Shown here: one piece after another, positions 1-64,000 of the stretch
Layout: the number at the start of each line of letters is the position of its first letter
Numbering within the stretch: the stretch's first letter is position 1
IMG/VR virus record: IMGVR_UViG_3300046011_004498
Location: 1 to 64,000 of that record
Source: a virus
Length of the DNA: 64,000 nt
Reading direction: 5' to 3' (one strand)
Made by a program: the position numbers and the translations under genes
Notes under the pieces: model-generated
What the model was told of the DNA's origin: nothing
What the model saw: only the letters and a program-made list of their open reading frames with translations
Databases searched by the model: none

Positions 1-32
1 AGACCACCGTTAGGTGGCGAGGGCCTCGGGTA

Positions 33-476
33 TTAACCGATGAACGACTTCTTCTGGCGGTTAGCCGGAGGAGTAGCCACGACATCATCCTTCTTGCGAT
101 AGATGGTGACGTAGAGCGGCAGGACACGGGTTTCACCCGGCTCCATCTTGGACAGAGCCTCCAGCTTCAAGTCCTCCAGGAACTCGTTCGATTCGGCCTG
201 CTTGTTGGCGAACTCGACAGTGCCGGCCTTACGGGTGTCCGGGTTCATGTTGTCCAGACCCGTCATCTGGGGCAGATTGACGAGGTCAGTGGCCGGGTTG
301 AAGTCTTCCGACTGCGGATCAACACCGTCACGCAGGGTGCCGATGTTCAGGTAGATGGTGGCACGATCACGAATCGGAACCACATTGTTGGCGCCATTGG
401 CTCCAACGTTAGCCAGAGCATTCATCGAAGCAGCGATGACAGCGGGATCGAAGGTCGAACGCGGGGTAGAGGACAT
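33..476 (-). CDS. N4 gp2/Drc-like ssDNA-binding activator of phage RNAP II
   Basis: YLNIG...VNLP..GLD..and MEPGE...LYVTIYR segments resemble N4 gp2 as recalled. ATG at 476 with GGAG SD, directly downstream of a hairpin promoter. Confidence 0.75.
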   Translation of the reverse strand: MSSTPRSTFDPAVIAASMNALANVGANGANNVVPIRDRATIYLNIGTLRDGVDPQSEDFNPATDLVNLPQMTGLDNMNPDTRKAGTVEFANKQAESNEFLEDLKLEALSKMEPGETRVLPLYVTIYRKKDDVVATPPANRQKKSFIG

Positions 477-510
477 GGTAGTCTCCAAAGTAAGATAAGG
501 GCAAAATCGC

Positions 511-530
511 CCAGACGACACGAAGTGTCG
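511..530 (-). promoter_or_regulatory. vRNAP hairpin promoter (drives the gp2-like gene), predicted +1 at 512
   Basis: Template (+) strand reads CC-AGAC-GACAC-GAA-GTGTC, the N4 geometry of +1 C, 4 nt, 5-bp stem and C-GNA-G triloop. Confidence 0.85.
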
Positions 531-852
531 CCTTTGAACAGAGAGTAGGGTCACTGTTCAGCCGAACAGAGTGCGTGACCTCATGATATTTGCGAATTTT
601 CCCACACCTCTGTGGACACAAACAGCGCATTAGTCATTCCTCACGGGTATGAGGCTGTCGCTTACAATGGTGAAGTATTCCCGCTTCACTAAGGCTTATC
701 GACTCTTTGGTATACACACTCTGCTCGGCTGAGCAGTGAAGGAAGCCTTGATGGACCGAAGCCCATCAAGGGTATCCTGCCTCGAACAGGATAAGATGCT
801 ACGTGCTGCCATTACAGCAGCTAGTTCATAACAACCTCCTGAGATATCACTC
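531..852 (-). ncRNA. Putative ~320-nt structured early ncRNA of unknown family
   Basis: At least 8 tandem hairpins whose G-U pairs form only on the minus strand, a C(UUCG)G tetraloop, its own vRNAP promoter and no convincing CDS. Confidence 0.65.
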
Positions 853-870
853 AATCGGCACGAAGTGCCG
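851..870 (-). promoter_or_regulatory. vRNAP hairpin promoter, predicted +1 at 852
   Basis: TC-AATC-GGCAC-GAA-GTGCC; the stem covaries with the other two copies (GGCAC/GTGCC vs GACAC/GTGTC). Confidence 0.8.
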
Positions 871-873
871 TAA

Positions 874-1080
874 TTAACGGTAAGTTCTGTGGTTCTTCCT
901 GATGTGTTGGAGCACAGCAGTACGAACACGAGCAGGAGAACCGTCCAGTTGAGCAATGAGACGCTCAACTTGAACTCGTTCAAAAGGCATCAGATCAGCC
1001 TTACGGTCGAGAACGAGAGGTTCAGCAACAGATGTTGCTCTCACCCCATAAGGTGAGTGGATGGTTTGAGCATGTGTCAT
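874..1080 (-). CDS. Early hypothetical protein
   Basis: ORF with AAGGA SD in the early operon. Confidence 0.65.
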   Translation of the reverse strand: MTHAQTIHSPYGVRATSVAEPLVLDRKADLMPFERVQVERLIAQLDGSPARVRTAVLQHIRKNHRTYR

Positions 1081-1187
1081 TGATTCAGTCCTTCTGGTTC
1101 AGGATTGATGGTTGGGTGGTGCTTCAGGGGAGACCAGTTCATCATAGCGCGTGCTAGAACTGTATCTCCCCCTTGGCATCGAGGCTG

Positions 1188-1397
1188 TTACCAGCCAGCG
1201 ATGAAGAAGGCTACGATCAGGATGATCAAGCCAATGATGCACTCACAGGCAGCGCCATAGCACTGTTCAGCGGTAGGTTGTCTCGATCTAACCCAATGGT
1301 AGAAGGGACGAATGACGAGAAACAGACCGATGGGCATCAGTATGAGGCCAATAATGAGCTTGGCCCATTCGATGATGGAGATGATGGTGACGAGCAT
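1188..1397 (-). CDS. Small early membrane protein (2 TM)
   Basis: Two hydrophobic segments, SD, operon context. Confidence 0.65.
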   Translation of the reverse strand: MLVTIISIIEWAKLIIGLILMPIGLFLVIRPFYHWVRSRQPTAEQCYGAACECIIGLIILIVAFFIAGW

Positions 1398-1402
1398 GGT
1401 GT

Positions 1403-1618
1403 TCAGTCCTTGCTGTGAAGCTCTTCTATGAGTTCACGAATGAGGGGTTTGAGATCGTCCACAGTCTCAGCCTCTTCGAGGCGTTGAAGTCTGATGGACA
1501 GTTGGTCTTGAGCTTGCTCTTGGGCCTGATGGTCACGCCAGTGGTCACCGCATAGGTGAAGAGTGCCACTGGCTACACAGGCGTGTTGAGAGCAGCGTTT
1601 GCACTTGATGAACCGCAT
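1403..1618 (-). CDS. Small early protein with possible Zn-binding motif (CxxC...C..H)
   Basis: CKRC..HAC...HLCGDH. Confidence 0.6.
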   Translation of the reverse strand: MRFIKCKRCSQHACVASGTLHLCGDHWRDHQAQEQAQDQLSIRLQRLEEAETVDDLKPLIRELIEELHSKD

Positions 1619-1621
1619 GGC

Positions 1622-1714
1622 TCAGCCAGTGATGATGTGGTGCCAGCCGATGAGCTGGAGACCGATGAAGGCGATCAGCAGAGCTGCTGTGTCGTACTTG
1701 TTCCAAGTCTTCAT
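1622..1714 (-). CDS. 30-aa membrane peptide (not in ORF track)
   Basis: MKTWNKYDTAALLIAFIGLQLIGWHHIITG; fills the gap between its neighbours. Confidence 0.5.
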   Translation of the reverse strand: MKTWNKYDTAALLIAFIGLQLIGWHHIITG

Positions 1715-1720
1715 GGTGGT

Positions 1721-2164
1721 TCAGACCTTGATGTTGAGGTGATTAATGGAGGCAGAGATGCAAGCTTCAAGCTCGGCATAGTCAGCTTGATAGATACTTT
1801 GACGCTTGAGATCGTCAGGATGAATCAGGTGAGGATCAGGAGTGTTGCACGCATCAATCATGCCCCAGAGTTCAGGCGTCATCCAAGGGATTGACGCTCT
1901 GTTCTCTTTACTTGGAACAGGAGTATCGAGGTCATCCTGAAAGGGATCGATGTCAGCAATGCTCTCATCTTGATGAATAAGTACATCGGCAACGTGTTCA
2001 AACGTGCTGATCACGATGACAGTGAGTACGACGAAGCCCATGAAGATCATGGCTGTACCAGAGATCGTGGGTGCCATGTTGGAGGTGGAAGATGCTCCGA
2101 TGAAGGCTACGCCTAGAGCAATGATGCAGATGCATACGATGATGCCGAGGGCACGAGAGAGCAT
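1721..2164 (-). CDS. Early membrane protein (2 N-terminal TM, acidic tail)
   Basis: ORF track; hydrophobic N-terminus. Confidence 0.65.
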   Translation of the reverse strand: MLSRALGIIVCICIIALGVAFIGASSTSNMAPTISGTAMIFMGFVVLTVIVISTFEHVADVLIHQDESIADIDPFQDDLDTPVPSKENRASIPWMTPELWGMIDACNTPDPHLIHPDDLKRQSIYQADYAELEACISASINHLNIKV

Positions 2165-2168
2165 GGGT

Positions 2169-2315
2169 CTATTTCCTTCTGAAGAGGGCAGAACGGCAGA
2201 ATGCCTGAACTGCGATGAAAATGTAGCCTACACAGGCAAGAGTGATGCCTGTTGCGAGGAATAGAGCGAATGGATTGTGGTGTGCTTCAGTGAAGCAAGC
2301 GATGATCAAGTCCAT
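2169..2315 (-). CDS. 48-aa membrane protein (not in ORF track)
   Basis: MDLIIACFTEAHHNPFALFLATGITLACVGYIFIAVQAFCRSALFRRK, GGAG SD. Confidence 0.55.
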   Translation of the reverse strand: MDLIIACFTEAHHNPFALFLATGITLACVGYIFIAVQAFCRSALFRRK

Positions 2316-2432
2316 AGTAGGCTCCAATGAACACGGATTGATGTTTTAAGGACAGATTAAGGGTGAGAGTAGGGTCTCACACTCTATCGGTTGTAGTCCT
2401 TGGCCCCCAGCCCGGAGGCTGAGGGCTTGAGG

Positions 2433-2708
2433 TCAGGTTGCGGTGGAATCCTCAGCGATGATGGCTTCGAGGAACTCCTTGTTGGAGTTGTAGAGCTGTA
2501 CTTGAGCAGGTGAGAGGCCTGCGTGCCACATGGAGTGGGCAGTTTGGGCATTGGTGAGCTTCTCGTTGTGCTCTTGCACACGGAGTTTGGAGGCAACGCC
2601 CAGTTGGAGCTTGATGTCAGCGAGCTTTGCTTTGTGTTTGAGCTCAGCGATGGCGACATTGTTGGTGATGCCAGTGGAGATGGCACGAGAGATGGTCATG
2701 AGAGCCAT
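2433..2708 (-). CDS. First early gene (positional equivalent of N4 gp1)
   Basis: First ORF after the outermost vRNAP promoter, AAGGA SD; sequence homology uncertain. Confidence 0.55.
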   Translation of the reverse strand: MALMTISRAISTGITNNVAIAELKHKAKLADIKLQLGVASKLRVQEHNEKLTNAQTAHSMWHAGLSPAQVQLYNSNKEFLEAIIAEDSTAT

Positions 2709-2737
2709 GGTGTGTGTCCTTGATCAAGGGATTAGTC

Positions 2738-2756
2738 CCAGTAGACACGAAGTGTC
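2738..2756 (-). promoter_or_regulatory. vRNAP hairpin promoter (outermost), predicted +1 at 2739
   Basis: CC-AGTA-GACAC-GAA-GTGTC on the template strand. Confidence 0.85.
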
Positions 2757-2937
2757 GTGGTAAATAGGTGGGGTGGTGTGTGTTATAGGTGTTATCATGT
2801 ATGGGGGGGTACATTTGTGTTATGGGTGTTATGTACCCATACCCCTAAACCAGAACATAACTATCAACTTTACCCTAATGTTTTCATATAATATGAAACT
2901 CTTTCCCCTTTCACCCCTATCTAAAATATAAAATATA
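2757..2937. other. Probable genome terminus / terminal repeat region
   Basis: Non-coding, upstream of the first early promoter; switches from GT-rich to AC-rich; inverted repeats GGGTACAT/ATGTACCC and TTTCATAT/ATATGAAA. Confidence 0.5.
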
Positions 2938-3273
2938 TTAATCCCATCTACCACTTTGACCGAACACTGTTCGCTGTACATACGCTGGGTTCTCAGTATC
3001 GAATTGCTCTACTCTACTGAAGTCTAAGACTTGGATGGTATTATCATCGTGTCTCTTCCATACTAATGCCCAAGATTCATCATCATTGGTTCCAGCTACA
3101 TCTACGCTGATGTTGTAGGGTGTAATGAAGTTAGTAGATACTAACTGTGAACCAGCACCATCACATTCATTGCATGTGATCTTGGATAAAAAGAGCATAT
3201 GGGTTTCTCCTCCCTCAGGAGTAATCATCCCTTTACCCTCACAGTTACTGCAAGTTACGGATACTATGCTCAT
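2938..3273 (-). CDS. DnaJ-type zinc-finger hypothetical protein
   Basis: CSNCEGKG and CNECDGAG (CxxCxGxG twice). Confidence 0.65.
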   Translation of the reverse strand: MSIVSVTCSNCEGKGMITPEGGETHMLFLSKITCNECDGAGSQLVSTNFITPYNISVDVAGTNDDESWALVWKRHDDNTIQVLDFSRVEQFDTENPAYVQRTVFGQSGRWD

Positions 3274-3274
3274 A

Positions 3275-3604
3275 TTAGCTCTCTTTATTAAGAGTGTTAT
3301 CGAGTGCTACTTCAACATCTTCGATAGACTGAAGAGTATCTCCAGCCCAGATTCCAATGCACTTGTAGAGGACAGTGGGTCTTGTCCTGCTAGTTGATGC
3401 AGGATCACGTATAGTAATGATTTCAAGATCATAATCCCTTAATTGTCTAATTATTCCCTTACGGTTTGTCTCCTTTAAACCAGGGAAGTTAATGGCTTCG
3501 CCTTGAACCAAGCGGTCATAATATCCCCTAAGTTTGCTACCTTCTCTAGGTTTGGACTGCTTAAGTTGATGGTTCCCTTTGATACTTCCTGCACTCAGAC
3601 GCAT
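3275..3604 (-). CDS. Basic hypothetical protein, possibly DNA-binding
   Basis: ORF in a tightly packed operon. Confidence 0.6.
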   Translation of the reverse strand: MRLSAGSIKGNHQLKQSKPREGSKLRGYYDRLVQGEAINFPGLKETNRKGIIRQLRDYDLEIITIRDPASTSRTRPTVLYKCIGIWAGDTLQSIEDVEVALDNTLNKES

Positions 3605-3792
3605 GGGGAGTCTTCATCAAAGTAGCTATCGAATGGTCCGCCTACGGCTTCTTCCCACTCATCATGTTCGTCTAAGTCTTTCATACGCTTGGTAAGCGCA
3701 GCCTTAAACATCTCAGGAGTTACATCCTCTCCTTTGGGATTATTGCTAAGTACGGAGAAAGCTACTGTGAATGCGTGGTTATATTGGCCCAT
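3595..3792 (-). CDS. Hypothetical protein
   Basis: ORF with GAGG SD inside a 12-bp stem. Confidence 0.65.
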   Translation of the reverse strand: MGQYNHAFTVAFSVLSNNPKGEDVTPEMFKAALTKRMKDLDEHDEWEEAVGGPFDSYFDEDSPCV

Positions 3793-3874
3793 AAGTTGCC
3801 TCGTCCCTTACTTAGTTGGTTGGGGGTTTATGTAATGTCCTGACGAGGCAACTGGGCTCTCGGTCACAGACCAT

Positions 3875-3926
3875 AAAAAGAGACCCCCTGCTTCAGTCCT
3901 TGTCGGGCTGAGCCTTGGGGGTCTCT
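3875..3926 (-). terminator. Extended terminator-like hairpin
   Basis: AGAGACCCCC/GGGGGUCUCU stem, inner GCUCAG/CUGAAGC helix, followed by a U tract. Confidence 0.6.
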
Positions 3927-4140
3927 CGTCCAGCCGCTAAGCTGGTTTGGACTGCTGCGGTTGACAGCTGGCTCGGCCTCGTCTCAGGCCAGAGCACCGT
4001 ATCATCCCCGGTGCCAAGGGCGCAGACCTTTTCGATGTCGCATGTCGTTGGGCTCTGTTTCAGTGCTTCACCCACTTGGCACACTAGACGTTCTCGTCTG
4101 TCAGTTAGACGGGGCCTTTATCAGGAACCACCTGATAATC
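3927..4140 (-). ncRNA. Putative multi-domain structured RNA
   Basis: Nested helices UGACAG/CUGUCA and GUGCCAAG/CUUGGCAC plus several hairpins; GC-rich; no credible CDS. Confidence 0.55.
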
Positions 4141-4148
4141 TTCCAAAC

Positions 4149-4207
4149 AAAAAGACCCCGACATAAACAGGGTAACACGTACTCCTGCTCCCTATGTCGG
4201 GGTCTTT
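4149..4207 (-). terminator. Extended terminator-like hairpin
   Basis: 15-bp AAAGACCCCGACAUA/UAUGUCGGGGUCUUU stem followed by U residues. Confidence 0.6.
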
Positions 4208-4298
4208 GCTCAATTGTAGGATACCAGTGAACGACTCACTTGGAACACTGTCTCCCCTACTTTCAATTGATGTCGGGCCAGTGAGGGCCACATCCAAT

Positions 4299-4330
4299 AA
4301 AAGAAACCCCAGTTTTCACTGGGGTTTCTT
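4299..4330 (-). terminator. Intrinsic terminator
   Basis: AAGAAACCCCAG/CUGGGGUUUCUU stem plus U tract. Confidence 0.7.
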
Positions 4331-4457
4331 CATAGAAGAGTATTGTTTTCGACAGATGGAGCTCAGATCGCATTGCTGAAGCCAGCCTTAGGCCAGTAGT
4401 CTTCGTATGCCGCTGTCATATATCCATAAGCTACTTAATAACTCTCTCTATTCAATA

Positions 4458-4533
4458 TGGTAGAAGAGATAGGACTTGAACCTATAACCTCCACGTTATG
4501 AGCGTGGGGCTCTAACCATTGAGCTACTCTTCT
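4458..4533 (-). tRNA. tRNA with CAU anticodon (Met elongator or Ile2)
   Basis: Cloverleaf: AGAAGAG acceptor, CCACG-CT-CAT-AA-CGTGG arm, TTCAA T-loop, encoded CCA. Confidence 0.92.
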
Positions 4534-4723
4534 ATAAAGAACTACAAAAGACGCCCCTTCCCGGAGTGCGTTTGAATGAAAACTCTTGTAGCTCTTCACT
4601 AAAGAGGCCCCAGACCTAAGCAGTTCTCAGCTAATGATCTAGGGCCTCTCGAAGGTTGGAGGGTCTTATTCTCCCGGCACCTTCCTGCCGATCCGAACTC
4701 CATGCAAGCATGGTGTCGAATAG

Positions 4724-4799
4724 TGGTGCTGTCTGTAGGGATCGAACCCACGACACCCAGTTTACAAAACTGGCGCTCTACCAACTGAGCTAAGACAGC
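4724..4799 (-). tRNA. tRNA-Thr(UGU)
   Basis: Cloverleaf, CCAGT-TT-TGT-AA-ACTGG arm, GTTCGA, CCA. Confidence 0.95.
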
Positions 4800-4804
4800 A
4801 ATAA

Positions 4805-4881
4805 TGGCGATCACATCAGGACTCGAACCTGAGACCCTCTGCTTAGAAGGCAGATGCTCTATCCAGCTGAGCTATGTGACC
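4805..4881 (-). tRNA. tRNA-Arg(UCU)
   Basis: Cloverleaf, TCTGC-CT-TCT-AA-GCAGA arm, GGTTCGAG, CCA. Confidence 0.95.
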
Positions 4882-4892
4882 AAATACAGAAG

Positions 4893-5011
4893 TGTTGGTT
4901 TAATGTTACTTGACGTTTCCCGCGTACACCCATCGGAAGAGCACAACGATTTGATCTAACTATCACAAGTTAGACAATAACATTACTTTGATTTCCTGCG
5001 TTAAACCAACA
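4893..5011 (-). ncRNA. Putative ~120-nt structured RNA between tRNA-Leu and tRNA-Arg
   Basis: Closing stem UGUUGGUUUAA/UUAAACCAACA, inner UAAUGUUA/UAACAUUA helix and two hairpins. Confidence 0.5.
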
Positions 5012-5045
5012 AATTGACAGGAGGAGGACTGGCTCTCCGATCTTT

Positions 5046-5131
5046 TGGTGCGAGCTAAGGGACTCGAACCCTTACACCATTACGATAACAGATTTTAAGT
5101 CTGGTGCGTCTACCAGTTCCGCCAAGCTCGC
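5046..5131 (-). tRNA. tRNA-Leu(UAA)
   Basis: Class II cloverleaf with long variable arm, CT-TAA-AA loop, CCA. Confidence 0.93.
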
Positions 5132-5266
5132 AATAGACTTTAATTCTTTGGAGGAGGGAACAGTCGCTCATTGCCCTACAACAGCGCCTGTTCCCTCAAC
5201 TCCTTATCCCCCCGCACACCCTCATAGAGTGCGAGGCGATTCTTCTGACCTATCTTTTTAGATTGG

Positions 5267-5566
5267 TCAATTAACTTTCGATCTCAAAGGCTTTCGATCT
5301 TCATCAGAATCTTCACCTTCTTCCTCCTCTTCAGGCTGAGACGGAACGACCGGGTCCAAGTCGGAGGGCGAAGCCCGTAGACGCTGGACCAAAGGGAGTT
5401 TCGGCCAGCCGGGATAACCATTGAACCAAAGTACGTTCTTCTTCCTGAACCAATGACGGTGTGTTGCTTGGGTCTGACCTGAATTCACGGTGGCTGGAAC
5501 CAACCGGGAAAAAGGAATCAACGATAAAGTCAACGCTGTTACGAAAACACCGACATCTTTGAGCAT
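5267..5566 (-). CDS. Hypothetical protein with N-terminal hydrophobic segment and acidic tail
   Basis: ORF with GGAG SD. Confidence 0.55.
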   Translation of the reverse strand: MLKDVGVFVTALTLSLIPFSRLVPATVNSGQTQATHRHWFRKKNVLWFNGYPGWPKLPLVQRLRASPSDLDPVVPSQPEEEEEGEDSDEDRKPLRSKVN

Positions 5567-5789
5567 GAGCTCTCTCCGTTATTGGAGACTGATTGTTGAT
5601 ACAGCTTGTCTTTCTTGTCTAGCACAAACTTCAATCATAGTTATATATAGTATAGACACACAAGACACACTTCCCCCGTTTCTCTTCTCTAGTAAATTAG
5701 AGAGAGTGGCCCTCGTCACATCCTGTGGACACGCGCCTTAAACAGACCTAGAGACCAAAGGGCAAGCCAAAAAAAGGAGCACCTTGCAA

Positions 5790-6056
5790 ATGTCTGATGA
5801 AGAACACGCTGGCCTTCCCGTCGCAGGATATCGCCCTCAGGGTGATGTCTACATTCGCACCGTTAACGCCAATAAAATTACCGAGGAAAAAATCCTCAGA
5901 ACAATCGACGATCTGCGAAATGAGAAAGCCCCTGATGGTGGTCTGATCCGCGTTGACCAGAGATGGCTGTCGATTGCCACGACCCAACTGGAACAGGGCT
6001 TCATGGCTCTGAACCGGGCAATCTTCCAACCGACAAGGCTTGAGGGAGAGCTCTAA
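5790..6056 (+). CDS. acb2: Acb2-like anti-CBASS cyclic-nucleotide sponge
   Basis: GYR near the N-terminus and RWLSIATTQLEQGFMALNRAIFQP at the C-terminus match the Acb2 pattern as recalled (GYR...[24 protein letters not shown]); ~90 aa; AAGGAG SD. Confidence 0.8.
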   Translation: MSDEEHAGLPVAGYRPQGDVYIRTVNANKITEEKILRTIDDLRNEKAPDGGLIRVDQRWLSIATTQLEQGFMALNRAIFQPTRLEGEL

Positions 6057-6232
6057 AAACAAAGGAGGCGGGGAGTAACAGGGATGACCAGTCCCTTCTC
6101 CCCGCCTCAGCGTGTTCTCGTCCGGGAACCCAAGACCAGACGAACAGCGGCCCAACCATCTCACAGGCAGACAAGTCTTGTATGGCGGTCACTACTCTTA
6201 GATTCAAATACAAATAGAAGAGGTTGCCTCCA

Positions 6233-6922
6233 GTGGCTCTCACACACACAGAAGTCGTTAGTGCATTACCTGCTCACTTAAAGACAGCAGTTACTCCAGC
6301 ATTCGTAGATAAGTTAAACAACATTGTTGCTGACCAACATGTTGCTGAAGAGTTTGAAAGAAACTTCATTACTTATTCTAAAGTTCTTACTGGAGGTAAG
6401 TATAAGACAGGTGATTACTTAAACGCTGTCGCTTACGTAACTTATAAACTCTTGGGACATTCTAACCAAGATGCCTATAAGTATGCCTTTCCTGACAGAT
6501 ATCGTGACATGGTTGCGGCAGGTAAGGATGCAAAGCAGATTAGCTCCTTTGTAGCTGCATACCATAAAGGTCAGCTTGTTACCGCTATTCTGGAACAATC
6601 TATTGTTCCTGCGTGGGTACTACATCAAGGTAAGTTTCACGAAGCTATTGGTGTTCTGGCTGAAGTAGCTTTAGACCCTACAGCTCTAAACAAAGATCGT
6701 GTGGCTGCTGCTGATAGCCTTGCAAAACATCTGACAGCTCCTGTTGCTAAAGAAGTTAATCTGAACATAGGTGTTCAAGAATCTTCTGGCATGATTGAGA
6801 TGAAGCAAATGATGGCAGAGATGGCGCGTCAGCAGAAAGAAATGATTCAGAATGGTGCTGATGTTAAGACTATTGCCGAACAAGGTCTTATCATTGACGC
6901 AACTGCGACTGAGAAACCCTAA
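6233..6922 (+). CDS. Putative terminase small subunit (N4 gp69-like)
   Basis: Immediately upstream of TerL; DYLNAVAYVTYKL motif typical of N4 gp69 homologues; GTG start likely. Confidence 0.75.
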   Translation: MALTHTEVVSALPAHLKTAVTPAFVDKLNNIVADQHVAEEFERNFITYSKVLTGGKYKTGDYLNAVAYVTYKLLGHSNQDAYKYAFPDRYRDMVAAGKDAKQISSFVAAYHKGQLVTAILEQSIVPAWVLHQGKFHEAIGVLAEVALDPTALNKDRVAAADSLAKHLTAPVAKEVNLNIGVQESSGMIEMKQMMAEMARQQKEMIQNGADVKTIAEQGLIIDATATEKP

Positions 6923-8547
6923 TGACCAATCCCATTGTTGACCAGATTAAACAGGAACTTCAGAAGAAGACACTCGATGAGTGGCTTGATGAAGTAGATT
7001 ATAGTGACTTTGACAACTACGTACCGTCAGAGTTTGCATTAATGTATCTACAGTTTATCAAACTGGTTAACGGGAAAGAGGGCGAGCAAAATAAAACCCC
7101 GGTCATCCATCTTAAGATGCTCGACAAATTGGTCTCGGGAAATAGACGCATCGCAAATCTGTGCTTCCGGGGTGCAGCTAAGACCACCCTATTCTTCGAG
7201 TATCTCACCTTATTCATCGCAGTAATGGGTGGTATCCCCGGCTTCGGTGATATTACAGGCATGATCTATGTGTCTGACTCAATGGATAACGGTGTTAAGT
7301 CGGCACGTAAGAACATTGAGTACCGATACTGGAACAGTGAGTTCTTACAGCATTGGCTCCCTTCTGAGGGTGTTAAGTTCACAGATGCGTACATTGAGTT
7401 CCTCTCTAAAGGAGGACATAGACTCGGTGTTAAGATGTTTGGTGCAAAGACGGGTATTCGTGGTACAAAGATTTTCGGAAAGCGTCCGACACTTGCTGTA
7501 CTTGATGACTTAGTGTCAGATGACGATGCTAAGTCTAAGGCTTCCATGAATGCAATTAAGGATACCGTCTACAAAGGTATCGACTATGCCCTTGATCCAC
7601 GTAAACGTATGATCGTGTTCAATGGAACACCCTTCAACTTAGAAGACATTCTTATTGAAGCGGTTCAGTCTGGTGCATGGGACGTAAACGTTTGGCCTGT
7701 ATGCGAACGATTCCCTTGTGAACGTCATGAGTTTGTAGGAGCGTGGGAAGATCGCTTCAGTTTTGACTTCGTTAAAGATCAATACGAGATGTCTGTTCTC
7801 ACTGGAAAGGTAGAAGCCTTCCAACAAGAACTCATGCTTCGTATTTCATCTGAAGAAAACAGATTAGTTCAGGATCATGAACTGCTTTGGTATTCTAGAA
7901 ATGAACTGTTAGCTCGTAAAGCTAACTATAACTTCTACATAACTACCGACTTCGCTACCTCTGATAAGCAATCAGCGGATGACAGTGTCATTTCCGTATG
8001 GGCTTATAACGCTACAGGTAACTGGTTCTGGGTAGACGGAATTGCAGCAAGACAAACAATGGATAAAACCATTGATGCTTTGTTCCGCTTTGTCCGTATT
8101 TATAAGCCACAGTCTGTAGGTATTGAGGTTACAGGTCAGCAAGGCGGGTTCATCCAATGGATTCAAGCTGAAATGTTGAGACAGGATACCTTCTTCAACC
8201 TTGCTTCTTCAGAGAAGAGTGGAGCTCCGGGTATTCGACCAATGCAAAACAAGCTCACCAGATTCAATATGGTGGTGCCTTGGTTCAAGACTCAGAGGAT
8301 GTGGTTCCCTCAAGAGCTTAAGACGGGTCATGTTATGGTTGGTAAAATGATGACCCAGATCAGACTTGCTACATCTAATGGTCTGAAGGGTAAGGATGAC
8401 ATCATTGATACCATCTCAATGTTGGCTTTCCTGAAGCCCTATGCACCATCAGCAGATTACAGTAAGAACCACAACGAAAGTGGAGGCGGTATCTTCCATC
8501 CAGAAGAGGAAGAGATCGAGTATCTTCCTATTAGCCGATACGTCTAA
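6922..8547 (+). CDS. terL: Terminase large subunit (N4 gp68-like)
   Basis: FRGAAKTT Walker A, AVLDD Walker B, GTP coupling motif, TTDFA and DDIID nuclease motifs. Confidence 0.95.
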   Translation: MTNPIVDQIKQELQKKTLDEWLDEVDYSDFDNYVPSEFALMYLQFIKLVNGKEGEQNKTPVIHLKMLDKLVSGNRRIANLCFRGAAKTTLFFEYLTLFIAVMGGIPGFGDITGMIYVSDSMDNGVKSARKNIEYRYWNSEFLQHWLPSEGVKFTDAYIEFLSKGGHRLGVKMFGAKTGIRGTKIFGKRPTLAVLDDLVSDDDAKSKASMNAIKDTVYKGIDYALDPRKRMIVFNGTPFNLEDILIEAVQSGAWDVNVWPVCERFPCERHEFVGAWEDRFSFDFVKDQYEMSVLTGKVEAFQQELMLRISSEENRLVQDHELLWYSRNELLARKANYNFYITTDFATSDKQSADDSVISVWAYNATGNWFWVDGIAARQTMDKTIDALFRFVRIYKPQSVGIEVTGQQGGFIQWIQAEMLRQDTFFNLASSEKSGAPGIRPMQNKLTRFNMVVPWFKTQRMWFPQELKTGHVMVGKMMTQIRLATSNGLKGKDDIIDTISMLAFLKPYAPSADYSKNHNESGGGIFHPEEEEIEYLPISRYV

Positions 8548-8556
8548 GGTCCGATC

Positions 8557-9240
8557 ATGCAAATTAGCTTAGATACTCTCCTGAAGTCTCTGTCTTATGA
8601 GACACTGTCCTTCATGGCTGAAAGCAATCATGCCAACGGTACAATTGCACCTGATCAAGTTCCGAAGGTAGTTGGTCGGATTAACGCTGTACTTCGTCGT
8701 ATGGCTGTTAAATTTGTTCTCAAAGAGAAAACTATTAAGGTGAATGTCACGAATGACATTCGATACTATCCCTTAACAGTTGGCGCTGCATGGATCATGT
8801 CTGATCCTGATGAGCCATTTACAGGTGATGTTGGTCGTATTCTTGGGATAGAAACCCCAACAGGTCGTATGCATGATCTAGGCGACAAAGCTTCTCTTAA
8901 GAGTATCCTCTTACGAGATGATGGTAAGTCATTTGCCATAGACAGTACGTTACCTGCTGGTGTCTATTCGGTTATCTATAAAGCAGCTACGCCTCAGTTT
9001 ATCCCAGATGTTAGCAAACTTGATCAGCAATTAGAAATTCCTGAATCTTTATTAAATGCTTTATATCTTGGTGTCGCTGCAATTACCTATGAAGGTATTG
9101 GAGGTGCTGAGAATCTAGCTATGGCTAGAGATAAGTGGAACCAATATGAAAAAGAATGCATCGAAGCTAAAATCAACTCTGGTGTTGAAGTTGAGGAAAG
9201 CGACGACGGAAACAAGTTTGTTGACCGTGGCTTCTTCTAA
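8557..9240 (+). CDS. Head-tail adaptor (N4 gp67-like)
   Basis: Synteny after TerL; C-terminal FVDRGFF typical of the family. Confidence 0.7.
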   Translation: MQISLDTLLKSLSYETLSFMAESNHANGTIAPDQVPKVVGRINAVLRRMAVKFVLKEKTIKVNVTNDIRYYPLTVGAAWIMSDPDEPFTGDVGRILGIETPTGRMHDLGDKASLKSILLRDDGKSFAIDSTLPAGVYSVIYKAATPQFIPDVSKLDQQLEIPESLLNALYLGVAAITYEGIGGAENLAMARDKWNQYEKECIEAKINSGVEVEESDDGNKFVDRGFF

Positions 9241-9321
9241 TTAAAGTAGATTGGTCAAACGTAATTCCCTAAGAGTTTAGTTCTCTTCTTTCTGCCGTTA
9301 AATTCTTATTCGAGTGACACT

Positions 9322-9555
9322 ATGACGGATTCAGCAGCCCAAGCAGCGATTGCTTCTGCTCTTGCGCGAATCGAAGCAGAGCTTCTTCATCTGAAGACTT
9401 TGGTCGGAGAAAAACCAAATGAGGGATTACGCGGAGATGTAGCCCTTCTAATTGGTATTAAGAATAAAGGCTGGGGATTCGTTCTTGGTCTATTCATCTT
9501 TGCAGGTGCTGTAGGTGCTTCAATCAAATCAGCATTTGTGGACATAATTAAATGA
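9322..9555 (+). CDS. Single-TM lysis-associated protein (holin/antiholin candidate)
   Basis: Coiled segment plus C-terminal TM; first gene of the lysis cassette. Confidence 0.5.
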   Translation: MTDSAAQAAIASALARIEAELLHLKTLVGEKPNEGLRGDVALLIGIKNKGWGFVLGLFIFAGAVGASIKSAFVDIIK

Positions 9556-9800
9556 CCGTTCCTGATCCAGATAATCCTTTACCCGAACCTTCGTTCCACT
9601 GGCGACGTTGGGTAACCATTGGATATGTGGTTGCTACCACAGCACTTTTAGTTGGTATTATCTGGAAATTAACAGATAGTGGTCCGCTAAGAGATGTTGC
9701 TTTAGCTTTAATTGGATCACAAGCTTTTTTCGCCTTTATGTATATGGGCGGGGCTTCTGCATCTGATCTTGCTAGAATTATTGCGAGCTGGAAAAAATAA
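9552..9800 (+). CDS. Putative holin (2 TM)
   Basis: Two TM helices, basic C-terminus, directly upstream of the endolysin. Confidence 0.6.
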   Translation: MTVPDPDNPLPEPSFHWRRWVTIGYVVATTALLVGIIWKLTDSGPLRDVALALIGSQAFFAFMYMGGASASDLARIIASWKK

Positions 9801-10336
9801 TGACCGACACACCCGATCAACGTTTTCAACGTTCTCTCAAAGCTGTCCTCAAGCATGAGGGTGGGTATGTAGACCATCCCCGTGATCCGGGTGGTGCTAC
9901 CAATCTCGGTATTACTCTGGGTACAGCTAAAGCCTACCGTCTGGACATCGACGGTGATGGTGATGTCGATAAGAATGACGTGCGCCTGCTGACGCCCGAG
10001 ACAGCTGCTCCTGTCTACAAGGACGGCTACTGGCTGAAGTGTCAGTGCGATAAGCTGCCTGCTGGTATTGACTACATGGTCTTTGACCTAGCTGTGAACA
10101 GCGGAACCAACAGAGCAATGCGTTATCTTCAGCGTGCAGTAGGTGCAGTTGAAGATGGTAAGATTGGTCCGAAGACTCTCTCGCTTGTTAATAAACTTAA
10201 CGAAGCAGATATTATTCGTACTATGTCTGACATTAGAGAAGAGTTTTACCGTTCTCTTGATACATTCAGTACCTTTGGTAAGGGGTGGATTCGTCGTCTT
10301 AATGACGTGGAGAGAGTTGCCTTAGACTGGGCTTAA
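9800..10336 (+). CDS. Endolysin, glycoside hydrolase family 108 with PG-binding domain
   Basis: HEGGYVDHPRDPGGATNLGIT; FDLAVNSG; DGKIGPKT; FGKGW. Confidence 0.93.
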   Translation: MTDTPDQRFQRSLKAVLKHEGGYVDHPRDPGGATNLGITLGTAKAYRLDIDGDGDVDKNDVRLLTPETAAPVYKDGYWLKCQCDKLPAGIDYMVFDLAVNSGTNRAMRYLQRAVGAVEDGKIGPKTLSLVNKLNEADIIRTMSDIREEFYRSLDTFSTFGKGWIRRLNDVERVALDWA

Positions 10337-10341
10337 GGAGA

Positions 10342-10881
10342 TTGACCATGCCTATTCCATATTCGTTTTTACTTAAGTACATTGGCCTACCCTTAATTGG
10401 GGTTCTGCTACTCTATTTGCTTTACAGCACTGGCTATAATAGCGGAGTTAGTGCAGTAGAGGCTAAGCGTGCTTCTGACCGGGCCGCTCAAGAGTTAGTA
10501 GTTGCACAGCTTAATGGTCAGTTAATGGAGAAAGAACGTCTCCATAAAGCTGAAACGAATGAGATTAGGAATCAACTTCATGTTCAAGAAGCAACATATC
10601 ATAACGCTGTGCAGCTTATTTATGCTGAGCTCGATGACGGCTTGCGCGACAGTGAACGAAGAGCCGCCCATTATCGTGCCCTTGCCGAAACCGGCACCGA
10701 TCAGTGCAGAAGTCTCGCGAGCCATACAGCCCAACTCGACGCAAGCCTTGTCGAGGGCAGATCAGTGGTTGAAGAGCTCCGATCAACTCTTGAACTCCGA
10801 GACTCCCAACTAAGGTTAGTTGGTTCACAACTTATCTCTGACAGACAGCTGTACGAAAACTATGGAACAAGTATCGACTAA
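10342..10881 (+). CDS. i-spanin (Rz-like)
   Basis: N-terminal TM plus coiled coil, downstream of the endolysin. Confidence 0.8.
   Translation: MTMPIPYSFLLKYIGLPLIGVLLLYLLYSTGYNSGVSAVEAKRASDRAAQELVVAQLNGQLMEKERLHKAETNEIRNQLHVQEATYHNAVQLIYAELDDGLRDSERRAAHYRALAETGTDQCRSLASHTAQLDASLVEGRSVVEELRSTLELRDSQLRLVGSQLISDRQLYENYGTSID
10580..10813 (+). CDS. o-spanin (Rz1-like lipoprotein) fully embedded in the i-spanin
   Basis: +1 frame, AGGA SD, signal peptide ending MTA-C, Pro-rich mature part. Confidence 0.8.
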   Translation: MFKKQHIITLCSLFMLSSMTACATVNEEPPIIVPLPKPAPISAEVSRAIQPNSTQALSRADQWLKSSDQLLNSETPN

Positions 10882-13192
10882 GCCGTTGTCTGAACGAGAC
10901 AACAAACTCACAAAGTGGGCTGCTGAGCCTGAGCTCAAAAACCTGAAGGATGAGTTCTTGGCTTGCGAGAGCACTCATGGTGCTCTCGTTGCTAACATCA
11001 ACCAATGGGCCTCTCTGCATAAGGGAGAGCTTCCTGTTGGAATGAAGGCCGATAAGACTCGTTCTCAGGCCCAGCCGAAACTTGTCCGTAGACAGGCTGA
11101 GTGGAAATACTCTGCTCTCTCTGAGCCTATGCTTAGTTCCAACAGACTCTTCACTATTAAACCTACAACAGGTGAAGATCAGGAAGCTGCTGTTCAGAAT
11201 GAACTTCTGTTGAACCATCAGTTCAATAGAACGATGAATCGTGTAGCATTTGTGGATGATTTTGTTCGTTCAGCTGTAGATGAAGGTACGGTTATTGTTC
11301 GTACTGGCTGGAACAGAGAAACACGTAAAGTCAAAAAGAAGGTTGATACCTTTGACTATTACAGCCCTAACAGTGAAGAAGAGAAACAACTTATTGAGCA
11401 AGCTCTTCAAGCTAGAGAAGCTGATCCCACTACGTTTGAACTTCGTGCTGCTTCCTCACTTAAAGCTGCTGTTGCATACTTCGATCAGTTTGAAGAAATT
11501 GTCATTGCTATAGCAACAGGCGAAAAGAACGAAATTGAAGAAGAACAAATTATAAAGAACTGCCCTACAGCAGAGGTTATTGATCCACGTAACCTGCGTA
11601 TTGATCCTACTTGCGGTGGTGATATCACCAAAGCAATGTTTATGATCTACTCTTATGAAACTAATAGAGCGCAGTTACTCGCTGATCGTAAGGCTTTAGG
11701 TTACAAGAACTTAGATAAGGTTGACTGGCAAGCAGTTGGACCTCTGCAAACTGAGTATCATCACGCACAGTCTGCTGATACGTCTTTCCAGTTTAATGAT
11801 AAGTCCCGTAAAAAGGTTGTTGTCCACGAATATTGGGGGATGTACGACATCCACAAGACAGGGCAACTGGTTCCTATTGTTGCTTGTTGGCTCGGTGACA
11901 TCCTCATTCGTATGGCTGAGAACCCGTTCCCTGATGGTCTGCCTCCGTTCGTTATTGTTCCGTACATGCCGCAGAAACGCTCTGTGTATGGGGAAAGCGA
12001 TGCTGCCTTACTAGGTGACCAACAACAGAACATCGGTGCTCTGCTCCGAGGTATGATTGATATTCTCGGTAGATCGGCTGCTGGGCAGACAGGTGTTGCT
12101 GCTGGCACCTTAGATGCTGTCAACAAGAAGCGATTCGAGAACGGACAGAATTATCAGTTCAATCCCAACATGCCTGCACAAAATGCTATTGTGCATCATA
12201 CTTATCCAGAACTTTCGTCTTCAGCTGTAAATCTGATGACGATTCTGAATAATGATGCAGAAAGTATTACAGGTACTAAAGCATTCTCTGGTGGTATGTC
12301 TGGAGATGGTTACGGTAAAGTTGCTGCTGGTATCAGAGGAATGCTGGACTCCGCTGCAAAGCGTGAGATGGGTATTCTTCGTCGTCTAGTTATGGGTCTT
12401 ATTGAGATTGCTCGTAAGTTCATTGCTATGAACCAAGTCTTCTTGAGTGACAAAGAAGTCATTCGAGTTACCAATACTAAACGTATTGGTATTGAAAGAC
12501 CTGAAGATCAGACAGATGAAGAGTTTGTCACTATTAATCGTGCAGAACTTAAAGGCTTTTTTGATATTGAGATTGATATTGCCACCGCTGAAGTGGATGA
12601 AGCTCAGTCTCAAGACCTTGGTTTCATGCTTCAAACCCTTGGACCCAAGGGTGATTGGAATATGGTCAAGATTATCCTGATGGAAATTGCACGCCTTAAG
12701 CGTCTTCCTCATTTGGAAAAAGCCATCAAGGAATACGAGCCTAAGCCTGATCCAGTGGCTGCTAAGAAGGCAGAGCTAGAAGTTGCTCTGTTAGAGGTCG
12801 AGATTGCTGAAGCTCAAGCTAAGTCAGAGCTTATGAAAGCTCAGGCTAAGAAAGCCTTGGCTGAAGCAGGAGAGACTGATCTTGATACAGCAGAAACTGA
12901 GCAGGGTGTTAAACACGAAAGAGCTCTGCAACTGGCTCAAGCTCAAGGTGAAGCAAATCAGACTTATGAAGTTACTAAAGCTCTGGTTAAACCTCAGAAA
13001 GAGGGAGAAAAGCCGGGTGATGTTGAAGCAGCTATTGGTTTCAATGAACTAACTAAAGATGCCAATAAGCCTGCTCCCAGACTTCCTCCGATTGAACCAG
13101 AACCTATGATGCAACAACCTGTTGACATGGCTCCCCCGATGCAAGATCAGGGATTTGCCGGACCAATAGAACCTGTTGAACCATATGTCTGA
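10862..13192 (+). CDS. Portal protein (N4 gp59-like)
   Basis: QPKLVRRQAEWKYSALSEP and VYGESDAALL motifs, ~780 aa, synteny. Confidence 0.92.
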   Translation: MEQVSTKPLSERDNKLTKWAAEPELKNLKDEFLACESTHGALVANINQWASLHKGELPVGMKADKTRSQAQPKLVRRQAEWKYSALSEPMLSSNRLFTIKPTTGEDQEAAVQNELLLNHQFNRTMNRVAFVDDFVRSAVDEGTVIVRTGWNRETRKVKKKVDTFDYYSPNSEEEKQLIEQALQAREADPTTFELRAASSLKAAVAYFDQFEEIVIAIATGEKNEIEEEQIIKNCPTAEVIDPRNLRIDPTCGGDITKAMFMIYSYETNRAQLLADRKALGYKNLDKVDWQAVGPLQTEYHHAQSADTSFQFNDKSRKKVVVHEYWGMYDIHKTGQLVPIVACWLGDILIRMAENPFPDGLPPFVIVPYMPQKRSVYGESDAALLGDQQQNIGALLRGMIDILGRSAAGQTGVAAGTLDAVNKKRFENGQNYQFNPNMPAQNAIVHHTYPELSSSAVNLMTILNNDAESITGTKAFSGGMSGDGYGKVAAGIRGMLDSAAKREMGILRRLVMGLIEIARKFIAMNQVFLSDKEVIRVTNTKRIGIERPEDQTDEEFVTINRAELKGFFDIEIDIATAEVDEAQSQDLGFMLQTLGPKGDWNMVKIILMEIARLKRLPHLEKAIKEYEPKPDPVAAKKAELEVALLEVEIAEAQAKSELMKAQAKKALAEAGETDLDTAETEQGVKHERALQLAQAQGEANQTYEVTKALVKPQKEGEKPGDVEAAIGFNELTKDANKPAPRLPPIEPEPMMQQPVDMAPPMQDQGFAGPIEPVEPYV

Positions 13193-13505
13193 ACTAGAAA
13201 ATGAGCGTAGGGAGTTCCGCCGAAAGGTAGAACTCCTTATTGCTTTAGACCAACTCAAGCATAATGTTTCTTTTCAGAAGCTTATTCTGAATGGATTTAT
13301 GAAAGATGAAGTAATACATCTTACTCGTATTGCTAATAAAGCAATGACGGCTGAAGAAAAGTTAGCTAGAAGCAACCAAGCACAAGCAGCTTTTGTTCTA
13401 GAAGATTACTTTAGTCGTGTACGTAATGAAGGTGAGGATGCTAGGGAAAAGATTCCTGAGCTAGACCGACTCATCGAAATTAAAGAAGAAGAACCTGAAT
13501 CATGA
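13185..13505 (+). CDS. N4 gp58-like hypothetical protein
   Basis: FQKLILNGF motif and synteny. Confidence 0.7.
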   Translation: MSELENERREFRRKVELLIALDQLKHNVSFQKLILNGFMKDEVIHLTRIANKAMTAEEKLARSNQAQAAFVLEDYFSRVRNEGEDAREKIPELDRLIEIKEEEPES

Positions 13506-14716
13506 AGATTACTGATTTTCAAAACATGAGTGATGAAGACATTGCTGGTCTTACTGACTCTTCCTTTGATACTTCTGATATTGTTCCTGAAGAACAACAA
13601 GAAGAGCAAACTGAAACTACTCCTCCTGTTGATGAAGAAGTCGAGGACAAGGCTGAAGCCGACGAAGTTGGAGCCGCAGGCGACAACGAGGAAGGCGAGA
13701 AGCCGAAGGACGAAGACGTTTCTGATTCAGACTTCGACAAGCAAACACCGCCTACTGAGCAGGTCGCTGTAGAGAAAACAGTAGAAGAAAAGAAAAAACC
13801 TCCTGTGGCTGAAGAGCCTAAAGAAGGTAATGTTCCTGCTGAAGAAGCTCCTTCAATTAATTATGAAGAAGCTTATAAGAAGTTAATTGGGCAACCAATT
13901 AAAGCAAACGGTACTGAGATCACTCTAAGAGATGCTGATGAAGCACTTAGACTGATCCAGAAAGGTGCTGGCTACGAGAAGAAGATGGAGGCTTTGAAGC
14001 CTGCTCGTAAGTCTGCTGCAATGCTAGAGGCTGCTGGTCTTCTTGGAGACGACACAGCGTTGTCTCATATGATTGATCTGTACAATGGTAACCCTCAAGC
14101 TATTGCAAGATTAGTAAAAGATCTAAAAATTGATATCTTTGCTCTAGACTTAGACGCAGGTGATCAATATAGAGCTGTAAGTCATCTTCAAACAGATGAA
14201 GCGGTTACCTTTACTGAGACGCTTAAAGAGGTTCGCACCCTTGAAGGCGGTAAGGAAGCACTGGCGCTCATCGATTCCTGGGACCAACCGTCCAAGGACG
14301 CAATTTGGGGAAATGCTGAGGCAGTCCGTCAGATTTTTGAGTACAAGCAATCTGGTGTCTATGACACTGTTGCCACTGAAGTCGAACGTCGTCGTACCCT
14401 TGGTCAAATCCCCGCTGGCACTCCCTTCATCCATGCCTTCAAACAGGTTGGTGACGAGATGGCTAGAGCAGCTGAGGCTCAAAATCCAAGCCCTGCGGTA
14501 GAACGTACTGTGAATACTCCTGCTAACGTGCCTGCGAAGCCCGTTGCTAGAACTCCGGTACATTCTGGTCCCGCACCTCGGAAGGTTGAAACCCCAGATG
14601 TCCGCGCCGCTGCTGCTGCTTCCCCTCGGGTTGGCTCCGGCGTAGCGAAACAAGTTCCTGATATTTATTCGCTGAGTGACAAAGACATAGAAAATATGTC
14701 TTCGCCTCCGGCATAG
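13502..14716 (+). CDS. N4 gp57-like protein (probable scaffold)
   Basis: Acidic N-terminus, KANG motif, position upstream of the MCP. Confidence 0.75.
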
Positions 14717-14733
14717 GGCTGAAAGGGCTCAAC

Positions 14734-15936
14734 ATGTTGCAGTATAAAGCCCCTATCGATGGGCAAGATTCCACGATTAACGGCACTGGCACTGACCAGT
14801 TCCAGACCTTCTTCTGGCTGCGTAAGGCACTGGTGACTGCTCGTAAGAAGCAGTACTTCACTCAGCTGTCTACTACCCGCTCGATGCCCAAGAACATGGG
14901 TAAGACGATGGTCATGTACGAGTATGTCCCGCTTCTGTCGGACAAGAACACGTACAACCAAGGTATCGATGCCGCTGGTGTCGCTACTGTCAACGGCAAC
15001 CTGTACGGTTCGTCCAAAGACATTGGCACCATTACGGATCGTCTGCCTACTCTGACGGAAAATGGCGGTCGCGTTAACCGCGTCGGCTTCACCCGTCTGG
15101 AGCGTAGAGGTACTCTGCAAAAGCTCGGCTTCTTCACCGAGTTTACCGCAGAATCCCTGAGCTTCGACTCGGATGCCGACCTGATGCAGCACCTTTCGAG
15201 GGAACTGCTGAGCGGTGCGGTTGAACTGTCGGAGTCCATGCTTCAAATCGACCTGCTCACCAATGCTGGTGTCGTTGCTTTCCCGGGCGCTGCCACGGAT
15301 GACGACGAAGTTACGGCTGAAGGTGCAGGCGCTACGAAGGTGGCCTACTCCACGCTGACGCGGATGGATCGTATCCTCACGGATAACCTGACGCCGAAGC
15401 ACACCACGATCATCTCGGGTTCGCGTTATGTGGATACGAGAACGATCCAAGCGGCTCGCATCATCTACGGTTCCCCGGAAGCGGTGGCCGAACTGATGGA
15501 CCTTGTGGATCAGTTTGATAAGCCTGCCTTTGTCCCCCTGCATCAGTACGCTGATGCCGGTACGGCCATGGAAGGTGAAGTTGGTGCAATTGGTCCCTTC
15601 CGTGTGATTGAAGTGCCGAACATGCTCCACTGGGCTGGTGCTGGTGCTGAGGTTGTTACTAACCCCGGCTATCGCTCCACTCTGGTTGCTGGCGATGATC
15701 GTTACGACATCTTCCCGCTGCTGGTGGTTGGTGACGAATCGTTCGTTACCATCGGCTTCCAGACGGACGGCAAGTCCATGAAGTTCGACATCACTACTAA
15801 GATGCCGGGCAAGGAAACTGCTGATAAGTCGGACCCCTATGGGGAAACTGGCTTCAGTTCGATCAAGTGGTACTACGGTATCCTCGTGATGCGCCCTGAG
15901 CGTATCGGCTTGATTAAGCTGGTTGTCCGCGAGTAA
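14734..15936 (+). CDS. Major capsid protein (N4 gp56-like)
   Basis: [11 protein letters not shown] and [16 protein letters not shown] motifs; 400 aa; strong codon bias. Confidence 0.95.
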
Positions 15937-15960
15937 TCTTCGCTATAAAGCGAAGTACAG

Positions 15961-15990
15961 AGGGGGAGGGTCCTGCCCTCCCCCTTTTTG
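15961..15990 (+). terminator. Intrinsic terminator after MCP
   Basis: AGGGGGAGGG/CCCTCCCCCT stem plus T tract. Confidence 0.85.
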
Positions 15991-16017
15991 TTAGACCAAC
16001 CCTGAAAGATTGAACCA

Positions 16018-16668
16018 ATGGCTGACGAAAATAAAAAAGTTGAAGGCGAAGACCTTATCAAAGCGGTGGAAGCTGCGAATAAGGAAGCCAACAACAAACA
16101 ACTTGCTCAAGAGCAGATTGAGTTTGAAAAAGAACTTAAAGAAAAGCTCCGTGAAAACGGTAAGCTTTTAGGTGTTACCTTCAGTCCGAATGAAGGTGTT
16201 CCCTCTATGGTCAACAAACTTAAAGAAGCTCGTGAACAGCTTCTTCAAGACCCGTTGATTGCTGATGTTACTCTGCCTGCTGATAAGCAGATTGATGAAC
16301 TTACAGCCCGTAAGAATCTTCGTCTGGATATGACTCGTCTGGTTCGAGTGCAAATTGCTTGCCTCAATCCTGCTAAAGCTGAACTTCCGGGAGAAATCTT
16401 TACAGTTCACAACGATGTTGTGGGTACAGTTAAGAAGTTTGTTCCTTATAATGAAGCCGGGGAAGCTTATCATATCCCGTTCTTCCTTTATAAGTTCCTG
16501 ACTCGTAAGAAGTATCTGCAAATCAAAGACCCTCCGAAGGGTTCTAGAGCAGCACCAACTACGAAGATGGTGCCTGAGTTCTCCATCAGAATTCTTGATC
16601 CGCTTACCCCGACTGAGCTTAAAGAGTTAGCTCGTGCTCAGGGTGCAGCTGAAGCCGCTGCGGACTAA
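16018..16668 (+). CDS. N4 gp55-like protein
   Basis: LNPAK..LPGEIFTV.N...G...KFVP; LDPLT..EL. Confidence 0.8.
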   Translation: MADENKKVEGEDLIKAVEAANKEANNKQLAQEQIEFEKELKEKLRENGKLLGVTFSPNEGVPSMVNKLKEAREQLLQDPLIADVTLPADKQIDELTARKNLRLDMTRLVRVQIACLNPAKAELPGEIFTVHNDVVGTVKKFVPYNEAGEAYHIPFFLYKFLTRKKYLQIKDPPKGSRAAPTTKMVPEFSIRILDPLTPTELKELARAQGAAEAAAD

Positions 16669-16695
16669 GATTCACACTAGAAGAAGCCTGAGCCA

Positions 16696-17718
16696 ATGAC
16701 TTGCAATCCAGCCCCAATCGCTGATGAGATGTTTGATGCTCTGAAGGAGGGCGTTGACCTCCCGGACTTGTCCGGTGTGGTTATGCCTGAATTCCCAGCC
16801 TTAGACCTCTCTGTCTTTATGGATACTCCATCCATCAAGATGGAAGATTTGACTGAAGGGCAGACCGGAGGCTCAGGCGTCTTCGATAAGTTAATGACTT
16901 CTGTGACTGCTCACCTTGATAGGGAGAGAACAGCAGGACGAATTACCAATAATGATTTTGCTAAGTCCTATGTAGATTTCTCTACTGGGGCTTTAGCAGC
17001 TGCTATTCAGTTCCTGCTCCAGAAGGATCAGGCTTACTGGCAGGCTCTGAGTGCTCAGACAGCATCTAAGCTGGCTCTTGTTCAGTTAGCTACAGCCCAC
17101 GTTGCCTTGGAGGAATCCAAGTACCGTATGCGCTTGATGGCTCATCAATCGGCTGCTGCTGAAGCTCAAACAGCTTTGGTTAAGATGCAATTAGCCACTG
17201 CTCGTATTGAGTTTTGTACAGCTGAATATCGTTTATCTGATATTCTTCCTAAGGAAGCAGATATTCTTGTTGAACAAAAAGGTCAGATTGAAGCTCAAAC
17301 AGCTAATATCGTAGCTACTACGACTGATCTGTTACCTGAACAAGTTCGTACTGCTGCTGCACAAGCTAATACTACTGAGTATCAGTTGGCTAATCATATG
17401 CCTAAGCAGACTCTTCTGATGACTGAGCAAATTAATGTAACCAAAGAGCAGCATGAAGCTGCTCGTGCTCAGACACTTGATACCAGATCAGATAATACTA
17501 CTCCGGTAACTGGTACGCTTGGTAAACAAAAAGATCTGCATACACAGCAGATTCAGTCCTATAAACAGGATGCTCAACTGAAAGCAGCACGTCCCTTCAT
17601 TGATGCGTGGATTACAATGAAGACGATTGACGAGGGTACATTACCCCCGGATAATTTTAACAACGCCAATCTCAATGCCATTCTTGGTATTATCAGAACA
17701 GATAACGATCTAGTGTAA
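16696..17718 (+). CDS. N4 gp54-like virion (tail tube) protein
   Basis: GSGVFDKLM, GKQKDL..QQI.SY and WIT.KTIDEG motifs. Confidence 0.8.
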   Translation: MTCNPAPIADEMFDALKEGVDLPDLSGVVMPEFPALDLSVFMDTPSIKMEDLTEGQTGGSGVFDKLMTSVTAHLDRERTAGRITNNDFAKSYVDFSTGALAAAIQFLLQKDQAYWQALSAQTASKLALVQLATAHVALEESKYRMRLMAHQSAAAEAQTALVKMQLATARIEFCTAEYRLSDILPKEADILVEQKGQIEAQTANIVATTTDLLPEQVRTAAAQANTTEYQLANHMPKQTLLMTEQINVTKEQHEAARAQTLDTRSDNTTPVTGTLGKQKDLHTQQIQSYKQDAQLKAARPFIDAWITMKTIDEGTLPPDNFNNANLNAILGIIRTDNDLV

Positions 17719-17727
17719 GGCTTTAAG

Positions 17728-19956
17728 ATGGGATTGTTTAGTTCTCGAAAAAAGACTTACGTCTCATCGGTAGTGTACAATCTGGCCGGTCCTGTAGAGG
17801 ATCGGCCAGACTATCTCAAAAGCATTATGCTCGGGAGTCTTCTGACTCAGAAACAGTTTAACCCCGGTGAAGCGATTCGTGAGGGTTATAAAACTGGTGT
17901 TGGGTTACGTCTGCGTAGTTACCATCGCTGGGCTAGAACCAACTATAAACAGGTCGGTATCTCCACAGACAGGTTCTATGGGAAGCCTGAGTTTGATCCT
18001 GCTTCAGTAGCAGCAGCAATGCTGGCTGACTTCGAGATTGATGCTGAGATTGATTGGATCGATAGTGGTTCAGCTGAAATTGAAATGTGGGGTCGTCAGT
18101 GGATGAGGGAAAATCTCCCTCTGAAAGAACCAACTGACACTTGGAGAGTAGATTACGTTGAAGCTACTGGAGACGGTCTCATCGTTTTTGACGATGGCAC
18201 TCCTAATGTTCTGTTCACACCAACAGGTTACAGAGGCACAGGAGATTATCTCTATGTCGCTTATAGCCGTATCCTGACAATAAACAGAAGAACCAGTCCT
18301 CAACTGTTTATCTACCGTAGAGGTTCTGGCTCCTTAGCTTTAGATGCCCTGTTTTTGCTTGGAGCAACAACAGGTGAGTATCTTCCTCAGATTCCTCTTA
18401 GACATGAGAATCGGTTTCTGTCGGAAAGCTACAAACCTGAGGTCTATGCTGAAGCAAAGAAAGCATACAAAAAAGCTTCAGGACAGAAGTATGATGAACT
18501 GATCAGCAAGATTGAGGAAAACCCTGATCTTGAAGACATCGACTTTGCCTACATATTCTTTGGTGTATCATTAAACACCGTGGATATGTCTTCACGTCGG
18601 TACATGTTTAGATACTTCAAGCATTTACTCGATAATCAGACAGTAAGCTCAAGTGCTTATGATGCTTGGCTCGCAAATCAAACAGATTTGAATGCTGATA
18701 TAAACTCATGGACTGATTGGTATGGTGACCAACTGGTCTTTGATCCGGGATTACCTACTGTGGGTACTCAGCCCGTACGACCTGTTGTGGCTGCTGCTCC
18801 AGAAAACTATGTAATCATTGAGGATAAAGGACCGGGTAAAACTAATCTCAAGATCGAGATTAGCTGGAAAAGTATGACTCTTTCTACTGGGTCTGGTCTT
18901 GGCCGTCCTGAAGCCGTCAGAGGGGATGTTTGGTTCACCTTTGTCGGTAATGAAACAATTGTAGCTAGTGCATACACAACTGATGAAGTTGAGAATCTTA
19001 CTATAGATACAATTGAAGCTTGGCACCAAGTATCAGATACTTCTTATGAGAAGATTGTCATTAAGGGTATGGTTCATAAGAATCACATTTACAATGGTAA
19101 GTCAGTTACCATTACAGCAGCACAAGCTTTGCTGGATGAAAGTGATTCTGAATTCCTTATTCCAATTCGATATGACACCTTCAGAGAGATGTCATTAGTA
19201 GACTCAACACAAATGAGCACACAGTGTGTGAACATTGTGTTTAATTGCTATCAAATTGTAAAGAAGCCTTGGTATGCGAGAGGATGGTTTAAGGTATTTG
19301 TGTTTGTTGCTGTAGTGGTTCTTACCATTTTATATCCTCCTGCTGGTGCAGCCGCAGGTGCTGCAACAACAGTAGGTACTGCTGCGGTTACTATTATCAC
19401 ACTTAATGTGATTATTAACGCAATCATCAGCGTAGTGGTCAATATGATCCTCAGTATGCTGCTGATGAAGATATTTACACACCTTGCTGTACAGGCTTTT
19501 GGTGAGAAAGTTGGTCAGATTGTTGCTGCTCTTGCTATGTTCATTACAATGAACGTTGGTAACGCAATGGCATCTGGACAATCTTTAGCATCATCATTCT
19601 CAAATCTGATGTCTGCTTCAAACCTGTTAGCAATGACCAATGCTGTGGGTAATGCTTATGCTTCTATGGTGAATGTTGACACCATGGAGATGTTTAAGAA
19701 GACACAAGAACTCATTGATAAATACCGCCAAGAGTCCTTGGAATTACAGGAACGGTATGCAGATCAATTTGGATATGGTACGGCACTGTTTAATCCAATG
19801 GCGCTGACTGAGGCTGCACAAAGCTTTTTCACAGAACCATCAGAGACATTCTTGTCTCGTACTTTATTGACAGGATCGGAGATTGCAGAGATGAGCAATA
19901 ATCTGATTACAAACTTCGCGGAGCTTACGCTTCGCAATCCGTATAGCGAGGATTAA
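17728..19956 (+). CDS. N4 gp53-like virion protein with C-terminal TM region
   Basis: MGLFS..KKTYVSS.VYNLAG start; KKPWY followed by hydrophobic helices. Confidence 0.82.
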   Translation: MGLFSSRKKTYVSSVVYNLAGPVEDRPDYLKSIMLGSLLTQKQFNPGEAIREGYKTGVGLRLRSYHRWARTNYKQVGISTDRFYGKPEFDPASVAAAMLADFEIDAEIDWIDSGSAEIEMWGRQWMRENLPLKEPTDTWRVDYVEATGDGLIVFDDGTPNVLFTPTGYRGTGDYLYVAYSRILTINRRTSPQLFIYRRGSGSLALDALFLLGATTGEYLPQIPLRHENRFLSESYKPEVYAEAKKAYKKASGQKYDELISKIEENPDLEDIDFAYIFFGVSLNTVDMSSRRYMFRYFKHLLDNQTVSSSAYDAWLANQTDLNADINSWTDWYGDQLVFDPGLPTVGTQPVRPVVAAAPENYVIIEDKGPGKTNLKIEISWKSMTLSTGSGLGRPEAVRGDVWFTFVGNETIVASAYTTDEVENLTIDTIEAWHQVSDTSYEKIVIKGMVHKNHIYNGKSVTITAAQALLDESDSEFLIPIRYDTFREMSLVDSTQMSTQCVNIVFNCYQIVKKPWYARGWFKVFVFVAVVVLTILYPPAGAAAGAATTVGTAAVTIITLNVIINAIISVVVNMILSMLLMKIFTHLAVQAFGEKVGQIVAALAMFITMNVGNAMASGQSLASSFSNLMSASNLLAMTNAVGNAYASMVNVDTMEMFKKTQELIDKYRQESLELQERYADQFGYGTALFNPMALTEAAQSFFTEPSETFLSRTLLTGSEIAEMSNNLITNFAELTLRNPYSED

Positions 19957-19958
19957 CA

Positions 19959-20507
19959 ATGAACGGCTGGCAAGGTTTATTCTCCGTACCCAGTGCTCCT
20001 CCTATTGGCTCACTCGGTAACATCAATACAGGTCCGGGTGGTTGGCCGGGAGCTTACGCTGGAAATATTCCAGGACTTAGAAGTGCTCAGCCTTTTAGTA
20101 ATTATGGGCCTGTACCAGCTGATCTGAACACCGGACTTGGTTTTGGTCCTCCTCCGTCTGCATCCGATATGTCAGCAAATGCTGCATTTGGTAATGGTAA
20201 CGGAATGAATAGAGGTTGGTTTGGAGTTGATGGATTAGGAAAGAATCTTGGTACTCTCCAACTTGGTATTGGGACTCTTGCTGCTGGTGCTAATATTTGG
20301 AATAGTCTCCAACAAAATAAACTAGCTAAAGCTAGTTTTAATCATCAAAAAGGTCTGCTTGATACCAATCTTGCAAACCAAATTAAAGCATTTAACCTTC
20401 AGCTTGATGATAAGCTTCGCTCTCGTCAGGTAGTTGAGGGCACCTCTGATGCTTCTAGAGAAGAAGCACGTAAGAGGTGGGAAGCTCGTGACGAACGTAG
20501 AGGATAA
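19959..20507 (+). CDS. N4 gp52-like ejection protein
   Basis: Gly-rich, Cys-free, NLANQIKAFN..L.D motif, synteny. Confidence 0.7.
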   Translation: MNGWQGLFSVPSAPPIGSLGNINTGPGGWPGAYAGNIPGLRSAQPFSNYGPVPADLNTGLGFGPPPSASDMSANAAFGNGNGMNRGWFGVDGLGKNLGTLQLGIGTLAAGANIWNSLQQNKLAKASFNHQKGLLDTNLANQIKAFNLQLDDKLRSRQVVEGTSDASREEARKRWEARDERRG

Positions 20508-20513
20508 AGCCTG

Positions 20514-22733
20514 ATGGCTCGTATTGAATGGCAACCTCTGGCGATCCCTGACATTGGGGAATCAGCCCTTAGAGCTCAGTCTGCTGCTGGCGCTTCTGTA
20601 CGTAGCGCGTTCCAAGACCTGTCTGGTGTGGTTGATCAATGGAAAGGTCAACGTAGAGAAGAAAACCTTACTGAGCTTTATCGTCGTCAAAATAGATTTG
20701 CCTTAGGCGCTGTCGGTCCTGACGGTAAACCTACAGGTATGCCTGACGTTGCAGGATACGTCGGTGATCTTGCTGACGGTGATCTGATGGGTGATCTCAG
20801 CTACTTAACAGCTGCTGATATAGCAAATGCTCGGGACTACTTAGGAACACTGCGTAGTGGTAGAGCAGCTGAGACGGCTTATGCTGACGGTAGGGTAGAT
20901 CGTACATTTACTCTTGATGAAAGAACTCGTGAAGCAGCAGATCGTGAGGCTGGTATTGCCGTTCAGCGTGGTCTTTATGATTTAGCAACTCAATTAGAAA
21001 CGGGTCAGATTACACGAGAAGTGTATGATGAAAGAGCTGCGCCCTTACTAAGACAAGCCAGAACAGCTGCTCAAATTGAAAATATTAGTGGTACAAGAAG
21101 CAGATCAATAGCAGCTGCACAGGCACAGTATACTTGGGATAGAAGTGTTCTTGAGGATACTCAGAATGACCGAGTTCAAGCTATTCTGAACCAAATTACG
21201 ACGAATAATGTTGATCAGTTTGGTGCTCTTACTCAGTTAAACAGAGACTTTAGCAATGAAGATGCTAAAGTTATTAATGCTGTAAGAAGTGCTATTCCGG
21301 GTGCATTTGATGTTCTTAACTCTGCTTTAGATGAACAAACTCTTCCGGGTACACCGGGAGCACCTAGTGCTCCTGGTTCCTTTGCTGGAACTCCTAGTGG
21401 AGGTGTTTATGATACTGTTCTTGGTAATGGACAGTTTGGGCAACCTCCAAAACCAATCAGTGAAATGACAGTTGCTGAGGCAATTTCCTTTGGTCGAAAT
21501 GTGTTAATTCCTAACACAAGAGGAAATCGTCAACTTGGTTTACCGCCTACACTTGGTTCATCCGCTGTTGGTGCATATCAGTTTACTCAAGAAACTTTAG
21601 CCGATTTTGCACCTCGTGTTCTTGGTCCTAATTGGGCCAGTGAAGTTATGTCTGGAGAGAACCAAGAGAAGTTAGCTCAAGCTATTTTCCAGAGCACTAG
21701 AGGTCAGCCTTCTGCATTAAGAGCACGTTGGCAGGGTCTTCAGAATATGTCTGATAGTGACCTTCGTGCTCTTGGTTCTATGCCGTGGGAACAAGCAAGA
21801 AATGAAATTGTAAAAGTTGAAACTGGCGGTCAACTTCCCGGTCCCACCAATCCTTCACTTGTAAGAACAACTCAAGGAAACTTACAAAGAGGTGTAAATG
21901 TTGGTACAGATACTGGTGCTGGTGGTCGTAATACTACTTTAGCTGCTGGTTATCTTGCTGCTACAAGACTTCCAACAGACACTGATGCACAGGCTGTGGC
22001 TTTAGAGCTTGTTGGTGAAGGAAGTCCTTTTGCAGGACAACAAACACATCGTTTAAGAGAAGATGTTCAGAATTTAATGAACCAAGCAAATGTCACAGCA
22101 CCTGTTGCGGCATGGGCTTTACGTTCAACTGCAAGAAATCGTGGATTAGGGGAAAGATTCTGGTCATTTGCAGAAGGCAATAGAGGTGCATCTGCTCCTA
22201 ATCGTGAAGCAGCTCTTGTTCTCATTCGTCGTGTTCAAAACGGTGATATGCAGGGTCAAGTTGAAGTAGTTAGCAGAAGTCAGGAACTTCAAACCAACTT
22301 AGCTGCGGCTCAAGCAGAAGAAGCACGAGCAAGAGCAGTTTATACAAGAATGACTCAAGCCCAAGCAGCAGGTAATGGTAGAGCAGATATTTCGAGATAT
22401 GCTCAAGCTGTTGAAGTAGCTGCTGCAAGAGTAGCTGCCATAAGAGCACAAGCTAATGATCCTACAATTAGTAGGACTAATGGTCAGGCTGGTTCCTACT
22501 TAAATGATTGGAGTACAGTTGGTGCTAGAGATGGAAGTCTTGTTAATAGGTTTTTAGGCGGTAACGTAGTAAGTGATCTGGTTAGACAACCTACTAGAAG
22601 TCAAGTTGTTCAAAGAGGAAGTGCTCCAAGGTTTGTAGGAGGTCAGTTAGTGAGGGGGGCACAACCTGCCCCAGCACCTACTAGAACCAGAACACCTCCT
22701 AGATTTACCCAGCGTCCTAGAGAGCCGAGATAA
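20514..22733 (+). CDS. N4 gp51-like ejection protein with lysozyme-like domain
   Basis: MARIEW start; SSAVGAYQF..TL motif; no Cys; directly upstream of vRNAP. Confidence 0.75.
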   Translation: MARIEWQPLAIPDIGESALRAQSAAGASVRSAFQDLSGVVDQWKGQRREENLTELYRRQNRFALGAVGPDGKPTGMPDVAGYVGDLADGDLMGDLSYLTAADIANARDYLGTLRSGRAAETAYADGRVDRTFTLDERTREAADREAGIAVQRGLYDLATQLETGQITREVYDERAAPLLRQARTAAQIENISGTRSRSIAAAQAQYTWDRSVLEDTQNDRVQAILNQITTNNVDQFGALTQLNRDFSNEDAKVINAVRSAIPGAFDVLNSALDEQTLPGTPGAPSAPGSFAGTPSGGVYDTVLGNGQFGQPPKPISEMTVAEAISFGRNVLIPNTRGNRQLGLPPTLGSSAVGAYQFTQETLADFAPRVLGPNWASEVMSGENQEKLAQAIFQSTRGQPSALRARWQGLQNMSDSDLRALGSMPWEQARNEIVKVETGGQLPGPTNPSLVRTTQGNLQRGVNVGTDTGAGGRNTTLAAGYLAATRLPTDTDAQAVALELVGEGSPFAGQQTHRLREDVQNLMNQANVTAPVAAWALRSTARNRGLGERFWSFAEGNRGASAPNREAALVLIRRVQNGDMQGQVEVVSRSQELQTNLAAAQAEEARARAVYTRMTQAQAAGNGRADISRYAQAVEVAAARVAAIRAQANDPTISRTNGQAGSYLNDWSTVGARDGSLVNRFLGGNVVSDLVRQPTRSQVVQRGSAPRFVGGQLVRGAQPAPAPTRTRTPPRFTQRPREPR

Positions 22734-22740
22734 TCTAAGA

Positions 22741-22780
22741 AAAAAGAAAGCTCCTCACATATTGTGGGGAGCTTTTTTTC
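22741..22780 (+). terminator. Intrinsic (probably bidirectional) terminator upstream of vRNAP
   Basis: AAAGCTCCTCAC/GTGGGGAGCTTT stem with flanking A and T tracts. Confidence 0.75.
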
Positions 22781-22826
22781 TGATACAGAAGACGGGTTAT
22801 CCTGCATTTGCACGGGCCGTTATATT

Positions 22827-25800
22827 ATGTCGAACGAACGTTTCCTTTCAGCAGTTCCTCAAGAAGCTGTAGAACCTGACTATTATAATGTAGGTGCTGC
22901 AAGATACCGAGGTAATGGATCGTTAGTTCCGAACGAACGCTTCCAAGATGCCCGCACAATGAATGCGGATGAGTTGGTAGCAAAATACGGCGAAGAGCAG
23001 GGCTTACAAATTCTTCGAGCTCGTGCAGGTGGGGATGCCTCTTTTCACGGAGATTTAGCATCTACTCGTTCAGGTCTTGCCCCTATAACAGATACAGCAG
23101 GTAGTGCTGCTACTGCTCTGTTTGGTGGATTAGGTGGTATTGCTGCTCTCGGTACTGGTCTTGTTAATCAAGATGCAGGTGTTGGTTTAGCAGACATCGT
23201 AAATGAAAATAGTGCTTGGGCCAGAGAGAACCAATCCTATGCTTTGAATGCACGACGTAGAGCGTCAGCTGCACAAGCAAATGTTAGTTCTGCTGATAAC
23301 CAAGCACGTTATGAACAAGAGCGAGAAGATGGTGAGGGTTTAGCCACTATCAGACGTATTGGTCGTAACTTTGTTGATCAATCTGCCATTACTGTCAGCG
23401 ATGGAATGCTGGTAACAGACAGTGTTGCTCAGGGCGTTGGTTCACTTGCTGGTGGTGGTGTAGTTTCCGGTGGCTTGAAAGCAATTGGTAGACAAGCTCT
23501 TACACGTTTTGGAGCTGGTCGTTCTGCTGCTGTAGCTATTGCTCAGCCTCGTGTTTACGATGCAGCTGTCGCTACTGGTCGAGTTCTCGACCGTAGTCGT
23601 ATGTCTTTAGCTATTGGTGCGCTTGAGGGTGGTGGTGCTTACACAGGCACAATCGATCAAGTGATGGCAATGTCTCATGATGAGCTTCTTGAAAGCTCTC
23701 AGATGTACAGAGAGCTTATTGATGCTGGTATCAATCCAGCCAGAGCAAAAGCTAGAGTTGCTAATAGAGCCGGTCAGATAGCTGCTGCAATCCAAGCACC
23801 TATCGGTGTAGCAACTGGTGCTTTAGTATCTAAGTTTGAAGCCAATCCTTTACGTGCTGGCTCATTCTTAACTGGTGCTTCTAACGTTCTTAAAGAGACA
23901 GTTGAAGAAGGTATTCAATCTGGTTCAGGCCAGTTTGCCCAAAACGTTGGTATTAGGTCTGCGGCAGATAATGAATATAACTTAAGCCAAGGTGTCGGTG
24001 AAGCTTCTGCTGAAGGAGCTATCGCTGGTGCTGGTACAGCAGGTGTGTTTGCTGGTCCTTCGGCAGTTATGGGTACAACAAGAGATTTAGCCCAAGGTGC
24101 TGCTGATTTAACTAGAAGACAGATTGATTCTCTTATTAATAAAGGAAGAGAAGAAAACAATCGTAATAGTGTTGATGCTCAAGCAGAGATTTCAAACGTT
24201 GTTAGAGCTGCTGTAGCTCCTAAAGTTTATGTTCCTACACAAACTGAAGGCATTGATCCTATCGATGATGAAGCTGAATTTACTACATACCAGAATGACT
24301 TAGCTGCTTTGGGTCAGCAGTTTGGGTTTGATCCTCAAACTTATGAACCAAAGACAGAAGCTGAAGCACGTCTGTTAGGTAGTATTCCTGCCGAGGAAGC
24401 TTCCAACATTATTGATGTGATGCAAGCAGCTGCCAATAGAATGGCAGAGCAAGATGCTACACCTGAAGAACGTCTTGAACTGGCTCTGTTTATTCATGAA
24501 CAACAGAACAGAATTACACCTGAGAATCTTGAAGCTGTCAGAGCATTACAGGCTAAAGTAACACCCGGTGGTGCTATTGCTAATGATCTGAAAACAATCA
24601 TTACTGCTCAAGCAGCTATTACAGACAACATCCTTTTCAAGGATAGTCTTGAAGCTGCGCTGAAATCTGTACCTCCGATAAAGGTTGAAGATGTTGAAGA
24701 TATTTCGACGCCGGAAGGTCAAAGGGCTGCAAGGACGGGTGCCCTTCAAACTATGCTCTTCCCGGAGACCGTACCCCAAGAAGTTCTCGACAGACTGTTC
24801 AAACACTCTGAGAATGACGATGCAGGCGAAATCTTTACGCCGCAGCAAAAGGTCGCTCTTCGTACCGAAGCTATGCTCTCAAAGACGCTCCAAGCGTCCA
24901 CAGCTGCCGCTGAAGTCTTGGGTGTTAAGCCTCCCGAAGCATCTCGTGTAGCCTTTGAAATCCAGTCTGCTGATGCTCAGGAAGCTGGCTCAGCAGGGCC
25001 ATCTGTTCGTGCTCACACAGAAGGTGTGAACAGACTGAAGGCCATGGGTGACACTGCTGGTGCAGCTGAAATGCTGGCTGAGTTTGGTAACTTTGCTCAG
25101 CACATGGCTAACAAATTAGCTGCTGTGAATGAGTCGTTCGTTGGTCGTACTGAAAAGAACTATAATCCTGAAGTTTTTTATCAAGCCTACAATAGAAAAA
25201 CTAAGGAATGGTACACACCCAAAAAGGGTTGGACTGTTGCTCGTTTTGGTAAGAATCTGAAGTCAATTGTGGATTCTCAGCAGATTGGTATCGATGCTGA
25301 GTACACTATTGATTCGTATAACCAGTTAGTTGCAGAAAATCCTGAACTTGGTCTTAAGCCTGTTGAAGCTATCCGTATGGATTCTGGGCTTAAAAAGATT
25401 GCTGATCAGGTGTTCAAAGATGCTAAGAAAGCAGACTTTGATGAAAAGAATCCTGATATTGTAGCTAAACGTAGTGAATCTACTACAATTGAAACAAAAC
25501 AACAAAATAATACAACAGATACTAAATCAACTGAAAAGAAAGTTGAACCTGTTGTAGAGCCAGATATCAAACCTTCTGTTGTTGTTGATGATCTTAAGAA
25601 TGAATCTATTCCTACTCTCGTTGCACTTCTGAAAGAAGTACAAGAACTTAAGGATGAAGTTAAGTTTGAACGAGTTGCATCTGAACTTCGTGTTCGTAAA
25701 CTTGAAGCTGAAGCAGCAAAAAATGCTGCTCAAGTTCAAGCAGCTGAAGTAGTCGCAGAACCGAAGGCGGAGCCGGAGGTTCAAGCGACGGAAGAAGCTG

Positions 25801-28800
25801 CGCCTGTTGAAAAGAAAACTACTTCTATCAAAGAAGAGTTTCCTGATCTGATCCAATCTACATCTGGAGAGAACCTGCTTCTTGATGGCTTCTCCCTAGA
25901 TGGGGAAAGTCAGACTCGTTTGGTTGGTGAAGGTGCTATTGCATTAGAAGATGTCATAGCAGCGGTAACCAATTCAGATGCTTTTGCAGAGATTACTGAA
26001 GAGCCTGAAGCAAAGCTTTCTGGTGATGTCACTCGTGCGTACAGCAAAGTTATGGGTGCTATTCGCCTCCCAATTTACACCCGGTTAATGGCTAGGTTTG
26101 CTGGAAGACGACTGAAAAAGAACGAGAAAATCTTTACGCCTGTTATGGATGGCAGAACGCCTTTGGATAAGAGTGATCCTCTTGGGATTGCCAACACCGA
26201 AGCACGCCTGCTCAGCTTGATGGAACGTAAAGAAGACGGTTCTCTGAACTATAACGACAAGATTCTGACAGCAGGCTTACTGGCCTTAGCCGATTGGTTG
26301 GCTCAGAACAGTGTAACTTCGCCTCATAGAGATGCCGACAGTGTTGCAAGATCACTTAATCTTACTCGTCAACCTATGTTGGTTGATGAGGAACTGGTGA
26401 ATGCATTTAATAAAGGTACTAATATTACGATAGCACAACGTTCATTAGCTAATAAGATTGAAAGATATCTTGGTCTTAAAGCAAATGCAGACGTTCCTAT
26501 TGGTCTTTCTCATGGTGTGACCTTAGGCTTTGCTGCTGAACTTCTTCGTGCAGCTGTTGAAGCAAAGTTTGTTCAGACTGAATCTGTTTATAAGTCTGAT
26601 GAGTTTAACTTTGTGTTTGTTAACGTGAACACAGATGAATTAGGTCTTGCTAAGTATGGGCAAGAAGGACCTAACTTTAAGGGTCAAACCAGACTCATTG
26701 AACGTATCGTCACAAATGATGAGAGAGCGGTTGGGTTTGCTCTGAAGCCTTCCGGTTTTGCTAAGAAAAAACAGAAGGGTGGTAATGCTGTTACGACGCC
26801 CGAGCAGATGGATACAGAGGTTCGTGAAAACGCTGTAGGTCACGGACTGAACATGCCTGTGTACGAGCGTTACGCACGCCTTGGTCCTGATGGTATGCTG
26901 CGCCTGTTTGGTAATGGTGTGCTGCCGCCTACCATGAACAAGAACACAAGGCTGTCCAAAGAGAGCCAGAATACTTCTGTGAAGGGAGCCTTCCAGACGA
27001 TCTTAGGTCTGATTGATCAGATGCAGACGGCTGTTAGTACAGCTACTTCTGCCGCTGAACTTAAAGATATTCGTGTGTATTATGAGTACATCTTTACCTC
27101 TGTAAATCGTATGCAGCAGCAAGCTGCTTACGGGAACCAATCATCTAAGATGGTTCGAGAGGTTCTGACTCCTAACGGTAACGTTGTAGACTTATCTTCT
27201 ACAGACACTGCTGATTATCAAATGTGGCGTAGAGGTCTGGCTCAGGCTTTAGGTATTAAAGTTGAACTCCAGTTTGATAGTGTCTGGGATGCTAACTTAG
27301 AGAAAATCTTGCAAAGCGAAGAAACACAGAAAGCTGTTTCTATGCTTCAAAACTATACCAATGTTGAGCCAAATGCTCTCATTGATGCTGTGAAGGATGT
27401 ATTCCGCAATAAGAATAACCCTCTAATTGATCCTGAAGTTCCTGAAGTAGGGTTCCATGCTTTAGTATCTTACGCCGATTATCTGACAGCTAAAGCGAAC
27501 GGAACAGCATCTGCCTTTACCACTCACATCTATGTGGAAGCAGACGGTAAAGTGGACGGTGCCACTAACTCGCTGTTCTATATGAGACTGGGTGGTTTTG
27601 ATCTTGAGATGATTGAAGCCCTGACAAGAGGTGGTTTCGACTTCAGCAAGACACCTATCTCATTGGCTCAAACCTATGAGCCTAATGCAGAGGGTGTTGT
27701 TCCCGGAGATGCATATCAAGTCAGTGGTGTTCGCACTGGTGTCTATATGCAGGAGACAATCCAGAATGTGATTTCCAAGGCTAATGATTCTGCTCAAAAG
27801 TCTAAGCTTATCAATCAAGTTGAGGCAATGAACATCGTCATGACAACGCTGCTTGGCTCTAAGGAGTTCAGGTATAAGCGAGATGGTGAGCAGTGGAATT
27901 TCGAGATCGGTCGTGGGCAGCTGAAAAACCCCATGACAATTACTGTCTATGGTTCAGGTGTTAAGGGCATTGCTGACAAAGTAGCCAAAGAGCTGGCTGG
28001 TAAATTGTATGAAGAAATTTCCAGAGCCAATGCATTAGCTGTTCAGAATAAACAGCCCGATAACTGGGCTACTTTCATGTTCTATGATGGTGGTAAATTT
28101 ACAGAAAGTGCCACTAAATCTGTGACATTCTGGAAAGCTCTTGATGTTCTGACTTCTGCAAGTGTTCGTAGTTTCACCGACGATGGTGGTCAGCAGAAAT
28201 ATTATACCAAGAAAATGGATGAAGCCCGTGCTCCGGGAACTTCAACATCTGCTGTTCAGTACACACTGAAAGCTCAAACTTTAGAACTGTTGTCTGATAC
28301 AATTAGACAGTTCTACGTAAGGCCAATGGTTGATGCTATCAACAAGGAGATGGGTTCATCTATTGATGGTTCTAAGTTGATTCAAGAATCAACAAACTTA
28401 CTGTCCTCGTTAGCTAGAGCAGCATTTGATCGACTCATCGCAGTTGAGATGCAGAAGATCAAAAACAAGAGCGATGGTCTGTCTCCTAACCAGATCAAAA
28501 CCATCATGTCTAAGGTAGCTTTCCTGCTTCCTTACATTGAAGGTGATGAGATCAATATCAACGTTAAGGGACTGGAGATGTCCCCAATTAACGTAATTGA
28601 TCCTAAGACAGGTAAACCAAGCAGAATTCCATACGCATCGACCATGAATGGTCCTATTTTCACGCAGTTGGAAATTCCTACACCGCAGATCGCAGGTGTG
28701 GCTGGTGGTTCATATCTGAACATTGCTTATGGTGATGGTCGTATGATCATCAAGGCTTCCCCCGGTCTGATCGGTGGTCGTCTTATGATCTTCGACGGTA

Positions 28801-31800
28801 TCAATCTGTCGATTAAAGATGCGATTGCAAATGGTGTAGCTATTAACAAAACTACGCTTGATGCCATTCAGTCTGGGACACCGTTCTCTGACTTGATGAA
28901 AACGTTCAAAGAACTTACTGAATCATTCAACTTAAGTGTCTTTACTGAAGAAGAATTGAACAGTGTTGTTGAAAATAACACTGCTGATGAATACAATTTA
29001 CCTGATGAACTGACACCTTCTGATTTTGTTGAAGGTCTTATCTTTAGTCTGACAAACAGACTTGATCTTGCATCTAAGCAAGAGCGAGCTCGTCAGGCTA
29101 CGTTGAAGCGTGTTCACCTGTCTTCAGACCACATGGCAGCAATCAATGCTCCTGCGTCTACGGCTGCTGACAATAGCCGTGAAGACCTTGGTGCTTTGAC
29201 TCCTGAAGAGAAGGCAAAACGTCTGAATGAAATCTACGAGGAAGAGCTCGCTAAGATTGAGAATGCACCTGTAGTCAAAGACAACACTTCTGAGAACATC
29301 AGTAGTGCTTTCGACAACTTGCCTAAGCATGAGACTGGAGTTCGTATTACGAACACAGCTCAGCTTACTGAACAATTGAGCAGCCTTAATCTTCCTAGAG
29401 AGCAAGCTACACTCATCAATCGTGCTTTGATCGCTCTGAAGAATGATAACTGGACGGTCGTTATTGGTTCCAAGAGAGCAGCTACAGATTACCTTACAAC
29501 AAGAGGTATCCGTCACACCTTCAAGAAGGGTGACAATGGTATTGCTGCTCCGGGTCAGAAACTGATTGTGGTGGCTAATGGTTCGTCTGAGACTTTGGCT
29601 CACGAGCTTATCCATGCTGCGACCTTTGATAAGGTAGATGCATTCTTCAGTAACCCTGAAGTGCTGGAACCAGCTGTAAGAGCTGCTTTAGAACGTCTGG
29701 TTATTCTACAAAATGAATGGCTTAGTGCCACTTACTTACGCAAAGTGAACGGACCTGACGACACTGTGCTTCATGCAAGAGCAGCTATTGAAGGCTTCTT
29801 GAGAAAGGGAGATCAGTCGTCTGCTTTGAATGAATTCATGGCATGGAACTTGGCTAACCAAGGTCTGATGAATCTGAACTCTAAGATCAAAGTTGAAAGC
29901 AAGCTGGCTCGTATCACCAGAGAGATGGTTTCTCTGCTTAAGCGTATGTTCTCTCTGCCTGACAATAATGATCGTATGGATTGGAACATTCGTTTCAACT
30001 CCTTGATTGTTATTGGCAGCAAGCCACTTACACCCACCCTTCAAGCAGCTAATCGAATTCTTCAGCACTCTACTGGGACTCGTCCTGATCTGGATGACAT
30101 CGCTCAGAAGATGGCTAAACTTGTTGGTCGTGCTGATATCAATCCTGAGCTTATGAAAAAGCTCAAGATTAAACCTAGTGAAATGGCCTTAGCTTATGGT
30201 GAAAATGCAGCCATTATTGCTAAAGCTAATGGCTTTGACATGAGTAACGAAGAACAACGTGCTTTCGTTATGATGGTTGCTGCTTATCATGCGAACCAAA
30301 TTGCTGATCCCACCTTCAACGTTAAAATGAATAACTACTACAGCGAAGTGCTGGAGCAGTTAGACCAAAACGTTATGATGATGGACAGGGATTCTAAAGA
30401 CCCAGCAGAAGCTGCACGCGCTGATATGCGTTACGATATCCTGCGTGGTAAGTTCGATATGGGAGTCGATATGCTTGCTGTGTTTGTGGCCTTAGGCGCT
30501 ACAAACGAGATTGCTCAAACGCTCTTCAGTCGTATTCGCGTCAGAGACAAAAAGCTGTCCTTACAAGGTAACACTGTTGACAGTGTGCTGCGTAAGGATG
30601 GCGCAGCCCTGATCGATAAGCTGATGGATAACTCCTACAGCCTTCGTCCAAATCAGAAGATTGGTGATGAAGTTCTTAAGCTGGCTGTAGCTATGGTTGA
30701 GAAATCTGATCGTGAGCAAGGACTTCTGAACAAAGCTTTCGGTGAAACTGGTAACTTTGTTCGCAAGGCTAACGACAAGCTGGCGGACACCATTTCCTAC
30801 GGCTTAGGGAAGACTGCTGACGCGATCCAACAAGGAATCGATGCCTCGAAGGGTACATCCTTAGAGGGCGTTGTAGGACCCCTTGGAGACGTTCTGAAGC
30901 TGGGTGTCGAAGTCATGGATAAAGCTAGAACGCAGGATGCTGTGTCTAAGCTGACTTCCATGCTTAACAGCAATGATATTCATCCTGAAATCAGAAGCAT
31001 CATTGTAGAACTTATGGGTTCTAATGAAGATAACCAGACTATCTTTGAGCTGATCAAAAAGGGTCGAATGGTTATCGATAAAGTTCGTCAGGCATTCTTG
31101 AAGGGTATGCCTAAGCAAATCAAAGATAAGTTTACCAGAACTCTGACTAAAGAAGAGTGGGCTGCTCAGCACTTTGCTTATGGTCAATCTGACATCTCTG
31201 TTCTGTTGGATCAGAAGATGTCTATTGAAGGTATCATTGATCTGTTTGCTACACCGTCTTCTATTCCTCAGCTTCTGTCTCAGAAGGAAGCTGAAGTTAA
31301 GAGACTGTTTGGTAATCAAGCTAACACTATCCTGAAGGAATCGTATGATCTTGCACAAATGATGGATCGTGGTCGTCCTTCAAATGGATTGGTTAAGCGT
31401 AATGCTCTGGCAATTGCTAACCGCGCAGGTGAAGCGACAGTTGGTACATTTGACATTCTGAGCCCAGAAACCAAGGCAATCGACGGATATGTGTCCTTGT
31501 TGGTTCTGTCTCGTATGCAACCAGATATGATGAACACACTCAGCACTTTAGCTAAGACTGAGCGTGTTGGTATGGAGTATGCATTAGCTCTGGTGGCTCA
31601 AGCTCGCGCACATGAGATGAAGCGTGTTCCTGAGCGTCATAAGTACAATATCAACAAGGGCTATATGCCCACTGAAAAGCTTGGTTCGTTTAAGGCTGTG
31701 CCTTACGATAAAGTTAATGAGTATACCAAGGTTGGGTATAAGATTGTTGGTAGTAGAACTATTGGTGCTGTCGAAGGTCTGTATGATAATGGAAAACAAC

Positions 31801-33401
31801 GTGTTTATGTTGCTACTGATTTAACAGCTCCTGCTGTTAAACAAGGTATCATGCGTACCATTCGTCCTACTGTGTTTGGTTTAGATATTTCTAGCGGTGC
31901 TTCGTATGACAACCCGTCTGCTGGATTGATTACTGACATTACTGCTGTGAGACAAATCACTAAAGCTCTTCAAAAGAAGAGTGATAATGATAAGCTTCTT
32001 TCTCCTCTTTATAATAAAGATGGTGAAATCTATGCTTATGAGAGATTAGTTGATATAGCTGATGTCGAACACAATCTTGAAACTCAACAGAATGTAGCTG
32101 TGTCTGTCGGTATGTGGATGGGTCGTCAACATGAAGAAATTCAAGCACGCATCATTAATGATGTGCTGATTGAGCGTATGGCTAAAATGTATGAGACAGC
32201 GGGTCGTCGTGCACAGACTGACGAGTTTGTTGATCTGAAAGAATTAGCTGCAACTGATCCTGTAATTGCTGATGCTATGTCCTTGATCAATGATCAGGAT
32301 ATGAGGGAAATCTACGCCCGTATGGGCGGTAAGTTCATGGTCAGAAAAGACCTGTACAATAACATTATTGGTTTCCGAACCATGAGCATTGGTGATCTCT
32401 GGACGGGTAACACCACTCTTGAGAAGAATAATAGAGAAGCAGCAGCTAACTTCCTTACAGGTATCTTAGGTCCTGAAGCTTACCGTCGTTTAACTGTCGG
32501 TGAACAAGCTTGGGAAAACCTGATGGGAGATGCACGTACTGCTATCGTTATCAAATCTATGTTGGTTCCAGCATTGAATGCTGCGGCTAACTTCTTTCAG
32601 CTTATGGCTAACGGCATTGGTCCTATTCAGATCGCCATGAAGACGACTGAAATGCTCAGAGAGACTCATTTCTATGCACAAAAGCAGTTAGAGCTTCAGA
32701 GCTTAGAAGTGGATTTGGCTAGAGCACGAGGAGCCAAGCGTCCAGATGAGGTTCGTATTCTGGAAACCAAGATGCGTGTCATTGAAGATATCATCAAGCG
32801 TCTGGCTATCTATCCTCTGATCCAAGCAGGTGAGTTTAACCAGATTACCGAGGGTCTTACTCAAGATGATCTGGAAATGACTAAAGGACGTATGTGGGAT
32901 CGTGTTAGTAAATGGGCTGACAAACTTCCGCCTGCTGTGAAAACTGCTGGACGTTATGCTGTAGTGGCTAAAGATACTGCTCTGTTTGATGGTCTTACAA
33001 GAACTGTTGCCTATACAGACTTTGTTGCTAAGGCAGTTCTCTATGATCATCTGACAAGAGTTGTTAAAAAGACCAAAGCAGAAGCCTTGCTGGCTATTAC
33101 CAACGAGTTTGTAAACTATGACTTACTTGCAGGTAGAGGTCGCACAAAAGCTGAAGCTCTTGGTTTAGTTTGGTTCCCTTCCTTCAAGATTCGTTCGATT
33201 AAAGTTGCTGCTAGTTTGATTAGAAACAACCCGCTTCATACGTTCTTGAGTTCACTGGTTCCGGGTTCTTACGAAGCTGGTACAGTCATGGATGATAATG
33301 GGGTCAATCTCATTCTCGATGGTCGTGCAGATAATGCATTTGGTATCTGGAATGCATGGAGAGGTGCTGCACTTCTTCCTGTTGCTCAGGTAATTAACTA
33401 A
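22827..33401 (+). CDS. Virion-encapsidated RNA polymerase (N4 gp50-like)
   Basis: ~3520 aa; SVNRMQ, motif A YVEADG, motif B RGQLKNPMTITVYGSG, motif C IFDG, HELIH; no Cys seen from MSNERF onward. Confidence 0.96.
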   Translation: MSNERFLSAVPQEAVEPDYYNVGAARYRGNGSLVPNERFQDARTMNADELVAKYGEEQGLQILRARAGGDASFHGDLASTRSGLAPITDTAGSAATALFGGLGGIAALGTGLVNQDAGVGLADIVNENSAWARENQSYALNARRRASAAQANVSSADNQARYEQEREDGEGLATIRRIGRNFVDQSAITVSDGMLVTDSVAQGVGSLAGGGVVSGGLKAIGRQALTRFGAGRSAAVAIAQPRVYDAAVATGRVLDRSRMSLAIGALEGGGAYTGTIDQVMAMSHDELLESSQMYRELIDAGINPARAKARVANRAGQIAAAIQAPIGVATGALVSKFEANPLRAGSFLTGASNVLKETVEEGIQSGSGQFAQNVGIRSAADNEYNLSQGVGEASAEGAIAGAGTAGVFAGPSAVMGTTRDLAQGAADLTRRQIDSLINKGREENNRNSVDAQAEISNVVRAAVAPKVYVPTQTEGIDPIDDEAEFTTYQNDLAALGQQFGFDPQTYEPKTEAEARLLGSIPAEEASNIIDVMQAAANRMAEQDATPEERLELALFIHEQQNRITPENLEAVRALQAKVTPGGAIANDLKTIITAQAAITDNILFKDSLEAALKSVPPIKVEDVEDISTPEGQRAARTGALQTMLFPETVPQEVLDRLFKHSENDDAGEIFTPQQKVALRTEAMLSKTLQASTAAAEVLGVKPPEASRVAFEIQSADAQEAGSAGPSVRAHTEGVNRLKAMGDTAGAAEMLAEFGNFAQHMANKLAAVNESFVGRTEKNYNPEVFYQAYNRKTKEWYTPKKGWTVARFGKNLKSIVDSQQIGIDAEYTIDSYNQLVAENPELGLKPVEAIRMDSGLKKIADQVFKDAKKADFDEKNPDIVAKRSESTTIETKQQNNTTDTKSTEKKVEPVVEPDIKPSVVVDDLKNESIPTLVALLKEVQELKDEVKFERVASELRVRKLEAEAAKNAAQVQAAEVVAEPKAEPEVQATEEAAPVEKKTTSIKEEFPDLIQSTSGENLLLDGFSLDGESQTRLVGEGAIALEDVIAAVTNSDAFAEITEEPEAKLSGDVTRAYSKVMGAIRLPIYTRLMARFAGRRLKKNEKIFTPVMDGRTPLDKSDPLGIANTEARLLSLMERKEDGSLNYNDKILTAGLLALADWLAQNSVTSPHRDADSVARSLNLTRQPMLVDEELVNAFNKGTNITIAQRSLANKIERYLGLKANADVPIGLSHGVTLGFAAELLRAAVEAKFVQTESVYKSDEFNFVFVNVNTDELGLAKYGQEGPNFKGQTRLIERIVTNDERAVGFALKPSGFAKKKQKGGNAVTTPEQMDTEVRENAVGHGLNMPVYERYARLGPDGMLRLFGNGVLPPTMNKNTRLSKESQNTSVKGAFQTILGLIDQMQTAVSTATSAAELKDIRVYYEYIFTSVNRMQQQAAYGNQSSKMVREVLTPNGNVVDLSSTDTADYQMWRRGLAQALGIKVELQFDSVWDANLEKILQSEETQKAVSMLQNYTNVEPNALIDAVKDVFRNKNNPLIDPEVPEVGFHALVSYADYLTAKANGTASAFTTHIYVEADGKVDGATNSLFYMRLGGFDLEMIEALTRGGFDFSKTPISLAQTYEPNAEGVVPGDAYQVSGVRTGVYMQETIQNVISKANDSAQKSKLINQVEAMNIVMTTLLGSKEFRYKRDGEQWNFEIGRGQLKNPMTITVYGSGVKGIADKVAKELAGKLYEEISRANALAVQNKQPDNWATFMFYDGGKFTESATKSVTFWKALDVLTSASVRSFTDDGGQQKYYTKKMDEARAPGTSTSAVQYTLKAQTLELLSDTIRQFYVRPMVDAINKEMGSSIDGSKLIQESTNLLSSLARAAFDRLIAVEMQKIKNKSDGLSPNQIKTIMSKVAFLLPYIEGDEININVKGLEMSPINVIDPKTGKPSRIPYASTMNGPIFTQLEIPTPQIAGVAGGSYLNIAYGDGRMIIKASPGLIGGRLMIFDGINLSIKDAIANGVAINKTTLDAIQSGTPFSDLMKTFKELTESFNLSVFTEEELNSVVENNTADEYNLPDELTPSDFVEGLIFSLTNRLDLASKQERARQATLKRVHLSSDHMAAINAPASTAADNSREDLGALTPEEKAKRLNEIYEEELAKIENAPVVKDNTSENISSAFDNLPKHETGVRITNTAQLTEQLSSLNLPREQATLINRALIALKNDNWTVVIGSKRAATDYLTTRGIRHTFKKGDNGIAAPGQKLIVVANGSSETLAHELIHAATFDKVDAFFSNPEVLEPAVRAALERLVILQNEWLSATYLRKVNGPDDTVLHARAAIEGFLRKGDQSSALNEFMAWNLANQGLMNLNSKIKVESKLARITREMVSLLKRMFSLPDNNDRMDWNIRFNSLIVIGSKPLTPTLQAANRILQHSTGTRPDLDDIAQKMAKLVGRADINPELMKKLKIKPSEMALAYGENAAIIAKANGFDMSNEEQRAFVMMVAAYHANQIADPTFNVKMNNYYSEVLEQLDQNVMMMDRDSKDPAEAARADMRYDILRGKFDMGVDMLAVFVALGATNEIAQTLFSRIRVRDKKLSLQGNTVDSVLRKDGAALIDKLMDNSYSLRPNQKIGDEVLKLAVAMVEKSDREQGLLNKAFGETGNFVRKANDKLADTISYGLGKTADAIQQGIDASKGTSLEGVVGPLGDVLKLGVEVMDKARTQDAVSKLTSMLNSNDIHPEIRSIIVELMGSNEDNQTIFELIKKGRMVIDKVRQAFLKGMPKQIKDKFTRTLTKEEWAAQHFAYGQSDISVLLDQKMSIEGIIDLFATPSSIPQLLSQKEAEVKRLFGNQANTILKESYDLAQMMDRGRPSNGLVKRNALAIANRAGEATVGTFDILSPETKAIDGYVSLLVLSRMQPDMMNTLSTLAKTERVGMEYALALVAQARAHEMKRVPERHKYNINKGYMPTEKLGSFKAVPYDKVNEYTKVGYKIVGSRTIGAVEGLYDNGKQRVYVATDLTAPAVKQGIMRTIRPTVFGLDISSGASYDNPSAGLITDITAVRQITKALQKKSDNDKLLSPLYNKDGEIYAYERLVDIADVEHNLETQQNVAVSVGMWMGRQHEEIQARIINDVLIERMAKMYETAGRRAQTDEFVDLKELAATDPVIADAMSLINDQDMREIYARMGGKFMVRKDLYNNIIGFRTMSIGDLWTGNTTLEKNNREAAANFLTGILGPEAYRRLTVGEQAWENLMGDARTAIVIKSMLVPALNAAANFFQLMANGIGPIQIAMKTTEMLRETHFYAQKQLELQSLEVDLARARGAKRPDEVRILETKMRVIEDIIKRLAIYPLIQAGEFNQITEGLTQDDLEMTKGRMWDRVSKWADKLPPAVKTAGRYAVVAKDTALFDGLTRTVAYTDFVAKAVLYDHLTRVVKKTKAEALLAITNEFVNYDLLAGRGRTKAEALGLVWFPSFKIRSIKVAASLIRNNPLHTFLSSLVPGSYEAGTVMDDNGVNLILDGRADNAFGIWNAWRGAALLPVAQVIN

Positions 33402-33411
33402 TTAAAAAACT

Positions 33412-33440
33412 AAAGGCCCCTCATTAAGAGGGGCCTTTTT
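33412..33440. terminator. Bidirectional terminator between convergent genes
   Basis: AAAGGCCCCTC/GAGGGGCCTTT. Confidence 0.85.
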
Positions 33441-33897
33441 AATCTATGTAATAGGTTACCAATTTTTTGTTTTTCTTTGTTTTAATTGGATGTCCTAACT
33501 TCTTAAGTTCGGAAACAATGATGTAAAGTCTTCGTTGAGTTGTGGTTACTTTTTGAAAATCTGTAGCTTTTAATCCACCATTACGCATAGCTGTAAGCAC
33601 TTTATCCTTAACAGGATTAGCCCTAGTAGGGGGAGGTCGATCTCCGGGCTTAGTGGGTGGCAGCTTAAGAAGACGGTCAATGCCTTGTTGAGTAATAGTA
33701 AAGACTGCTTCTTTCTTGTTTTCTTGGGTTAATGTAGCTAAGCCCATGGCTATATTTAAAGAGTTAGCAACACGAACAGAGGTCGGTTTGTTGTTTAGCA
33801 AAGCAGCTAATTCTTCATTGGTTCTAGGACCAACGGCGTACAGCATCATTAAAATACGATTATGCAGAAGATATAGGTTGGTCGTTGGATGCTTCAT
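33439..33897 (-). CDS. Putative winged-helix DNA-binding protein
   Basis: GPRTNEELAALL...FTITQQG pattern, very basic; start likely MKHPTT. Confidence 0.6.
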   Translation of the reverse strand: MKHPTTNLYLLHNRILMMLYAVGPRTNEELAALLNNKPTSVRVANSLNIAMGLATLTQENKKEAVFTITQQGIDRLLKLPPTKPGDRPPPTRANPVKDKVLTAMRNGGLKATDFQKVTTTQRRLYIIVSELKKLGHPIKTKKNKKLVTYYID

Positions 33898-33988
33898 TAC
33901 GTTGACTTTCAGTCGAATATGCTTTGTATACGTGAACACTTTGAGCGTCACATTGGAGGGGTCTGTGCCCACACCATATCTTAAGGAA

Positions 33989-34333
33989 ATGGCACTCATT
34001 TCTCGTAACAATGAAGCTATTTCCAAAGTAATTTTGCTTACAAAGCTGGTAGATGGTGTTCGTGTTCCTGTTGATTTGAACGGTAGAACCTTCTTCTCAC
34101 AAGCAAGATACGGTAAAAACACCCTGAGTGATCTGATCTGCAACATTAACGTTGCTATCTATGGTGATCCTCTTGATGGAAAGATTCTCCTTTCAGTAGA
34201 TGAAAACGTAATGTTGAATCTTAGTCCGCTGAAAGGACATTACGATATCGTTACTCGGACTGGTTCTGGTCCTAGAGACAACATTTTTGTAGCCCCCTTC
34301 ATTGTTGAAGGTGGGGTCAGCAATTGGGATTAA
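33989..34333 (+). CDS. Small tail-fibre adaptor (BppU-N-like) protein
   Basis: VDLNG.TF.SQAR...G.I.LS...YDI...G pattern, AAGGA SD, directly before a fibre gene. Confidence 0.55.
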   Translation: MALISRNNEAISKVILLTKLVDGVRVPVDLNGRTFFSQARYGKNTLSDLICNINVAIYGDPLDGKILLSVDENVMLNLSPLKGHYDIVTRTGSGPRDNIFVAPFIVEGGVSNWD

Positions 34334-34339
34334 GTTGAT

Positions 34340-36295
34340 ATGGCTGAAGAGATTGAAGTTGTCTTTCTGAATGAAGGACTTCCCGGCCCTCAAGGCTACG
34401 CAGCTGAAGATGTACTTGAAGCTGGCGCTGAACAGGTTGCTGCTATCAACGCACTGGCTGCCAGCAAGACAGCTTTGCTGAACAGCACAGCTACTAACGC
34501 TATTGTAGATTTTAACAGTCAAGCTGACATTAAGATCGAAGACCTCAATGCAATGTCGTTGGCTCTTGAAACAGCCATCAATGATGCAAATGATACTATT
34601 GCAGCTGCACAGAGTGTTGTTGATGATGCAGCAGCTCAAGTTGTCTTGGCCGAAGCTCAGGTAGCTTTAGCTGAAGATCAGGTTGCCTTAGCAGCTGCAC
34701 AAGTTGTTCTAGCTGAAGCTCAAAATGCGTTGGCAACTGCCAGCAGAATTCTTGCAGAAACAGCCAGAGATGCGGCTATCTCAGCTTATAACTCTGCTCA
34801 ATTAGCCAGCTTAACTTCAGGATATTATCCTGATAGCCGTTCCTTGCTTCCTCGTGGTGTAGCTTTTGGTGCTGTAACGGGAGGTTCTGGTTATACTAAC
34901 GGCGGTCCTTATGATCTCCAGTGGTCTGGCGGTAACATGGAAGCTACGCCTACAGGAACCTTTATGGTTTCTGGTGGAGCTATCAGTTCTGTTACGATGA
35001 CCTCACCGGGTCGTAAGATTGGTACAGCTGCACATACTCTGCCTACTGCTTCGTTCGCAGCTGCTGGCGGTGGTACTGGTGGTGCATTGGCTCTGACCAG
35101 TGTTTCGTTGATTGCTTCAGGTCAATACTACTGGACAGATCACGCAACTGATTCCAGCTTAATGATTCTCTACAGCAATGTTCCTGTCTCTGGTGTGCCT
35201 ACAGCAACATCACAGCTGACAACACTTTCCAAGACAGGCTCTGCCAGTCTGATTGCTCTGACCACCCCAACAGGTACTGCAAATGCTTTAGTAAGCAGTG
35301 CATCAGTAGGTACTCCTGTTGTCTCTGGTGGTGACAATCAGCTTATCCTTCTGCCTATTGTTACGACAAATACGGGTGCTGTAACTCTTACAGTTCCGGG
35401 TATTGGTGGGGGTATCGCTCGTCCTATTAGAGCTACTTCTGGTATGTCTCTTCTGGCAAACTCCCTTATTGGTGGGCAGTTTGCTCTGTTAAAATATGTC
35501 ACTGCAGCTGGTGTGTATTTCCTGATCTATCCGAATAACTTGAGCCAAAATGGTAGGTTTGCTCATGTATTTAGAACAGTTGCTACAACTACTAATGCTA
35601 TTGTTACACAAACCCAGTATCAAAACCTTTTAGCGTACAACATCAATGATTTGTACATGTGTCCTATGGCTGAGGCTAACACCTCAGGTACAGTGACAAT
35701 GGCTATTGATGGTGTTGGTTCTATACCTTTGATGAGTGCTACAGCCGATCTCTTGCCTGTTCCGGCTTGGGGTGCAAATAGCACTATCTTCTTCCGTTAT
35801 AGACCAGACATTAATAAGTTTATTCTGGCTTTTACTAACTATACAGTTAGCCCTAGTGATCCAATCTTACCTGCGAAAACGCCGTCTTATCATGTAGTAG
35901 GAACTACAGTTGATGGTGATGGTTCTGACAATAAACTGCTTGTTACTCCGTTAACGCCTCTGCCAAACAATACGTTTGCAGATACTCAACTTCATGTTCG
36001 TTTCCCATCTGATCGACCTGCTGAAGGCGGAATGTTGATCAAGATTGTTGGGTTCAATGATGCTGAGTATTATCAACTGAGAGACAGTAATGCGGTTGAT
36101 CAAGTAGCTGCTAATCGTTGGAAAGCAGGAGACACTGGAGTAATCGCTCGTGATCCTGTTACTACGTACATGTATTTGGTTCGGGTTGATCTTAGAACAC
36201 CGGCTGAAGTGGTAGAAACAGTATCTACAAGCATCACTGAATTCTACACTTCTATGAATAGCCGCATTTATATGCTTTCGAGCTTTGGTAAGTAA
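34340..36295 (+). CDS. Tail fibre / receptor-binding protein 1
   Basis: GLPGPQG, Ala-rich coiled coil with AQVVLAE repeats, repeated NTG.VT...G beta domains. Confidence 0.7.
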   Translation: MAEEIEVVFLNEGLPGPQGYAAEDVLEAGAEQVAAINALAASKTALLNSTATNAIVDFNSQADIKIEDLNAMSLALETAINDANDTIAAAQSVVDDAAAQVVLAEAQVALAEDQVALAAAQVVLAEAQNALATASRILAETARDAAISAYNSAQLASLTSGYYPDSRSLLPRGVAFGAVTGGSGYTNGGPYDLQWSGGNMEATPTGTFMVSGGAISSVTMTSPGRKIGTAAHTLPTASFAAAGGGTGGALALTSVSLIASGQYYWTDHATDSSLMILYSNVPVSGVPTATSQLTTLSKTGSASLIALTTPTGTANALVSSASVGTPVVSGGDNQLILLPIVTTNTGAVTLTVPGIGGGIARPIRATSGMSLLANSLIGGQFALLKYVTAAGVYFLIYPNNLSQNGRFAHVFRTVATTTNAIVTQTQYQNLLAYNINDLYMCPMAEANTSGTVTMAIDGVGSIPLMSATADLLPVPAWGANSTIFFRYRPDINKFILAFTNYTVSPSDPILPAKTPSYHVVGTTVDGDGSDNKLLVTPLTPLPNNTFADTQLHVRFPSDRPAEGGMLIKIVGFNDAEYYQLRDSNAVDQVAANRWKAGDTGVIARDPVTTYMYLVRVDLRTPAEVVETVSTSITEFYTSMNSRIYMLSSFGK

Positions 36296-36304
36296 GGAAA
36301 AGAC

Positions 36305-37369
36305 ATGGCTCTTGTTGAACATTGGCGTACAGATTTTAATACTGACGCAAAAGTACAGAAGTTTTTCTACTCTCCGTATCCGGGTGGGTTATCAGCTATT
36401 GTCCATCCTCGCAGAGTTGTGACTGCTGATGATGCTGTGTCTTGTATTGAGATCAATATCGGTAACGAAGTTCCTGATAAAGAATACTTCAGCACACCTT
36501 GGGTGGGTGGTCTTGGGCAAGATGCCTATGACAAGATGGTAGCTGACATTGGTACTCGTACAGCAGGACAAGTCCTGTACTGCTACAGCAATGACAACAC
36601 TAAGCATGGTCGCTATGTGGTTCAAGCAGGTCCGAGCTTAGGTGCTCGTACCGGCAGTGTTTCTCCGAAAATGGTTGATGATGAGAACCATAGACGGATC
36701 ACACAGATCAGACTGCTGCTTCAATCGTACTCTGCTCATGGGGATGCATTTGCTCCCCCTGCTCTGGGGTATCCTGACTTCTCGGCGCTGAATGCCAGCA
36801 TCGGTAGACCGGCCACGGATGACCTGTCGGGTTGGGTCATGCGTTGGCGTATGAGAGCCCAGAACATGTCGATGGGTCGTAAGACCAAGATCGCTCAACA
36901 CTTCCAAACTCGTATTCCTGGTGCTCCTCGCATCGGTACTTACGACTGGGGTGCTGATCCTCTTGGTGATGGTTCTGTGGCTTTCGTGAACGCATTCAAC
37001 CAAGCTACCTGCATCAGTGATGAACTGGGTTTTGGTGGCGGTGGTCTGTATGCTGCAAATACGACTGAGTATGTGGCAGACAGTGGTTGGGTGGATATTG
37101 ATATTCCCCTCGAACCACTGTGGTCTCATTGGCTCATGATGGGTGGTGGCACCAATAAAGACGGTCATGAAGGTGCAGCTTATACGCATCCTCTCCGTTA
37201 TGTTGTCAGCAATCCAGCTGTATGGGTCAAAAACTGGACAGGTAATGCTTACCTTTGTGAAGCACAGTTTAACCCTGATTCAAGTGTTGATCTTCCTGTA
37301 ATTCCTAACGAAGAGAGTGTTAAAGGTCGCTTGTTAGTGTCTGCTCTTTCATTCTTACGCGCTGCTTAA
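36305..37369 (+). CDS. Hypothetical protein, probably fibre-associated
   Basis: Trp/Gly-rich, co-transcribed with the fibre gene. Confidence 0.55.
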   Translation: MALVEHWRTDFNTDAKVQKFFYSPYPGGLSAIVHPRRVVTADDAVSCIEINIGNEVPDKEYFSTPWVGGLGQDAYDKMVADIGTRTAGQVLYCYSNDNTKHGRYVVQAGPSLGARTGSVSPKMVDDENHRRITQIRLLLQSYSAHGDAFAPPALGYPDFSALNASIGRPATDDLSGWVMRWRMRAQNMSMGRKTKIAQHFQTRIPGAPRIGTYDWGADPLGDGSVAFVNAFNQATCISDELGFGGGGLYAANTTEYVADSGWVDIDIPLEPLWSHWLMMGGGTNKDGHEGAAYTHPLRYVVSNPAVWVKNWTGNAYLCEAQFNPDSSVDLPVIPNEESVKGRLLVSALSFLRAA

Positions 37370-37397
37370 CCTCTGTAAGAATCTAATACAGATAAAG

Positions 37398-37429
37398 AGA
37401 AGGCCCTCTGATAGCTCAGAGGGCCTTCT
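37398..37429. terminator. Bidirectional terminator at the late/middle convergence
   Basis: AGAAGGCCCTCTG/CAGAGGGCCTTCT. Confidence 0.85.
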
Positions 37430-37430
37430 T

Positions 37431-37625
37431 CTATTTATGTTCAGGCATTAGCCACGGAGTTTTGATATGTTCTTGAACATCTACAAGATGTCTTGTGTGT
37501 ATATGTCCCATAGCTTTATCAAGTAGATCGCTTAAAAGCTGTTCAGCTTTACGGGCTCGAAGCAAATATCGAGTATTAGCTTCAAGAAGTTCTTCTACCC
37601 TAGCCGAGGTATTTGGCGAGGTCAT
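37431..37625 (-). CDS. Hypothetical protein
   Basis: ORF with GGAGG SD. Confidence 0.65.
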   Translation of the reverse strand: MTSPNTSARVEELLEANTRYLLRARKAEQLLSDLLDKAMGHIHTRHLVDVQEHIKTPWLMPEHK

Positions 37626-37917
37626 CGTATCCTCCTATATGTTTAGGTCCTAAGAAGATTTGTGGAACAGTCTTCCAAGAACCAATACGACCAATCAATT
37701 GATCAAAACGTTCTTCACTGTCGTCTATGTTGTAATAACGGAAAGGTATCTTTCTTTCATTACAAAGTAAAATAGCCTTGGCACAGTAAGTACAACCATT
37801 ACCACCAAATATCTCAATATGTGTTGGTAATTCAGGTTCTTCTTCATTGATATAACGATCAGACCAGCTATCATCAGCTGCTTGAGCAGCTGCATCAGTG
37901 TTATCACGGCGCAACAA
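37600..37917 (-). CDS. grx: Glutaredoxin
   Basis: CTYC, KTVPQIF, HIGGYDDL; likely TTG start after AGGAG. Confidence 0.88.
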   Translation of the reverse strand: MLRRDNTDAAAQAADDSWSDRYINEEEPELPTHIEIFGGNGCTYCAKAILLCNERKIPFRYYNIDDSEERFDQLIGRIGSWKTVPQIFLGPKHIGGYDDLAKYLG

Positions 37918-38473
37918 GTAACATCTCCTGCTTCTCAAGCTTAGCTTGTTTCAAAGCTTCGGTTAATTGTTGGTCATCAATGATCCAATCAGGTTTTTGC
38001 CTGACCATCCAACGATGTAGATGTCTCTTTTCCCGATTGTAATAAGCACGATAAGCCATAACTACATTACTCCATGATGTATTTTTAAATGGCTTTAAAT
38101 CTTCTGATACAACAGCAGGAGGAATAGAAGCATATACGCTTTTATTAGGTATACCTACAGGTCTTTTTTTAAGTAAATCAAGGTATTTTTCTCTCCAATT
38201 AGGATTACCCCACCTTAGTTTGTACTCAATAAGTAATTGTACAAGGTGTTCGTAGAGCCAAACATAGTTGGCTCTGCTAGTCATAACCCATTTAGTACAA
38301 GGATGGTTTCTGTGAGTAGGTGGGGGCAATCCATCTAGGTCATCATCATCGCCACGCATGTAATGAGCAGTGGCTAACATACTGATAGATTCTTTGATTT
38401 GTGATCTAACATGGGCATTAGATAACATAGAAGCTGCTAAAGCTGGGTTTGAATCCACAAAAAAGATATTCAT
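37904..38473 (-). CDS. Pyrimidine-dimer DNA glycosylase / endonuclease V-like protein
   Basis: MNIF start, THRNHPCTKW..SRANY.WL, AYRAYY. Confidence 0.75.
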   Translation of the reverse strand: MNIFFVDSNPALAASMLSNAHVRSQIKESISMLATAHYMRGDDDDLDGLPPPTHRNHPCTKWVMTSRANYVWLYEHLVQLLIEYKLRWGNPNWREKYLDLLKKRPVGIPNKSVYASIPPAVVSEDLKPFKNTSWSNVVMAYRAYYNREKRHLHRWMVRQKPDWIIDDQQLTEALKQAKLEKQEMLLVAP

Positions 38474-38500
38474 GAGGTAACTCCTTCAAAAGAAAAGGCC

Positions 38501-38641
38501 CTAGGTAAACCTAGAGCCTCTCTTTATGAAGCTATTCCACATCAATGCGATGGGAATTGCCAGCAATACAAGAATCAAAGCTAATACTGCGAGAGCTCCC
38601 GCTAAAGCTATGATCCTTTGAACGAGCCTGAACCGGCTCAT
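38501..38641 (-). CDS. 46-aa membrane protein (not in ORF track)
   Basis: MSRFRLVQRIIALAGALAVLALILVLLAIPIALMWNSFIKRGSRFT. Confidence 0.45.
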   Translation of the reverse strand: MSRFRLVQRIIALAGALAVLALILVLLAIPIALMWNSFIKRGSRFT

Positions 38642-38649
38642 TGCTGGGG

Positions 38650-39174
38650 TTACTCAGCCGAGGCCGAGTTATTCGGACGGGTCAGACCCGCGAACAGCTT
38701 CGAGCGAGCAGGAGCAGAGGCTCCAGCATCGGCAGCTTCTTCTTCCGAGGAAGCTTCAGCAACCACTTCTTCGACTTGCTCTGCTTGGACCGGAGCAACT
38801 TCAGCCGGAGCTTCAGTTTCTTCAGCAGCAGGAACAGCCGACTCCAGAACAACTTCAGCCTTGGGAGCTTCGCTTTGTTCAATAGGAGCACTCGACGCAG
38901 TGACCGAGGTGATGATTCCATCTTCACCACGAGTCGCCCGGAAGGAGATTGCGAAGTGATTGAAGGAAGCATTCACGGTCTTACGAGCGTGAGCAATGAC
39001 AGCCTGACGGATCATGGATTCCGAAACAGTGACCTCAGCAGTCAGACCCTTGGGGGCACGACCCGATGTATATTCAAAATTCAGTTCCCGCAGGAGTCGG
39101 GGCAGTTCAGCAGCAATAGCTGCATTCAACGCTGCTTGGTTCAGCGTGAACGACATAGAGTTCTTGTCGGACAT
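38650..39174 (-). CDS. N4 gp47-like hypothetical protein
   Basis: F.ATRG.DG motif, Ala/Glu linker, C-terminal KLFAGL. Confidence 0.65.
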   Translation of the reverse strand: MSDKNSMSFTLNQAALNAAIAAELPRLLRELNFEYTSGRAPKGLTAEVTVSESMIRQAVIAHARKTVNASFNHFAISFRATRGEDGIITSVTASSAPIEQSEAPKAEVVLESAVPAAEETEAPAEVAPVQAEQVEEVVAEASSEEEAADAGASAPARSKLFAGLTRPNNSASAE

Positions 39175-39184
39175 TTTGGTCTTT

Positions 39185-39592
39185 CTATTGGAAATTTAGT
39201 GCCATTGGTTCGGTCACAGGCACGATGGTTACGCTTACTCGTGGATTGGTTCGGTCCACGCCGCCAAACGCAGCGGAGGTTGAGACAATAATCCCTGTGT
39301 GATCATCGTCAATAGCTTTTGAGTGAGAAAGTGCATCGGAGAAATATTTATCTACGATGGCAATTACATTCATGAGGTCGCATCTGTGACCTGATCCGAC
39401 AAAAAGCTCATAATGTAGATGCACTTTTTCCTGTCGAGGAATCCCCTTCAGTAAAGGTCTAACGATCTCCTCAAACATCACCTTAGTCTTGCTTTGATCT
39501 CGGTGATGCCAGTTCCGGTATCCATTCATGTTTAACGCTAATCTCTTACGAGGCGTTACTTGAATGTAAGTTGGTAAATCTAAAGTCCACAT
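39185..39592 (-). CDS. RusA-like Holliday junction resolvase (N4 gp46-like)
   Basis: LNMNGYRNWH; D..N.....DK...DAL......DDD. Confidence 0.75.
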   Translation of the reverse strand: MWTLDLPTYIQVTPRKRLALNMNGYRNWHHRDQSKTKVMFEEIVRPLLKGIPRQEKVHLHYELFVGSGHRCDLMNVIAIVDKYFSDALSHSKAIDDDHTGIIVSTSAAFGGVDRTNPRVSVTIVPVTEPMALNFQ

Positions 39593-39599
39593 ACAGGAA

Positions 39600-39626
39600 G
39601 GCCCCTGACTGGTTGGTCAGGGGCCT
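39600..39626 (-). terminator. Hairpin/terminator after SSB
   Basis: GGCCCCTGAC/GTCAGGGGCC. Confidence 0.65.
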
Positions 39627-39633
39627 CTGTAGT

Positions 39634-40395
39634 TTAGTTTTTCGCAAAGAGCGAGGACTTAGGTTTTTCAGCTGCACCAGAAGCCTTCGGAGCACCGTCC
39701 GTCGCCTTGGACGAGCCAGCACCCTTACGCTTGTTGTAAACCGTCCCACGGTGCTTCTCAGCCCATTCCTCGATGAACTTGGGCTCGACAGCCTTGTCAT
39801 CCTTCGTGGCACGTCTGATTTCGCCCACAGTGGCACGAGTTTCCGGGTGGAAGGATTTGACAATCTCGTTGATGGTACGATCTTCGTCAGTGTCTTCGTA
39901 GACCGGCTTACCGTCCTTGACCCTGTCGGTCTTCTTCGTCTTGGGCTCAGTAGCTTTACGCAGAGCGATAGAAGCCTTGGCACCTGTCAGGTCCGTCAGA
40001 ACGTCACGAGCTTGACGAATCTTCTTCTTGTCTTCGTAGCTCCAGACTTCGATCTGGCGTTCTTCAGTTTCCTGATCTTCCAGTTCACTGCCGGTAGCAG
40101 TCAGGCAGAGTTCGTTAATGGTAACGAAGCCCGGCATTTGCTGCTTCTTGCCATCACGTTCAAAGAAGTTTTCACCCTTCGAGTTCGTAATGTAGATGGT
40201 TTCCTCATACTCTTCACCATCAATCATAGCGATGATGGTGATGTATTGAGCACCAGAGTCAGACTTGCCAGCAAAGGCAAGCTTGATATCGATGTTTTCA
40301 TAGACATCAGTATCAAAGAACTTACGACCACCACCGAGACGGTCTTCGGCTTCTTCCAGACCTTTAGTGGTCAGGTTTGAAAACAGTTTACCCAT
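39634..40395 (-). CDS. ssb: Single-stranded DNA-binding protein (N4 gp45-like, late transcription activator)
   Basis: DRLGGG, MPGF, C-terminal KSSLFA; synteny. Confidence 0.88.
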   Translation of the reverse strand: MGKLFSNLTTKGLEEAEDRLGGGRKFFDTDVYENIDIKLAFAGKSDSGAQYITIIAMIDGEEYEETIYITNSKGENFFERDGKKQQMPGFVTINELCLTATGSELEDQETEERQIEVWSYEDKKKIRQARDVLTDLTGAKASIALRKATEPKTKKTDRVKDGKPVYEDTDEDRTINEIVKSFHPETRATVGEIRRATKDDKAVEPKFIEEWAEKHRGTVYNKRKGAGSSKATDGAPKASGAAEKPKSSLFAKN

Positions 40396-40406
40396 GAGGG
40401 TTTCCT

Positions 40407-41150
40407 TTACTTCTTATAGTAGCTGGTGACGTGATTCATCAGCAGCTGTACGTCATTATCCATGAAGGTTTGGTTCAAGTTGAACATCTTCATGGGTGCG
40501 CGAATGCGCTCACCGAGGGTCTTCGGAGTAAGTCTCGTTTGGAACACATACTTAAATCCGTTGGCCCGATCCTCATCGGTGATATGGAGAAGGTTCTGAT
40601 CGTAATCAGGATTCACCACGAGGTCTTTGATGGACATTCTCTTGGTAGAGACCACCAATGAGAAGTAAGCTTCGATGCCTTGGTTCTTGAGAGAACCTTT
40701 AACAGGCACCGATGTCGTCACCACGCCTGCATCATCGATACTGCTGAGGGTGTGGGCTAGGAAGACGACTGGGATATGCAGCAGAGCAACTTTCTCCTGC
40801 ATAATCTTCTTGAAATACTGAGCGAACTCAGCCCAAGCCTGTTGTCCATTAGAAGCACCAAACACATCATGGCTTTCTTTCATATCAAGAAGGAAAGTTA
40901 GTGTGTCCAAGATGACGCCCTTAGGACCATCAGGATCGTTTTGATGCTCGATAGCATAATCAAGCATCTCGAAGATGTGGTTAGGCTCCGTGATGTGTAA
41001 TTCACGGAAGCTACTGGGGAACGGAAGTTCCTTGTTCTCTGCGTTTCCGTAGAGCCAGCGATCCTGATCAACGATCTCTGCAAGAGAAGCAGACTTCCCT
41101 GTAGAAGATGCACCTGAGATCAGGACACCGAACCTATTACCATTAGCCAT
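40407..41150 (-). CDS. Sak4-like P-loop ATPase (N4 gp44-like)
   Basis: GASSTGKSASL; VPVKGSLKNQGIEAYF. Confidence 0.85.
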   Translation of the reverse strand: MANGNRFGVLISGASSTGKSASLAEIVDQDRWLYGNAENKELPFPSSFRELHITEPNHIFEMLDYAIEHQNDPDGPKGVILDTLTFLLDMKESHDVFGASNGQQAWAEFAQYFKKIMQEKVALLHIPVVFLAHTLSSIDDAGVVTTSVPVKGSLKNQGIEAYFSLVVSTKRMSIKDLVVNPDYDQNLLHITDEDRANGFKYVFQTRLTPKTLGERIRAPMKMFNLNQTFMDNDVQLLMNHVTSYYKK

Positions 41151-41194
41151 TATGGCTCCTGTTATGAGAGAGGTTCAATAAAGAAGCTCTATTG

Positions 41195-43372
41195 TTACGC
41201 CTGTTCATCATATCGTTTGGCAACAGATACCAAAACAGTACGACGAAGTTCGTCTTCATCAAGAGGATCAGTGAGCTTCTTGTTAAAGTCTAGAGTTCTA
41301 GCTTCTACTTCGTTATAAGTGATCCCGTTATCTACGAGAGCCATAGCAAAGCGCAGCATCATGTTGTTTCGATTACCGTCAGAGATTTTGACAGCAAACC
41401 AACCTTCCAGCTTATCCATGCTGGTTAGTTTTTGACGCATTCGTTTATGGTCTTCGTTCCTAGAAGTTTGAGGAATGAAGTCGAGTGCATCAATGATCTG
41501 CGTATCAGGCCCATCATTGTAATGATAAGCGCCATCAAAGGTTTCCCATTTACGGGCTCTTTGATTGGCTCCACGATCACTCTCAAATGGAAGCCAGTCC
41601 ATGAAAGCATTCATGAACTTCTTGTAGTCTTCTTGGTCTAACTCAAGATGATAGTTGATAGGGAAGATCATACGGAAACGATGTTCACCTTCATGATCAT
41701 GGCTCTTTGTTGTGTAGAGCATGAACTTATAGTTCTCAAGCAGCATAGCCGCAGAGTCAACGCTGATACCCCCATCAATATCAATAACAATCATGTTAAA
41801 GCCGGGGATAATATTCTTATCTTGGCGATGACCTTCCTGTTTATCACCTGCAACTAACTGGTGATTGAGGAAATGCAGGTTAGGTGCTTGGGTCATACGA
41901 TGAAGATCAGCAAAAGCAGCTGTCTCATTCATATAACGATAGGCATAATCATCAGACCAAGAGAGAATGAGCTCGTTGAGATCAGTCTCCTTGAGTTTCT
42001 TACCAGAGAAGAACTCAACACCATCTGCGTAGGTCTTCTTAATAACCATGTGGTTCTTGTAACCCCATGCAATAGCAAGATTCATCATCTCATTGCGTTG
42101 GCTACCAGACCTTCCATAGAAGGGATTGTTCTCCATAATATCGACATGGGTTACTTCGCCTTCGACACTGGCAACATATTTTGCCAGACGAGCATAAGGC
42201 TTTTCCCTGTTCAGGATTTTCTGAAAGCTTTCACCACTTTCCTGCACCAGCAGGATAGCTGGGAGGAGGTGTTCATCGATATCGACCTCAGATGCCTCAT
42301 CAACGAAAGCATAGGCTCCAGCGAGCTTGAGAGCCCTGAAATAGCGGTGGCTAATCTCAGCCTTCTTGATCTCGTCATGGTCAGGGAGAGTGCGTGCTTC
42401 GGCTTCACAAGCAAGCTTGTATTCCATCAGCTTAACGCCAACCATGTAGGGTACTTCGATCTTCCAACCATAGAGACCGGAGTCAGCAAGGCTTTCAAAC
42501 TTGGAAGCCCACTGTCGAATGACAGAGCTGTTAGTGGGATTGATCAGACGTTTAAATACTTCTTCGGCATCTTGATCTTCCGGGTTGTCGGCAATGCCCA
42601 TTGCGAACAAGCATCTACGACCGTATCCGGTTTCAAGAAAACTATAGAAGTCAGCTTCTGTTGTCCCACCATCAAAAAGCTTAGACGGTGTGCCAAACAT
42701 GAGAAGATTGGTTGGTGTACGTCCCTCAAGCTCCTCTCCGCGCACGTTCTCAGCAGTGTTCTTCGTGAGTTTGGGTTTAACCATTCCCTGATCGTAAAGT
42801 TCCAGGAATAGATTGAGGAGTTCAGCGTTTCCAAGAAGGTTTGAACCAATCTCATCGATTTGGAGGTTGATCGAGCCTCCTTTGCCAATGAGTAGCTTCT
42901 GTCTAAGCTGCTTAACAGCTGGTACTGTACCGCTATCGAAGGTGAAGGGATAAACACCAAGGGATTTATATTCCTTTTTGATCTTCTCGAACTCTTCGTC
43001 CTCGTCAGTGGAAAGACGAATGGCTCTTTCACGAGCCAAGTCCCACATACTTCTGTCAGCAATGACAGGAAGTGTTTCCTCGACAAAAGCTTTCTTGAAA
43101 GGTCCGAGAATAGATTGCTCCATAATAAAGATGGAGTGGCCCTTACCATAACCAGATGAAGCTAAGAGAAGCCCATACAGATTAACCGGGATTTCACCCC
43201 GGTCTTGAGTAAGCAAAGCAGCACCCATGCAGGATGCAACTTTGGAAACAAAGTAAGCTACTTCAGTGTGAAAGAAGGGCCGGTCTTGGTTTTGGGTCTG
43301 ATTACAGAGTAGGTCAGTCAACTCTGTAATTACGGGGTGATGGACTACCCCTGTTAGATCATACTTGTTCAT
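41195..43372 (-). CDS. DNA primase (N4 gp43-like)
   Basis: SGYGKG, DEIG, DIDG, YTTKSH and GNRN PriCT motifs. Confidence 0.88.
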   Translation of the reverse strand: MNKYDLTGVVHHPVITELTDLLCNQTQNQDRPFFHTEVAYFVSKVASCMGAALLTQDRGEIPVNLYGLLLASSGYGKGHSIFIMEQSILGPFKKAFVEETLPVIADRSMWDLARERAIRLSTDEDEEFEKIKKEYKSLGVYPFTFDSGTVPAVKQLRQKLLIGKGGSINLQIDEIGSNLLGNAELLNLFLELYDQGMVKPKLTKNTAENVRGEELEGRTPTNLLMFGTPSKLFDGGTTEADFYSFLETGYGRRCLFAMGIADNPEDQDAEEVFKRLINPTNSSVIRQWASKFESLADSGLYGWKIEVPYMVGVKLMEYKLACEAEARTLPDHDEIKKAEISHRYFRALKLAGAYAFVDEASEVDIDEHLLPAILLVQESGESFQKILNREKPYARLAKYVASVEGEVTHVDIMENNPFYGRSGSQRNEMMNLAIAWGYKNHMVIKKTYADGVEFFSGKKLKETDLNELILSWSDDYAYRYMNETAAFADLHRMTQAPNLHFLNHQLVAGDKQEGHRQDKNIIPGFNMIVIDIDGGISVDSAAMLLENYKFMLYTTKSHDHEGEHRFRMIFPINYHLELDQEDYKKFMNAFMDWLPFESDRGANQRARKWETFDGAYHYNDGPDTQIIDALDFIPQTSRNEDHKRMRQKLTSMDKLEGWFAVKISDGNRNNMMLRFAMALVDNGITYNEVEARTLDFNKKLTDPLDEDELRRTVLVSVAKRYDEQA

Positions 43373-44339
43373 AACGGTCCTTCTGTTTGCAAATATCGAA
43401 GGCGTCACAATAGCCACAGGCTTTTGGTGCTCCCTCGACGGTGATTACGACACCTTTGCCTTTCTCCATAAGCATCTTGTTGGCTTCAACAGGATCAGAG
43501 AAGTTTTTAGTGGCACGTCCACCTGATGTTACTTTGGTGGAGTCGGAGTAGTATTTGTATATTGGCGGGTCCATCCACAGGTCTTCTCTTGAGCACTCAG
43601 GAATGTCTTCTTCTGGGGCATCCATGAATGTGACAAGATCAGTTAGACGTTTTCTGATTAGAGCCTCAACCTGCTCATCGTTAAGTAGTTGAAACTCTTT
43701 GGAATCGAAACGCTTCTCAGGATAGTTAGGGTCTTGGTTTGCCCTAAAGCCTTGCCAATCAGTGAAGACAAAGTTGATCTGACCAATAGGGTCAGTAACT
43801 TTATCTGGGTTGAGCCACTTATAGATAGAAAGTTGCTCAATGTAGTCTTTGTCCTTGGTTCCTTTCATATATGAAAAGACACCTGTGGACTTGGTATCTT
43901 GAGCTCGACCATCGGCAACTTGGTCAAACTTACCTGTGATGTTCCAACCCTCGAACTCACGACGAGCTCGTTGCTCGAAGTACAGGTAGATGCCGTCAGG
44001 ATTGGCAGCACACTCCTCAGGAGTGGGATTAATCATCATCTGCTTCTGGATATGCTCGGGGATACCAAGCTTGGTCAGAGCGGCGTTACGACGGGTTTCA
44101 TCGAGCCAAACAGCTTCAATAGCATCATGGATGGCTCCACCAAGAGCAGAAGCCATTAGATCAGCTACATCTATAGACTTCATATCTTTGTTCACTCTCT
44201 TACCGAGAATGTACTTTTTCAATGGTTTGATCAGTGAAGAAGCAGAGATAGTCTTAGGTGTGTTGTCGTAGTCATAGTTGTCGTTCAACAACCAAACAGC
44301 GATTAACAATGGAACATTGTAGTTGTTGGTTACGTTCAT
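43359..44339 (-). CDS. PD-(D/E)xK / Cas4-like exonuclease (N4 gp42-like)
   Basis: GGAIH, TGKFD...DTKS, QL.IY, C-terminal CGYC...DIC. Confidence 0.85.
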   Translation of the reverse strand: MNVTNNYNVPLLIAVWLLNDNYDYDNTPKTISASSLIKPLKKYILGKRVNKDMKSIDVADLMASALGGAIHDAIEAVWLDETRRNAALTKLGIPEHIQKQMMINPTPEECAANPDGIYLYFEQRARREFEGWNITGKFDQVADGRAQDTKSTGVFSYMKGTKDKDYIEQLSIYKWLNPDKVTDPIGQINFVFTDWQGFRANQDPNYPEKRFDSKEFQLLNDEQVEALIRKRLTDLVTFMDAPEEDIPECSREDLWMDPPIYKYYSDSTKVTSGGRATKNFSDPVEANKMLMEKGKGVVITVEGAPKACGYCDAFDICKQKDRYEQV

Positions 44340-44665
44340 TATGGAAACATCATTTCAAGAGTTGCAGGGTCCATACCATGTGTGTCTGGACTTTCCTGAA
44401 TAGCACGACATTCACCTGCAAGAGCTACATAAGCAGCTCCATCAATGTAATCGTCTTCACGAAATGAACCCCCTTCTGCCCTAGCTAATTTAAGGAAGAA
44501 CATGAACATCCATCCCTGATATTCAGTGATAGCGTTCTGTGGGAATGCTGCATTGAAGATGGCTACGGTCTTAGCCATAGCCCTTTCTTTATCTGTGTCA
44601 CGTTCAGAAGAACGCTCACGCATAGTGGCAGCGGCCTTCTCAAGAAGGTCTGGAGCTTCAAGCAT
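44339..44665 (-). CDS. DUF6378-like protein
   Basis: GW.FM..LK.AR...DDYIDGAAY.AL. Confidence 0.75.
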   Translation of the reverse strand: MLEAPDLLEKAAATMRERSSERDTDKERAMAKTVAIFNAAFPQNAITEYQGWMFMFFLKLARAEGGSFREDDYIDGAAYVALAGECRAIQESPDTHGMDPATLEMMFP

Positions 44666-44683
44666 GGTAGATTTCTCACATAG

Positions 44684-44713
44684 AAAAGGGGTCAGGAAAT
44701 GCCCTGACCCCTT
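44684..44713 (-). terminator. Intrinsic terminator after fibre 2
   Basis: AAGGGGTCAGG/CCTGACCCCTT with a U tract on the minus strand. Confidence 0.75.
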
Positions 44714-44807
44714 GGTCGGTTGACCTTTATGGCTGAGTTTTGGTGTGCTGAAAAGCCACTAGGGTTAGGGTCTAGAGGGGCATTACCCCCTAGATTTTGG
44801 TCAAGAT

Positions 44808-46634
44808 TTAACTGGTTTGATACCAGCCACTTAAACGAACGGAACGACCAGTTGCGATGATGGTGGTACGGTCCATTTTTGTAATACGAAGTAAGTTGGA
44901 CCCACCAGAAATTTTACCCATCACTTCAAAGCCAACAGCGTATTCTTCACCAAAGCCCATACCAAAGGTAGCTGCGGTGAATGGAAGTGTTGCGTTGAGT
45001 GATCCTGTACCTGTTCCAGCATCTGTAATGCTGATCACAATGGACCACATGACTAGCTTTCCAATTCTAAAATAGGAAAGACTGGATGTGTAAGAAGTAA
45101 GAGCTCCTGAAGTAGAAACTACAACAGGAACATGGGTAGTTACTGGTGTAACAACAACAAAGTCAGTGACGGCAGCTGTTCCCGAACCAGTGAAGTACGG
45201 AACTTTGTTTGCTGCTGAAGTTAGGCCAGCAATGGCAGCTAAATCTGCGTCATAAGCTTGGACGTTGGTTCCAATAGTAAGACCTAACGTAGTACGTGCT
45301 GCCGCAGCATCTGCGTCATCAAGCAGTGATCTACCAAAGGAAGTAAATGTTGCTAGAGCAGCTGTTCCTGAGCCAGTGAAATAAGGTAAACGATCGGCAG
45401 CAGAAGTTAATCCAGCAATAGCAGTAAGCTCTAAGTCATAAGCTTGGATGTGTGTTCCAATTACTAGACTATCAAGTTCAGATTCAGCAGTAGTGAGTCT
45501 GGAGTTAATGCCTGTGTAGAGAACACCCATGTCATCTGCATAAGCGGCACAAGCAGCCTCTGAAGCGGCAGAGTTAGTTTCTGAAATACCTGCGTTAGTC
45601 TCAGAAGTGGCAGCATTGGTTTCCGAGGTAGCTGCATTGCTTTCAGAGATTAATGCACCAGCTTGAGCGGCTTCTGCTGCGAGTTTATCCAGATTAGTCT
45701 GGATAGCATCAGCAGCTGTGGCAAGCTTATCAAGATTGGTCTGAATAGCATCTAGAGCCGTCTGAGCAGCTGCTGCTTCAGTAGCAATTCTATCCAGTTC
45801 AACCTGTGCAGCAGAAACAAGAGTAGTATCTCTTGCTGCTTGAGCTACTGTTTTAGCACTTAAAGCATCATTACGATGATCTTCTGTGTCTCCAGCAACA
45901 GCTAAAACCTCAGAAGATAAAATTGTAAGATCAGCTTGAAGAGCAACAACTTCATCTCTAGCTGCAACTGCATCAACAGCAGCTGCGGTAGCTGTTACAG
46001 TTGCTGCCTCCACACCTACTAGATGACTAGCTGCTGTAGCGGCACTAGCAGCTGCGTTGGTTCTAGCAGTTTCAGCAAGAACACGTTGTTGGGTAGCAGT
46101 GATTACAGCTGCTTGAATAAGTGCATATTGAGTATCTGCTTCTTCCTTAATGAGGATTACAGATGCAGCAATTAAATCTGTGGCATCACGAGCAGCAACA
46201 GCTTCTAGTGCATTTAATGCAGCAGCGTCAGCGTACCCACTAGCTGTGTTAGAGTAGTTGAATGCTTGGGTGCGAAAGCCAGCAGCCGCTAGAGCCTCGC
46301 TAGAGGCGGCAGCGGCAGCGGCTTGAGCTTCGGCAACACCATCCTGTCCCTCAGGAGAGAGATCGCCTGCATCTCCTTTAAGAGATTCAAGCCATTGAGA
46401 GAGAGTTCCTACAAAGCCATCTTGCACAGCGAGTTCGTATGCACTCAAGCCATGGTAAGGGAACCCGAGTAAATCAAGGTCCAGATAACCGAACTGAATA
46501 GGTTCAGCATCTACACCAAAGACTAATGGTCCTTGCAGACCAATAGTGGACCTTTCGTCGAGTACGACGCTAAGTTCACCAATTTCTGCAACTTCGAGAC
46601 TAAGGTCTAGCTCGGTAAGCTGAATATTGATCAT
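44808..46634 (-). CDS. Tail fibre protein 2
   Basis: [20 protein letters not shown]; SETNAAT repeats; duplicated [14 protein letters not shown]...[10 protein letters not shown]. Confidence 0.85.
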
Positions 46635-46972
46635 TAGTCTTGTGTCGGTCCAGCTTTGATAAGAACACGAAGAGTCTTAGTTCTAATTCTACGTCCTTGA
46701 TTAGAAGAGAATAGAACATCGAACTCAGCGATACCTAAAGGCCATTCGTCTGTATCGTTGCTGGATAGAATGAACTCTCTTGGCCCAAGCCAAGCTAAAG
46801 TCAGATCATCAATCAGGCCTTCTGACGTAAGATTTCCTTCTCTACGAATCTGAGAGAGAGGCTGCCAAGAACTGAAGTAGTTTTCTGCAACACTTTGAGG
46901 CAGAGTCATAACTGCTTCAAATGTGGAACCCCGAGCAAACTCAGGGATATTGTCTTGGATTGGAGCGGACAT
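46634..46972 (-). CDS. Small tail-fibre adaptor (BppU-N-like) protein
   Basis: F.RG.TF...SQIR...T..WP.G...FDV pattern; coupled to the fibre gene. Confidence 0.6.
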
Positions 46973-47023
46973 GGTATTAATCCCGATCAGGAAAGCCATA
47001 TTCACTTAATCTATCAGAAGAAA

Positions 47024-47056
47024 GAAAAACAGCCCCCTCAAGAGAGGAGGCTGTTT
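47024..47056 (-). terminator. Intrinsic terminator
   Basis: AAACAGCC..CTC/GAG..GGCTGTTT with a U tract. Confidence 0.7.
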
Positions 47057-47080
47057 CCTTTAGTCATTCTGACCTGATGT

Positions 47081-47473
47081 TTATTCCTGAGGAGCAACAT
47101 CAGCAGTAGCGACATCATCAACCGGAATGGTTTCAACAGTTTCGCTGTTTAGTTCAGACAGGTCCGATTCCGCACTAATAGTTTCGGTAGTGGGTTCAAC
47201 AAGCTGTTCAGCGAGTTGAGTGCCACGAACGAACTCTTCTTCCGTACAGCCATTAGGCGTCAGGCAGAAGACGTTCTCGACAACAAGATCAGTGAAATCA
47301 ACTTCTTGGGCGTTGACCATAGAAGCTGCTCCTTGTTGGATCATATCCAGCACAGCAGCAGTGATGTTCAGATTGTTGAGCGACGAGATGGTGTTGAATC
47401 GCGTAACCAGTCGGCCTTGATCAATGACCGAGATGGAGGCCATGAAGAAGAATTTGGTAGTTTGATCAGTCAT
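47081..47473 (-). CDS. Hypothetical protein, acidic tail
   Basis: ORF overlapping the polymerase stop. Confidence 0.7.
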   Translation of the reverse strand: MTDQTTKFFFMASISVIDQGRLVTRFNTISSLNNLNITAAVLDMIQQGAASMVNAQEVDFTDLVVENVFCLTPNGCTEEEFVRGTQLAEQLVEPTTETISAESDLSELNSETVETIPVDDVATADVAPQE

Positions 47474-50100
47474 TTTTTCCGTTTTTCAATGCTGTCCATG
47501 ACATAGTCATAGATGTCTTGGCCTTGATGGCCGTTGGGAATGCTAATCTCTTCCTTCCAACTAGGGTAGAAGATAGAGAGTTCGCCACCGAGTTTTACTT
47601 CTTCGTGGAAGATTGTCTCATCTTCTTGCCATTGAACTGCTTTTACAAGATGTTCATTGGTATAAGACAAGACTGCTAGATCATCTTTAATAAGATAATA
47701 CTGAGCATCGTGGATATGAGCACAAGGTCTAATGTCTAGTCGATGAGAACTATTACGTACTTGGCTCATAAATTCAGAACAAGCTCTGTTATTTAGAAGA
47801 CACCAAGACTGGCCTAAAGCATTACCCGCAGAACGCCCCTCAGCAGCAGCTGAAGAAGGTGTACGTTTGTTACCAAACACAACCTGTTTAAGCTTAGGTG
47901 TACGTAGACGAAGGCCAAAGGCCAAAGTTACATACCCATCTTTAGATGCTTGGATTAACTTATCGTTAACCCAGTCTATAGAGACTTTGTAAAGAGTCTG
48001 GAAAGAAGCTTCTAAAGATCTAGCCAACGGTTCATCAAAACCACAGTTGTTCATCAAGGTTGCATAAGTGCCTTGATAGGTAAGTGCAAAGGTTGGAGCT
48101 TTAGATTTACCTCTCCATGCAGGATACAAATCTTGAATTGAGTTGATACTTGCAACTGATGTTGGATCAATACCGATCATATGCTCAGTAAAATAAGCAT
48201 AAGTTCTGAGTGAGTGACCATCATAACCATCTGTGTAGACCTTAATTTTATTAGGGTCTTTGGTGGTTAATGCAGAGATACGATCTTCTAGAGAAGCAAA
48301 GTCGAGTCCACAAAAAATCCAACCCGGAGGGGCTTGGAAAATGGACTTAATGATCTTCCCATACTTAGAGCCAGCAGGAAGATTCTGCATATTTGGATCA
48401 GAGCTAGATAAGCGACCAGAAATGGTGCCACCTAGCTTGAAGCTACCACAGAGATAATGCCAACCATCTGGGCCAACCTCAGAGTCGAGGATGGCAGGCA
48501 TGAAAGAGCTAATTACCTTAGAGAGTAGCTTAAACTCCCTGACCTCATTGATAAGAGCAATGATGGTCTGATCACTGGTATGATTTACCAGTTTAGCTAG
48601 TGTCTTGGCTCCTGTAGCAGGGCCACCAGATTCAGTGGTGTCTAGAACAGGGAAGTTCAAGAACGAATAGAATAGCTCAGCTAGTTGATCATCTGAGTTA
48701 GGATTAAACTTGGCTCTATCTTTAACGTCAGCAAGTGTCCGTTGTTGTTTTTTGAGCCGTGAATTCCATGAAATCAGATAACCATTATCGAGATATTCTT
48801 GGAAATCTTTGATAACTGGTGAATCAAAGATATTCTGTTGATGGAGATTAAGAGCATCTCTAAGCTCTTTATCTACTTCTAGAGCACGCACCATATTCAC
48901 CGGCATTCCGGTGAGTTGCATCTGGATGATGTCTATCTGTGATGGCTTGAAGATTTTCTCATAGAAATCTTCTTGCTTGTCAGCCAACATTATTGGCTTG
49001 TTCTTATTCAGAACATACCAAGTAGAGAAAGTATCTACGAGGTTATAAGTAAGAAGCTTATCGAGAGGGATACGAGTGATATCCTTAATCTCTTCAATAG
49101 CATAGTTGCCACTATACTCTTGAGAGTTAGGCTTCAAGCCAAGCTTGTTTCCTGCTGTGGAATTGGTTGCCAGATAGGTGATCAACTGGGTGCAATCCCA
49201 GTGGGTCAATATGACATCCAGACCATCGAGTAGACCTGCTGTGTCTAGGATGTCATCCATGAACAGAGCAGAAATTAGTACAGACACATCATAAGATATG
49301 TTGTGCCAGATAAGCTTACGCCCTTGTTTCTTCATAGCAATGAAGAGAGACTTCAGGGCTGCCCTAACAGCATGGTTTGTTTTTCTACGACCAAACCTAA
49401 TACCGTTATCTACATCAATCTGCTCGGTACATTCTTCATAGTCTACAGGAAAGGCTACACCTTTGCCTTGCTCCCAAGCAAAAGCTATGGTTCCGATACC
49501 TGCACGGTGAACTTTGAGACTGAAAGTCTCAGTGTCAGCCGTTAGATCACAGGTCATCTCATCTCTGAGTTTCCTGATCCATTCGATAATTTCACCACCC
49601 TTAGGGTAATGAGCTTCAAGGAAAATGGTGTCACCCGGAGGCACATAAGCACCCTCTGAGTGAGCCTTAACAGCTGCAACAGCCTGTTTGATCTTCCTCT
49701 CAACCTGCTCAGGGTCGTAATATTTCATGGCGTAGTTGGGGATAGAGACCACCATGAAGTCGCCATAGGTAGAAGGGAGGACATAGCCCTCCCAACCTTC
49801 AGCTTTAGCTTTGCCTGTCAGTTCTTTGAATGTAGCTGTATCGGCTACCAACACATATTGTGTCTGTTGACCAACAAGAACAGGTACAACCTCATCAATG
49901 AGATACTGACGCATCTCACTGACAGGTACTTTCTTGTTTTTACCCGGAGCTCTTAAGACTGAAAGACCCATTGTATGCTGGGCGGGTAAACCACCTTCAT
50001 CACAATAGACTTTGACCATATCTGTCTTGCGAACATCAGGAACCATCACAACGATGGGGGCAGAGCCCGGTTGTTGGCTCGCAAGATAGCTATGTTTCAT
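47470..50100 (-). CDS. Family A DNA polymerase (N4 gp39-like)
   Basis: DTET exonuclease I, SGRLSS, DFASLE motif A, R.KSKAPTFALTY motif B, HIHDA motif C. Confidence 0.95.
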   Translation of the reverse strand: MKHSYLASQQPGSAPIVVMVPDVRKTDMVKVYCDEGGLPAQHTMGLSVLRAPGKNKKVPVSEMRQYLIDEVVPVLVGQQTQYVLVADTATFKELTGKAKAEGWEGYVLPSTYGDFMVVSIPNYAMKYYDPEQVERKIKQAVAAVKAHSEGAYVPPGDTIFLEAHYPKGGEIIEWIRKLRDEMTCDLTADTETFSLKVHRAGIGTIAFAWEQGKGVAFPVDYEECTEQIDVDNGIRFGRRKTNHAVRAALKSLFIAMKKQGRKLIWHNISYDVSVLISALFMDDILDTAGLLDGLDVILTHWDCTQLITYLATNSTAGNKLGLKPNSQEYSGNYAIEEIKDITRIPLDKLLTYNLVDTFSTWYVLNKNKPIMLADKQEDFYEKIFKPSQIDIIQMQLTGMPVNMVRALEVDKELRDALNLHQQNIFDSPVIKDFQEYLDNGYLISWNSRLKKQQRTLADVKDRAKFNPNSDDQLAELFYSFLNFPVLDTTESGGPATGAKTLAKLVNHTSDQTIIALINEVREFKLLSKVISSFMPAILDSEVGPDGWHYLCGSFKLGGTISGRLSSSDPNMQNLPAGSKYGKIIKSIFQAPPGWIFCGLDFASLEDRISALTTKDPNKIKVYTDGYDGHSLRTYAYFTEHMIGIDPTSVASINSIQDLYPAWRGKSKAPTFALTYQGTYATLMNNCGFDEPLARSLEASFQTLYKVSIDWVNDKLIQASKDGYVTLAFGLRLRTPKLKQVVFGNKRTPSSAAAEGRSAGNALGQSWCLLNNRACSEFMSQVRNSSHRLDIRPCAHIHDAQYYLIKDDLAVLSYTNEHLVKAVQWQEDETIFHEEVKLGGELSIFYPSWKEEISIPNGHQGQDIYDYVMDSIEKRKK

Positions 50101-50627
50101 GACATAAACAGCCTAGCATCAAAGTAACCTTGAATCATTTCCAAATCCTTAAGGATACTGGCATGAACTCTAGGTTCCATAGTGGTGTATCTAAAAGCAG
50201 GTTCACGAATCCGCGTGAGATGACCCAAGCCTAGCTTGTTAGCCAGACAGTCTGGTAGGCTGTCACGGATGTCTTGGTCTGTATGCATACCCCTGACAAG
50301 CTGCGTCAAGGTCTTTACTGCACGACCACTGTCACGCTGAAGCGTGGTGTAGTCAGAGTAAAGATTTGCAGCTCTTGTTTCATGTTCAGGAAGAACGTTG
50401 ACTACGTTTAAGGCAACCATACCCCTAACTTGCTTAGGTCGATTTGGGTGAGCCCATGTGGTGTCTCGATAACGAACACCAACATTCATGATGTCATGAA
50501 TTGGACCACCAGCAAGAGGTTGTAAGTGTAGTGCTAATAGAGAAATAGTAGCTTCTCTTAGGGCTTTTTTATCAGCCTCGAAGATAAAGCCCATTGCTTT
50601 ATTAACAATGTCATTATCACTACTCAT
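50097..50627 (-). CDS. N4 gp38-like hypothetical protein
   Basis: QDIRDSLPDCL motif; synteny. Confidence 0.7.
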   Translation of the reverse strand: MSSDNDIVNKAMGFIFEADKKALREATISLLALHLQPLAGGPIHDIMNVGVRYRDTTWAHPNRPKQVRGMVALNVVNVLPEHETRAANLYSDYTTLQRDSGRAVKTLTQLVRGMHTDQDIRDSLPDCLANKLGLGHLTRIREPAFRYTTMEPRVHASILKDLEMIQGYFDARLFMS

Positions 50628-50637
50628 AATTATACCT

Positions 50638-51975
50638 TTAGAGTATTACACCTCCATACTTTGAAGGTAAATTTCCATAGAGAATGATGCGATGACGAGC
50701 ACGAGAGATAGCTACATAGAGCATTCTTGCTGTCATTACGGTGAAGTTACAGGAACCAATGTTGTTAAGATCAACTAAGACAAGGTCTTTGGTTGATCCC
50801 TGAGACTTGTGCACAGTGCAGGCGTCACGAGGACGGAAGTCTGCAAAGTGATCCTTCAAGTCATAATAAGGTTTCCAGTCTTGAAGCTTAGCTTTGGCTC
50901 TATCAGCACAATGTTTCAAAGCTTGCTTATGAAATTCCCGATCAATGATGACAGGAACACTGAAGTCTGGGTGTCCAACAATCCTGACGTACTGGGTAGG
51001 AACATCCAGATCAGCAATTTTGAGCCATGAAATGAATGGATCAACATCCAGAATTTCAATCATTTGTTCATTGCGGATACGAAACTTACCCCGCTCAAAC
51101 AAATCATTAGAAATCATAACTTCTCCTGCCTCGAACAAGTGTCCTTGTCCTCGATAAGAGCGTAAGAAGTTATTGTAATAGTTTACTCTCTGATTAGAGA
51201 AAGCAACAATTAGATTGTTTCCATTGGCTTTGCCAAAAATACTCTTTAAAACAGACTCAAGATCACTATCTTCAATATGATCTACCTCACCGGGAGTGAG
51301 AGGAATCATAGGCCAGATGTGTTCACTAATGAGACCATCAGCTTCTTGAACTGCACCAGCTACGTTATCTCTGAGTAACTGACAGAGCCCCTGAAGAGCT
51401 TTAGAGCCTGAGTTACGAACAGGAATAGTGAGCTCAGAAGTACGTACCTTGAGCTCAGCAATAGGAGACTTGGAAGAGTCTACTGGGTCCAACTGTTTAT
51501 CGTCTCCGATGAAGACGATCTTACAGTGCTGGGTAGCCATACGAAGCTCATCCAAAAGTTTGGAATCCATCATGTAAGATTCGTCAATAAAGACGAGATA
51601 CTTTTCATGAATAGTCCAAGTAGCGGTTCTTCTTAGCTCTTGTTTACCTGTACTGTAGTTAGGTTTTACAGTAAGGGAGAGCCAAGAATGCAAAGTCATT
51701 ACATCAAGGCCAGTGGCATCTTGTAATGCTTGAGCTGCTTTATTGGTTAAGGCAGTGAGAGTGTAGTTGCAGTAATCAGGTTCAAGACCAAGAACTCTAC
51801 AGTTTTCTTGGTAAGTCTTAAGAGAAGATGTGATTAGACGTTGGACTAACCAAGACTTTCCAGTCCCGCCCGGTCCAATCAGTCTCATTTCCTTTTCGGT
51901 GGGATCAAGTAGGAAATCCACGAACTCTTCTTCAGCCTTGACCTGATCAGCATTAGGAGTGGCTGTTGGGTTCAT
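50638..51975 (-). CDS. SF1B Dda/RecD-like DNA helicase (N4 gp37-like)
   Basis: GPGGTGKS, IDES, GDDKQL, TVHKSQGST, YVAISRA. Confidence 0.93.
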   Translation of the reverse strand: MNPTATPNADQVKAEEEFVDFLLDPTEKEMRLIGPGGTGKSWLVQRLITSSLKTYQENCRVLGLEPDYCNYTLTALTNKAAQALQDATGLDVMTLHSWLSLTVKPNYSTGKQELRRTATWTIHEKYLVFIDESYMMDSKLLDELRMATQHCKIVFIGDDKQLDPVDSSKSPIAELKVRTSELTIPVRNSGSKALQGLCQLLRDNVAGAVQEADGLISEHIWPMIPLTPGEVDHIEDSDLESVLKSIFGKANGNNLIVAFSNQRVNYYNNFLRSYRGQGHLFEAGEVMISNDLFERGKFRIRNEQMIEILDVDPFISWLKIADLDVPTQYVRIVGHPDFSVPVIIDREFHKQALKHCADRAKAKLQDWKPYYDLKDHFADFRPRDACTVHKSQGSTKDLVLVDLNNIGSCNFTVMTARMLYVAISRARHRIILYGNLPSKYGGVIL

Positions 51976-51982
51976 TGGTTCC

Positions 51983-52591
51983 TCAGATAAAAGGAGTAAG
52001 GTCAGGTGGTGTATAGTCTGGTCCCTTAACCCACTTAGCAGTCACAGGAGCCTTCTCCATGACGCCATTAGTGAGTTTGGAGTAGTTGGATCGATTGACC
52101 TCATGGAGACCACCTACAGGGTCCATGCCGTGCAAGACAGCAGACAAGGTAGCAGTGACGAGTTGATCACAGATACTGTCGAGGAAGTTGAGACGGTCAG
52201 TGATAATCACTAGACCGGGTTCTTTAATTTTCAAATGATCAGCTAGGTCTTTCAAAGCATCTTCTGCATTGTTAAGTAGATACTGAGTGTCTGGGGTACA
52301 CCCTTTGAGCGTCTCAATCATCTCAGACACTTCTTCAAAATGAACACCCAGTTGAGTTTGCTGATTCTTGGGGCTGATACCATCAGCATAAGCAATTCTA
52401 CCAAAATCAGCAGTATCAGCTAGGACATTACGCTCTTCGGTTTGAGATAAAACAGCTTGAATACTACAAACGAGATTTTCGTTAACTTCAGCTTTTGCCC
52501 TTGCTTCAGGAGTATTCTTAGCTCGATGGTTCTGCGCGTACATAGCAAACTGATCCCGGCAGGTAATCAGCATATCTCGTTGTGTGGTCAT
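51983..52591 (-). CDS. MazG-like NTP pyrophosphohydrolase
   Basis: EEVSE, LDSICD..VT, EVNRSNYSK, KGPDY.PPDL. Confidence 0.85.
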   Translation of the reverse strand: MTTQRDMLITCRDQFAMYAQNHRAKNTPEARAKAEVNENLVCSIQAVLSQTEERNVLADTADFGRIAYADGISPKNQQTQLGVHFEEVSEMIETLKGCTPDTQYLLNNAEDALKDLADHLKIKEPGLVIITDRLNFLDSICDQLVTATLSAVLHGMDPVGGLHEVNRSNYSKLTNGVMEKAPVTAKWVKGPDYTPPDLTPFI

Positions 52592-52913
52592 TAATTTCTT
52601 CTTTGTTGTGAAGTGCGATGATCGCATCCACAACTAGCTGTCTAATAGGATAGTCAACAGAAACTTGTGTACGGACCCACGCAAAGATTTCGGGGGATAA
52701 GCTCGACAAAACAAAGTCCATAAAGGCTCTTCGTGTATCGGCAGGTGGTATATCTAGCTGTCTTAATCGTTGAGCAATTGAGCTAGGTGCAACATCATAT
52801 TTGTATGCAATGGCACCTAGAGACATGCCCATAGCATTATCTAGTAAAACCTCCTTGGTGGGGGCCTTTCTACCGGGATGGTGCTTTGGTTCGTTGGTCA
52901 CTTGACGAGCCAT
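52518..52913 (-). CDS. HTH DNA-binding protein (N4 gp35-like)
   Basis: GMSL..IA......S.I..RL..L.IPPADTRR.FM. Confidence 0.75.
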   Translation of the reverse strand: MARQVTNEPKHHPGRKAPTKEVLLDNAMGMSLGAIAYKYDVAPSSIAQRLRQLDIPPADTRRAFMDFVLSSLSPEIFAWVRTQVSVDYPIRQLVVDAIIALHNKEEINDHTTRYADYLPGSVCYVRAEPSS

Positions 52914-52915
52914 TC

Positions 52916-52953
52916 AAAAGAAAAGACCGACCACCCTTACGGATGATCGGTCT
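52916..52953 (-). terminator. Intrinsic terminator with GUAA tetraloop
   Basis: AGACCGAUCAUCC-GUAA-GGGUGGUCGGUCU followed by a U tract. Confidence 0.85.
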
Positions 52954-52969
52954 ATTTCTCAAGCTGTTG

Positions 52970-54775
52970 TTAGTCTAACAGCTTTTTGAGTTCGGCTTCG
53001 ACATTGTATTTACCAAGGCCGAGAGCTCCCCAGCTGACCTTTGCCTTGGACTTGAAAGTCCTCAGTTCTAGGGCAACTTGCTTACGATGGTTCCCAGTGA
53101 GCTTGCTGTCAGTCAGCTTATCCCACATGGCCCGAGCACGGTCCTGACGGGTTCCGCCAGTAGGCTGAGGAGCAGTCTTGGCCGGTTCGGGCTTCTTAGC
53201 TTGGGGCTTAGAAGGGACCGGGGCAGACTTCTTCGGTTCAACCACTGGTGCAGTGATGATCTCTTCGATCTCACTAGCAGTCTCACGAGGCAGTTGAAGA
53301 GCCTCATAAGGGATTTTGCACCGCTTCTTGTGAGCTTTAAGCTCAGTTGCAGCAGCACGACGATCAGCATCTGTATTCTTTTTGTCAGACATACGTCCAT
53401 AAAGTTGAACGGCTACCTGAACACGAACAGAAGCTTTTGGTTCAGCTGCTTTAGCCACAGCTGCGGTAGGCTGAACCTTGAAAGACTTGTCCCTAACTTT
53501 CTGCGGAGTTAGGCCAGCCTTATTACCCTGCGACTCATCATCGATAGTTCTGGTGGGTACAACAGGGTTTGTTGGTGCAATCGCCTTACCACCAGCAATT
53601 GCTTGAGCTTCTTCCAGAGAAATATCTGTTTTAAGGCTCTTACCATTGATGGTGTAAGTAAGTTTATCACCATTAGCACCACCAATGTTGACAACACCGA
53701 GTGGAGCAGGACGAGCTCCTGCAAGGATTTGAGAGACGATATCCATCGTTTCTTTACAATCATCCATTCGTTGTTGCTTGTTAACCAGTTCATGAGCCTT
53801 ATTAGAAAGGTCTGCAAGAATCAGGTAACTGCACACTCTGGCTTTGCTATCATTTGGGGGAACAGCAATAGCGTGTTCTGGTTGAACCAGAACCAACATA
53901 GTACCAGAGCCCTCTGCCGTAGCATGGAATCCGCCCATGTAGTGACGGCTACCAATATGGAGCCCTTGAGAACAAGCATATCGCTTGCTTGGGTCAACCA
54001 GCTTTTCATCCATCTGGACGACATCACCGATGCGTTGATGGACTTTACGGGTATGAGGGTCAACATAAACGCCTTTTCCTTGGTGGATAAGACGTTTGTA
54101 AGCCATGAATGAACCATCAGGCAAAATCGAAAGATCGATTTTCTTGATGAAATCCATCAACTCTTTAGCTGTATGACCGCGTTTTGCAGACATAGCAGCC
54201 AATCGTTTGATAAGATTGTCTGGTCCTTCGGCTGGAGCCTTACCTTCATCACCTGCCTTGTACTGATCAGACAGGTTTTCAACACCAGGAACAACGCCAT
54301 CAGAAGTAACAGCGATGATGGTCTCATGTTCCGTCATTGGTTCTTCAGAGTGAACCAACTTCACCGGAAGATCAGACGTAGGATCAATGCTGTTTTTTGC
54401 AGAACCAAAAAGCTTGGCTGCTACATCACGAACTTTCTTAGCTGCTGCTTCATGTGAAGCTTCAGTAAGAGCTTGCTCGTGTTCTTTGGTATCATGACCA
54501 AAGAGCTTCTCAACGTCAGACTTCAATGCCCGGAAGAATCGGATAAGAGGACTGCGTTTCTTATCTGTGAGATATGTGACGCTCATGTTCTCAGTGCCGA
54601 TTGTAAGATCGACAACATCTTTGCCTAGTTTTTTCTGAGCAAAGAACTGATCAGACATGGTTACCCCACGGGGATCACCTTGTGTGACAGTGAAAACAGA
54701 ACCGTCAATCTTGTAGAAGGTCAGGATGCCGTTATCGACAACCAGAGCAACTACTTGAATGACTTTATCGGTCAT
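52970..54775 (-). CDS. rIIB: rIIB-like protein
   Basis: DGSFMAYK, CSQGLH, KARVC.Y. Confidence 0.88.
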   Translation of the reverse strand: MTDKVIQVVALVVDNGILTFYKIDGSVFTVTQGDPRGVTMSDQFFAQKKLGKDVVDLTIGTENMSVTYLTDKKRSPLIRFFRALKSDVEKLFGHDTKEHEQALTEASHEAAAKKVRDVAAKLFGSAKNSIDPTSDLPVKLVHSEEPMTEHETIIAVTSDGVVPGVENLSDQYKAGDEGKAPAEGPDNLIKRLAAMSAKRGHTAKELMDFIKKIDLSILPDGSFMAYKRLIHQGKGVYVDPHTRKVHQRIGDVVQMDEKLVDPSKRYACSQGLHIGSRHYMGGFHATAEGSGTMLVLVQPEHAIAVPPNDSKARVCSYLILADLSNKAHELVNKQQRMDDCKETMDIVSQILAGARPAPLGVVNIGGANGDKLTYTINGKSLKTDISLEEAQAIAGGKAIAPTNPVVPTRTIDDESQGNKAGLTPQKVRDKSFKVQPTAAVAKAAEPKASVRVQVAVQLYGRMSDKKNTDADRRAAATELKAHKKRCKIPYEALQLPRETASEIEEIITAPVVEPKKSAPVPSKPQAKKPEPAKTAPQPTGGTRQDRARAMWDKLTDSKLTGNHRKQVALELRTFKSKAKVSWGALGLGKYNVEAELKKLLD

Positions 54776-57324
54776 TTTGGTCCTTTCAGTATGGTCTTGA
54801 GGATAGAACGAGCTATGGCTCGTTGAGAGGAGGGTTTCCTCGAATAAGCTACATCCAATGCTCGATGAACATCACAGAAATGAGATTCAGAATAAGAACT
54901 GAACATTTCATAGTAATGTTGAGCAGGAGTGCAGCATGAAGAGAAGAAGTTTTTCCTCTCATTCATGTATTGGCGTAGTTTTGGGAATACAGTGGAAAAG
55001 TCAAAAAGACCTGTGTAAATGGTTTCTTCTTCTTTACTAAGTACAGGAGGAAGTCTGTTGAACAAGTACAAGGTAAGATACTTGTCTTGTTTGGCTCTTC
55101 TTAGAAAGAATGATTCTCTATAGAAAAGTTTCTCATAGATATCTTGTCTCCTGAAAAACCATTGAGCTACCTCAAGAATTGCTTCTTCAGCATTTCTTCT
55201 ACCTTCTTTGATAACTCTTTGAATTTCTGACTTAGTAGAAACACAAACAATATCTGTGCCAATAAACTTAGCTAATTTGAAGAAATCACGATGAGTTCTT
55301 AGATTATGCATAAGCTCTTTGGCTCTTGGTAGAATGATATACAGAGGTTCTCCTTTAAACTTAGGGTTTGCCAATATACCCTTAAGTTTTCTCTTAGAGA
55401 GTTTGATATCCTCAAAAGACCCTGTAGCTAACAAAAGCTCATTAAGTTTTGGAAGTTCAGCAGCACGAAGCAATGCACGTTCTGCTGCGACTCTTTCACG
55501 TTCCTCAAGCTGAGCTTTAGTTGGGTCCATGAGAACAAGAACATCATAACCCCAAGATTCATACTCAGCTTTTAGCTTTTGAATCTCATGAGGTTTAATT
55601 GTTGCTTTAACCCGCACACAACGAGCACCAACAATACGAGCATAAGAATGCATAAATATGTTTGTATTGTTAGTAGGATCATCAGAGAATTTTTCTGAAA
55701 ATCTTTCAATCATGTTTGCTAAAGTAGTGGAAATGATCACTGTTTTAGAGACAAATAAAGTTTCTCTAAGATAATTTATACTATCAAACAAATGTTCTTT
55801 TCTAGTAAAAAGATCTTTGAGCTCTTTAACTTCTAAGAAATACCTAGAAGTAGTAGAATTACTATTTATATATCTAAAATCTTCTGACTTAGTTATATAA
55901 ACATCTACAATATTGGGGTTAAAGTCAGCTTCTGCTCGCCAACGCATGACTTCTTCATAAGCATTTCTGCTTGATTCTTTAATGAAGTTTCTTGAATATG
56001 CCCAACGAGAAGAACGTCTTTCATACCAAAGTCGGAGTAATTTATCTTGATGAAGATAAGTATACTTCTTTAAGCTATCTATAAACTTAGTTTTGATAAC
56101 AGCTTCAATGTCTTCTCTGAAATCTTTACCGCTAATCTTAGCAGTTTCTAGATATGGTGTTTGTTTTTCAAACCATCTTTCCATATTAGTGCAGAGAAGA
56201 AAGTTATAACTAGGTGAAAGACCTGGAATTTTCAGATATTTATTGTGGAAAGATCTGAAATGTTTATGAAGTTCCAGTTCATGAGACCACATATCGTGGT
56301 TAAAGGAAGATAACTTAGCTACAAAATCTGGGTATTTCTCCGCAGTTAAGTCTGAATGAGTGTCTAAGTTTGTCTCAAGAACAGTGAGAACCTTCTTCAT
56401 CAGCTCCCGAATGCTTTTTGAAGTACGATCAGTATATTGAAGACTCTCACGAGACAGAGTTGGAATAATACTGTCGGGTTCAGCCAAGAAAAGAATGGGA
56501 GCTCCACCCATATTGGTGGTATTGGTGAGATAATTCAGCATCTCCCAAGCATCACTAAACTCTTCTTGTTCTTCAATAGGATAGATTACATCTCCTTGTC
56601 GAACATAGAATGGAGACTTCTGGATTACTGTTGCTGGGTGACCATCAGTAAGACGAACAAAACCAAATTGTTTAAGTTCGTTAATTTGAATGTAATTTAC
56701 TAATATAGGATTGCCGTTAACAATAAGAGGAATACCCAACTCTTCAGAAAAGAGTCTGATGTATCTTTTAATTTCATGACACATCTTTTCAGGAAAAGGC
56801 ACAGATACCTCTACACCTGAAGGCTCAGTTGAGGGGATCGTCATGATCGGAGTGCAAGTAGGTTTGCCTTCCTTCTTAGGATCAGACTTGACGATAGAAT
56901 AAGCTGTCATAGTGCCATCGATCCAGTTTCGAGCACTGAAGACATCACAGACAGCCCAAGGAACCTTGGTTCCTACGCCAAAGCCACCAGTAGCAGCCTT
57001 ATCTTGTCTCTTCGTAGACTTACCAAAGGTCATGTAAGTTTTAGCAAAGATAGCATTCGGAATACCCGTACCGTGATCTCGAACCACCAACAGGTTATCT
57101 GTGAGGGTGATATGGATAGGCTTATCAAGACAACCAGCTTTGGCATGACCGTCTCGGGCATTACAGAGAAGCTCACGGACCAAGGCTAGAGCCTTGTTCG
57201 AGTAGATGCCGTGAGCAATCATCATCATGAATTCGGCATCAGTAGAGACAGTAACTTCTTCGGCTTGTCCGTTGATACCAACAGCAGCGACTTGAGTTTC
57301 TTGGGAAGCGTGAGAAATTTCCAT
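54772..57324 (-). CDS. rIIA: rIIA-like protein (GHKL ATPase N-terminus)
   Basis: IYSNK..ALVRELLCNA.D, VRDHGTGI, STK, GGFGVG.K. Confidence 0.9.
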   Translation of the reverse strand: MEISHASQETQVAAVGINGQAEEVTVSTDAEFMMMIAHGIYSNKALALVRELLCNARDGHAKAGCLDKPIHITLTDNLLVVRDHGTGIPNAIFAKTYMTFGKSTKRQDKAATGGFGVGTKVPWAVCDVFSARNWIDGTMTAYSIVKSDPKKEGKPTCTPIMTIPSTEPSGVEVSVPFPEKMCHEIKRYIRLFSEELGIPLIVNGNPILVNYIQINELKQFGFVRLTDGHPATVIQKSPFYVRQGDVIYPIEEQEEFSDAWEMLNYLTNTTNMGGAPILFLAEPDSIIPTLSRESLQYTDRTSKSIRELMKKVLTVLETNLDTHSDLTAEKYPDFVAKLSSFNHDMWSHELELHKHFRSFHNKYLKIPGLSPSYNFLLCTNMERWFEKQTPYLETAKISGKDFREDIEAVIKTKFIDSLKKYTYLHQDKLLRLWYERRSSRWAYSRNFIKESSRNAYEEVMRWRAEADFNPNIVDVYITKSEDFRYINSNSTTSRYFLEVKELKDLFTRKEHLFDSINYLRETLFVSKTVIISTTLANMIERFSEKFSDDPTNNTNIFMHSYARIVGARCVRVKATIKPHEIQKLKAEYESWGYDVLVLMDPTKAQLEERERVAAERALLRAAELPKLNELLLATGSFEDIKLSKRKLKGILANPKFKGEPLYIILPRAKELMHNLRTHRDFFKLAKFIGTDIVCVSTKSEIQRVIKEGRRNAEEAILEVAQWFFRRQDIYEKLFYRESFFLRRAKQDKYLTLYLFNRLPPVLSKEEETIYTGLFDFSTVFPKLRQYMNERKNFFSSCCTPAQHYYEMFSSYSESHFCDVHRALDVAYSRKPSSQRAIARSILKTILKGPK

Positions 57325-57362
57325 AAGGGTCTTTCCGAATGAGGGAGAATAGTTCGGAAAAA

Positions 57363-57393
57363 CAAAACCCCTCTTCAATTAAGAAGAGGGGTT
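57363..57393 (-). terminator. Intrinsic terminator upstream of rIIA
   Basis: AACCCCTCTTC/GAAGAGGGGTT with a U tract. Confidence 0.75.
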
Positions 57394-57399
57394 CTTTGA

Positions 57400-57426
57400 T
57401 TAATCGTCTTTGACAGGGGAACGCAT
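57400..57426 (-). CDS. 8-aa minigene MRSPVKDD
   Basis: GAAAGGAGG SD, 5-nt spacer, ATG...TAA. Confidence 0.45.
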   Translation of the reverse strand: MRSPVKDD

Positions 57427-57442
57427 AATATCCTCCTTTCAG

Positions 57443-58240
57443 TTAGTGACGAAGTTCAGTTCTGTAGTTAGACCAACCAGTGAAGTTAGCATAACGTCCT
57501 TGAACTGGTGTTGCTTGGTGTTCAAATGGACTCAGATGAAGCTGTTCCAAGAGAGTGTTAGCAAGAGCTAAATCCTTAGGGATATTGATAGCTACATCAC
57601 CAATAGGTGTATAGCTTAGCCTTGCTGATCTAGCTGCACTAAGCTTTTTAGCTGTTGGCAGATAGAAGTTCATGGCTTCTCTGGGTTTAACCCAAGGAAG
57701 ATGCCACTCACCAACATTCAATTTCTGGTAAGTAGCATTATCTAGAGCAACTTTAATCATATTGGCAATAAGTTGAAACTCAGGCTGAGCAGCTGCATCC
57801 ATACGAAGATGCAGCCAGTTCCAGTTAGTGCATGTGATTTGGACGTTAATGTAAGTCCAAGGTTCAATCATACGATTGATGATCTGCTTATGAGCATTTG
57901 AAAAGCTCATGAGCCAAGCACAAGTCAATACGATATGCCCTGTGGCGTACCACATGAATTTTGCCCACCAGAGAGCAAGTCCAGTGAGCTCTTCATGTGC
58001 CTGCATACCGGGTTGATTCTTACCCCAGAAAACTGGGGCAGCCATACCCTCACGAGTAAGTTTAAGCATCTTCCTGAAGGGGATGGCTCGGCTAGAGCTT
58101 GCATTCCGGCTTGGGTCTTTGTGAGTCATAACCTCGGAATGAATAAAGCGAGGATATCTGGCTACAATGGTAGCGATCTTATCGCCCCATGGATTTACGG
58201 ATGCGAGAATTACTCGCACGTCAAAAAGATGTGATGTCAT
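57443..58240 (-). CDS. thyX: Flavin-dependent thymidylate synthase
   Basis: PRFIHSE..TH...SRNASSSRAIP, AQPE, SAAR.AR.SY, HLSPFEH. Confidence 0.88.
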   Translation of the reverse strand: MTSHLFDVRVILASVNPWGDKIATIVARYPRFIHSEVMTHKDPSRNASSSRAIPFRKMLKLTREGMAAPVFWGKNQPGMQAHEELTGLALWWAKFMWYATGHIVLTCAWLMSFSNAHKQIINRMIEPWTYINVQITCTNWNWLHLRMDAAAQPEFQLIANMIKVALDNATYQKLNVGEWHLPWVKPREAMNFYLPTAKKLSAARSARLSYTPIGDVAINIPKDLALANTLLEQLHLSPFEHQATPVQGRYANFTGWSNYRTELRH

Positions 58241-58649
58241 AAGTACCGGGTTTTGCTGGGTTTCTAATACGGTTCAGATATTCAAGATTTTCATCATCTG
58301 CCGCAAATAACAGATACACTAATACCCCATTTGAGAAGATGGGAATTATCCAAATTTTAACGGCTATGACATCGCCTAAATCATCTAAGAGATAAATAGT
58401 TACTAGCTGTCTACTTCGATCAGTTGAGTCAACAGAAGCCATTTTATTATGTATTAGTTTGATTACACCTCTATCTACGACAACACATTCATCTAGTTTT
58501 TCCAAATAATCAATGTGATGTATTAAACGATTGAAGGGTACTTCAGCTAAACTATTAGGCTTAGGTGGTTTTAATGCTGGGTCTACCTCAGGATTTGACC
58601 ATACATTTTCAAAACCTGGTGGATTATTTCCTAGCTGGGATGGGAGCAT
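58221..58649 (-). CDS. Hypothetical protein (AT-rich)
   Basis: Likely start MLPSQL overlapping the end of the deaminase gene. Confidence 0.55.
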   Translation of the reverse strand: MLPSQLGNNPPGFENVWSNPEVDPALKPPKPNSLAEVPFNRLIHHIDYLEKLDECVVVDRGVIKLIHNKMASVDSTDRSRQLVTIYLLDDLGDVIAVKIWIIPIFSNGVLVYLLFAADDENLEYLNRIRNPAKPGTYDITSF

Positions 58650-59115
58650 TTTCTTGGTCCTGATATTTCCCAACATAGGTTGACGTATGTTGAATCTCCT
58701 CAAAGAGGACTTGAACAATACCGGAACCAGCAGGAATATAGACACGTTCGTTGCCGTGAAAGACAACTTCAAGGGTAAGATAGCCTCTCCAGCCCGGCTC
58801 AATGACTGTACTGAAGGCAGCATCTACCCCATGTCTAGCCCATGTAGATTTGTTTGATACACGACCAACTAGGGTCTCAGGCATATCAAAACATTCCATA
58901 CTTGAAGCAAGTGTAAATCTACCGGGCCTCCATACACCGTCAATAGCGGTCCACGGACCCTCATCATTGGTCATGAAGTGAATAGATTGTTTGGTTCTAA
59001 TGTCATAACCAGCTTCAGTTAGACCGTAAGAACCTCCATTTGGAAAGGCAATCTTATGTTGTTCCATGTCCTTGATGGGGTTCATGGCATACAGAGATGG
59101 TCCATTGATGATCAT
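58624..59115 (-). CDS. dcd: dCTP deaminase
   Basis: SYGL..AGYDIR, KSTWAR.G, IEPGW.G.LTLE, GKYQ. Confidence 0.9.
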   Translation of the reverse strand: MIINGPSLYAMNPIKDMEQHKIAFPNGGSYGLTEAGYDIRTKQSIHFMTNDEGPWTAIDGVWRPGRFTLASSMECFDMPETLVGRVSNKSTWARHGVDAAFSTVIEPGWRGYLTLEVVFHGNERVYIPAGSGIVQVLFEEIQHTSTYVGKYQDQENAPIPARK

Positions 59116-59312
59116 TAAGAGTAGCCTCGGGCTGCGGCCAGAATAGCTTTGTAACGTCGCTTCTCTTTTTCAATAAGAAGTTCCGTTTGTTTAATCATAT
59201 CTGGTCCATTATCAGGATGGCGTAGATGAGTTTTGAATAATGCTGGCAAATCAATTGCCAATGATGCTCTAATCATTTCATCTGTTGGTTCAGTAGGCAC
59301 TTTGATAGTCAT
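59115..59312 (-). CDS. Hypothetical protein
   Basis: VP.EPT.EMI...YKAILAAA pattern common in phage small proteins. Confidence 0.6.
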   Translation of the reverse strand: MTIKVPTEPTDEMIRASLAIDLPALFKTHLRHPDNGPDMIKQTELLIEKEKRRYKAILAAARGYS

Positions 59313-60484
59313 TAGTGGGCTACCTGAATGTGGATCAACTTGCCTTGATTGACAGTTGCTCCGGGGTTGTTGATACAAAGCCATAGAATCGGGATACCTT
59401 CGACGTGGCTCATAATAGGGCAGTCTAGGTCAGTCATGACTACAGCCCCAGCAGGACGGCTTTTCTTGAGGTACTTAGCCACACATTCAAGACTGGTTCC
59501 TCCTCGACCAACAATCTCAATTTGTTCGAGAGATGCACCGGGAGTAAATGTCTGAACTTTCTGGATTCGAGTATCAAACTGAATGAGATTCAAAGCTTTT
59601 GGCTTAAGAACTCCGTGAATGAAGCTGATTTCAGCCAACATCTGCTCTTCCATCCCGGTAGTTACAGAACCAGAGACATCAAAGAAGAAGTCCATTTCCA
59701 TCAATCGACCACGTTTTCCACGAGCAGGAAGGATGACGTGATTATATCGACGATTGCGTTTGGAATAGTTAAGACCAGACTTAGCTTTATCTTGAGCAAA
59801 GTCTTTGAGCTCAGACTTCCAGTTTACTACTGGTTGGTTCCTTTTACGGATCATTTCAGAGATAGCTTCTACCTCTTTAGATGAATAACCAGTTCGTTGT
59901 TGAGCCATCGCAGCAGCATGTACAGCTTGCACGATTTCTTCGATTTTAGCGGGGTCATCAGGTTCGACAAGGTCTTGGTCGTCTGGATCATTAGACCAGC
60001 ACCCAGCCTGCTTTACGGGGCCTGTACCGGGTTTTCCTTGACCACCTGAACCACCACCAGAGGGAGGCGGATCAGGCAAGAGATCATAGACCTCTTCAGC
60101 TGTCATGTTTCTAAAGACAGAATCAAGGAGAGGAGATACCCCATCAAAGGAGTATCCCTCATCCTTTAGCTGTAGATTAATGACAAAATCAGCAGCCCAG
60201 TTGAACTTCTTATGATTAAGTCCTTGAGCTCGAAGAGGATGAAGATAACCAATATGACGCAGTTCATGCATCAAAATGGTGGGACGGGTTAGTTCAGGAA
60301 TAGAACTAAACCAGTCAGGGTTAATCTCCATGGTAAGACCATCTGTCTGAGCGGTCTTAATCTTAGTATTCCATGTAATATCCATGGAACACATCAATGA
60401 ACCAAGAAAGGCACCTTCTCCGGGATGGAGGAAGATTTCAAACTTGGCACTATCGAGCATAGTGTTCAGCTGTGGCGTGGTCAT
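59312..60484 (-). CDS. Metallopeptidase-vWA domain protein (N4 gp25-like)
   Basis: TAQTDG, HELRH, N.AAD..IN, DVSGS MIDAS, GRGGT, TD. Confidence 0.88.
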   Translation of the reverse strand: MTTPQLNTMLDSAKFEIFLHPGEGAFLGSLMCSMDITWNTKIKTAQTDGLTMEINPDWFSSIPELTRPTILMHELRHIGYLHPLRAQGLNHKKFNWAADFVINLQLKDEGYSFDGVSPLLDSVFRNMTAEEVYDLLPDPPPSGGGSGGQGKPGTGPVKQAGCWSNDPDDQDLVEPDDPAKIEEIVQAVHAAAMAQQRTGYSSKEVEAISEMIRKRNQPVVNWKSELKDFAQDKAKSGLNYSKRNRRYNHVILPARGKRGRLMEMDFFFDVSGSVTTGMEEQMLAEISFIHGVLKPKALNLIQFDTRIQKVQTFTPGASLEQIEIVGRGGTSLECVAKYLKKSRPAGAVVMTDLDCPIMSHVEGIPILWLCINNPGATVNQGKLIHIQVAH

Positions 60485-60492
60485 GAAAATCC

Positions 60493-61566
60493 TTAAGGGT
60501 TACGCCTCCGCAGATTGCGTTGGGCGTCAATGATAACAGGATGAGAACGAGGGATTTGTTTGGTTGGATCGGCCAGAGCACCTCGCAAGAAGGTGACTCG
60601 GAATTCTGGGTCCAAGCGTTCGATGAATTGATAGATGTCCTGTAGATTAGAAACATCTACGTCTTTACGAAGCTGAACCACCAGAGCAAATTGAAGACCA
60701 CGGCTATTAGGCACAGCAATCACTGTAGGATCATTGATAATAGCTTTAGTTGTAGGAATCTGTCCGAATGTACGACAGAATGTAATGAACTCACGCCCAA
60801 TTTCTGTACCCAACAGACCTTCAGCAGACGCTCTGTTGTGTGTTGCCTCGTAGTTAAATCCTGTTTGAGGATCACCACGAGAGTCTGTCCATTGGAACAG
60901 TTCTTGGGTTTTCATACGTTGTTGTTGCATGTCCCATGTACGAGGACAGGCATAAGGGTCTTCAGCTTTGCTTGGATCAAACACATGACAGTGTTCTGGT
61001 TTCCATTCGAGATAAGCAGCTACCCGGTATTCCCAGCCAAATTTAGCCACCACATCTTCAAGGAAGATAGTGGGGTCAAATCGCATCTCGTAATTCACCA
61101 TACGTGATGTCATGGCGGAAGACTGAGTGTTAACAATAGCGTTGTCAGTCTTCAGATTACCAGCAGCGACAATGTAAACCATAGGGTGTAGCTTGGCTTG
61201 ACCTGCCTTTTTGTTGAGAACCAACGAATAAAGAGCAGCTTGTGTTTCAATTGATGCAGAATTGATTTCATCAATGAACAAGAGCCAACCAACATAACCA
61301 TCGGGGATCGGTGTATCTTCAGTTGGGAACATCTCAAAGGTTTTGAAGATAGCGTGTTTACCAGCAACATCAGGAAAACCATTCACATCTGTTGGTTCAA
61401 GCATTGAACCATGTACAATAATGGGGAATAGTCGTGCTTCTTGGGCAATACCACTAATCAAAGCAGTCTTACCAATGCCGGGATTTCCTTTAACAAAGGA
61501 AACAATACCTGATTCAAGATCAATCTTGATAGCTTCAGTAAGATCACGAGAGTTAAGAGGGGTCAT
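60493..61566 (-). CDS. MoxR-like AAA+ ATPase (N4 gp24-like)
   Basis: GNPGIGKT, LFIDE, AAGN, PRTW. Confidence 0.9.
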   Translation of the reverse strand: MTPLNSRDLTEAIKIDLESGIVSFVKGNPGIGKTALISGIAQEARLFPIIVHGSMLEPTDVNGFPDVAGKHAIFKTFEMFPTEDTPIPDGYVGWLLFIDEINSASIETQAALYSLVLNKKAGQAKLHPMVYIVAAGNLKTDNAIVNTQSSAMTSRMVNYEMRFDPTIFLEDVVAKFGWEYRVAAYLEWKPEHCHVFDPSKAEDPYACPRTWDMQQQRMKTQELFQWTDSRGDPQTGFNYEATHNRASAEGLLGTEIGREFITFCRTFGQIPTTKAIINDPTVIAVPNSRGLQFALVVQLRKDVDVSNLQDIYQFIERLDPEFRVTFLRGALADPTKQIPRSHPVIIDAQRNLRRRNP

Positions 61567-61605
61567 AAGGTCTATCCTTGATGAGAGAAAAACAGGAATT
61601 CTAAG

Positions 61606-61636
61606 AAAAAAGGCTCCTGATTTCTCAGGAGCCTTT
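61606..61636 (-). terminator. Intrinsic terminator
   Basis: AAAGGCTCCTGA/TCAGGAGCCTTT, GAAA loop on the minus strand. Confidence 0.8.
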
Positions 61637-61638
61637 CT

Positions 61639-61806
61639 TTATTTTCTACCAAATAAGGCACAAAGTGCGATTAAAGGCCAAAACAAGATAGTGGAGAATT
61701 GTAGTGTTAACCACCACATATCTCCCCATATTCGAGCACTTTCGACAACAATCATACCAATGATGATATAAACTATTACAGCTAAGATAATTGTAAATCC
61801 GATCAC
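61639..61806 (-). CDS. 55-aa membrane protein (not in ORF track)
   Basis: GTGA-coupled to the upstream gene; two hydrophobic segments ending LFWP. Confidence 0.5.
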   Translation of the reverse strand: MIGFTIILAVIVYIIIGMIVVESARIWGDMWWLTLQFSTILFWPLIALCALFGRK

Positions 61807-62240
61807 TTGTCTTTTCCTGTTCGAGGGTCGCGCAAATAGGCGACGGACCCCTTGGGTGCGTTCGCGGGGAGTTCGTCCAGCGAGCCGACCGTGATCGCGT
61901 CTTCTCCTGTAAGGGCGGCTCGGACCCGCTCGCGCTCGTGCTTCACAATCTCGAAGTTGGTGTTGCCCATGATTTCTCTGGCATCACATTCAAAGGCTGT
62001 GACTTGCGCGAGGGCATGATCGGCAGACTTAAGCGCCCCCCGCAGCCTCTCTATCTCAGCGGCTTGGCGTTCAGAGGCTGCGTCAATAGCTGCGACAAGG
62101 GCACCCATCTGGTCATTTGCATCCACGTCTCGCAGGTGTCTGTTGCGAGCGCGGTCAGCGGCTTCGTAAATAGGGTTTTTCCAGACGCCATCCGGGACAC
62201 CTGCGTTATCGCGCAGACCGGCTATGTCAGTGGTGGTCAT
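61803..62240 (-). CDS. Hypothetical protein in the GC-rich island
   Basis: MTTTDIAGLR start, AAGGAAG SD, ATGA coupling. Confidence 0.65.
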   Translation of the reverse strand: MTTTDIAGLRDNAGVPDGVWKNPIYEAADRARNRHLRDVDANDQMGALVAAIDAASERQAAEIERLRGALKSADHALAQVTAFECDAREIMGNTNFEIVKHERERVRAALTGEDAITVGSLDELPANAPKGSVAYLRDPRTGKDK

Positions 62241-62380
62241 TTCGGTTGCTTCCTTTCTCGCGCTTCGCGGACGTAGCGAGCGCCGTTGAACAGGTGGTCC
62301 AGCAGAAGCAGCAGGAAGCTGGCCGCCACGCCGAACAGCCCGATGATGACCAGCCCGATGAACTGCAAGAGCAGGGTCAT
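62237..62380 (-). CDS. 47-aa membrane protein in the GC-rich island (not in ORF track)
   Basis: MTLLLQFIGLVIIGLFGVAASFLLLLLDH...; GGAGG SD; ATGA overlaps at both ends. Confidence 0.6.
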   Translation of the reverse strand: MTLLLQFIGLVIIGLFGVAASFLLLLLDHLFNGARYVREARERKQPK

Positions 62381-62922
62381 GCCTCCCTCCCTGTATCGGT
62401 AGGGGCGGTAGGCAAAGGCATCCAGTGCTCAGGATCACGAAAGATGCCTTCAGCGACGCACCAGCCGATCTTTGCGTCCCACCAGTGAACCTCTGGCTCA
62501 AAGCCGCTCATTACGGCAAGGAAGCGCGTCCCGTCCTTCGGAGCCGTCGCAATGTCCCGCCACCCTGTATCGGTGGCCTTCGTGCCAAGGGCTGCGAGGA
62601 TGGCGTCGGCGTCGTCCAACGTGTGACAGATGCCTTTCGTTGGGGCGTGGCGCTCGATAGCCGCCTCGACTATCTCCGCGACCCTCTGGCGCTGCTCCTC
62701 GGTTTCCCCTACCGGAACGACAGGGGATGCTCCGCAAACGGCGCACGGAACATTCGGGAACGTCGGGTGTCCTTCGCAGCCGCTGCAAGCCACCACCCCC
62801 TCTGGTGCAGGGGTGCGGGCAGCCAAGCGGCGTTCGCACTCGGCCCACGTCACGACTTCGCCGCCCTCAATACGCACAAGGGCATCCGGCGACAGGGTGA
62901 CGGTCGGCATAAACGGGGTCAT
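62377..62922 (-). CDS. DUF551-like protein with a CxxC pair
   Basis: WRDIATAPKDGT...HWMPLP; CSGC/CAVC; own SD and ATG at 62922. Confidence 0.7.
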   Translation of the reverse strand: MTPFMPTVTLSPDALVRIEGGEVVTWAECERRLAARTPAPEGVVACSGCEGHPTFPNVPCAVCGASPVVPVGETEEQRQRVAEIVEAAIERHAPTKGICHTLDDADAILAALGTKATDTGWRDIATAPKDGTRFLAVMSGFEPEVHWWDAKIGWCVAEGIFRDPEHWMPLPTAPTDTGREA

Positions 62923-63201
62923 TGGCTCTTTCCTTTCAGGGTGGCGCGGGCGCTGTCGGAAATCACCGACCGTTAGAGCGCGGCGGAAAACAGCCGCATG
63001 GCCGTCAGGCATTTCGGCGTCTGGCTCCCACTCGACAGAAACCAGCCGCTCCAACGCCCGTCCACGCTCCTGGTAGTCGAGCAGAAGGGCGCGGAGGTCG
63101 GATGCGGCTTGCGCGGATGAGAACGCCCACGGTTCGTGAGTAGAGCTATCCAGCCACGCAGCAAGCGCGAGGGTTCGCCTCTCCATATCGTCGGGGGTCA
63201 T
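62919..63201 (-). pseudogene. Hypothetical gene with an apparent +1 frameshift fusing it to the downstream gene
   Basis: Span is 3n+1; removing one base near 62954 gives GDFRRARATLKGKSQ-stop with an ATGA overlap. Confidence 0.5.
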
Positions 63202-63341
63202 GCTGCTCTCCAAAGGTTCGGCGGGCCATAAAGGCGAGCGCACAAGGCGTGGAACCGCAGCGACCACTTGATGAACTGGCGGCTTGTTTGCGCGGTGTCC
63301 TTCCGCCGTTTGTATTTGGCCAGACGACGACGTGCGGTCAT
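63198..63341 (-). CDS. 47-aa basic peptide (not in ORF track)
   Basis: MTARRRLAKYKRRK...; AGGAG SD; ATGA overlaps at both ends. Confidence 0.55.
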   Translation of the reverse strand: MTARRRLAKYKRRKDTAQTSRQFIKWSLRFHALCARLYGPPNLWRAA

Positions 63342-63535
63342 GCTGCTTCTCCTTTTGGTTTATGAACAAACAGCATATTATCAATATGACTTCTAAGTCT
63401 AATGAGTTTTTCAGCTGTCCAAGGGTCAGTAGAATCATATCTTATATGGTTATTACCATGAAGAAGATTTGAAATAGCTTGAAGTTCATCTACAGTAACT
63501 GTAAGAGGAACTATAGTATTATTAGGTTGTGTCAT
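63338..63535 (-). CDS. Hypothetical protein
   Basis: AGGAGG SD; ORF track. Confidence 0.65.
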   Translation of the reverse strand: MTQPNNTIVPLTVTVDELQAISNLLHGNNHIRYDSTDPWTAEKLIRLRSHIDNMLFVHKPKGEAA

Positions 63536-63563
63536 AATTAGTACCTCCTAGTTGAGTTTCAAA

Positions 63564-63599
63564 TAAAAAATAACCCGCTCCTCCGAAGAGAAGCGGGCT
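63564..63599 (-). terminator. Intrinsic terminator with UUCG loop
   Basis: GCCCGCUUCUC-UUCG-GAGGAGCGGGU followed by a U tract. Confidence 0.8.
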
Positions 63600-63623
63600 A
63601 CTTTGTTTAAGTTATTGCCTATA

Positions 63624-64000
63624 TTAAGCAGTAACAGTCACGGTAATCATATCTATCAGACCACTGGATGTGTTCGTAACAGTGATAACGGTTGTACCAG
63701 CAGCAACACCAGTGACCAGACCACCTACCGAGACAGTAGCTTTTGCCGGAACGGACGAAGCATAAGTCACAGCTTGAGGCTCAGTGGTATTGGTAGGAAG
63801 AACCACAGGAGCCAGTTGTCTGGTAGCAGCAACGGCAAGAGAGAAGTCATTACCGGCGTTGACTCCAGTAATGGGAACAACATTGATGATGCGATAAGCT
63901 GCATAATCAAATCTACCAGCCTTAATCATCAGTTCTTGAATGTGATGATAAAGAACATGACTAACGTTGTTACCAACAGAGTCATCAGCATTGGCAGCGA
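63624..64000 (-). CDS. Ig-like (Big_2) domain virion decoration protein, 5'-truncated by the window
   Basis: V.P.......VTY.SS....ATVS..GLVTGVAAGT..ITVT. Confidence 0.75.
   Translation of the reverse strand, partial: AANADDSVGNNVSHVLYHHIQELMIKAGRFDYAAYRIINVVPITGVNAGNDFSLAVAATRQLAPVVLPTNTTEPQAVTYASSVPAKATVSVGGLVTGVAAGTTVITVTNTSSGLIDMITVTVTA

Follow-up and report, generated by a model that had tools for sequence, protein, structure and literature searches.

The early region and its promoters

The DNA analysed here, hereafter the window, comprises bases 1-64000 of a 72,847-bp virus record. The phage is an uncultured lake-water relative of N4, as had originally been predicted, with an ORF of vRNAP size (3545 aa) located at 22764-33401. 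The sequence occurs in DNA runs from lake and river metagenomes, and no RNA run was among the sequencing runs listed as containing it. About 124 nt are repeated at the contig ends (window 1-127 against genome 72721-72847, the first 3 bases being unlike), and from this overlap the record was read as circularly permuted, with a partial terminal repeat as the alternative; the record itself is classed as linear. The early genes are encoded on the minus strand and run from ~2750 to the first base of the contig, the series being resumed at its opposite end. The features described below are on this strand.

The sequence CACTTCGTG occurs exactly three times in the 64 kb, always on the minus strand (2746-2754 in P1, 859-867 in P2 and 519-527 in P3), each copy within a 5–6-bp stem with a TTC loop, the loop centre being followed by a G at a distance of 11 nt. 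N4-type early promoters are described as inverted repeats that form a 5–7-bp stem with a 3-nt loop (PMC4496689, PMC9163698), and those of N4 have the hairpin centred at -11, with a purine at -11, G at -10 and C at +1 on the template (PMC4496689). P2 (856-870, CGGCAC-TTC-GTGCCG, 6-bp stem, loop centre 863, predicted start G852) and P3 (516-530, CGACAC-TTC-GTGTCG, 6-bp stem, loop centre 523, predicted start G512) both follow the stem-loop rule for vRNAP early promoters. They also follow the base rule, with T863/C862 and T523/C522 on the non-template strand and G852 and G512 at +11 from the loop centres, while the template -8G of N4 is unmatched in both (A on the template here). The layout of P2 resembles that of the hairpin at 557-573 of N4, in front of gp2. 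P2 and P3 are thus well supported by sequence as promoters, presumably used by the vRNAP, and the two flanking promoters of the original prediction are upheld. Outside the window, at genome ~67963-67977 on the minus strand, CGCGAC-TTC-GTCGCG forms a further hairpin of promoter type, again followed by a G at 11 nt; given this hairpin at ~67970, the early region would cross the contig junction and contain at least four such promoters. Just upstream of P1 on the minus strand lies a tandem 32-nt purine/T-rich direct repeat (2764-2832, 75% identical, 37 nt apart), which may be near the true genome end.

Upstream of P2, a 68-aa early gene (874-1080) ends 4 nt before the P2 hairpin, and a terminator scan (hairpin plus T-run) from this gene to P2 detected no site. 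Homologues of the gene occupy the same place in two related metagenome contigs, L002 (3009-3203) and L003. In two contigs from sequencing runs, X5 and X7, the match to the window ends at 1093 and the same unlike sequence lies beyond, which marks a mosaic breakpoint at this plus-strand coordinate, just upstream of the 68-aa gene.

Downstream of P3 is a 147-aa gene (33-476) that is a homologue of N4 gp2. The protein has 27 homologues, which carry a PF26984 tag; hhalign matches the profile of this family to N4 gp2 (probability 89%, E 2e-6, 91 columns), and the protein itself matches phrog_4099 (1.2e-11). N4 gp2 is described in PMC4496689 as a single-stranded-DNA-binding cofactor that recruits N4 RNAPII to middle promoters. 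The unit ends in a terminator that starts at 1-32, a long GC-rich hairpin followed by five T's, and that is completed across the contig junction, where genome ~72715-72760 repeats and completes the hairpin. The order of promoter P2, gp2 homologue and strong terminator is that of the same unit in N4. Between the P2 start at 852 and P3 at 530 the terminator scan detected no site; the single minus-strand terminator-like site is 512-499, just downstream of the P3 hairpin. This site corresponds to a GGGC...GCCC hairpin (499-512) formed by the first bases transcribed from P3, just before the Shine-Dalgarno of the gp2-like gene, and the hairpin is found at the same place in L002. The element under study, 531-852, thus lies between a start and a gene on the same strand with no intervening terminator, P3 intervening in this window, and contains no internal terminator of the kind that would yield a 5'UTR-derived ncRNA by premature termination.

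A cmscan search against Rfam 15 (window 1-6000, both strands, E ≤ 10) gave no match in 531-852, in line with the initial impression that the RNA belongs to no recognised family; the only matches above gathering scores were four tRNAs, all outside 531-852. The tRNA genes (Met-CAT, Thr-TGT, Arg-TCT and Leu-TAA) lie at 4458-5131 on the minus strand. The adjoining region 4026-4351 gave sub-threshold matches to BSnc120 (34 bits, E 2.9e-5) and BjrC68 (24 bits), scores far under the gathering scores; it lies in a 322-nt segment that ranks among the five most structured of the genome scan described below on both strands, and may be another structured RNA.

Architecture of the element

The eight hairpins originally listed were all recovered in place on the minus strand. 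From the predicted start, the RNA begins with a multi-hairpin 5' domain (741-852). A purine tract, AGGAGG (835-840), pairs with CUUCC(U) at 741-746, and is followed by a mini-ORF, ATG AAC TAG (821-829), and by three hairpins: hairpin 1 (805-821) with a UAA loop, hairpin 2 (773-793), which is confined to this lineage, and hairpin 3 (746-771), with 11 bp and a cUUCGg loop.

The 5' domain is followed by two arms, A (714-739) and B (551-576), which constitute an inverted repeat of 26 nt with 88% complementarity (25 of 26 pairs with G-U counted) and form a long helix present in both the MFE and centroid structures. Each arm also has a local alternative fold, CUGCUC-AGCC-GAGCAG in arm A and CUGUUC-GGCU-GAACAG in arm B, and the corresponding pattern CTGYTC-N4-GARCAG occurs without mismatch in the 64 kb only at these two arms. 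RNase III processing sites are helices of about two turns (~20 bp or more), and the long helix is of this order: 25 of its 26 positions pair here, and the L002 version has 19 bp. LexA (SOS) operators have inverted outer tetranucleotides with 8-nt spacing and an AT-rich centre. By comparison with the beta/gamma-proteobacterial operator consensus, which may not be that of the host, LexA-type spacing and outer bases are present at arm B (554-569) and in its L002 counterpart, with a GC-rich centre; arm A deviates from this layout.

At the apex of the long helix is a 137-nt inner insert (577-713) containing the hairpins GUGAAG/CUUCAC, CCUCAU/GUGAGG and CCACA/UGUGG. These inner hairpins are present as predicted, but the region folds unremarkably when taken alone (z -1.2, a stability equalled or bettered by 23 of 200 shuffles). 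L002 does not have it, and it falls within a stretch, 544-740, that a further contig, X8, leaves unaligned. A kissing interaction between two adjacent loops had also been suggested; the match consists of four contiguous complementary bases plus two more across a 2-nt bulge, finds no comparative support and lies inside the non-conserved insert, and the idea was rejected.

Downstream of arm B, a third CUGUUC copy (536-541) can pair with the GAACAG of arm B in an alternative hairpin, which is the fold adopted by the isolated 3' segment 531-576. The equivalent pairing in L002, read by eye, is a perfect 9 bp. Of the switch envisaged in the original prediction, the third copy is conserved as sequence in L002, without covariation. 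Alternative pairings among the five CUGYUC/GARCAG segments could, on this model, gate a processing step.

Folding of the element

The expectation of a fold better than dinucleotide shuffles was borne out: 531-852 on the minus strand folds at -131 kcal/mol, compared with -95.8 ± 5.7 kcal/mol for 100 shuffles (z -6.2, 0/100 as good), with 68% of its bases paired. In a scan of the whole genome (451 windows of 322 nt), 484-805, which overlaps the element, ranked first on both strands (GC-corrected, -3.1 sd on the minus and -2.4 sd on the plus strand). The second and third most stable 322-nt windows of the minus strand were 38480-38801 and 5797-6118 (-3.0 and -2.7 sd, GC-corrected). The signal within the element is uneven, the 5' domain reaching z -4.1 when folded alone, compared with the value given above for the insert.

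Because the plus strand of 531-852 gives z -6.7 (-118.5 kcal/mol) and folding with DNA parameters gives z -5.5, the energy z-scores settle neither the strand nor the molecule. The absolute energy favours the gene strand, by 12.5 kcal/mol for the whole element (-131 vs -118.5). For the 5' domain, the gene strand and antisense energies are -47.2 and -35.6 kcal/mol here (a difference of 11.6), and -43.1 and -38.4 kcal/mol in L002 (4.7). This advantage is due to G-U pairs that become C-A mismatches on the other strand, and together with the cUUCGg-capped stem the G-U pairs favour an RNA of the gene strand. The dense gene-strand RNA structure that had been proposed is hence upheld by the G-U pairs, by the lower energy and by its conservation in L002, described below.

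Conservation and covariation

The relatives with readable DNA are two metagenome contigs obtained from a metagenome scan, L002 and L003, and conservation of position was counted over these two loci and four coded runs (X5, X7, X8 and X9). Ahead of the gp2 homologue, L002 has the element and all four runs have at least part of it; L003 lacks it. In L002, whose gp2 is 59% identical (142 aligned codons), a single promoter hairpin is followed by a short form of the element (z -5.9) that lacks hairpin 2, the 137-nt insert and P3. In L003, whose gp2 is 56% identical, one promoter hairpin is followed by a ~80-nt leader that is unstructured (z -1.3) and unalignable; as this similarly distant contig is entirely without the element, the element is dispensable for gp2 expression.

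Other collections were also searched. No match to window 1-3000 was detected by blastn in GenBank phages, and tblastn with the gp2-like protein against the same phages recovered only four Agrobacterium OLIVR records (32% identity), which have a 62-nt intergenic space without such an element. Scans of IMG/VR with the gp2-like protein, the 27-sequence alignment and a homologue, P0019, returned no relative; there, inspection showed all 33 loci containing the 17-nt hairpin-1 word to be unrelated, and 0 matches were obtained with an RNA pattern of two blocks. The 27-sequence alignment likewise detected no relative in a genome collection, and a locus from that collection matching the RNA pattern (L039) was discarded as a chance match with a dissimilar context.

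The distance from the promoter start to ATGAAC is 23-24 nt in both the window and L002. Both share the 17-nt hairpin 1, which is identical, AGCATCTT, the top of hairpin 3 (GGGCTTCGG), TTCACTGCTCAG..GAGCAGA, CTGTTC..CTGAACAGTGACC and the third CTGTTC. Over the leader core, 114 of 162 aligned columns are identical (70%), compared with 65.5% nucleotide identity for the gp2 coding sequence. An idea that the element might be an array of vRNAP promoters was set aside, since the two phages have the same hairpin 1 but unlike promoter hairpins.

RNAalifold analysis of the window and L002 gave 42 consensus pairs, all of which are formed in both sequences. Both-sided changes affect 8 of the 42 pairs (four in hairpin 3, one in the long helix and three in two short outer helices), with wobble changes in two more, which lie in hairpin 3 beside its four compensatory ones. 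In slid controls, with the 3' partners shifted by 1-3 columns, only 0-1 both-sided pairs were found and 29-51% of cells were paired. Covariation among syntenic relatives was one of the checks attached to the original prediction; the compensatory changes seen here are counted on a structure derived from the same two-sequence alignment, with L002 as the one full-length relative.

In the long helix, 17 pairs are kept in L002, one of them compensatory (C-G to A-U). This pair is the centre position of the local palindromes, and L002 caps the 19-bp helix with a 3-nt loop; a compensatory pair located in the palindrome loops and a three-base cap together favour the long helix over two separate hairpins. 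The indel pattern also fits a helix with a variable apex, given the cap in L002 and the 65 unread letters that stand in X8 for 544-740.

Population variants

The X5 contig (3590 nt) covers 415-1093 with 26 substitutions, 23 of them listed, and 22 gap letters. It omits 9+1+9 letters at 513-533, and the P3 hairpin is gone; this deletion is seen in one contig, at a depth of 10.9. The X7 contig has nearly all of the X5 substitutions in common and is net 19 nt shorter over 16-605, with 3 of its 21 gap letters listed. The X8 contig (1168 nt) aligns over 4-543, gapless at P3, and over 741-1012; the 65 letters between are different from those of the window and give it the length of the short form. P3 is accordingly optional in the lineage, with no counterpart in L002, a deletion in X5 and an ungapped alignment across it in X8.

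The variant lists for these contigs, which leave out 80 substitutions and 11 indels, are lower bounds, with at least 13 X5/X7 substitutions inside 531-852. Of these listed 13, eight fall in the 137-nt insert, which also carries one inserted base. Placed on the MFE structure, seven are unpaired, three keep a pair (G-U to A-U, U-G to C-G and C-G to U-G) and three break one, including G809>U in hairpin 1. With 68% of the bases paired, this pattern is weakly better than random and lends mild support to the fold.

Coding potential

The 38-aa ORF (MAARSIL...) noted in the original prediction spans 812-696. In L002 the frame survives two indels (15 and 3 nt), an outcome expected by chance in ~1 of 9 cases. 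A manual codon count against L002 gave one synonymous and at least 14 non-synonymous differences, concentrated on codon positions 1 and 2, exactly where the stems covary, and the C-termini in the two genomes are unrelated. No Shine-Dalgarno lies upstream of ATG812. Among 5.8 billion protein clusters, none shared words with the in-frame translation of 851-699, and the 38-aa and 73-aa ORFs had no match in PHROGs. The ORF evolves unlike coding sequence, as the proposal of an RNA with no protein gene implies, and was rejected as the product in view of its mostly non-synonymous change, the preserved pairing and the lack of a protein relative in these searches.

The mini-ORF has a Shine-Dalgarno-like tract 5 nt before ATG829, and in L002 a purine tract lies 7 nt before the ATG; in the consensus fold, both the tract and the ATG are base-paired. 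Position 822 changes TAG here to TCG in X5/X7, which extends the mini-ORF to five codons, as in L002, compared with two codons here and in X8/X9. The stop of the five-codon version, in L002 and X5/X7, overlaps the next ATG, a coupling layout.

A probable leader of the gp2-like gene

The element is a real, conserved and previously undescribed structured RNA, for which 'gp2 leader' is a better description than 'sole product of its promoter'. The original prediction had P2 devoted to a stand-alone RNA, which is not supported, in view of the lack of a terminator-like site between 852 and P3, the gp2 homologue downstream and the absence of P3 from L002 and X5. Where P3 is absent, P2 is the only promoter before the gp2 homologue, so the element is transcribed as its leader; judging from these layouts, the element of L002 and X5 can only be a leader of gp2 mRNA, unless the gene there has no promoter. 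In the window, P3 is present and no terminator-like site was found before it, so transcripts from P2, and read-through from P1, should carry the element. From these two arrangements, the element is read as a leader with an optional bypass promoter. P3 could also supply all of the gp2 mRNA here, in which case the P2 product might act alone.

We consider it somewhat more probable than the opposite that the element is a lineage-specific, modular, structured 5' leader of the gp2-homologue mRNA, transcribed from P2 and acting post-transcriptionally. Transcription would start at about G852 and pass first through the conserved multi-hairpin 5' domain (852-741), then through the long-range helix of 19-25 bp (714-739 with 551-576), with the poorly conserved 137-nt insert at its apex, and then, meeting no terminator, through the gp2-like gene up to the strong terminator beyond. 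P3 (start ~512) would be an optional second promoter, producing a leaderless-type gp2 mRNA with a 36-nt 5' UTR. The leader would act after transcription: a cut in the long helix, which is of RNase III size, may shorten transcripts from P2, and those reading through from P1, to a gp2 mRNA resembling that from P3, and would also free the stable 5' domain. This domain, with its Shine-Dalgarno-like tract held in a helix, might set transcript stability or translation. That a conserved ~110-nt multi-hairpin RNA, cut from the gp2 leader at the RNase III-type helix, acts in trans before any phage protein is made is rather doubtful; its partner might be a host RNA-binding protein or nuclease, or it might set the timing of the early-to-middle switch via gp2 translation.

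A discrete immediate-early ncRNA, acting in trans as a decoy, sponge or regulator while gp2 is made from P3, would agree with the full promoter between element and gp2 in this genome and with the compact, stable and conserved 5' domain, which a cut in the long helix would release. Other virulent phages provide precedents, with 29 candidates for 5'UTR-derived short RNAs reported in PMC10914365. This explanation is nevertheless unlikely: no terminator-like site was detected from the P2 start to P3, in L002 and X5 the RNA is physically the gp2 leader for want of a P3 hairpin, and L003 does without the element. It is improbable that the signal acts in the DNA, as extruded hairpins, operators, pause or termination signals, or middle-promoter hairpins like those of LUZ7. 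The z-score with DNA parameters is compatible with such a role, N4-type early transcription uses extruded DNA hairpins (PMC4496689), and LUZ7 middle promoters are GC-rich hairpins with 3–4-nt loops (PMC9163698). The CTGYTC-N4-GARCAG half-sites are kept while their 4-nt centres vary, as in an operator, and TCTGTT at 570-565 and 543-538 matches 6 of 7 positions of the T7 class II termination core (bioRxiv 10.1101/2021.01.11.426313). On the template, however, which is the strand that N4 vRNAP reads as a hairpin, the G-U pairs are C-A mismatches, and RNA is also favoured by the cUUCGg cap and by the strand asymmetry in energy of both genomes. The position of the 137-nt insert, exactly at the apex of the helix, suits an RNA helix better than two separate sites, the palindrome centre covaries across the long helix from C-G to A-U, and the palindromes occur nowhere else in the window.

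The region might also be mostly non-functional, composed of a decayed early gene start, expanded palindromes and an inserted fragment, with gp2 expressed via P3 or read-through. L003 manages without the element; the inner 137 nt are not unusually structured, are the most variable part and are missing in L002; and the 23 nt from the P2 start to the Shine-Dalgarno-like tract and ATG resemble an early gene cut down to 2-5 codons. Yet the core is slightly better conserved than the neighbouring essential gene, and pairing is kept by compensatory changes, which would not be expected of decay at 59% protein identity, while the leader of L003 is already unalignable; this explanation is very improbable. 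Most improbable of all is a peptide product, either the 38-aa ORF or the mini-ORF behind AGGAGG as a leader peptide or minigene. The Shine-Dalgarno-like tract before ATG829, its purine-rich counterpart before the L002 ATG, the coupling layout in L002 and X5/X7 and the two indels in multiples of three would speak for translation. They are offset by the ~1/9 chance of in-frame indels, by the excess of non-synonymous differences under preserved pairing, by unrelated C-termini and a mini-ORF length that varies between two and five codons, by the pairing of purine tract and ATG in the consensus fold, and by the absence of both a protein-level relative in our searches and a Shine-Dalgarno at ATG812.

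gp2 is the factor that takes N4-like phages from early to middle transcription, and a conserved, folded gp2 leader with a bypass promoter would constitute a post-transcriptional control point in an early programme so far described in terms of polymerase and promoters only. A literature search for structured early leaders or non-coding RNAs of N4-like phages found no description; if a released 5' domain did act in trans as outlined above, the Schitoviridae early programme would have its first functional non-coding RNA. The element may also represent a new RNA family, one of uncultured freshwater phages. Its importance is moderate: it belongs to one lineage, a sister contig does without it, and RNAs of its kind, structured phage 5' leaders and 5'UTR-derived RNAs, are already known.

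Comparison with known systems

RNase III processing hairpins are present in phage early transcripts such as the T7 early region and the lambda N leader. Here, too, a long, near-perfect helix stands in the leader of an early regulatory gene; it has no sequence relation to them, and its apex carries the 137-nt insert.

In N4 itself (NC_008720), a small early gene is likewise followed by a hairpin promoter with a 3-nt loop (557-573, 7-bp stem), a G start 11 nt downstream, gp2 and a terminator of hairpin plus T-run. The annotated gp2 start of N4, at 586, is only 10 nt away from the predicted start of P2 and lacks a Shine-Dalgarno, while an in-frame ATG at 685 follows GGAGAG; from this layout, N4 gp2 may be shorter than annotated, with a leader of ~109 nt. 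Unlike the element, the ~110 nt from the N4 P2 start to this in-frame ATG with its Shine-Dalgarno (576-690) fold at chance level (z -1.2), show no sequence similarity to the element and have no second promoter inside.

The 5'UTR ncRNA candidates of virulent Pseudomonas phages (PMC10914365) are structured RNAs between a promoter and the first gene that are conserved upstream of the equivalent gene, as here. They differ in having premature terminators, of which none was found in the element, and transcripts of <250 nt, and they come from phages of other families with other polymerases.

In the Pseudomonas phage LUZ7, as described in PMC9163698, two hairpin early promoters are located upstream of Drc, a single-stranded-DNA-binding activator of middle transcription, an arrangement like that of P2 and P3 before the gp2-like gene. 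The two LUZ7 starts are 33 nt apart, whereas those reported here are 340 nt apart, with a structured RNA between them.

Follow-up and report, generated by a model that had tools for sequence, protein, structure and literature searches.

A possibly truncated leader frame behind a predicted early promoter of a freshwater N4-like phage

Results

A short frame close to the predicted transcription start

Just behind a predicted N4-type early promoter of a freshwater phage, a Shine-Dalgarno-like hexamer is followed by a start codon, one further sense codon and a stop. We tentatively read this element as a truncated short leader frame whose Shine-Dalgarno sequence (SD) and AUG may still serve for ribosome loading in cis.

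The window, i.e. the whole stretch of DNA that was analysed, covers the first 64 kb of a virus record of 72,847 nt. The two ends of this record overlap by 126 nt, indicating that the assembly closes on itself. It carries the marks of an N4-like phage, namely a frame of 3,545 codons (22764-33401) and a frame at 13502-14716 whose tblastn matches are Schitoviridae (N4-like) phages. The sequencing runs that contain the stretch are lake, river and freshwater metagenomes. Genes were found for tRNAs of Met, Thr, Arg and Leu, but none for Asn and no suppressor tRNA.

The + strand of 821-840 reads ctagttcataacaacctcct, which gives on the minus strand AGGAGG (840-835), TTGTT (UUGUU in the RNA; 834-830), ATG (829-827), AAC (826-824) and TAG (823-821). 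AGGAGG starts at +13 and the AUG at +24 relative to the predicted +1 (852). The letters and positions were thus as the sequence-only reading had given them, with AGGAGG-UUGUU-AUG-AAC-UAG beginning 12 nt after the predicted start. The stretch has the formal layout of a bar-type minigene (SD, AUG, one sense codon, stop). It falls outside the start-stop class, as AAC separates start and stop. The distance of 5 nt between AGGAGG and AUG lies within the 4-9 nt expected of the SD of a leader upstream frame (uORF). The features of the region are collected in Table 1.

Table 1. Features of the early region around the short frame; promoters, transcription start and RNA structures are predictions.
Feature	Position	Strand	Remarks
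Part of large terminator hairpin behind the gene	4..30	-	other arm at 72709-72726 of the record
SD and 147-aa early gene	33..486	-	SD GGAGA 486-482; gene 476-36, stop 35-33
Hairpin GGGCG-AUUU-UGCCC, then U-rich tail	499..512	-	5' hairpin of the proximal transcript
Proximal early promoter hairpin	516..530	-	CGACAC-TTC-GTGTCG; present or absent among close relatives
3' arm of long duplex	551..576	-	palindrome CTGTTC-N4-GAACAG
Variable central domain	577..713	-	absent from L083
5' arm of 25-bp long-range duplex	714..739	-	can self-fold as palindrome CTGCTC-N4-GAGCAG
CUUCCU	740..745	-	one predicted partner of AGGAGG; as CUUCCUUUU in L083
Hairpin 3	746..771	-	11 bp, cUUCGg loop; best-supported RNA helix
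Hairpin 2	773..793	-	absent from L083
Hairpin 1	805..821	-	GCUGCU / GGCAGC
CUG CUG UAA	812..820	-	remainder of the five-codon frame open in relatives; in-frame stop common to them
Two-codon frame AUG AAC UAG	821..829	-	
Shine-Dalgarno-like hexamer AGGAGG	835..840	-	
Predicted transcription start	850..852	-	
Distal N4-type early promoter hairpin	856..870	-	RNA sense CGGCAC-TTC-GTGCCG; loop GAA on the template (+)
68-aa early gene	874..1080	-	stop 3 nt before the distal promoter hairpin

Predicted promoters

N4 vRNAP promoters are described as a stem of 5-7 bp with a 3-nt loop on the template strand, carrying A or G at -11, G at -10, C at -9, G at -8 and C at +1 (PMC4496689). The hairpin at 856-870 forms a perfect 6-bp stem with a 3-nt loop. 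Its loop centre is 863, and the N4 rule (loop centre at -11) puts +1 at 852, where the template has C as in N4. Template A863 (-11), G862 (-10), C861 (-9) and C852 (+1) all agree with the N4 pattern. Position -8, however, is A rather than G. As it is A in all four hairpins of this form in the record, we take it as a probable lineage variant and treat the promoter activity as predicted. In Pseudomonas phage LUZ7, transcription starts 13-14 nt from the hairpin centre (PMC9163698); the same spacing would place the start at 850/849 here. G850 is altered in the contigs of three close relatives (X5, X7 and X8).

Eight hairpins of the record combine a stem of 5 bp or more with a GAA loop on the + strand. 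Four of them (516-530, 856-870, 2744-2756 and 67963-67977) have the form (C/G)AC-GAA-GT(G/C), each followed on the minus strand by nnTG(G/A)G. The distal and the proximal promoter of Table 1 belong to a 25-nt repeat with 76% identity, and their fates in relatives differ. No difference is listed at 856-870 in any of the four close-relative contigs (X5, X7, X8 and X9). The hairpin at 516-530 is lost in X5 and X7 through deletions totalling 19 nt and has no counterpart in the divergent relative L083; in X9 no difference is listed there.

The frame in relatives

Close relatives were available as contigs from these four runs, compared over 440-1100 through their listed differences. Divergent relatives were sought in JGI metagenomes with the 147-aa protein encoded downstream and comprised two loci only, L083 and L084. 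Two full-length leaders, our own and that of L083, were compared, together with the difference tables of the four contigs.

The contigs X5 and X7 are about 90-95% alike to our sequence. In both, 822 is changed from T to G on the + strand, turning UAG into UCG, and the frame continues to the in-frame UAA at 814-812. It then has five codons, Met-Asn-Ser-Leu-Leu. In X8, 822 is deleted, 825 is changed from T to A and three changes fall in the spacer; as reconstructed from the listed differences, and assuming that nothing else differs, the frame has about nine sense codons and stops at 801-799. UAG is retained only in X9, for which no difference is listed in 821-840. AGGAGG is likewise free of listed differences in X5, X7 and X9. 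A further 11 substitutions, probably specific to X8 and located above 833, are not itemised, and the listing therefore does not cover the SD of X8. Within 821-834, X8 is changed at five of the 11 positions outside the AUG but at no position of the AUG itself, a distribution compatible with chance (p ~0.3).

The divergent locus L083 has the same gene order, with 58% identity in the 147-aa protein. Its leader is homologous and shorter (210 nt), and contains one hairpin promoter, an identical hairpin 1, a cUUCGg hairpin, CUUCCUUUU and both palindromes. At the matching distance from the promoter hairpin it has GGGAGAG, a 6-nt spacer and ATG AAC CCG CTG CTG TAA, again a frame of five codons (Met-Asn-Pro-Leu-Leu). 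The spacer and flanks have diverged, yet the GGAG core at a working distance and the ATG are present. In L084 (56% protein identity), a single hairpin promoter lies 70 nt before the gene; the short frame and a comparable leader are absent from this locus, although it belongs to the same clade.

These comparisons indicate that the two-codon form is a strain-level state. CCG, UCG and UAG can be linked by successive one-base changes, which makes the two-codon frame a recent derivative. The last sense codon varies as well, the longer frames ending on Leu or Thr codons and not on Asn. The sequence-only reading had proposed a functional minigene, and had stated that a sense codon in place of UAG in relatives would instead make it a decayed gene. 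Such codons were found, namely UCG in X5 and X7 and CCG in L083. Conservation of the SD and AUG is supported by a single divergent full-length relative, L083, as the close relatives differ too little to be informative.

Further relatives of the leader were not obtained. Megablast and blastn of the region in the phage collection returned no homologues, and the exact 20-mer of the motif was not found in IMG/VR. The 16-mer of hairpin 1 occurs in 95 stretches of IMG/VR; among the 80 listed, none of the fetched loci was homologous by nhmmer, and one candidate, L144, was rejected as a chance match in coding sequence. The pattern CTGAACAGTGACC-N5-8-CTGTTC had no match in IMG/VR. Loci collected by TerL (80 of 212 kept) included close relatives (85-91% identity), but their contigs end before the early region, and nhmmer of the leader on the kept loci gave no match.

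The downstream gene

The 68-aa gene upstream of the distal promoter has homologues at the same place in L083 and L084. The 147-aa protein encoded downstream appears to be a divergent member of the N4 gp2-like family, reached by a chain of links. With tblastn it matches a homologue in the locus L070 (29% identity, E 2e-7), and jackhmmer connects it to 31 ORFs in the fetched N4-like loci. The L070 homologue in turn matches 200 phage records, among them gp2 of Escherichia phage G7C, which is annotated as similar to N4 gp2. Direct matches in the phage collection were to OLIVR phages only (E 1e-4). In the gp2-like tree, our sequence, L083 and L084 sit on a long branch of 2.82. N4 gp2 is described as a single-stranded-DNA-binding cofactor that recruits phage RNA polymerase II (PMC4496689), a role that is putative for the 147-aa protein.

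A large protein collection contains 26 relatives of this protein (50-87% identity). In PHROGs it falls into phrog_4099, annotated as unknown function. Neither the protein nor its alignment had a match in IMG/VR or in GTDB genomes, Pfam gave no match, and a profile search of the PDB gave no solved relative. The AlphaFold model is of low confidence (pLDDT 56.5). A 73-aa ORF at 409-630 on the minus strand overlaps the proximal promoter and the gene start, and is without support.

Predicted leader structure and access of the ribosome

The leader is predicted to fold at -131 kcal/mol, far more stably than shuffled sequences (z -6.2; z -7.0 in L083). In the fold of lowest energy for 852-531, AGGAGG is paired to CUUCCU (745-740), and this helix closes a three-hairpin junction. 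When the fold was extended to 440, the favoured partner of AGGAGG became 457-450, inside the downstream coding sequence (probability ~0.6 versus ~0.24). The sequence-only reading had suggested that the SD could pair downstream and close a multi-branch junction. This holds for the fold of 852-531, but the partner is not robust and changes with the length of RNA that is folded. The SD core itself was predicted paired in all folds tried, with an unpaired probability of at most 0.07 and an opening cost of ~5-10 kcal/mol, so that ready access of a ribosome is not a given. The CUUCCU partner is transcribed ~95 nt after the SD. On these thermodynamic predictions, structure would neither prove nor rule out ribosome access.

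Hairpin 3 has the clearest comparative signal. Between our sequence and L083, 4 of its 11 pairs are changed on both sides and kept, 2 are changed on one side and kept, and none is broken. Hairpin 1 is identical in L083 and thus uninformative; one of its pairs is broken in X5 and X7 (809) and one in X9 (818). The arm at 714-739 is conserved in L083, and a C-to-U change at 723 in X5 and X7 retains the pair as G-U. The central domain seems dispensable, as L083 lacks 577-713 and the X9 contig has 65 other letters in place of 543-741. In the helix that would hold the AUG (833-827 with 803-797), X8 has three listed changes that are not compensated.

According to our preferred reading, the element would comprise a very short upstream frame's start together with its ribosome-binding site, 12 nt from the 5' end of a folded leader. 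A structured RNA of 190-340 nt would now separate this promoter-proximal start from the gene in this lineage. The frame would have been closed after five codons in relatives, after two here, where one base turned the Ser codon into UAG, and after about nine in the frameshifted relative. Given the size of a ribosome footprint, a ribosome initiating at +24 would occupy the unpaired 5' end entirely. Hairpin 1 and the helix between the SD and CUUCCU would stay open, and the leader might be shielded from decay that depends on the 5' end, or its fold might be altered; the sequence-only reading had also raised stabilisation or refolding of the RNA, and this part of it may hold. We infer that any present function would lie in ribosome loading in cis and not in the peptide, the stop position or tRNA-Asn. 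A parallel comes from uORFs: when a uORF is short and has a strong SD, the ribosomes it carries are described as impeding the scanning of RNase E from the 5' end, with uORF length mattering little (PMC9943677). The predicted pairing of the SD core and the cost of opening it count against ribosome loading. The peptide is also decaying (Pro, Ser, stop, frameshift), which fits a functionless relic equally well as a site used only for initiation.

Such a relic is the strongest alternative, and we regard it as a possibility to be taken seriously. The purine run would then be a helix strand, AUG and stop would be unused leftovers, and the leader would act, if at all, by structure. The pairing of the SD core in every fold, the CU-rich partners present both in our sequence and in L083, the stability of the leader against shuffles, the four compensatory changes that maintain hairpin 3 and the free drift of the frame content all agree with it. 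However, the SD partner differs between folds of different length, the SD helix shows no covariation in the available sequences, and the AUG helix is the one struck by the uncompensated X8 changes. Retention of the GGAG core and ATG in L083 despite a changed spacer and flanks is also unexpected of a relic at the level of identity seen in the neighbouring protein.

A more pointed version of ribosome loading is somewhat less probable. After loss of the frame, the start would have been kept purely as a landing site for the ribosome, serving as a removable protective cap and a device for unfolding the leader. The transcript would come from the injected virion RNA polymerase, a host ribosome would initiate on it, and the gene behind it would be a transcription switch. 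Frame length (2, 5 or ~9 codons) would then be free to drift.

A possible origin in gp2 extensions

Among the 31 family members of the 147-aa protein, 23 have a GC-rich hairpin at most 460 nt upstream of the gene start, and none was found in the other eight. In L083 the nearest such hairpin is 210 nt from the start; elsewhere the distance is 40-143 nt. An SD-like sequence and a start codon directly follow the hairpin in six loci (L014, L031, L038, L039, L046 and L054) and in G7C. The SD-like sequence in these seven is AAGGA (AGGA or GGAT in three), and the start is ATG, or GTG in L014. From this promoter-proximal start, 25-36 conserved codons run in frame with the gene, M[NH]P[LI][LI][IF]E[IL]LS..., with in-frame length changes; in G7C itself the gp2 extension has 25 codons. 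L014 has ATG TGA at the matching place. The G7C-like metagenomic locus L039 begins ATG AAT CCA CTT CTT, which like the ATG AAC CCG CTG CTG of L083 encodes Met-Asn-Pro-Leu-Leu. Between the two, first and second codon positions agree at 8 of 8, and third positions differ at 4 of 4.

The short frame is probably a truncated remnant of such a promoter-proximal gp2-extension start, and we offer this sequence comparison as a lead. Several points count against it. The Met-Asn-Pro-Leu-Leu match spans only five residues, and beyond codon 5 the leader resembled the coding sequence of the G7C-like extension no more than shuffles did. Our clade and the G7C-like clade are not sisters in the gp2-like tree, L084 lacks such a frame, and both sequences are shaped by 5' hairpins. 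The long form of G7C gp2 (HQ259105, CDS 1256-1732) resembles the present case in that its start lies directly behind an N4-type hairpin promoter and belongs to the same gene family. It differs in that the frame continues into gp2, whereas here it is closed after 2-9 codons and a structured RNA precedes the gene.

Leader or free-standing RNA

The sequence-only reading had placed the short frame at the 5' end of an early ncRNA. This RNA is more likely the ~376-nt structured 5' leader of the mRNA of the 147-aa gene, judging from the promoters of the relatives. The second promoter hairpin (516-530) is missing from L083, X5 and X7, and the RNA from the distal promoter is therefore the only visible route to the downstream gene. 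No terminator-like site was found between 852 and 513 on the minus strand; within 1-1300 of this strand, the hairpin at 512-499 is the only one. A U-run accompanies the large hairpin 3' of the gene. In L083, X5 and X7 one promoter precedes both the short frame and the main frame, placing the short frame by sequence in the 5' UTR, upstream of the main frame. The simplest reading is that the 376-nt leader came first and that our strain and X9 would have added a second, gene-proximal promoter.

It is improbable that transcripts from 852 instead terminate at the 512-499 hairpin, or are cleaved within the 25-bp duplex, to give a stable structured RNA acting in trans with the SD as a decoy for ribosomes or 16S rRNA. 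Our strain does have a separate proximal promoter for the gene as well as the hairpin with its U-rich tail, and the duplex could be an RNase III site. However, relatives without the proximal promoter require read-through for expression of the gene, the aligned hairpin of L083 has no U-rich tail, and the central domain of the supposed RNA is dispensable in L083 and X9. There is also no Rfam match. At the gathering score, Rfam found only four tRNAs in the window and no family, group I intron included, for the leader; on 400-950 it gave two chance-level snoRNA matches (E 1.9 and 9.9). A literature search on N4-like phages and non-coding RNA had nothing similar among the matches listed, which does not imply absence from print.

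Minus-strand frames between 852 and 477 that do not run into the gene reach 26-27 codons at most. A group I intron or a translational bypass linking the short frame to the gene was rejected. Rfam gave no match; the in-frame stretch upstream of the main ATG includes a promoter hairpin, and in X5 and X7 the 19-nt deletions put it out of register. Moreover, a two-residue peptide cannot carry a bypass signal of the kind known from T4 gene 60.

A toxic minigene or chance as unlikely alternatives

At first sight, the perfect SD and the two-codon frame on an early RNA suggest a bar-like story. The frame would be heavily translated, and drop-off of fMet-Asn-tRNA would starve the cell of tRNA-Asn, or ribosomes would be tied up; sequestration of tRNA-Asn or ribosomes during host takeover was one option of the sequence-only reading. 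Beyond the formal layout, the transcript is likely to be very abundant early on, by analogy with drc of LUZ7. However, the two-codon layout occurs only here and apparently in X9, with five codons in X5, X7 and L083 and about nine in X8, and UAG is one step from the UCG of X5 and X7. Folding predicts a closed SD, and the phage lacks a tRNA-Asn gene of its own with which to spare itself. As neither the two-codon architecture nor the final Asn codon is conserved, the relatives argue against a tRNA-Asn trap, which we consider very unlikely. Reading TAG as a sense codon was also rejected: the UAA three codons further along would still close the frame, and no suppressor tRNA was found.

Equally hard to credit is a pure coincidence of AGGAGG, ATG and a stop, although the motif taken alone is within chance expectation. 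AGGAGG occurs 27 times in the record (both strands). AGGAGG-N4-9-ATG occurs at six sites, three of which begin genes (193, 65 and 64 codons); the remaining three open frames of 25, 8 and 2 codons, leaving two other non-gene sites besides ours. First-order Markov shuffles (n=300) averaged 3.9 sites of this kind and 0.22 with a two-codon frame; at least one two-codon version was present in 19% of the shuffles. What makes the motif count as non-random is its position behind an early promoter, exactly where first cistrons begin behind the other early promoters of the record, and the recurrence of the SD-like GGGAGAG and ATG AAC at the matching place in L083.

Discussion

Comparison with known systems shows where the element fits. 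The bar minigenes of phage lambda are two-codon frames, AUG-AUA-stop, that are toxic in pth-defective hosts. Like the present frame, they lie on an early transcript of a phage and consist of a strong SD, an AUG, a single sense codon and a stop. Here, in contrast, relatives have 2, 5 or ~9 codons with a varying last sense codon, and the SD is predicted to be paired. In the STAB-SD of cryIIIA, an SD near the 5' end stabilises the mRNA without starting translation; the hexamer described here likewise sits near a 5' end, at a long distance from the main start. STAB-SD lacks a start codon and protects against a 5' exonuclease in Gram-positive bacteria, whereas here the AUG is kept.

Closest to our preferred reading are the uORFs that act as obstacles to RNase E, which are likewise short frames with a strong SD in a 5' UTR, and for which occupancy is described as mattering and length as mattering little (PMC9943677). 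Those described there are engineered reporters, whereas here a natural site on a predicted virion RNA polymerase transcript is known from its sequence. Start-stop sites of E. coli, e.g. in yecJ and hslR, offer another comparison; one reading given for them is that an early stop limits the harm from an unwanted start (bioRxiv 10.1101/520783). They too are minimal frames unable to give a useful product, but as described in that report they lie inside genes and have zero sense codons, compared with one sense codon in a leader here.

The drc gene of LUZ7 is driven by tandem early hairpin promoters and is transcribed more than any other gene of that phage (PMC9163698). By analogy, drc may be the functional counterpart of the 147-aa gene: in both cases two hairpin promoters stand before a small early gene for a cofactor of the polymerase of middle transcription. 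The LUZ7 promoters, however, are described as 33 nt apart (PMC9163698), compared with 340 nt and a folded RNA between them here, and the second promoter is missing in relatives of our phage. Nor is there significant profile similarity between the 147-aa protein and Drc (hhalign probability 0.45%, E 0.13), only a local resemblance, A-x-YLN...RDG-x-D.

For reading phage sequences, the relatives show how fragile a minigene interpretation can be, as the position of the stop differs even between near-identical strains. They also bear on annotation: the promoter-proximal ATG that is taken as the start of gp2 in G7C is not universal in the family. Hairpin promoters seem to be gained and lost as insertions or deletions of roughly 20 nt. 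This freshwater N4-like lineage has a strongly folded, modular leader before its gp2-like gene, with a cUUCGg hairpin kept by compensatory changes. Near the 5' end of this leader, an SD and AUG may have been kept without a product, on a transcript made by a polymerase other than that of the host; such a natural case would suit the idea of a ribosome as an obstacle to RNase E.

Genome form and promoters

Positions 4-129 recur as the final 126 bases of the record (window 1-129 compared with record 72719-72847). Although listed as 'linear', the assembly therefore closes into a circle, with a length of about 72,721 nt. A block of minus-strand genes extends from about 6000 across the junction to about 37900. 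The early-side block holds four tRNA genes (see table); a tRNA-Asn gene is absent.

Four N4-type hairpin promoters were located. All four carry A at -8, where N4 requires G, and nnTG(G/A)G comes after each of them. A 25-nt repeat (76% identity) is shared by the pair ahead of the gp2-like gene. The gene-proximal hairpin (within window 513-533) is a presence/absence polymorphism: in two aligned metagenome-run contigs (X5 and X7), deletions totaling 19 nt remove it, while a third (X9) retains it; the divergent JGI metagenome relative L083 is without it. Small cassettes seem to be the unit in which hairpin promoters are gained and lost. The transcript from the fourth promoter begins with a hairpin of its own, followed by UUUCAUUU and then by the Shine-Dalgarno sequence AGGCAGG and ATG. 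This hairpin resembles an attenuator or an element stabilizing the 5' end.

Features of the early region and of the fourth promoter
Feature	Position	Strand	Detail or basis
Proximal hairpin promoter	window 516-530		N4-type, template loop GAA
Distal hairpin promoter	window 856-870		N4-type, template loop GAA
Third hairpin promoter	window 2744-2756		N4-type, template loop GAA
Fourth hairpin promoter	record 67963-67977		N4-type, template loop GAA
GGGCCA...TGGCCC hairpin, then UUUCAUUU	L002 (piece of the record) 5895-5960; record ~67895-67960	minus	sequence
CTGTTC in leader	window 536-541, 564-569, 784-789	minus	word count
CTGTTC in leader	window 554-559	plus	word count
Leader palindromes	window 714-739 with 551-576		CTGCTC-N4-GAGCAG and CTGTTC-N4-GAACAG
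Putative 73-codon ATG frame	window 409-630	minus	GAGGA 7 nt before ATG
Four tRNA genes	window 4458-5131	minus	Met-CAT, Thr-TGT, Arg-TCT, Leu-TAA; in early-side block

Palindromes in the leader

The leader of the gp2-like gene holds two similar palindromes, which are predicted either to fold individually or to join as a 25-bp duplex; the duplex is a possible RNase III site. Between our palindromes and those of L083, one loop pair changes from C-G to A-U and another is broken. The word CTGTTC occurs seven times within the first 2,600 nt (1.8 expected; seven reached in 1 of 200 shuffles). Four of these copies lie in the leader, and two are likewise found in the leader of L083. CTGTTC could be a protein-binding word.

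The gp2-like protein, and an N-terminal extension in G7C-like phages

Residues 31-56 of the 147-aa gp2-like protein locally resemble residues 12-38 of LUZ7 Drc (A-[ST]-x-YLN ... RDG-x-D), in the stretch where conservation across the family is highest. A profile comparison of the two proteins was not significant (E 0.13). The putative 73-codon frame runs across the proximal promoter and into the beginning of the 147-aa gene, which is read in another frame. Labels of gp2-like genes are inconsistent across the matched phage-collection records. Some call them 'ssDNA-binding protein' or hypothetical, others 'RNA polymerase RNAP1 subunit A' or 'integrase', and these latter two labels look like errors carried over.

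Among G7C-like phages, a hydrophobic in-frame extension (MHPLIIEILSFCLG...) is conserved ahead of the internal start of gp2, where it precedes a strong Shine-Dalgarno sequence and ATG. It was read from the leaders of six loci (L031, L039, L046, L054, L014 and L038) and of G7C itself (L182, 1256-1350). In L054, the extension carries a 33-nt insertion that keeps the reading frame and contains a pair of small hairpins, GTCGC-GAA-GCGAC and CCATAC-GAA-GTATGG, whose GAA loops are on the sense strand. G7C-like phages may produce both a long and a short form of gp2. According to a passage in PMC4496689, N4 gp2 activity is located in the membrane fraction and bound there; a hydrophobic head of gp2 could be the reason for this.

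Follow-up and report, generated by a model that had tools for sequence, protein, structure and literature searches.

Structured spacers between the tRNA genes of a freshwater N4-like phage: a possible tRNA-plus-small-RNA operon

What could a phage gain from long stretches of non-coding sequence between its tRNA genes? Clusters of tRNA genes in phages tend to be interpreted as means of codon supply or of resisting nucleases, with no attention paid to the spacers. In the window analysed here, a stretch of 64,000 nucleotides from a viral record of 72,847 nt, the tRNA genes form an island whose spacers are long, and several of these spacers are kept by compensatory change across phages with differing flanking genes. 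We place about even confidence in the reading that this region is a non-coding operon of tRNAs and small RNAs, in which the spacers are selected modules and two of them, unit S and probably domain D, might be stable RNAs.

The tRNA island and its genomic setting

The source phage comes from freshwater (lake water) and is N4-like (Schitoviridae), as seen from its virion RNA polymerase, a genome of 72.8 kb, within the ~70–75 kb typical of such phages, and a gp69-like gene. An ORF of 3545 aa matched phrog_2206 'virion RNA polymerase' with 1739 bits in a PHROG profile search, the large terminase is present as a match to phrog_38, and the ends of the record overlap by 126 nt. The gp69-like gene (6224–6922) matched 465 phage records, the best listed of which are N4-like phages with at most 50% amino-acid identity. 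The RNA island is located in the variable arm of the genome, where its neighbours are the terminase genes and a gene resembling the anti-CBASS gene acb2. Our main comparison set the window against two related uncultured phages, L139 and L003, with a neighbouring protein of 72% identity. Together with one ~97%-identical strain, these three phages are too few for a formal covariation test.

The tRNA genes were called with ARAGORN and with Rfam at the gathering score. Both agreed on the four minus-strand tRNAs that a sequence-only reading of the window had claimed: tRNA-Leu (TAA; 5046–5131), tRNA-Arg (TCT; 4805–4881), tRNA-Thr (TGT; 4724–4799) and tRNA-Met (CAT; 4458–4533), the last with its CCA encoded. 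The four matches to RF00005 scored 57.6–72.9 bits against a gathering score of 29 bits. The tRNA-Arg gene shares 94.7% identity with the L003 copy, and tRNA-Leu is absent from this place in both L139 and L003. In three other N4-like phages (L154, L176 and L157), the tRNA clusters adjoining the same gene have spacers of just 3–19 nt, and thus the spacers of 164–190 nt in the island are not needed for tRNA processing.

The earlier statement that the island contains no credible coding sequence is in line with our searches, as eight ORFs of 35–89 aa had no Pfam or PHROG match at E ≤ 0.1. The Rfam covariance search of the 64 kb found no family except tRNA at the gathering score. When positions 3400–5700 were searched to E ≤ 10, there was again no match at the gathering score outside the tRNAs, and several matches fell on terminator-like hairpins. 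The structured non-coding RNAs GOLLD and ROOL often adjoin tRNA genes in phages, and the sequence-only reading had brought them up for this island. We found no such likeness: neither family reached its gathering score in the window or appeared among the E ≤ 10 matches in 3400–5700. They are also large RNAs, whereas the modules of the island are small (35–160 nt). A blastn search of the whole region against GenBank phages returned only the tRNAs among the matches listed, and the four tRNA-free segments had zero matches in 50,697 GenBank phage records.

Upstream of the RNA modules, also on the minus strand, lies an ORF of 99 aa (5267–5566), which has no Pfam or PHROG match and is homologous to an ORF in L139 (BLASTP, 61% identity over 36 aa, E 4e-13); in L003 the place is taken by a PhoH-like gene. 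No remnant of another L139 ORF, of 72 aa, was found in the source phage genome. The divergent intergenic region (5567–5789) contains blocks conserved in L003 and is the presumed promoter region of the minus-strand unit. A sigma-70 scan of this region gave a single weak match (5621–5592, 9/12), the wider scan of 3000–6500 gave two weak matches, below the shuffled mean of 3.5, and 3840–4470 contained no sigma-70-like promoter. On the plus strand, divergent from the RNA operon, is an Acb2-like gene (5790–6056; PF24729 and phrog_717, the latter with E 5.6e-15). The ORF at 5784–6056 matched the PF24729 'Acb2/Tad1 hairpin domain' over its entire profile (1–58 of 58) with 56.5 bits (cut-off 27; E 3.2e-15), which upholds the divergent acb2 of the earlier reading as an Acb2-like gene. 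Its start is likelier to be the ATG at 5790, with AAGGAG ~10 nt upstream, than the listed TTG at 5784. An ORF of 138 aa on the minus strand (5748–6164) is without relatives and is now read as an antisense shadow of acb2.

Fold stability and the modules between the tRNAs

The eight folds claimed for the island were tested as minus-strand RNA against 200 dinucleotide shuffles each, and the claim stood for five of them. Those beating the shuffles were 5150–5203 (hairpin HB, z −5.7), 4603–4649 (hairpin C, z −4.9), 4537–4596 (hairpin D, z −4.2), 4149–4296 (z −4.0) and 3875–4140 (z −3.4). The other three were not distinguished from shuffled sequence, namely 4893–5011 (element X, z −1.5; 14/200 shuffles as good), 4651–4720 (z −1.2; 26/200) and 4331–4452 (z −0.4; 61/200). 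A second set of minus-strand segments took its bounds from the tRNA ends and our terminator reading instead of the ends chosen earlier. The ORF-to-Leu spacer (5132–5270) gave z −7.6, the Thr-to-Met spacer (4534–4723) z −5.6 and 3927–4149 z −2.35; the Leu-to-Arg spacer (4882–5045) gave z −0.7, 4651–4723 z −1.6, 4208–4297 z −0.6 and 4331–4457 z −0.25. Because ~454 of the 1,092 non-tRNA bases sit in segments folding no better than shuffled ones, it was an overstatement that almost every base outside the tRNAs is part of a fold. Three stretches fold at the shuffle level and are unmatched in L139 and L003: the inside of X, the 127 nt that follow tRNA-Met, and the 90-nt gap between the hairpins T1 and T2 (see below).

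The island is rich in strong hairpins. When the window was scanned in 60-nt steps of folding, five of the 45 strongest distinct loci fell inside the island, which is 2.2% of the sequence, and we read three of these five as terminators. Stems of 10–15 bp had been described and we found stems of 10–16 bp. The general picture of tRNAs alternating with structured non-coding RNA on the minus strand was borne out, with several structures kept in relatives via compensatory change.

Behind the 99-aa ORF, three hairpins follow one another on the minus strand. The small hairpin H0 (5246–5269; z −4.3) begins at the stop codon of the ORF, has 9 of 10 pairs formed and an AAAA loop, and a similar hairpin is present in the fold of L003. 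The 15-pair hairpin HA (5206–5240; z −3.7) is kept in all three phages. In their ungapped alignment, 91.1% of the 45 cells are paired on the minus strand and only 75.6% on the plus strand. Both sides have changed in 9 of the 15 pairs, a number reached by none of 500 shuffles and compared with 0–2 in slid controls, and what stays invariant in HA is the AUGAG at five loop positions and the G that opens the 3' arm. HB, with ~20 pairs, has a conserved core, GGCGCU...AGCGAC. It differs from L139 by two compensatory pairs, which alone are not significant (104/500 shuffles), and the covariance model built for it (R1), run over 73 sources of 629 kb, found HB in just three of them, the window, L139 and L003.

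Between tRNA-Leu and tRNA-Arg, the 119-nt element X of the minus strand is closed by an 11-bp Watson–Crick helix around an interior that is not notably stable. L003 (1605–1739) and L139 (1514–1622) have counterparts at the same position, and the 11-bp closing helix has unrelated sequence in all three. Helices of this length and span occurred in 3 of 300 random genome windows of 165 nt, 11 of 300 of 265 nt and 18 of 300 of 420 nt.

The Thr-to-Met spacer contains the sRNA-like unit S (4600–4723, minus strand), composed of hairpins and a linker with the same layout in L139 (799–964) and L003 (1090–1200). A variable 5' hairpin is followed by the hairpin 4675–4690 with a GGAAGG loop, a linker of ~25 nt with CCUUCG, hairpin C and UUU. 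The GGAAGG loop is invariant in the window, L139 and L003. The helices of S were compared by hand, as MAFFT misaligned the unit and the RNAalifold consensus was accordingly poor. Hairpin C has a 14-bp stem and recurs in L139, where the sequence of the upper stem differs, and the last hairpin of S in L003 is followed by seven U. S is retained in L003 although no tRNA lies downstream. Hairpin D, with a 14-bp stem, lies 3 nt before tRNA-Met and is absent from L139, where tRNA-Met comes directly after hairpin C. As the sequence-only reading had noticed, hairpins C and D include G–U pairs of the minus strand, two in each. The minus strand folds more stably than the plus strand in both (−29.0 vs −20.0 kcal/mol for hairpin C and −22.0 vs −13.3 kcal/mol for hairpin D).

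These strand differences bear on the possibility that the hairpins are elements of the DNA. They could serve N4-type RNA polymerases as hairpin promoters, or act as signals for packaging or replication close to the end of the genome. N4-type virion polymerases do use DNA hairpin promoters, and the island adjoins the terminase genes. HB and H0, which fold equally on both strands, would fit such a role, but HA and hairpins C and D need G–U pairs, which turn into mismatches in DNA or when the opposite strand is read. The stems of 10–16 bp with loops of 4–28 nt also speak against promoters of this kind, as the repeated promoter-like hairpins of this genome have a 6-bp stem and a TTC loop and all lie outside the island (870, 530 and 67977). 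Moreover, the U runs following the terminator-like hairpins T1–T3 are found on the minus strand only. We regard a DNA-level function as very unlikely.

Terminator-like hairpins and domain D

Downstream of tRNA-Met, three of the strong folds appear, from their sequence, to be or to contain terminator-like hairpins instead of novel RNAs. These hairpins (4303–4328, 4151–4207 and 3879–3926, each with a U run behind it) had been missed before, and all are on the minus strand. T1 (4296–4328) is a 10-bp GC-rich stem with a 6-nt loop followed by UUUUAUU, and its 60-nt window (4291–4350) folds with −25.0 kcal/mol (genome-wide z −4.0). T2 (4143–4207) has an outer stem of 16 pairs and an apical stem, followed by a U-rich tail, and ranks third in strength among the 60-nt hairpins of the window. 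T3 (3873–3926) consists of a 10-bp stem and UUUUUAU, and has a counterpart in L003. A consensus terminator scanner listed the inner hairpin of T2 with its T run and did not list T1 and T3. Directly after T3 lies the small inverted repeat GGUCUGUGACC (3862–3872, minus strand), which is present in all three phages and unique in the genome.

Between T2 and T3 we identified a conserved non-coding domain on the minus strand, domain D (3995–4150). Its core (4054–4113) is 82% identical to L139 287–346 over 60 nt, and the flanks are not alignable. For the pair of the window and L139, RNAalifold predicted 20 pairs in domain D, 6 of them with both sides changed. For the surrounding region 3927–4149, the plus strand has a slightly stronger fold than the minus strand (z −3.2 vs −2.35). 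In the ~97%-identical strain, one change breaks a stem pair of T3 (3919) and another an apical pair of T2 (4182), and two C-to-U changes in the stems of domain D preserve G–U pairs. Read against the folds, the strain differences give weak support for them.

Parts of the island could instead be hidden micro-protein genes, either an ORF of 63 aa (3893–4084) overlapping domain D or a short ORF starting from the AUG in the HA loop, where AUG-AGG is conserved. The 63-aa ORF shares its start region with an ORF of 20 codons in L139, and the two appear to differ in length by a multiple of three. This coding alternative seems to us scarcely credible. There was no Pfam or PHROG match and the protein search found no homologue of the 63-aa ORF, which runs into the T3 hairpin. 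In the part they share, the window and L139 differ by paired stem changes instead of third-position changes, only one of the five strain differences within the ORF is at a third codon position (manual count), and no Shine-Dalgarno-like sequence precedes the AUG of HA.

A more serious alternative, which we consider possible but on balance rather unlikely, is pure punctuation. All the hairpins would then be confined to cis functions, namely termination, attenuation, cleavage by RNase III or RNase E, or protection of the 3' ends of the ORF mRNA and the tRNA precursors, and the excised pieces would be degraded by-products. Terminator-like hairpins make up three of the strongest folds, and gene boundaries are exactly where hairpins C and D as well as H0, HA and HB stand. 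Hairpin C aligns with the L003 hairpin followed by seven U, and hairpin D is dispensed with in L139. However, other N4-like tRNA clusters work with spacers of 3–19 nt. The invariant loops AUGAG in HA and GGAAGG in S, and the 82%-identical core of domain D, comprising single-stranded and hairpin parts, exceed what stems alone would need. The retention of S in L003 without a following tRNA is likewise difficult to reconcile with punctuation alone.

Possible working of the island and its known counterparts

Returning to the reading of the region as an operon of tRNAs and small RNAs, we infer the following course for the transcript, its ends and cleavages, the persistence of the modules and any effect in trans. 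Transcription of the minus strand would begin near 5567–5789, cross the 99-aa ORF and yield a single polycistronic RNA or a few of them, from which the four tRNAs would be freed by host RNase P and 3' trimming. The stretches between the tRNAs would be modules under selection, not plain spacers: H0, HA and HB behind the ORF, X, S and domain D. HA, HB and X might be cis-acting processing or stabilising structures, splitting the mRNA from the tRNA part and capping the cut ends, and hairpin C might be a leaky terminator or an attenuator ahead of tRNA-Met. S, and probably domain D, could be small stable RNAs similar to RNAC and RNAD of phage T4, freed by tRNA processing and termination, and the three tandem terminator-like hairpins would close the unit. 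Among the sequencing runs listed as containing 3600–5800, none is recorded as RNA. If S and domain D accumulate as RNAs, they would be additions to the few phage small RNAs, such as T4 RNAC/RNAD and those of LUZ7, and five defined motifs could be studied at the locus of an anti-CBASS gene. If the modules are processing signals only, the island would remain an example of how a mixed mRNA–tRNA transcript is punctuated in an N4-like phage.

Among known phage RNAs, T4 RNAC and RNAD are small RNAs from the phage tRNA region, with roles given as unknown (PMC3014915, PMC9697503). By analogy, the modules of the island may be comparable as small non-coding RNAs within a phage tRNA cluster. They have no sequence or Rfam relation to RNAC or RNAD, and T4 is a myovirus, whereas the source phage is an N4-like podovirus with at least five putative modules. 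A second comparison is offered by the N4-like Pseudomonas phage LUZ7, where sRNA1–3 belong to a non-coding intergenic hotspot with several RNAs below 250 nt (PMC9163698). Two of these small RNAs share a start and have alternative terminators, one is apparently processed, and initiation by RNAPII appears to be hairpin-directed (PMC9163698). Both phages are N4-like, and tandem terminator-like hairpins are found in the window, too. The LUZ7 locus, which we liken by its description, lies between orf69 and orf70 and is not described as tRNA-linked in the passages considered (PMC9163698).

The modules might also act in trans. The proposal of the sequence-only reading, decoys or sponges in a counter-defence locus with acb2, can be widened to modules that bind host factors for counter-defence or host takeover. 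Such partners might include tRNA nucleases held by decoys, regulators sponged by a GGA loop, and Ro/Rsr proteins bound by a tRNA mimic. The Acb2-like gene lies only 220 nt upstream on the opposite strand, and spacers acting as sponges exist in the tRNA precursors of E. coli. The 3'ETS-leuZ, a spacer of a tRNA precursor that ends in the operon terminator, reportedly sponges small RNAs. Together with internal spacers, it is the nearest known mechanism for a sponge, although it is bacterial and not from a phage. Csr/Rsm-type sponge RNAs carry many GGA motifs in hairpin loops, and the invariant GGAAGG loop of S would be in keeping with such a sponge. However, GGA triplets in S are near the chance frequency by manual count (4 in the 127 nt of the window, 6 in L139 and 3 in L003), with just one conserved hairpin loop carrying a triplet. 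CRISPR-repeat families did not rise above noise either, as the sole match, CRISPR-DR47, scored 19.7 bits against a gathering score of 39 (E = 2) and fell inside the 99-aa ORF.

The remaining support for a trans-acting role comes from YrlA, one of the Y RNA-like, tRNA-mimicking RNAs reported from 254 bacterial species and 22 phages (PMC4201824). Right after tRNA-Arg, the sister phage L003 has a full-length match to YrlA with 38.2 bits (E 1.2e-6), under the gathering score of 69. Sub-threshold YrlA matches also occurred in 13 of 14 control genomes. A Ro60/TROVE gene is found no further than 4 kb from known YrlA genes, whereas no TROVE/Ro match was found at E ≤ 1 in the 72.8-kb record of the source phage. 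The window is without a YrlA element. Its candidate for RF02553 (21.9 bits, model positions 27–81, gathering 69) was rejected, as the match is the junction of two real tRNAs, tRNA-Arg and tRNA-Thr. Taken with the evidence from the GGA triplets and the CRISPR repeats, we consider a counter-defence or takeover function unlikely. We are similarly doubtful of its most far-reaching form, in which a clade of freshwater N4-like phages would carry a modular cassette adjacent to acb2, made up of five or more structured RNAs that are conserved (HA, HB, X, S and domain D) and lie between tRNAs. These RNAs would be released by the tRNA processing enzymes and would capture host RNA-binding proteins or defence nucleases in trans, with a Y-RNA-like tRNA mimic in the sister phage. 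If true, such a trans-acting cassette would be the RNA counterpart of the protein sponge encoded beside the island.

The distribution of the modules was followed with sequence patterns. Those drawn without gaps from S, the core of domain D, tRNA-Arg and the block conserved in the intergenic region were exact patterns and matched L003, L139 and the contigs L132 and L133 only, and those of the domain D core and S had zero matches among prokaryote genomes. The gp69-like protein found no match in the genome contigs searched with it. A gapped HB pattern matched at least 119 viral contigs; when the loci retrieved with it were compared with positions 1–9000 of the window by blastn, none matched except five relatives identified through the gp69-like gene (L001–L005). 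The metagenome scan yielded one near-identical 1-kb contig and one distant contig.

tRNA genes and folding of the RNA island

In the best-supported model, the minus-strand RNA island (~3860–5270) forms one transcription unit that would yield mRNA, tRNAs and small RNAs and be closed by tandem terminators. The four minus-strand tRNA genes recognized from sequence alone were recovered by both ARAGORN and Rfam: tRNA-Leu (TAA, 5046–5131), tRNA-Arg (TCT, 4805–4881), tRNA-Thr (TGT, 4724–4799), and tRNA-Met (CAT, 4458–4533). They alone reached a gathering score; no other Rfam family did so in the whole 64-kb window, nor did any match outside the tRNAs in a permissive scan of 3400–5700 (E up to 10). 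Several weak matches of the permissive scan coincide with terminator-like hairpins, and a partial YrlA match spans the Arg/Thr tRNA junction. The view that the island has no credible coding sequence was upheld: eight ORFs of 35–89 aa on both strands gave no Pfam or PHROG match at E ≤ 0.1, and a large protein search found no homologue of the 63-aa ORF at 3893–4084. Because, in addition, only one of the five differences from a ~97%-identical strain inside this ORF lies at a third codon position by our count, a coding role is unlikely.

We compared minus-strand RNA folding of the eight proposed folds with 200 dinucleotide shuffles each. No shuffle folded as well as 5150–5203 (z −5.7), 4603–4649 (−4.9), 4149–4296 (−4.0), or 3875–4140 (−3.4), and one did for 4537–4596 (−4.2); the counts were 14/200 for 4893–5011 (−1.5), 26/200 for 4651–4720 (−1.2), and 61/200 for 4331–4452 (−0.4). 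Since the ends of these segments had been picked to complete stems, folding was retested on segments set by the tRNA ends and our terminator reading. The ORF-to-Leu spacer (5132–5270) and the Thr-to-Met spacer (4534–4723) then gave z-scores of −7.6 and −5.6, 3927–4149 gave −2.35, and 4651–4723, the Leu-to-Arg spacer (4882–5045), 4208–4297, and 4331–4457 gave −1.6, −0.7, −0.6, and −0.25, respectively. By these values, 454 of the 1,092 non-tRNA bases are no better folded than chance, so that the sequence-only reading, in which almost every base outside the tRNAs falls in a fold, is an overstatement. The long stems (10–16 bp) and the G-U pairs it described are both real, and the island, 2.2% of the sequence, holds 5 of the 45 strongest distinct hairpin loci among all 60-nt windows of both strands. 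The hairpins at 4603–4649 and 4537–4596 are ~9 kcal/mol weaker on the plus strand. The modules might instead act at the DNA level, which is unlikely because the folds need their G-U pairs.

Modules shared with related phages

Conservation of the modules was judged from three phages, namely the window phage and two uncultured IMG/VR contigs, L003 and L139, whose gp69-like protein is 72% identical to that of the window; close relatives are few. On the minus strand of the window, the 99-aa ORF is followed by hairpins H0 (5246–5269), HA (5206–5240), and HB (5150–5203), tRNA-Leu, element X (4893–5011), tRNA-Arg, tRNA-Thr, the sRNA-like unit S (4600–4723), hairpin D, tRNA-Met, the terminator-like hairpins T1 and T2, domain D (3995–4150), and a third such hairpin, T3. 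L139 has ORF105, HA, an extra hairpin, HB, X, ~290 nt, tRNA-Arg, 100 nt, tRNA-Thr, S, and tRNA-Met, then a 72-aa ORF, a terminator-like hairpin, domain D, ~190 nt, and a further terminator-like hairpin. The order in L003 is PhoH, H0, HA, HB, X, tRNA-Arg, a YrlA-like element, and S, whose last hairpin has seven U directly after it. Its PhoH-like gene (L003:1885–2586, minus; PF02562, E 7.8e-38) replaces the ~100-aa ORF of the other two phages, and the H0/HA/HB module still lies 3′ of it.

The three copies of HA align without gaps, and 41 of 45 cells pair. Both sides have changed in 9 of its 15 pairs, a count reached by none of 500 shuffles, with slid controls at 0–2. Only 34 of 45 cells would pair on the plus strand, which assigns the structure to the minus-strand RNA. 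The five-base loop AUGAG does not vary, nor does the G that opens the 3′ arm. HB conserves the core GGCGCU...AGCGAC, and a covariance model of it matched exactly the window, L139, and L003 among 73 sources (629 kb); the two pairs in which both bases differ from L139 are not a significant number alone (104/500 shuffles). In X, an 11-bp closing helix occupies the same place in all three phages with three unrelated sequences, entirely Watson-Crick in the window and L003 and with one G-U in L139. Such a helix occurred in 3, 11, and 18 of 300 random genome windows of 165, 265, and 420 nt, respectively. Inside the closing helix, X is not stable and shows no clear conservation. HA, HB, and X might be processing or stabilising structures.

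All three phages share the four-part layout of S: a variable 5′ hairpin, a hairpin whose GGAAGG loop is identical throughout, a ~25-nt linker, and a strong GC-rich hairpin with three, four, or seven U after it. The window copy of this final hairpin, C (4603–4649), has 14 pairs and the L139 copy 12, their upper-stem sequences differing; hairpin C could be a leaky terminator. The window and L139 share 82% identity over the 60-nt core of domain D (4054–4113), amid unalignable flanks, and both sides have changed in 6 of the 20 pairs predicted by RNAalifold from these two sequences. S, and probably domain D as well, would be independent small RNAs. The closest parallels come from the T4 tRNA region, with RNAC and RNAD (PMC3014915, PMC9697503), and from the N4-like phage LUZ7, whose small-RNA hotspot uses alternative terminators (PMC9163698). 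A full-text literature search revealed no account of modules of this kind in N4-like phages, and four tRNA-free window segments had no match in 50,697 GenBank phage records.

Hairpin D (4534–4599) lies exactly at the tRNA-Met 5′ junction, is absent from L139, and occurs only once in the genome; it resembles a small palindromic insertion at this junction. Its first bases are almost those of tRNA-Met, and its inverted ends are 14 nt long.

Directly after tRNA-Arg, L003:1276–1377 (minus; contig of only 5.5 kb) carries a T-arm, a D-arm, and a 9-bp closing stem, and matches the full YrlA (Y RNA-like) model of Rfam at 38.2 bits (E 1.2e-6; gathering score 69). This element could be a phage tRNA mimic with no Ro gene nearby; the YrlA family is described in PMC4201824. 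Its place in L139 is occupied by the 100-nt tRNA-Arg/tRNA-Thr spacer (L139:1041–1140, minus), which has no Rfam match at E ≤ 1. We read in this spacer a T-arm-like hairpin and a 6-bp closing stem.

Terminator-like hairpins and strain variation

Three strong folds are hairpins followed by minus-strand U runs in our reading: T1 (4303–4328, then UUUUAUU), T2 (4151–4207, then a U-rich tail), and T3 (3879–3926, then UUUUUAU). The three leftmost proposed folds are therefore largely tandem terminator-like hairpins. A consensus terminator scanner listed neither T1 nor T3, and only the inner hairpin of T2; we think that the T1 stem may extend into its U run, which would account for T1 being skipped. 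The region is closed in all three phages by GGUCUGUGACC (window 3862–3872, L003:1081–1108, L139:38–65), with a 4–6 bp stem and a 3-nt loop, directly 3′ of the last terminator-like hairpin despite differing downstream genes. This sequence is single-copy in the window phage genome and might serve as a promoter hairpin or as a signal related to the end.

The ~97%-identical strain is present as contigs in three runs (X4, X5, X7; 55-kb contig). It differs from the window at ~3% of positions in 3797–4533, at none listed in 4534–4722, and at only five in 4888–5800, a pattern that suggests mosaicism by recombination more than local constraint. In domain D, two C-to-U changes (4011, 3992) convert G-C into G-U pairs and a third change affects a loop. 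Of the changes in T2, two affect loops, one leaves its pair intact, and one disrupts an apical pair; T3 loses a pair through one change (3919). Around tRNA-Arg, 77 nt (window 4811–4887) are replaced by ~234 nt; this site, at which L003 and L139 differ as well, seems to be a hot spot where tRNA-like modules are gained and lost.

Genomic setting and neighbouring genes

The window phage is N4-like; its virion RNA polymerase is a 3545-aa ORF (phrog_2206, 1739 bits). The source record (72,847 nt, 99% complete), of which the window is bases 1–64000, has ends identical over 126 bases (window 4–129, record 72722–72847), so that the "linear" record represents an assembly that is either closed or terminally redundant, with the minus-strand gene block continuing across the record start. 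The large terminase lies at 6922–8547, and the gp69-like or small-terminase gene at 6224–6922 is common to 465 phage records, with aa identities reaching 50%. Among 51 further N4-like contigs, seven carry tRNA genes flanking the gp69-like gene (L139, L154, L157, L166, L174, L176, L189), with 20 in L174. Most tRNA spacers in these contigs are 1–20 nt long, and those beside the same gene measure 4–8 nt in L154, 3–4 nt in L176, and 19 nt in L157, so that tRNA maturation does not require long spacers. In the annotated N4-like phages Zuri and JWAlpha, the same arm is made up of small genes that run up to the terminal repeat, and no RNA genes are annotated in that arm of Ea9-2 and Tellus, from which we infer that the window lineage carries the tRNA island as an accessory insertion.

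The proposed divergent acb2 neighbour was confirmed: the plus-strand ORF 5784–6056 (probable start ATG 5790) scores 56.5 bits with PF24729, "Acb2/Tad1 hairpin domain", for which the cut-off is 27. We take the opposite 138-aa minus-strand ORF, which has no relatives, to be a shadow of acb2. A role of the RNA modules as decoys or sponges is hypothetical; this neighbour and the sub-threshold YrlA-like tRNA mimic of L003 (38.2 vs 69 bits) hint at it. In the model of a mixed transcription unit, the minus-strand transcript would start within the divergent region 5567–5789, where blocks are conserved in L003 and no promoter for the unit was found, and then cross the 99-aa ORF (5267–5566), which has an L139 homologue.

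A 111-aa minus-strand ORF (2938–3273) gives a weak match to the DnaJ-type CXXCXGXG zinc finger (25.1 bits, cut-off 32.7). Three similar minus-strand hairpins (window 855–870 and 515–530, record 67962–67977), each with a 6-bp stem starting CG and a TTC loop, are candidate N4-type virion RNA polymerase promoters and as such would mark the start of the early region.

Follow-up and report, generated by a model that had tools for sequence, protein, structure and literature searches.

A rare, structured non-coding element behind the tRNA genes of an N4-like phage: a candidate small RNA

We identified a conserved, structured non-coding element, here called unit C, on the minus strand of an N4-like phage genome. 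Comparison of two diverged sequences supports this description. The element is rare and belongs to no described family. Unit C is quite probably a genuine conserved non-coding RNA. As to its role, we give a probability of about one half to a trans-acting structured small RNA whose three-way junction shows its loops and a junction strand to a partner, while the 3' hairpins and the terminator stabilise the molecule. As a gene, it is best read as a putative accessory small-RNA gene, i.e. a cassette that carries its own terminator and stands last in a tRNA block.

The window, i.e. the whole stretch of 64,000 nucleotides analysed here, comprises positions 1-64000 of a 72,847-base virus record. The two ends of this record overlap by 126 nt (4-129 equals 72722-72847, offset by 3), which indicates a closed assembly although the record is classed as linear. 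Since the phage encodes a 3,545-residue virion RNA polymerase, a large terminase, a portal protein and a DNA polymerase, we assign it to the N4-like phages (Schitoviridae); an rIIA-like protein is encoded as well. Its DNA was present in lake-water runs (freshwater), with no RNA data set among the 14 runs listed, and the nearest cultured phages, whose terminases are 65-71% identical, have Gram-negative bacteria as hosts. On the minus strand, the region from about 5800 to 3870 carries a 99-codon ORF followed by the genes for tRNA-Leu, Arg, Thr and Met, with unit C at the far end of this block on the same strand (Table 1).

Three non-coding units follow tRNA-Met (A, B and C), each with a terminal hairpin and a U-run. 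Their terminator tails are 82% alike over 17 nt, and the 3' arm and tail of the unit C terminator (GGGGUCUCUUUUUAUGG) recurs at the ends of units A and B. Repeats of the terminator tail, 17 nt long, flank the extra units of the window on both sides. Moreover, units B and C have a stretch of 25 nt in common (76% identity), which lies in the core of unit C and in both units is equally far from a GGCCC(C)G start; because of this likeness unit B may be a decayed paralogue. The 5' segment of unit B is also able to pair with the 3' arm of its own terminator. Tandem repeats were absent from 3500-5800. Beyond the block, a 12-bp inverted repeat with a 36-nt loop (3794-3853, minus strand) covers with its 3' arm the ribosome-binding region before the ATG at 3792 and may therefore occlude translation. 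A 111-codon ORF (2938-3273, minus strand) contains two CxxC pairs and resembled the DnaJ zinc-finger domain at a sub-threshold score (25.1 bits, cut-off 32.7), and the neighbouring 109- and 111-codon proteins had no relatives in IMG/VR.

Table 1. Positions of the features discussed in the text; numbers refer to the window unless the genome is named.
Feature	Position	Strand	Basis or remark
tRNA cluster: Leu(taa), Arg(tct), Thr(tgt), Met(cat)	4458-5131	minus	Rfam and ARAGORN
Unit A	4457-4300	minus	non-coding, terminator-ended
Unit B	4299-4146	minus	non-coding, terminator-ended
Unit C	3873-4145	minus	non-coding; begins behind the preceding terminator (putative 5' end) and includes its own terminator with U-run
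P1, 5' hairpin UUAUCAGG-UGGUU-CCUGAUAA	4118-4138 (4138-4131 / 4125-4118)	minus	sequence, fold
Putative three-way-junction domain, closed by P5 (CCCCG 4114-4110 / CGGGG 4010-4006)	4006-4114	minus	two-sequence comparison
P2 hairpin ACUGAC / GUC(U)AGU, loop AGACGAGAAC (4099-4090)	4083-4105	minus	two-sequence comparison
P4, GUGCCAAG (4082-4075) / CUUGGCAC (4018-4011)	4011-4082	minus	fold; weak counterpart in L004
P3 hairpin UGGG/CCCA, 18-nt loop	4049-4074	minus	two-sequence comparison
Shared motif GAUGAUAC (4005-3999), then variable short hairpins	3930-4005	minus	fold, alignment
Hairpin GGCCU/AGGCC	3990-3975	minus	fold
Hairpin GCUGU/GCAGC, CAACC loop	3968-3954	minus	fold
Hairpin CCAGC/GCUGG	3945-3930	minus	fold
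Intrinsic terminator: 11-bp outer stem, inner hairpin, U-run	3873-3927	minus	fold, z -6.2
Landmark GGTCTGTGACCGA: 4-5-bp stem, 3-nt loop	3860-3872	minus	directly after the unit C terminator
Hairpin motif, three copies	2741-2760, 854-872, 514-532 (positions 2753, 866, 526)	minus	within the window
Hairpin motif, fourth copy	genome 67961-67979 (67973)	minus	beyond the window; motif scan

A terminase search of IMG/VR gave 212 matches, and 80 loci were kept for comparison. One of these 80, L004, whose terminase is 85% identical to that of the window, carries a homologue of unit C at 378-45 (blastn and nhmmer; nhmmer E 1.3e-7). Between the two phages a 72-nt core is identical at 56 positions (78%), which is to be compared with 75-84% for three tRNAs and 78% for the terminase DNA, whereas the rest of unit C reaches 53% and the spacers 56-58%. 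In place of units A and B, which L004 does not share, this relative has an ORF of roughly 75 codons.

The comparison of the two sequences supports a 5' three-way junction formed by the putative stems P5, P2 and P3. Within the 32-nt block 4113-4082 only two substitutions separate the window from L004, and these are the two sides of one P2 pair, A-U being replaced by G-C (ACUGGC/GCC(U)AGU in L004), with the 10-nt loop invariant. P3 reads CUGC/GCAG in L004, three of its four pairs being changed on both sides, and its loop contains the conserved motif UGAAGnnCUGAAACnGA. Taken together, all 10 pairs of P2 and P3 are standard in both sequences and four are changed on both sides. When the partners were slid by one to three columns, pairing fell to 20-45% of the cells; the observed values were reached by 25 of 500 shuffles, with two rows only. 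As there are just two diverged sequences, we regard the P2/P3 covariation as suggestive and not as proven statistically. P5 is ACCCG/CGGGU in L004, again with one pair changed on both sides. Since MAFFT placed its 3' strand elsewhere, P5 depends on a manual re-alignment of the shared motif CGGGKGAUGAUAC, by which the window has about 37 nt more than L004, and on this alignment we infer P5 as the closing stem. With P5 included, the three stems comprise 15 pairs, each of them standard in the window as well as in L004. Five are changed on both sides, so that every one of the five changes within the three stems is compensated.

In the window the junction spans about 110 nt, compared with about 75 nt for its version in L004, and its strand GUGnnCCAA is invariant. 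Enforcing P2 and P3 in the folds cost about 5 kcal/mol in either sequence, and P5 emerged from these folds; in the minimum-energy fold of L004 an 8-bp extension of P5 was favoured over P3. Overall, covarying stems together with near-invariant loops support an RNA-like pattern of conservation. The G-U pairs in P1 and in the terminator of L004 read only in the minus sense, and together with the U-runs they fit an RNA read from the minus strand. An H-type pseudoknot (CGUCU/AGACG) over P2 would be possible but was set aside, as both of its strands are invariant and it overlaps P5. A hammerhead-like core as well as mimics of the sarcin-ricin loop and of the anticodon loop (UGAA motifs) were considered and set aside, as their flanking pairs are not conserved.

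A sequence-only reading of this region had described a multi-domain RNA of about 265 nt, more GC-rich than its surroundings, with a 5' hairpin, nested long-range helices and an extended terminator. All complementary segments it quoted are present on the minus strand. The GC excess was likewise found (0.585-0.60 over 3800-4099 compared with 0.40-0.48 in most flanking segments), as was the terminator, an 11-bp stem (3927-3917 / 3888-3878) followed by a U-run. This GC-rich stem and the subsequent UUUAU are those of an intrinsic (Rho-independent) terminator, which a simple scanner missed because its loop limit is 8 nt. The counterpart in L004 has a 13-bp stem (z -3.2). P1, the 5' hairpin of that reading, folds with a z of -3.0 on its own, and at its place L004 retains a hairpin of different sequence (UGAGGG/UCCUCA). 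For unit C as a whole the fold reached a z of -3.5, with none of 200 shuffles as good, compared with -1.2 for the 112-nt core alone (23 of 200 shuffles as good) and -1.0 for the whole unit of L004. It thus seems that the terminator and the 5' hairpin account for much of the folding signal.

The nested long-range helices were not upheld. The segments of the proposed outer helix, UGACAG (4103-4098) and CUGUCA (3967-3962), exist, but the helix is not conserved and clashes with P2; it cannot hold, since the segment proposed as its 5' arm forms the 5' strand of P2 and L004 offers no partner for its own version of this arm. The second helix, P4, is perfect and predicted in the window, and its counterpart in L004 is weak (GGUCCA/UGGUCC, five pairs with a U-U mismatch) and would cross P5. 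The 3' arm of P4 falls in the roughly 37 nt of the window that L004 does not have, and P4 may be specific to the lineage of the window. By our own arithmetic, several complements of 6 nt are expected by chance within 270 nt; together with the z values of the core and of L004, this means that the sequence alone does not establish a nested design. Further downstream, the GGCCU/AGGCC and CCAGC/GCUGG hairpins occur both in the sequence and in the minimum-energy fold, and the segments GCACCG and CGGUGC, which had been taken for a competing helix, are present in the sequence. In L004 the 3' half forms hairpins at similar places with other sequences, and in the MAFFT alignment it has about 53 nt there that the window is without; over unit C the indels between the two range from 2 to 53 nt. 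Thus, not the entire 265 nt form one conserved structure: the conserved part comprises about 75-110 nt, followed by a 3' half of variable short hairpins.

The same reading had not recognised a family, and none was found. Among the 4227 models of Rfam 15 only the four tRNAs pass the gathering threshold in the window, and even at E <= 10 nothing credible fell on unit C in either the window or L004; the best matches were c-di-GMP-I-GGC with 21.6 bits over the terminator (threshold 59) and bxd_4 with 12.5 bits. ARAGORN also called four tRNAs in the window, none of them in 3873-4145, and no tmRNA. The suggested complexity at the level of a ribozyme was not supported, as nothing points to a ribozyme: at E <= 10 unit C had no match to a self-cleaving Rfam family, including hammerhead, twister, pistol, hatchet and HDV-like families. 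On visual inspection, junction strands of 4, about 8 and 0-1 nt are also at odds with a hammerhead core. Nor did one of the short ORFs turn out to encode a conserved protein. None of the four ORFs overlapping unit C matched Pfam or PHROGs, the six-frame likeness to L004 extended over all frames and was confined to the conserved nucleotide core, and an overlapping ORF of 63 codons compares with about 19 codons in L004. In line with a trans-acting, base-pairing small RNA, unit C has its own terminator and loops conserved in both sequences. When four conserved segments were scanned for duplexes with the phage genome, their best matches did not exceed those of five shuffled queries each, apart from the antisense strand of unit C itself.

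Apart from the diverged homologue in L004 and a near-identical strain, the search for relatives of unit C found nothing further in the virus, metagenome and genome collections. Four exact-pattern designs run on IMG/VR, JGI metagenomes and GTDB genomes returned the L004 contig again and chance matches in coding regions or scattered taxa, among them 26 stretches in the GTDB genomes. A covariance model of the core (R1) scored 100 bits for the two true members and at most 20 bits for the other pattern-matched stretches. In a distant blastn search of 3600-4600 against 50,697 phage records only the tRNA parts matched. The near-identical strain (about 96-97%; 29 differing letters over 804 nt) was seen in three of four lake runs compared. 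It carries five substitutions in unit C, which all lie on the 3' side of 4012 in the RNA; the stretch 4012-4177 is free of changes, whereas units A and B (312 nt) have 13 substitutions and one 1-nt insertion. In the same three runs, a 199-nt stretch (3597-3797) with the 65-codon ORF 3595-3792 is replaced by 13 nt, which restore a start codon for the next ORF.

Seven close relatives have terminases 85-91% identical, and only L004 and L007 (87%) extend over the site of unit C; the others end, or have no match, before it. In L007, tRNA-Arg and a terminator are followed directly by the landmark GGTCTGTGACCGA without unit C, which is therefore an accessory and dispensable cassette, present at two of the three diverged sites examined. 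After its tRNA-Arg, L007 contains tRNA-arm-like fragments (1290-1400, minus strand) in which ARAGORN called no tRNA and which may be decayed tRNA genes. The landmark is identical in the window, in L004 (38-50) and in L007 (1081-1093), stands directly 3' of the last terminator of the tRNA block in all three phages and has a single copy in the window. A hairpin promoter of middle type is one possible role, a signal close to the end of the genome another, but the landmark is context and not part of the unit C RNA.

Being absent from L007, unit C might also have no function at all and represent decayed, duplicated modules of terminators and tRNA spacers that are conserved by recent common descent only. 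Its rarity across IMG/VR, JGI metagenomes and GTDB genomes with the four patterns agrees with this, as do the non-conservation of the neighbouring units A and B in L004 and the 25 nt that unit B has in common with unit C. We nevertheless consider decay unlikely, given that the core is as conserved as the tRNAs while the flanking spacers reach 53-58%, that all five changes in the three stems are compensated, and that the strain variant has no change in 4012-4177 compared with 13 substitutions and a 1-nt insertion in units A and B.

How unit C might be transcribed can be judged from its position. An N4-type hairpin motif (stem of 5-6 bp with an AC-TTC-GT centre) occurs in four minus-strand copies in the genome, with TGGG or TGAG a few bases past the centre, and these copies look like the N4-type virion-polymerase early promoters of the phage. 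They match the type of hairpin promoter described for LUZ7, with a stem of at least 4 bp, a conserved 3-nt loop and a start 13-14 nt downstream (PMC9163698). L007 has a similar motif, AGCGCC-TTC-GGCGCT. Unit C itself does not contain the motif, its loops being 5, 10 and 18 nt long; it lies upstream of the first early copy (2753), in the block that runs away from the late operon, the two diverging at 5567-5800. According to the available text of the LUZ7 study, middle-stage transcripts extend over the rightmost block of that phage, which corresponds to this one (PMC9163698). A sigma-70-like promoter was not found beside unit C, a simple scan of 3000-5500 giving one site at 3479-3450. The simplest source of the RNA would be read-through and processing from the tRNA transcript. 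In L004 the divergent intergenic region between tRNA block and late operon (5567-5800) is conserved far above the neighbouring spacers and includes an identical 23-nt run (5733-5755). At the head of the late operon, a 90-codon ORF (5784-6056, plus strand) matches the Acb2/Tad1 hairpin domain (Pfam PF24729, E 3e-15) and is likely a sponge for defence signalling nucleotides.

Under the preferred reading of a trans-acting small RNA, unit C would be transcribed together with the tRNAs or just behind them, and its long terminator hairpin would release or stabilise the RNA. The working part would be the 5' three-way junction, which would fix the arrangement of the loops AGACGAGAAC and UGAAGnnCUGAAACnGA and of the junction strand GUGnnCCAA. 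A partner might recognise this surface in trans, be it a protein of host or phage or an RNA of the host, and the variable 3' hairpins would act as a scaffold. Expression, co-transcription or processing, trans action and the partner are presumed. Few phage-encoded small RNAs are understood, and as a conserved, covarying RNA domain that is present or absent as a cassette beside phage tRNA genes, unit C offers a concrete candidate for a host-takeover or counter-defence RNA.

A different role for the same junction would be that of a sensor. In a cis-acting leader or attenuator of the riboswitch type, it would respond to a ligand or factor and set read-through into the downstream genes. We think this improbable, although the layout fits, with conservation in the 5' domain, variability in the 3' region and a strong terminator behind them, and same-strand genes follow unit C. 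The conserved junction would be the sensor domain, but it is linked neither to a ligand nor to a known class. Between junction and terminator there are 80-170 nt with several hairpins, no riboswitch family matched (Rfam, E <= 10), and a single duplex search, uninformative in itself, found no conserved alternative pairing between core and terminator. Furthermore, the downstream gene is inconstant, the 65-codon ORF being absent from the strain variant, and L007 has the same landmark after its terminator and then an ORF, but not unit C. For these last two reasons an attenuator is less likely than a trans-acting small RNA.

A bolder version of the trans-acting reading, which we likewise hold to be improbable, is that the junction represents a new RNA fold and that unit C is a mobile cassette of N4-like phages beside the tRNAs which neutralises a host factor as counter-defence. 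Possible targets would be a defence that is guided by RNA or senses it, in view of the octamer in loop 2 that resembles a crRNA tag, or a nuclease that attacks tRNAs. Phage tRNA genes are now linked to defence evasion, as far as the texts available to us describe it. If true, the cassette would be an RNA counter-defence travelling with phage tRNA genes.

Alternatively, the conserved letters might act as DNA, either as a hairpin promoter or, close to the end of the genome, as a signal for packaging, replication or recombination. Unit C does have the late operon on one side and the first early hairpin promoter (2753) on the other, and in this interval one expects the physical end of an N4-type genome; the L004 contig ends 37 nt past the neighbouring landmark. 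N4-like polymerases use DNA hairpins (PMC9163698), which speaks for such a signal, and one covarying pair in an inverted repeat would also suit a symmetric protein site. However, the early promoters that this phage has follow another motif, whose loop is 3 nt long compared with loops of 5-18 nt in unit C, and L007 without unit C still has the rest of the region. In P3 the pairing is kept while the sequence is replaced, as expected from a folded single strand and not from a sequence-specific site, and G-U pairs and a U-run terminator are strand-specific. A signal in DNA is therefore quite improbable.

The least probable reading, attractive but weak, is an RNA anti-CRISPR, in which a mimic of a solitary repeat would trap the Cas proteins of the host. 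Rfam includes CRISPR-repeat families, and no Rfam family of any kind fell on unit C at E <= 10; the 21-nt hairpin plus tag, with up to two mismatches, occurred in 0 of 401 genomes of one bacterial order. The idea stems from the octamer ACGAGAAC in loop 2, invariant in both phages, which equals the 8-nt 5' tag of staphylococcal type III-A crRNA in the available text of PMC9762709, from the existence of phage RNAs that mimic CRISPR repeats (PMC10651486, as far as its available text goes) and from the Acb2/Tad1-like anti-defence gene about 1.7 kb from unit C. Against it, identity over 8 nt can arise by chance, the covarying P2 stem includes bases after the 'tag' that would be spacer in a repeat, and the phages closest by terminase infect Gram-negative bacteria while the tag is staphylococcal.

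Several known systems resemble the small RNA proposed here in part. In phage T4, the tRNA precursor also yields the species I and II RNAs, and the transcript terminates after the species I gene, according to the available text of PMC2330249. As far as that account reaches, these are small non-coding RNAs at the far end of a phage tRNA cluster, like unit C, and they arise from the primary tRNA transcript, whereas co-transcription of unit C with the tRNAs is putative. T4 belongs to a different phage family, and no sequence likeness was found (blastn of 3600-4600 against the 50,697 phage records). To our knowledge, the function of the species I and II RNAs is still unknown.

Closer by phage type are the putative sRNA1-3 of the N4-like Pseudomonas phage LUZ7, which are shorter than 250 nt and, in the available text, of unknown function (PMC9163698). 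They share with unit C that they are small non-coding RNAs of an N4-like phage, but they were seen in transcripts whereas unit C is known from its sequence only. According to the same text their place also differs, being next to the virion polymerase gene and flanked by orf69 and orf70, while unit C follows the tRNAs. On LUZ7 25000-74901 the model R1 reached at most 15.3 bits, at another place than sRNA1-3. In the literature on small or non-coding RNAs of N4-like phages we found only these putative ones of LUZ7, and unit C is not described there.

Two broader classes are also comparable. With the terminator-ended, trans-acting small RNAs of bacteria and phages unit C has in common the compact form, an own terminator, conserved unpaired segments and a variable scaffold. 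It differs from them in that no promoter, chaperone site or target was identified, with no phage target above shuffles, in its length of about 265-330 nt, which exceeds most of them, and in its conserved junction in place of a linear seed. Three-way-junction RNAs such as riboswitch aptamers and the phi29 packaging RNA likewise combine a closing stem, two hairpins and conserved junction or loop bases. Unit C, unlike these, has no Rfam match at E <= 10 and no constant downstream gene, and in contrast to phi29 the phage of the window has a standard terminase. Beside these systems, unit C is a putative new and very narrow RNA family of a known general kind.
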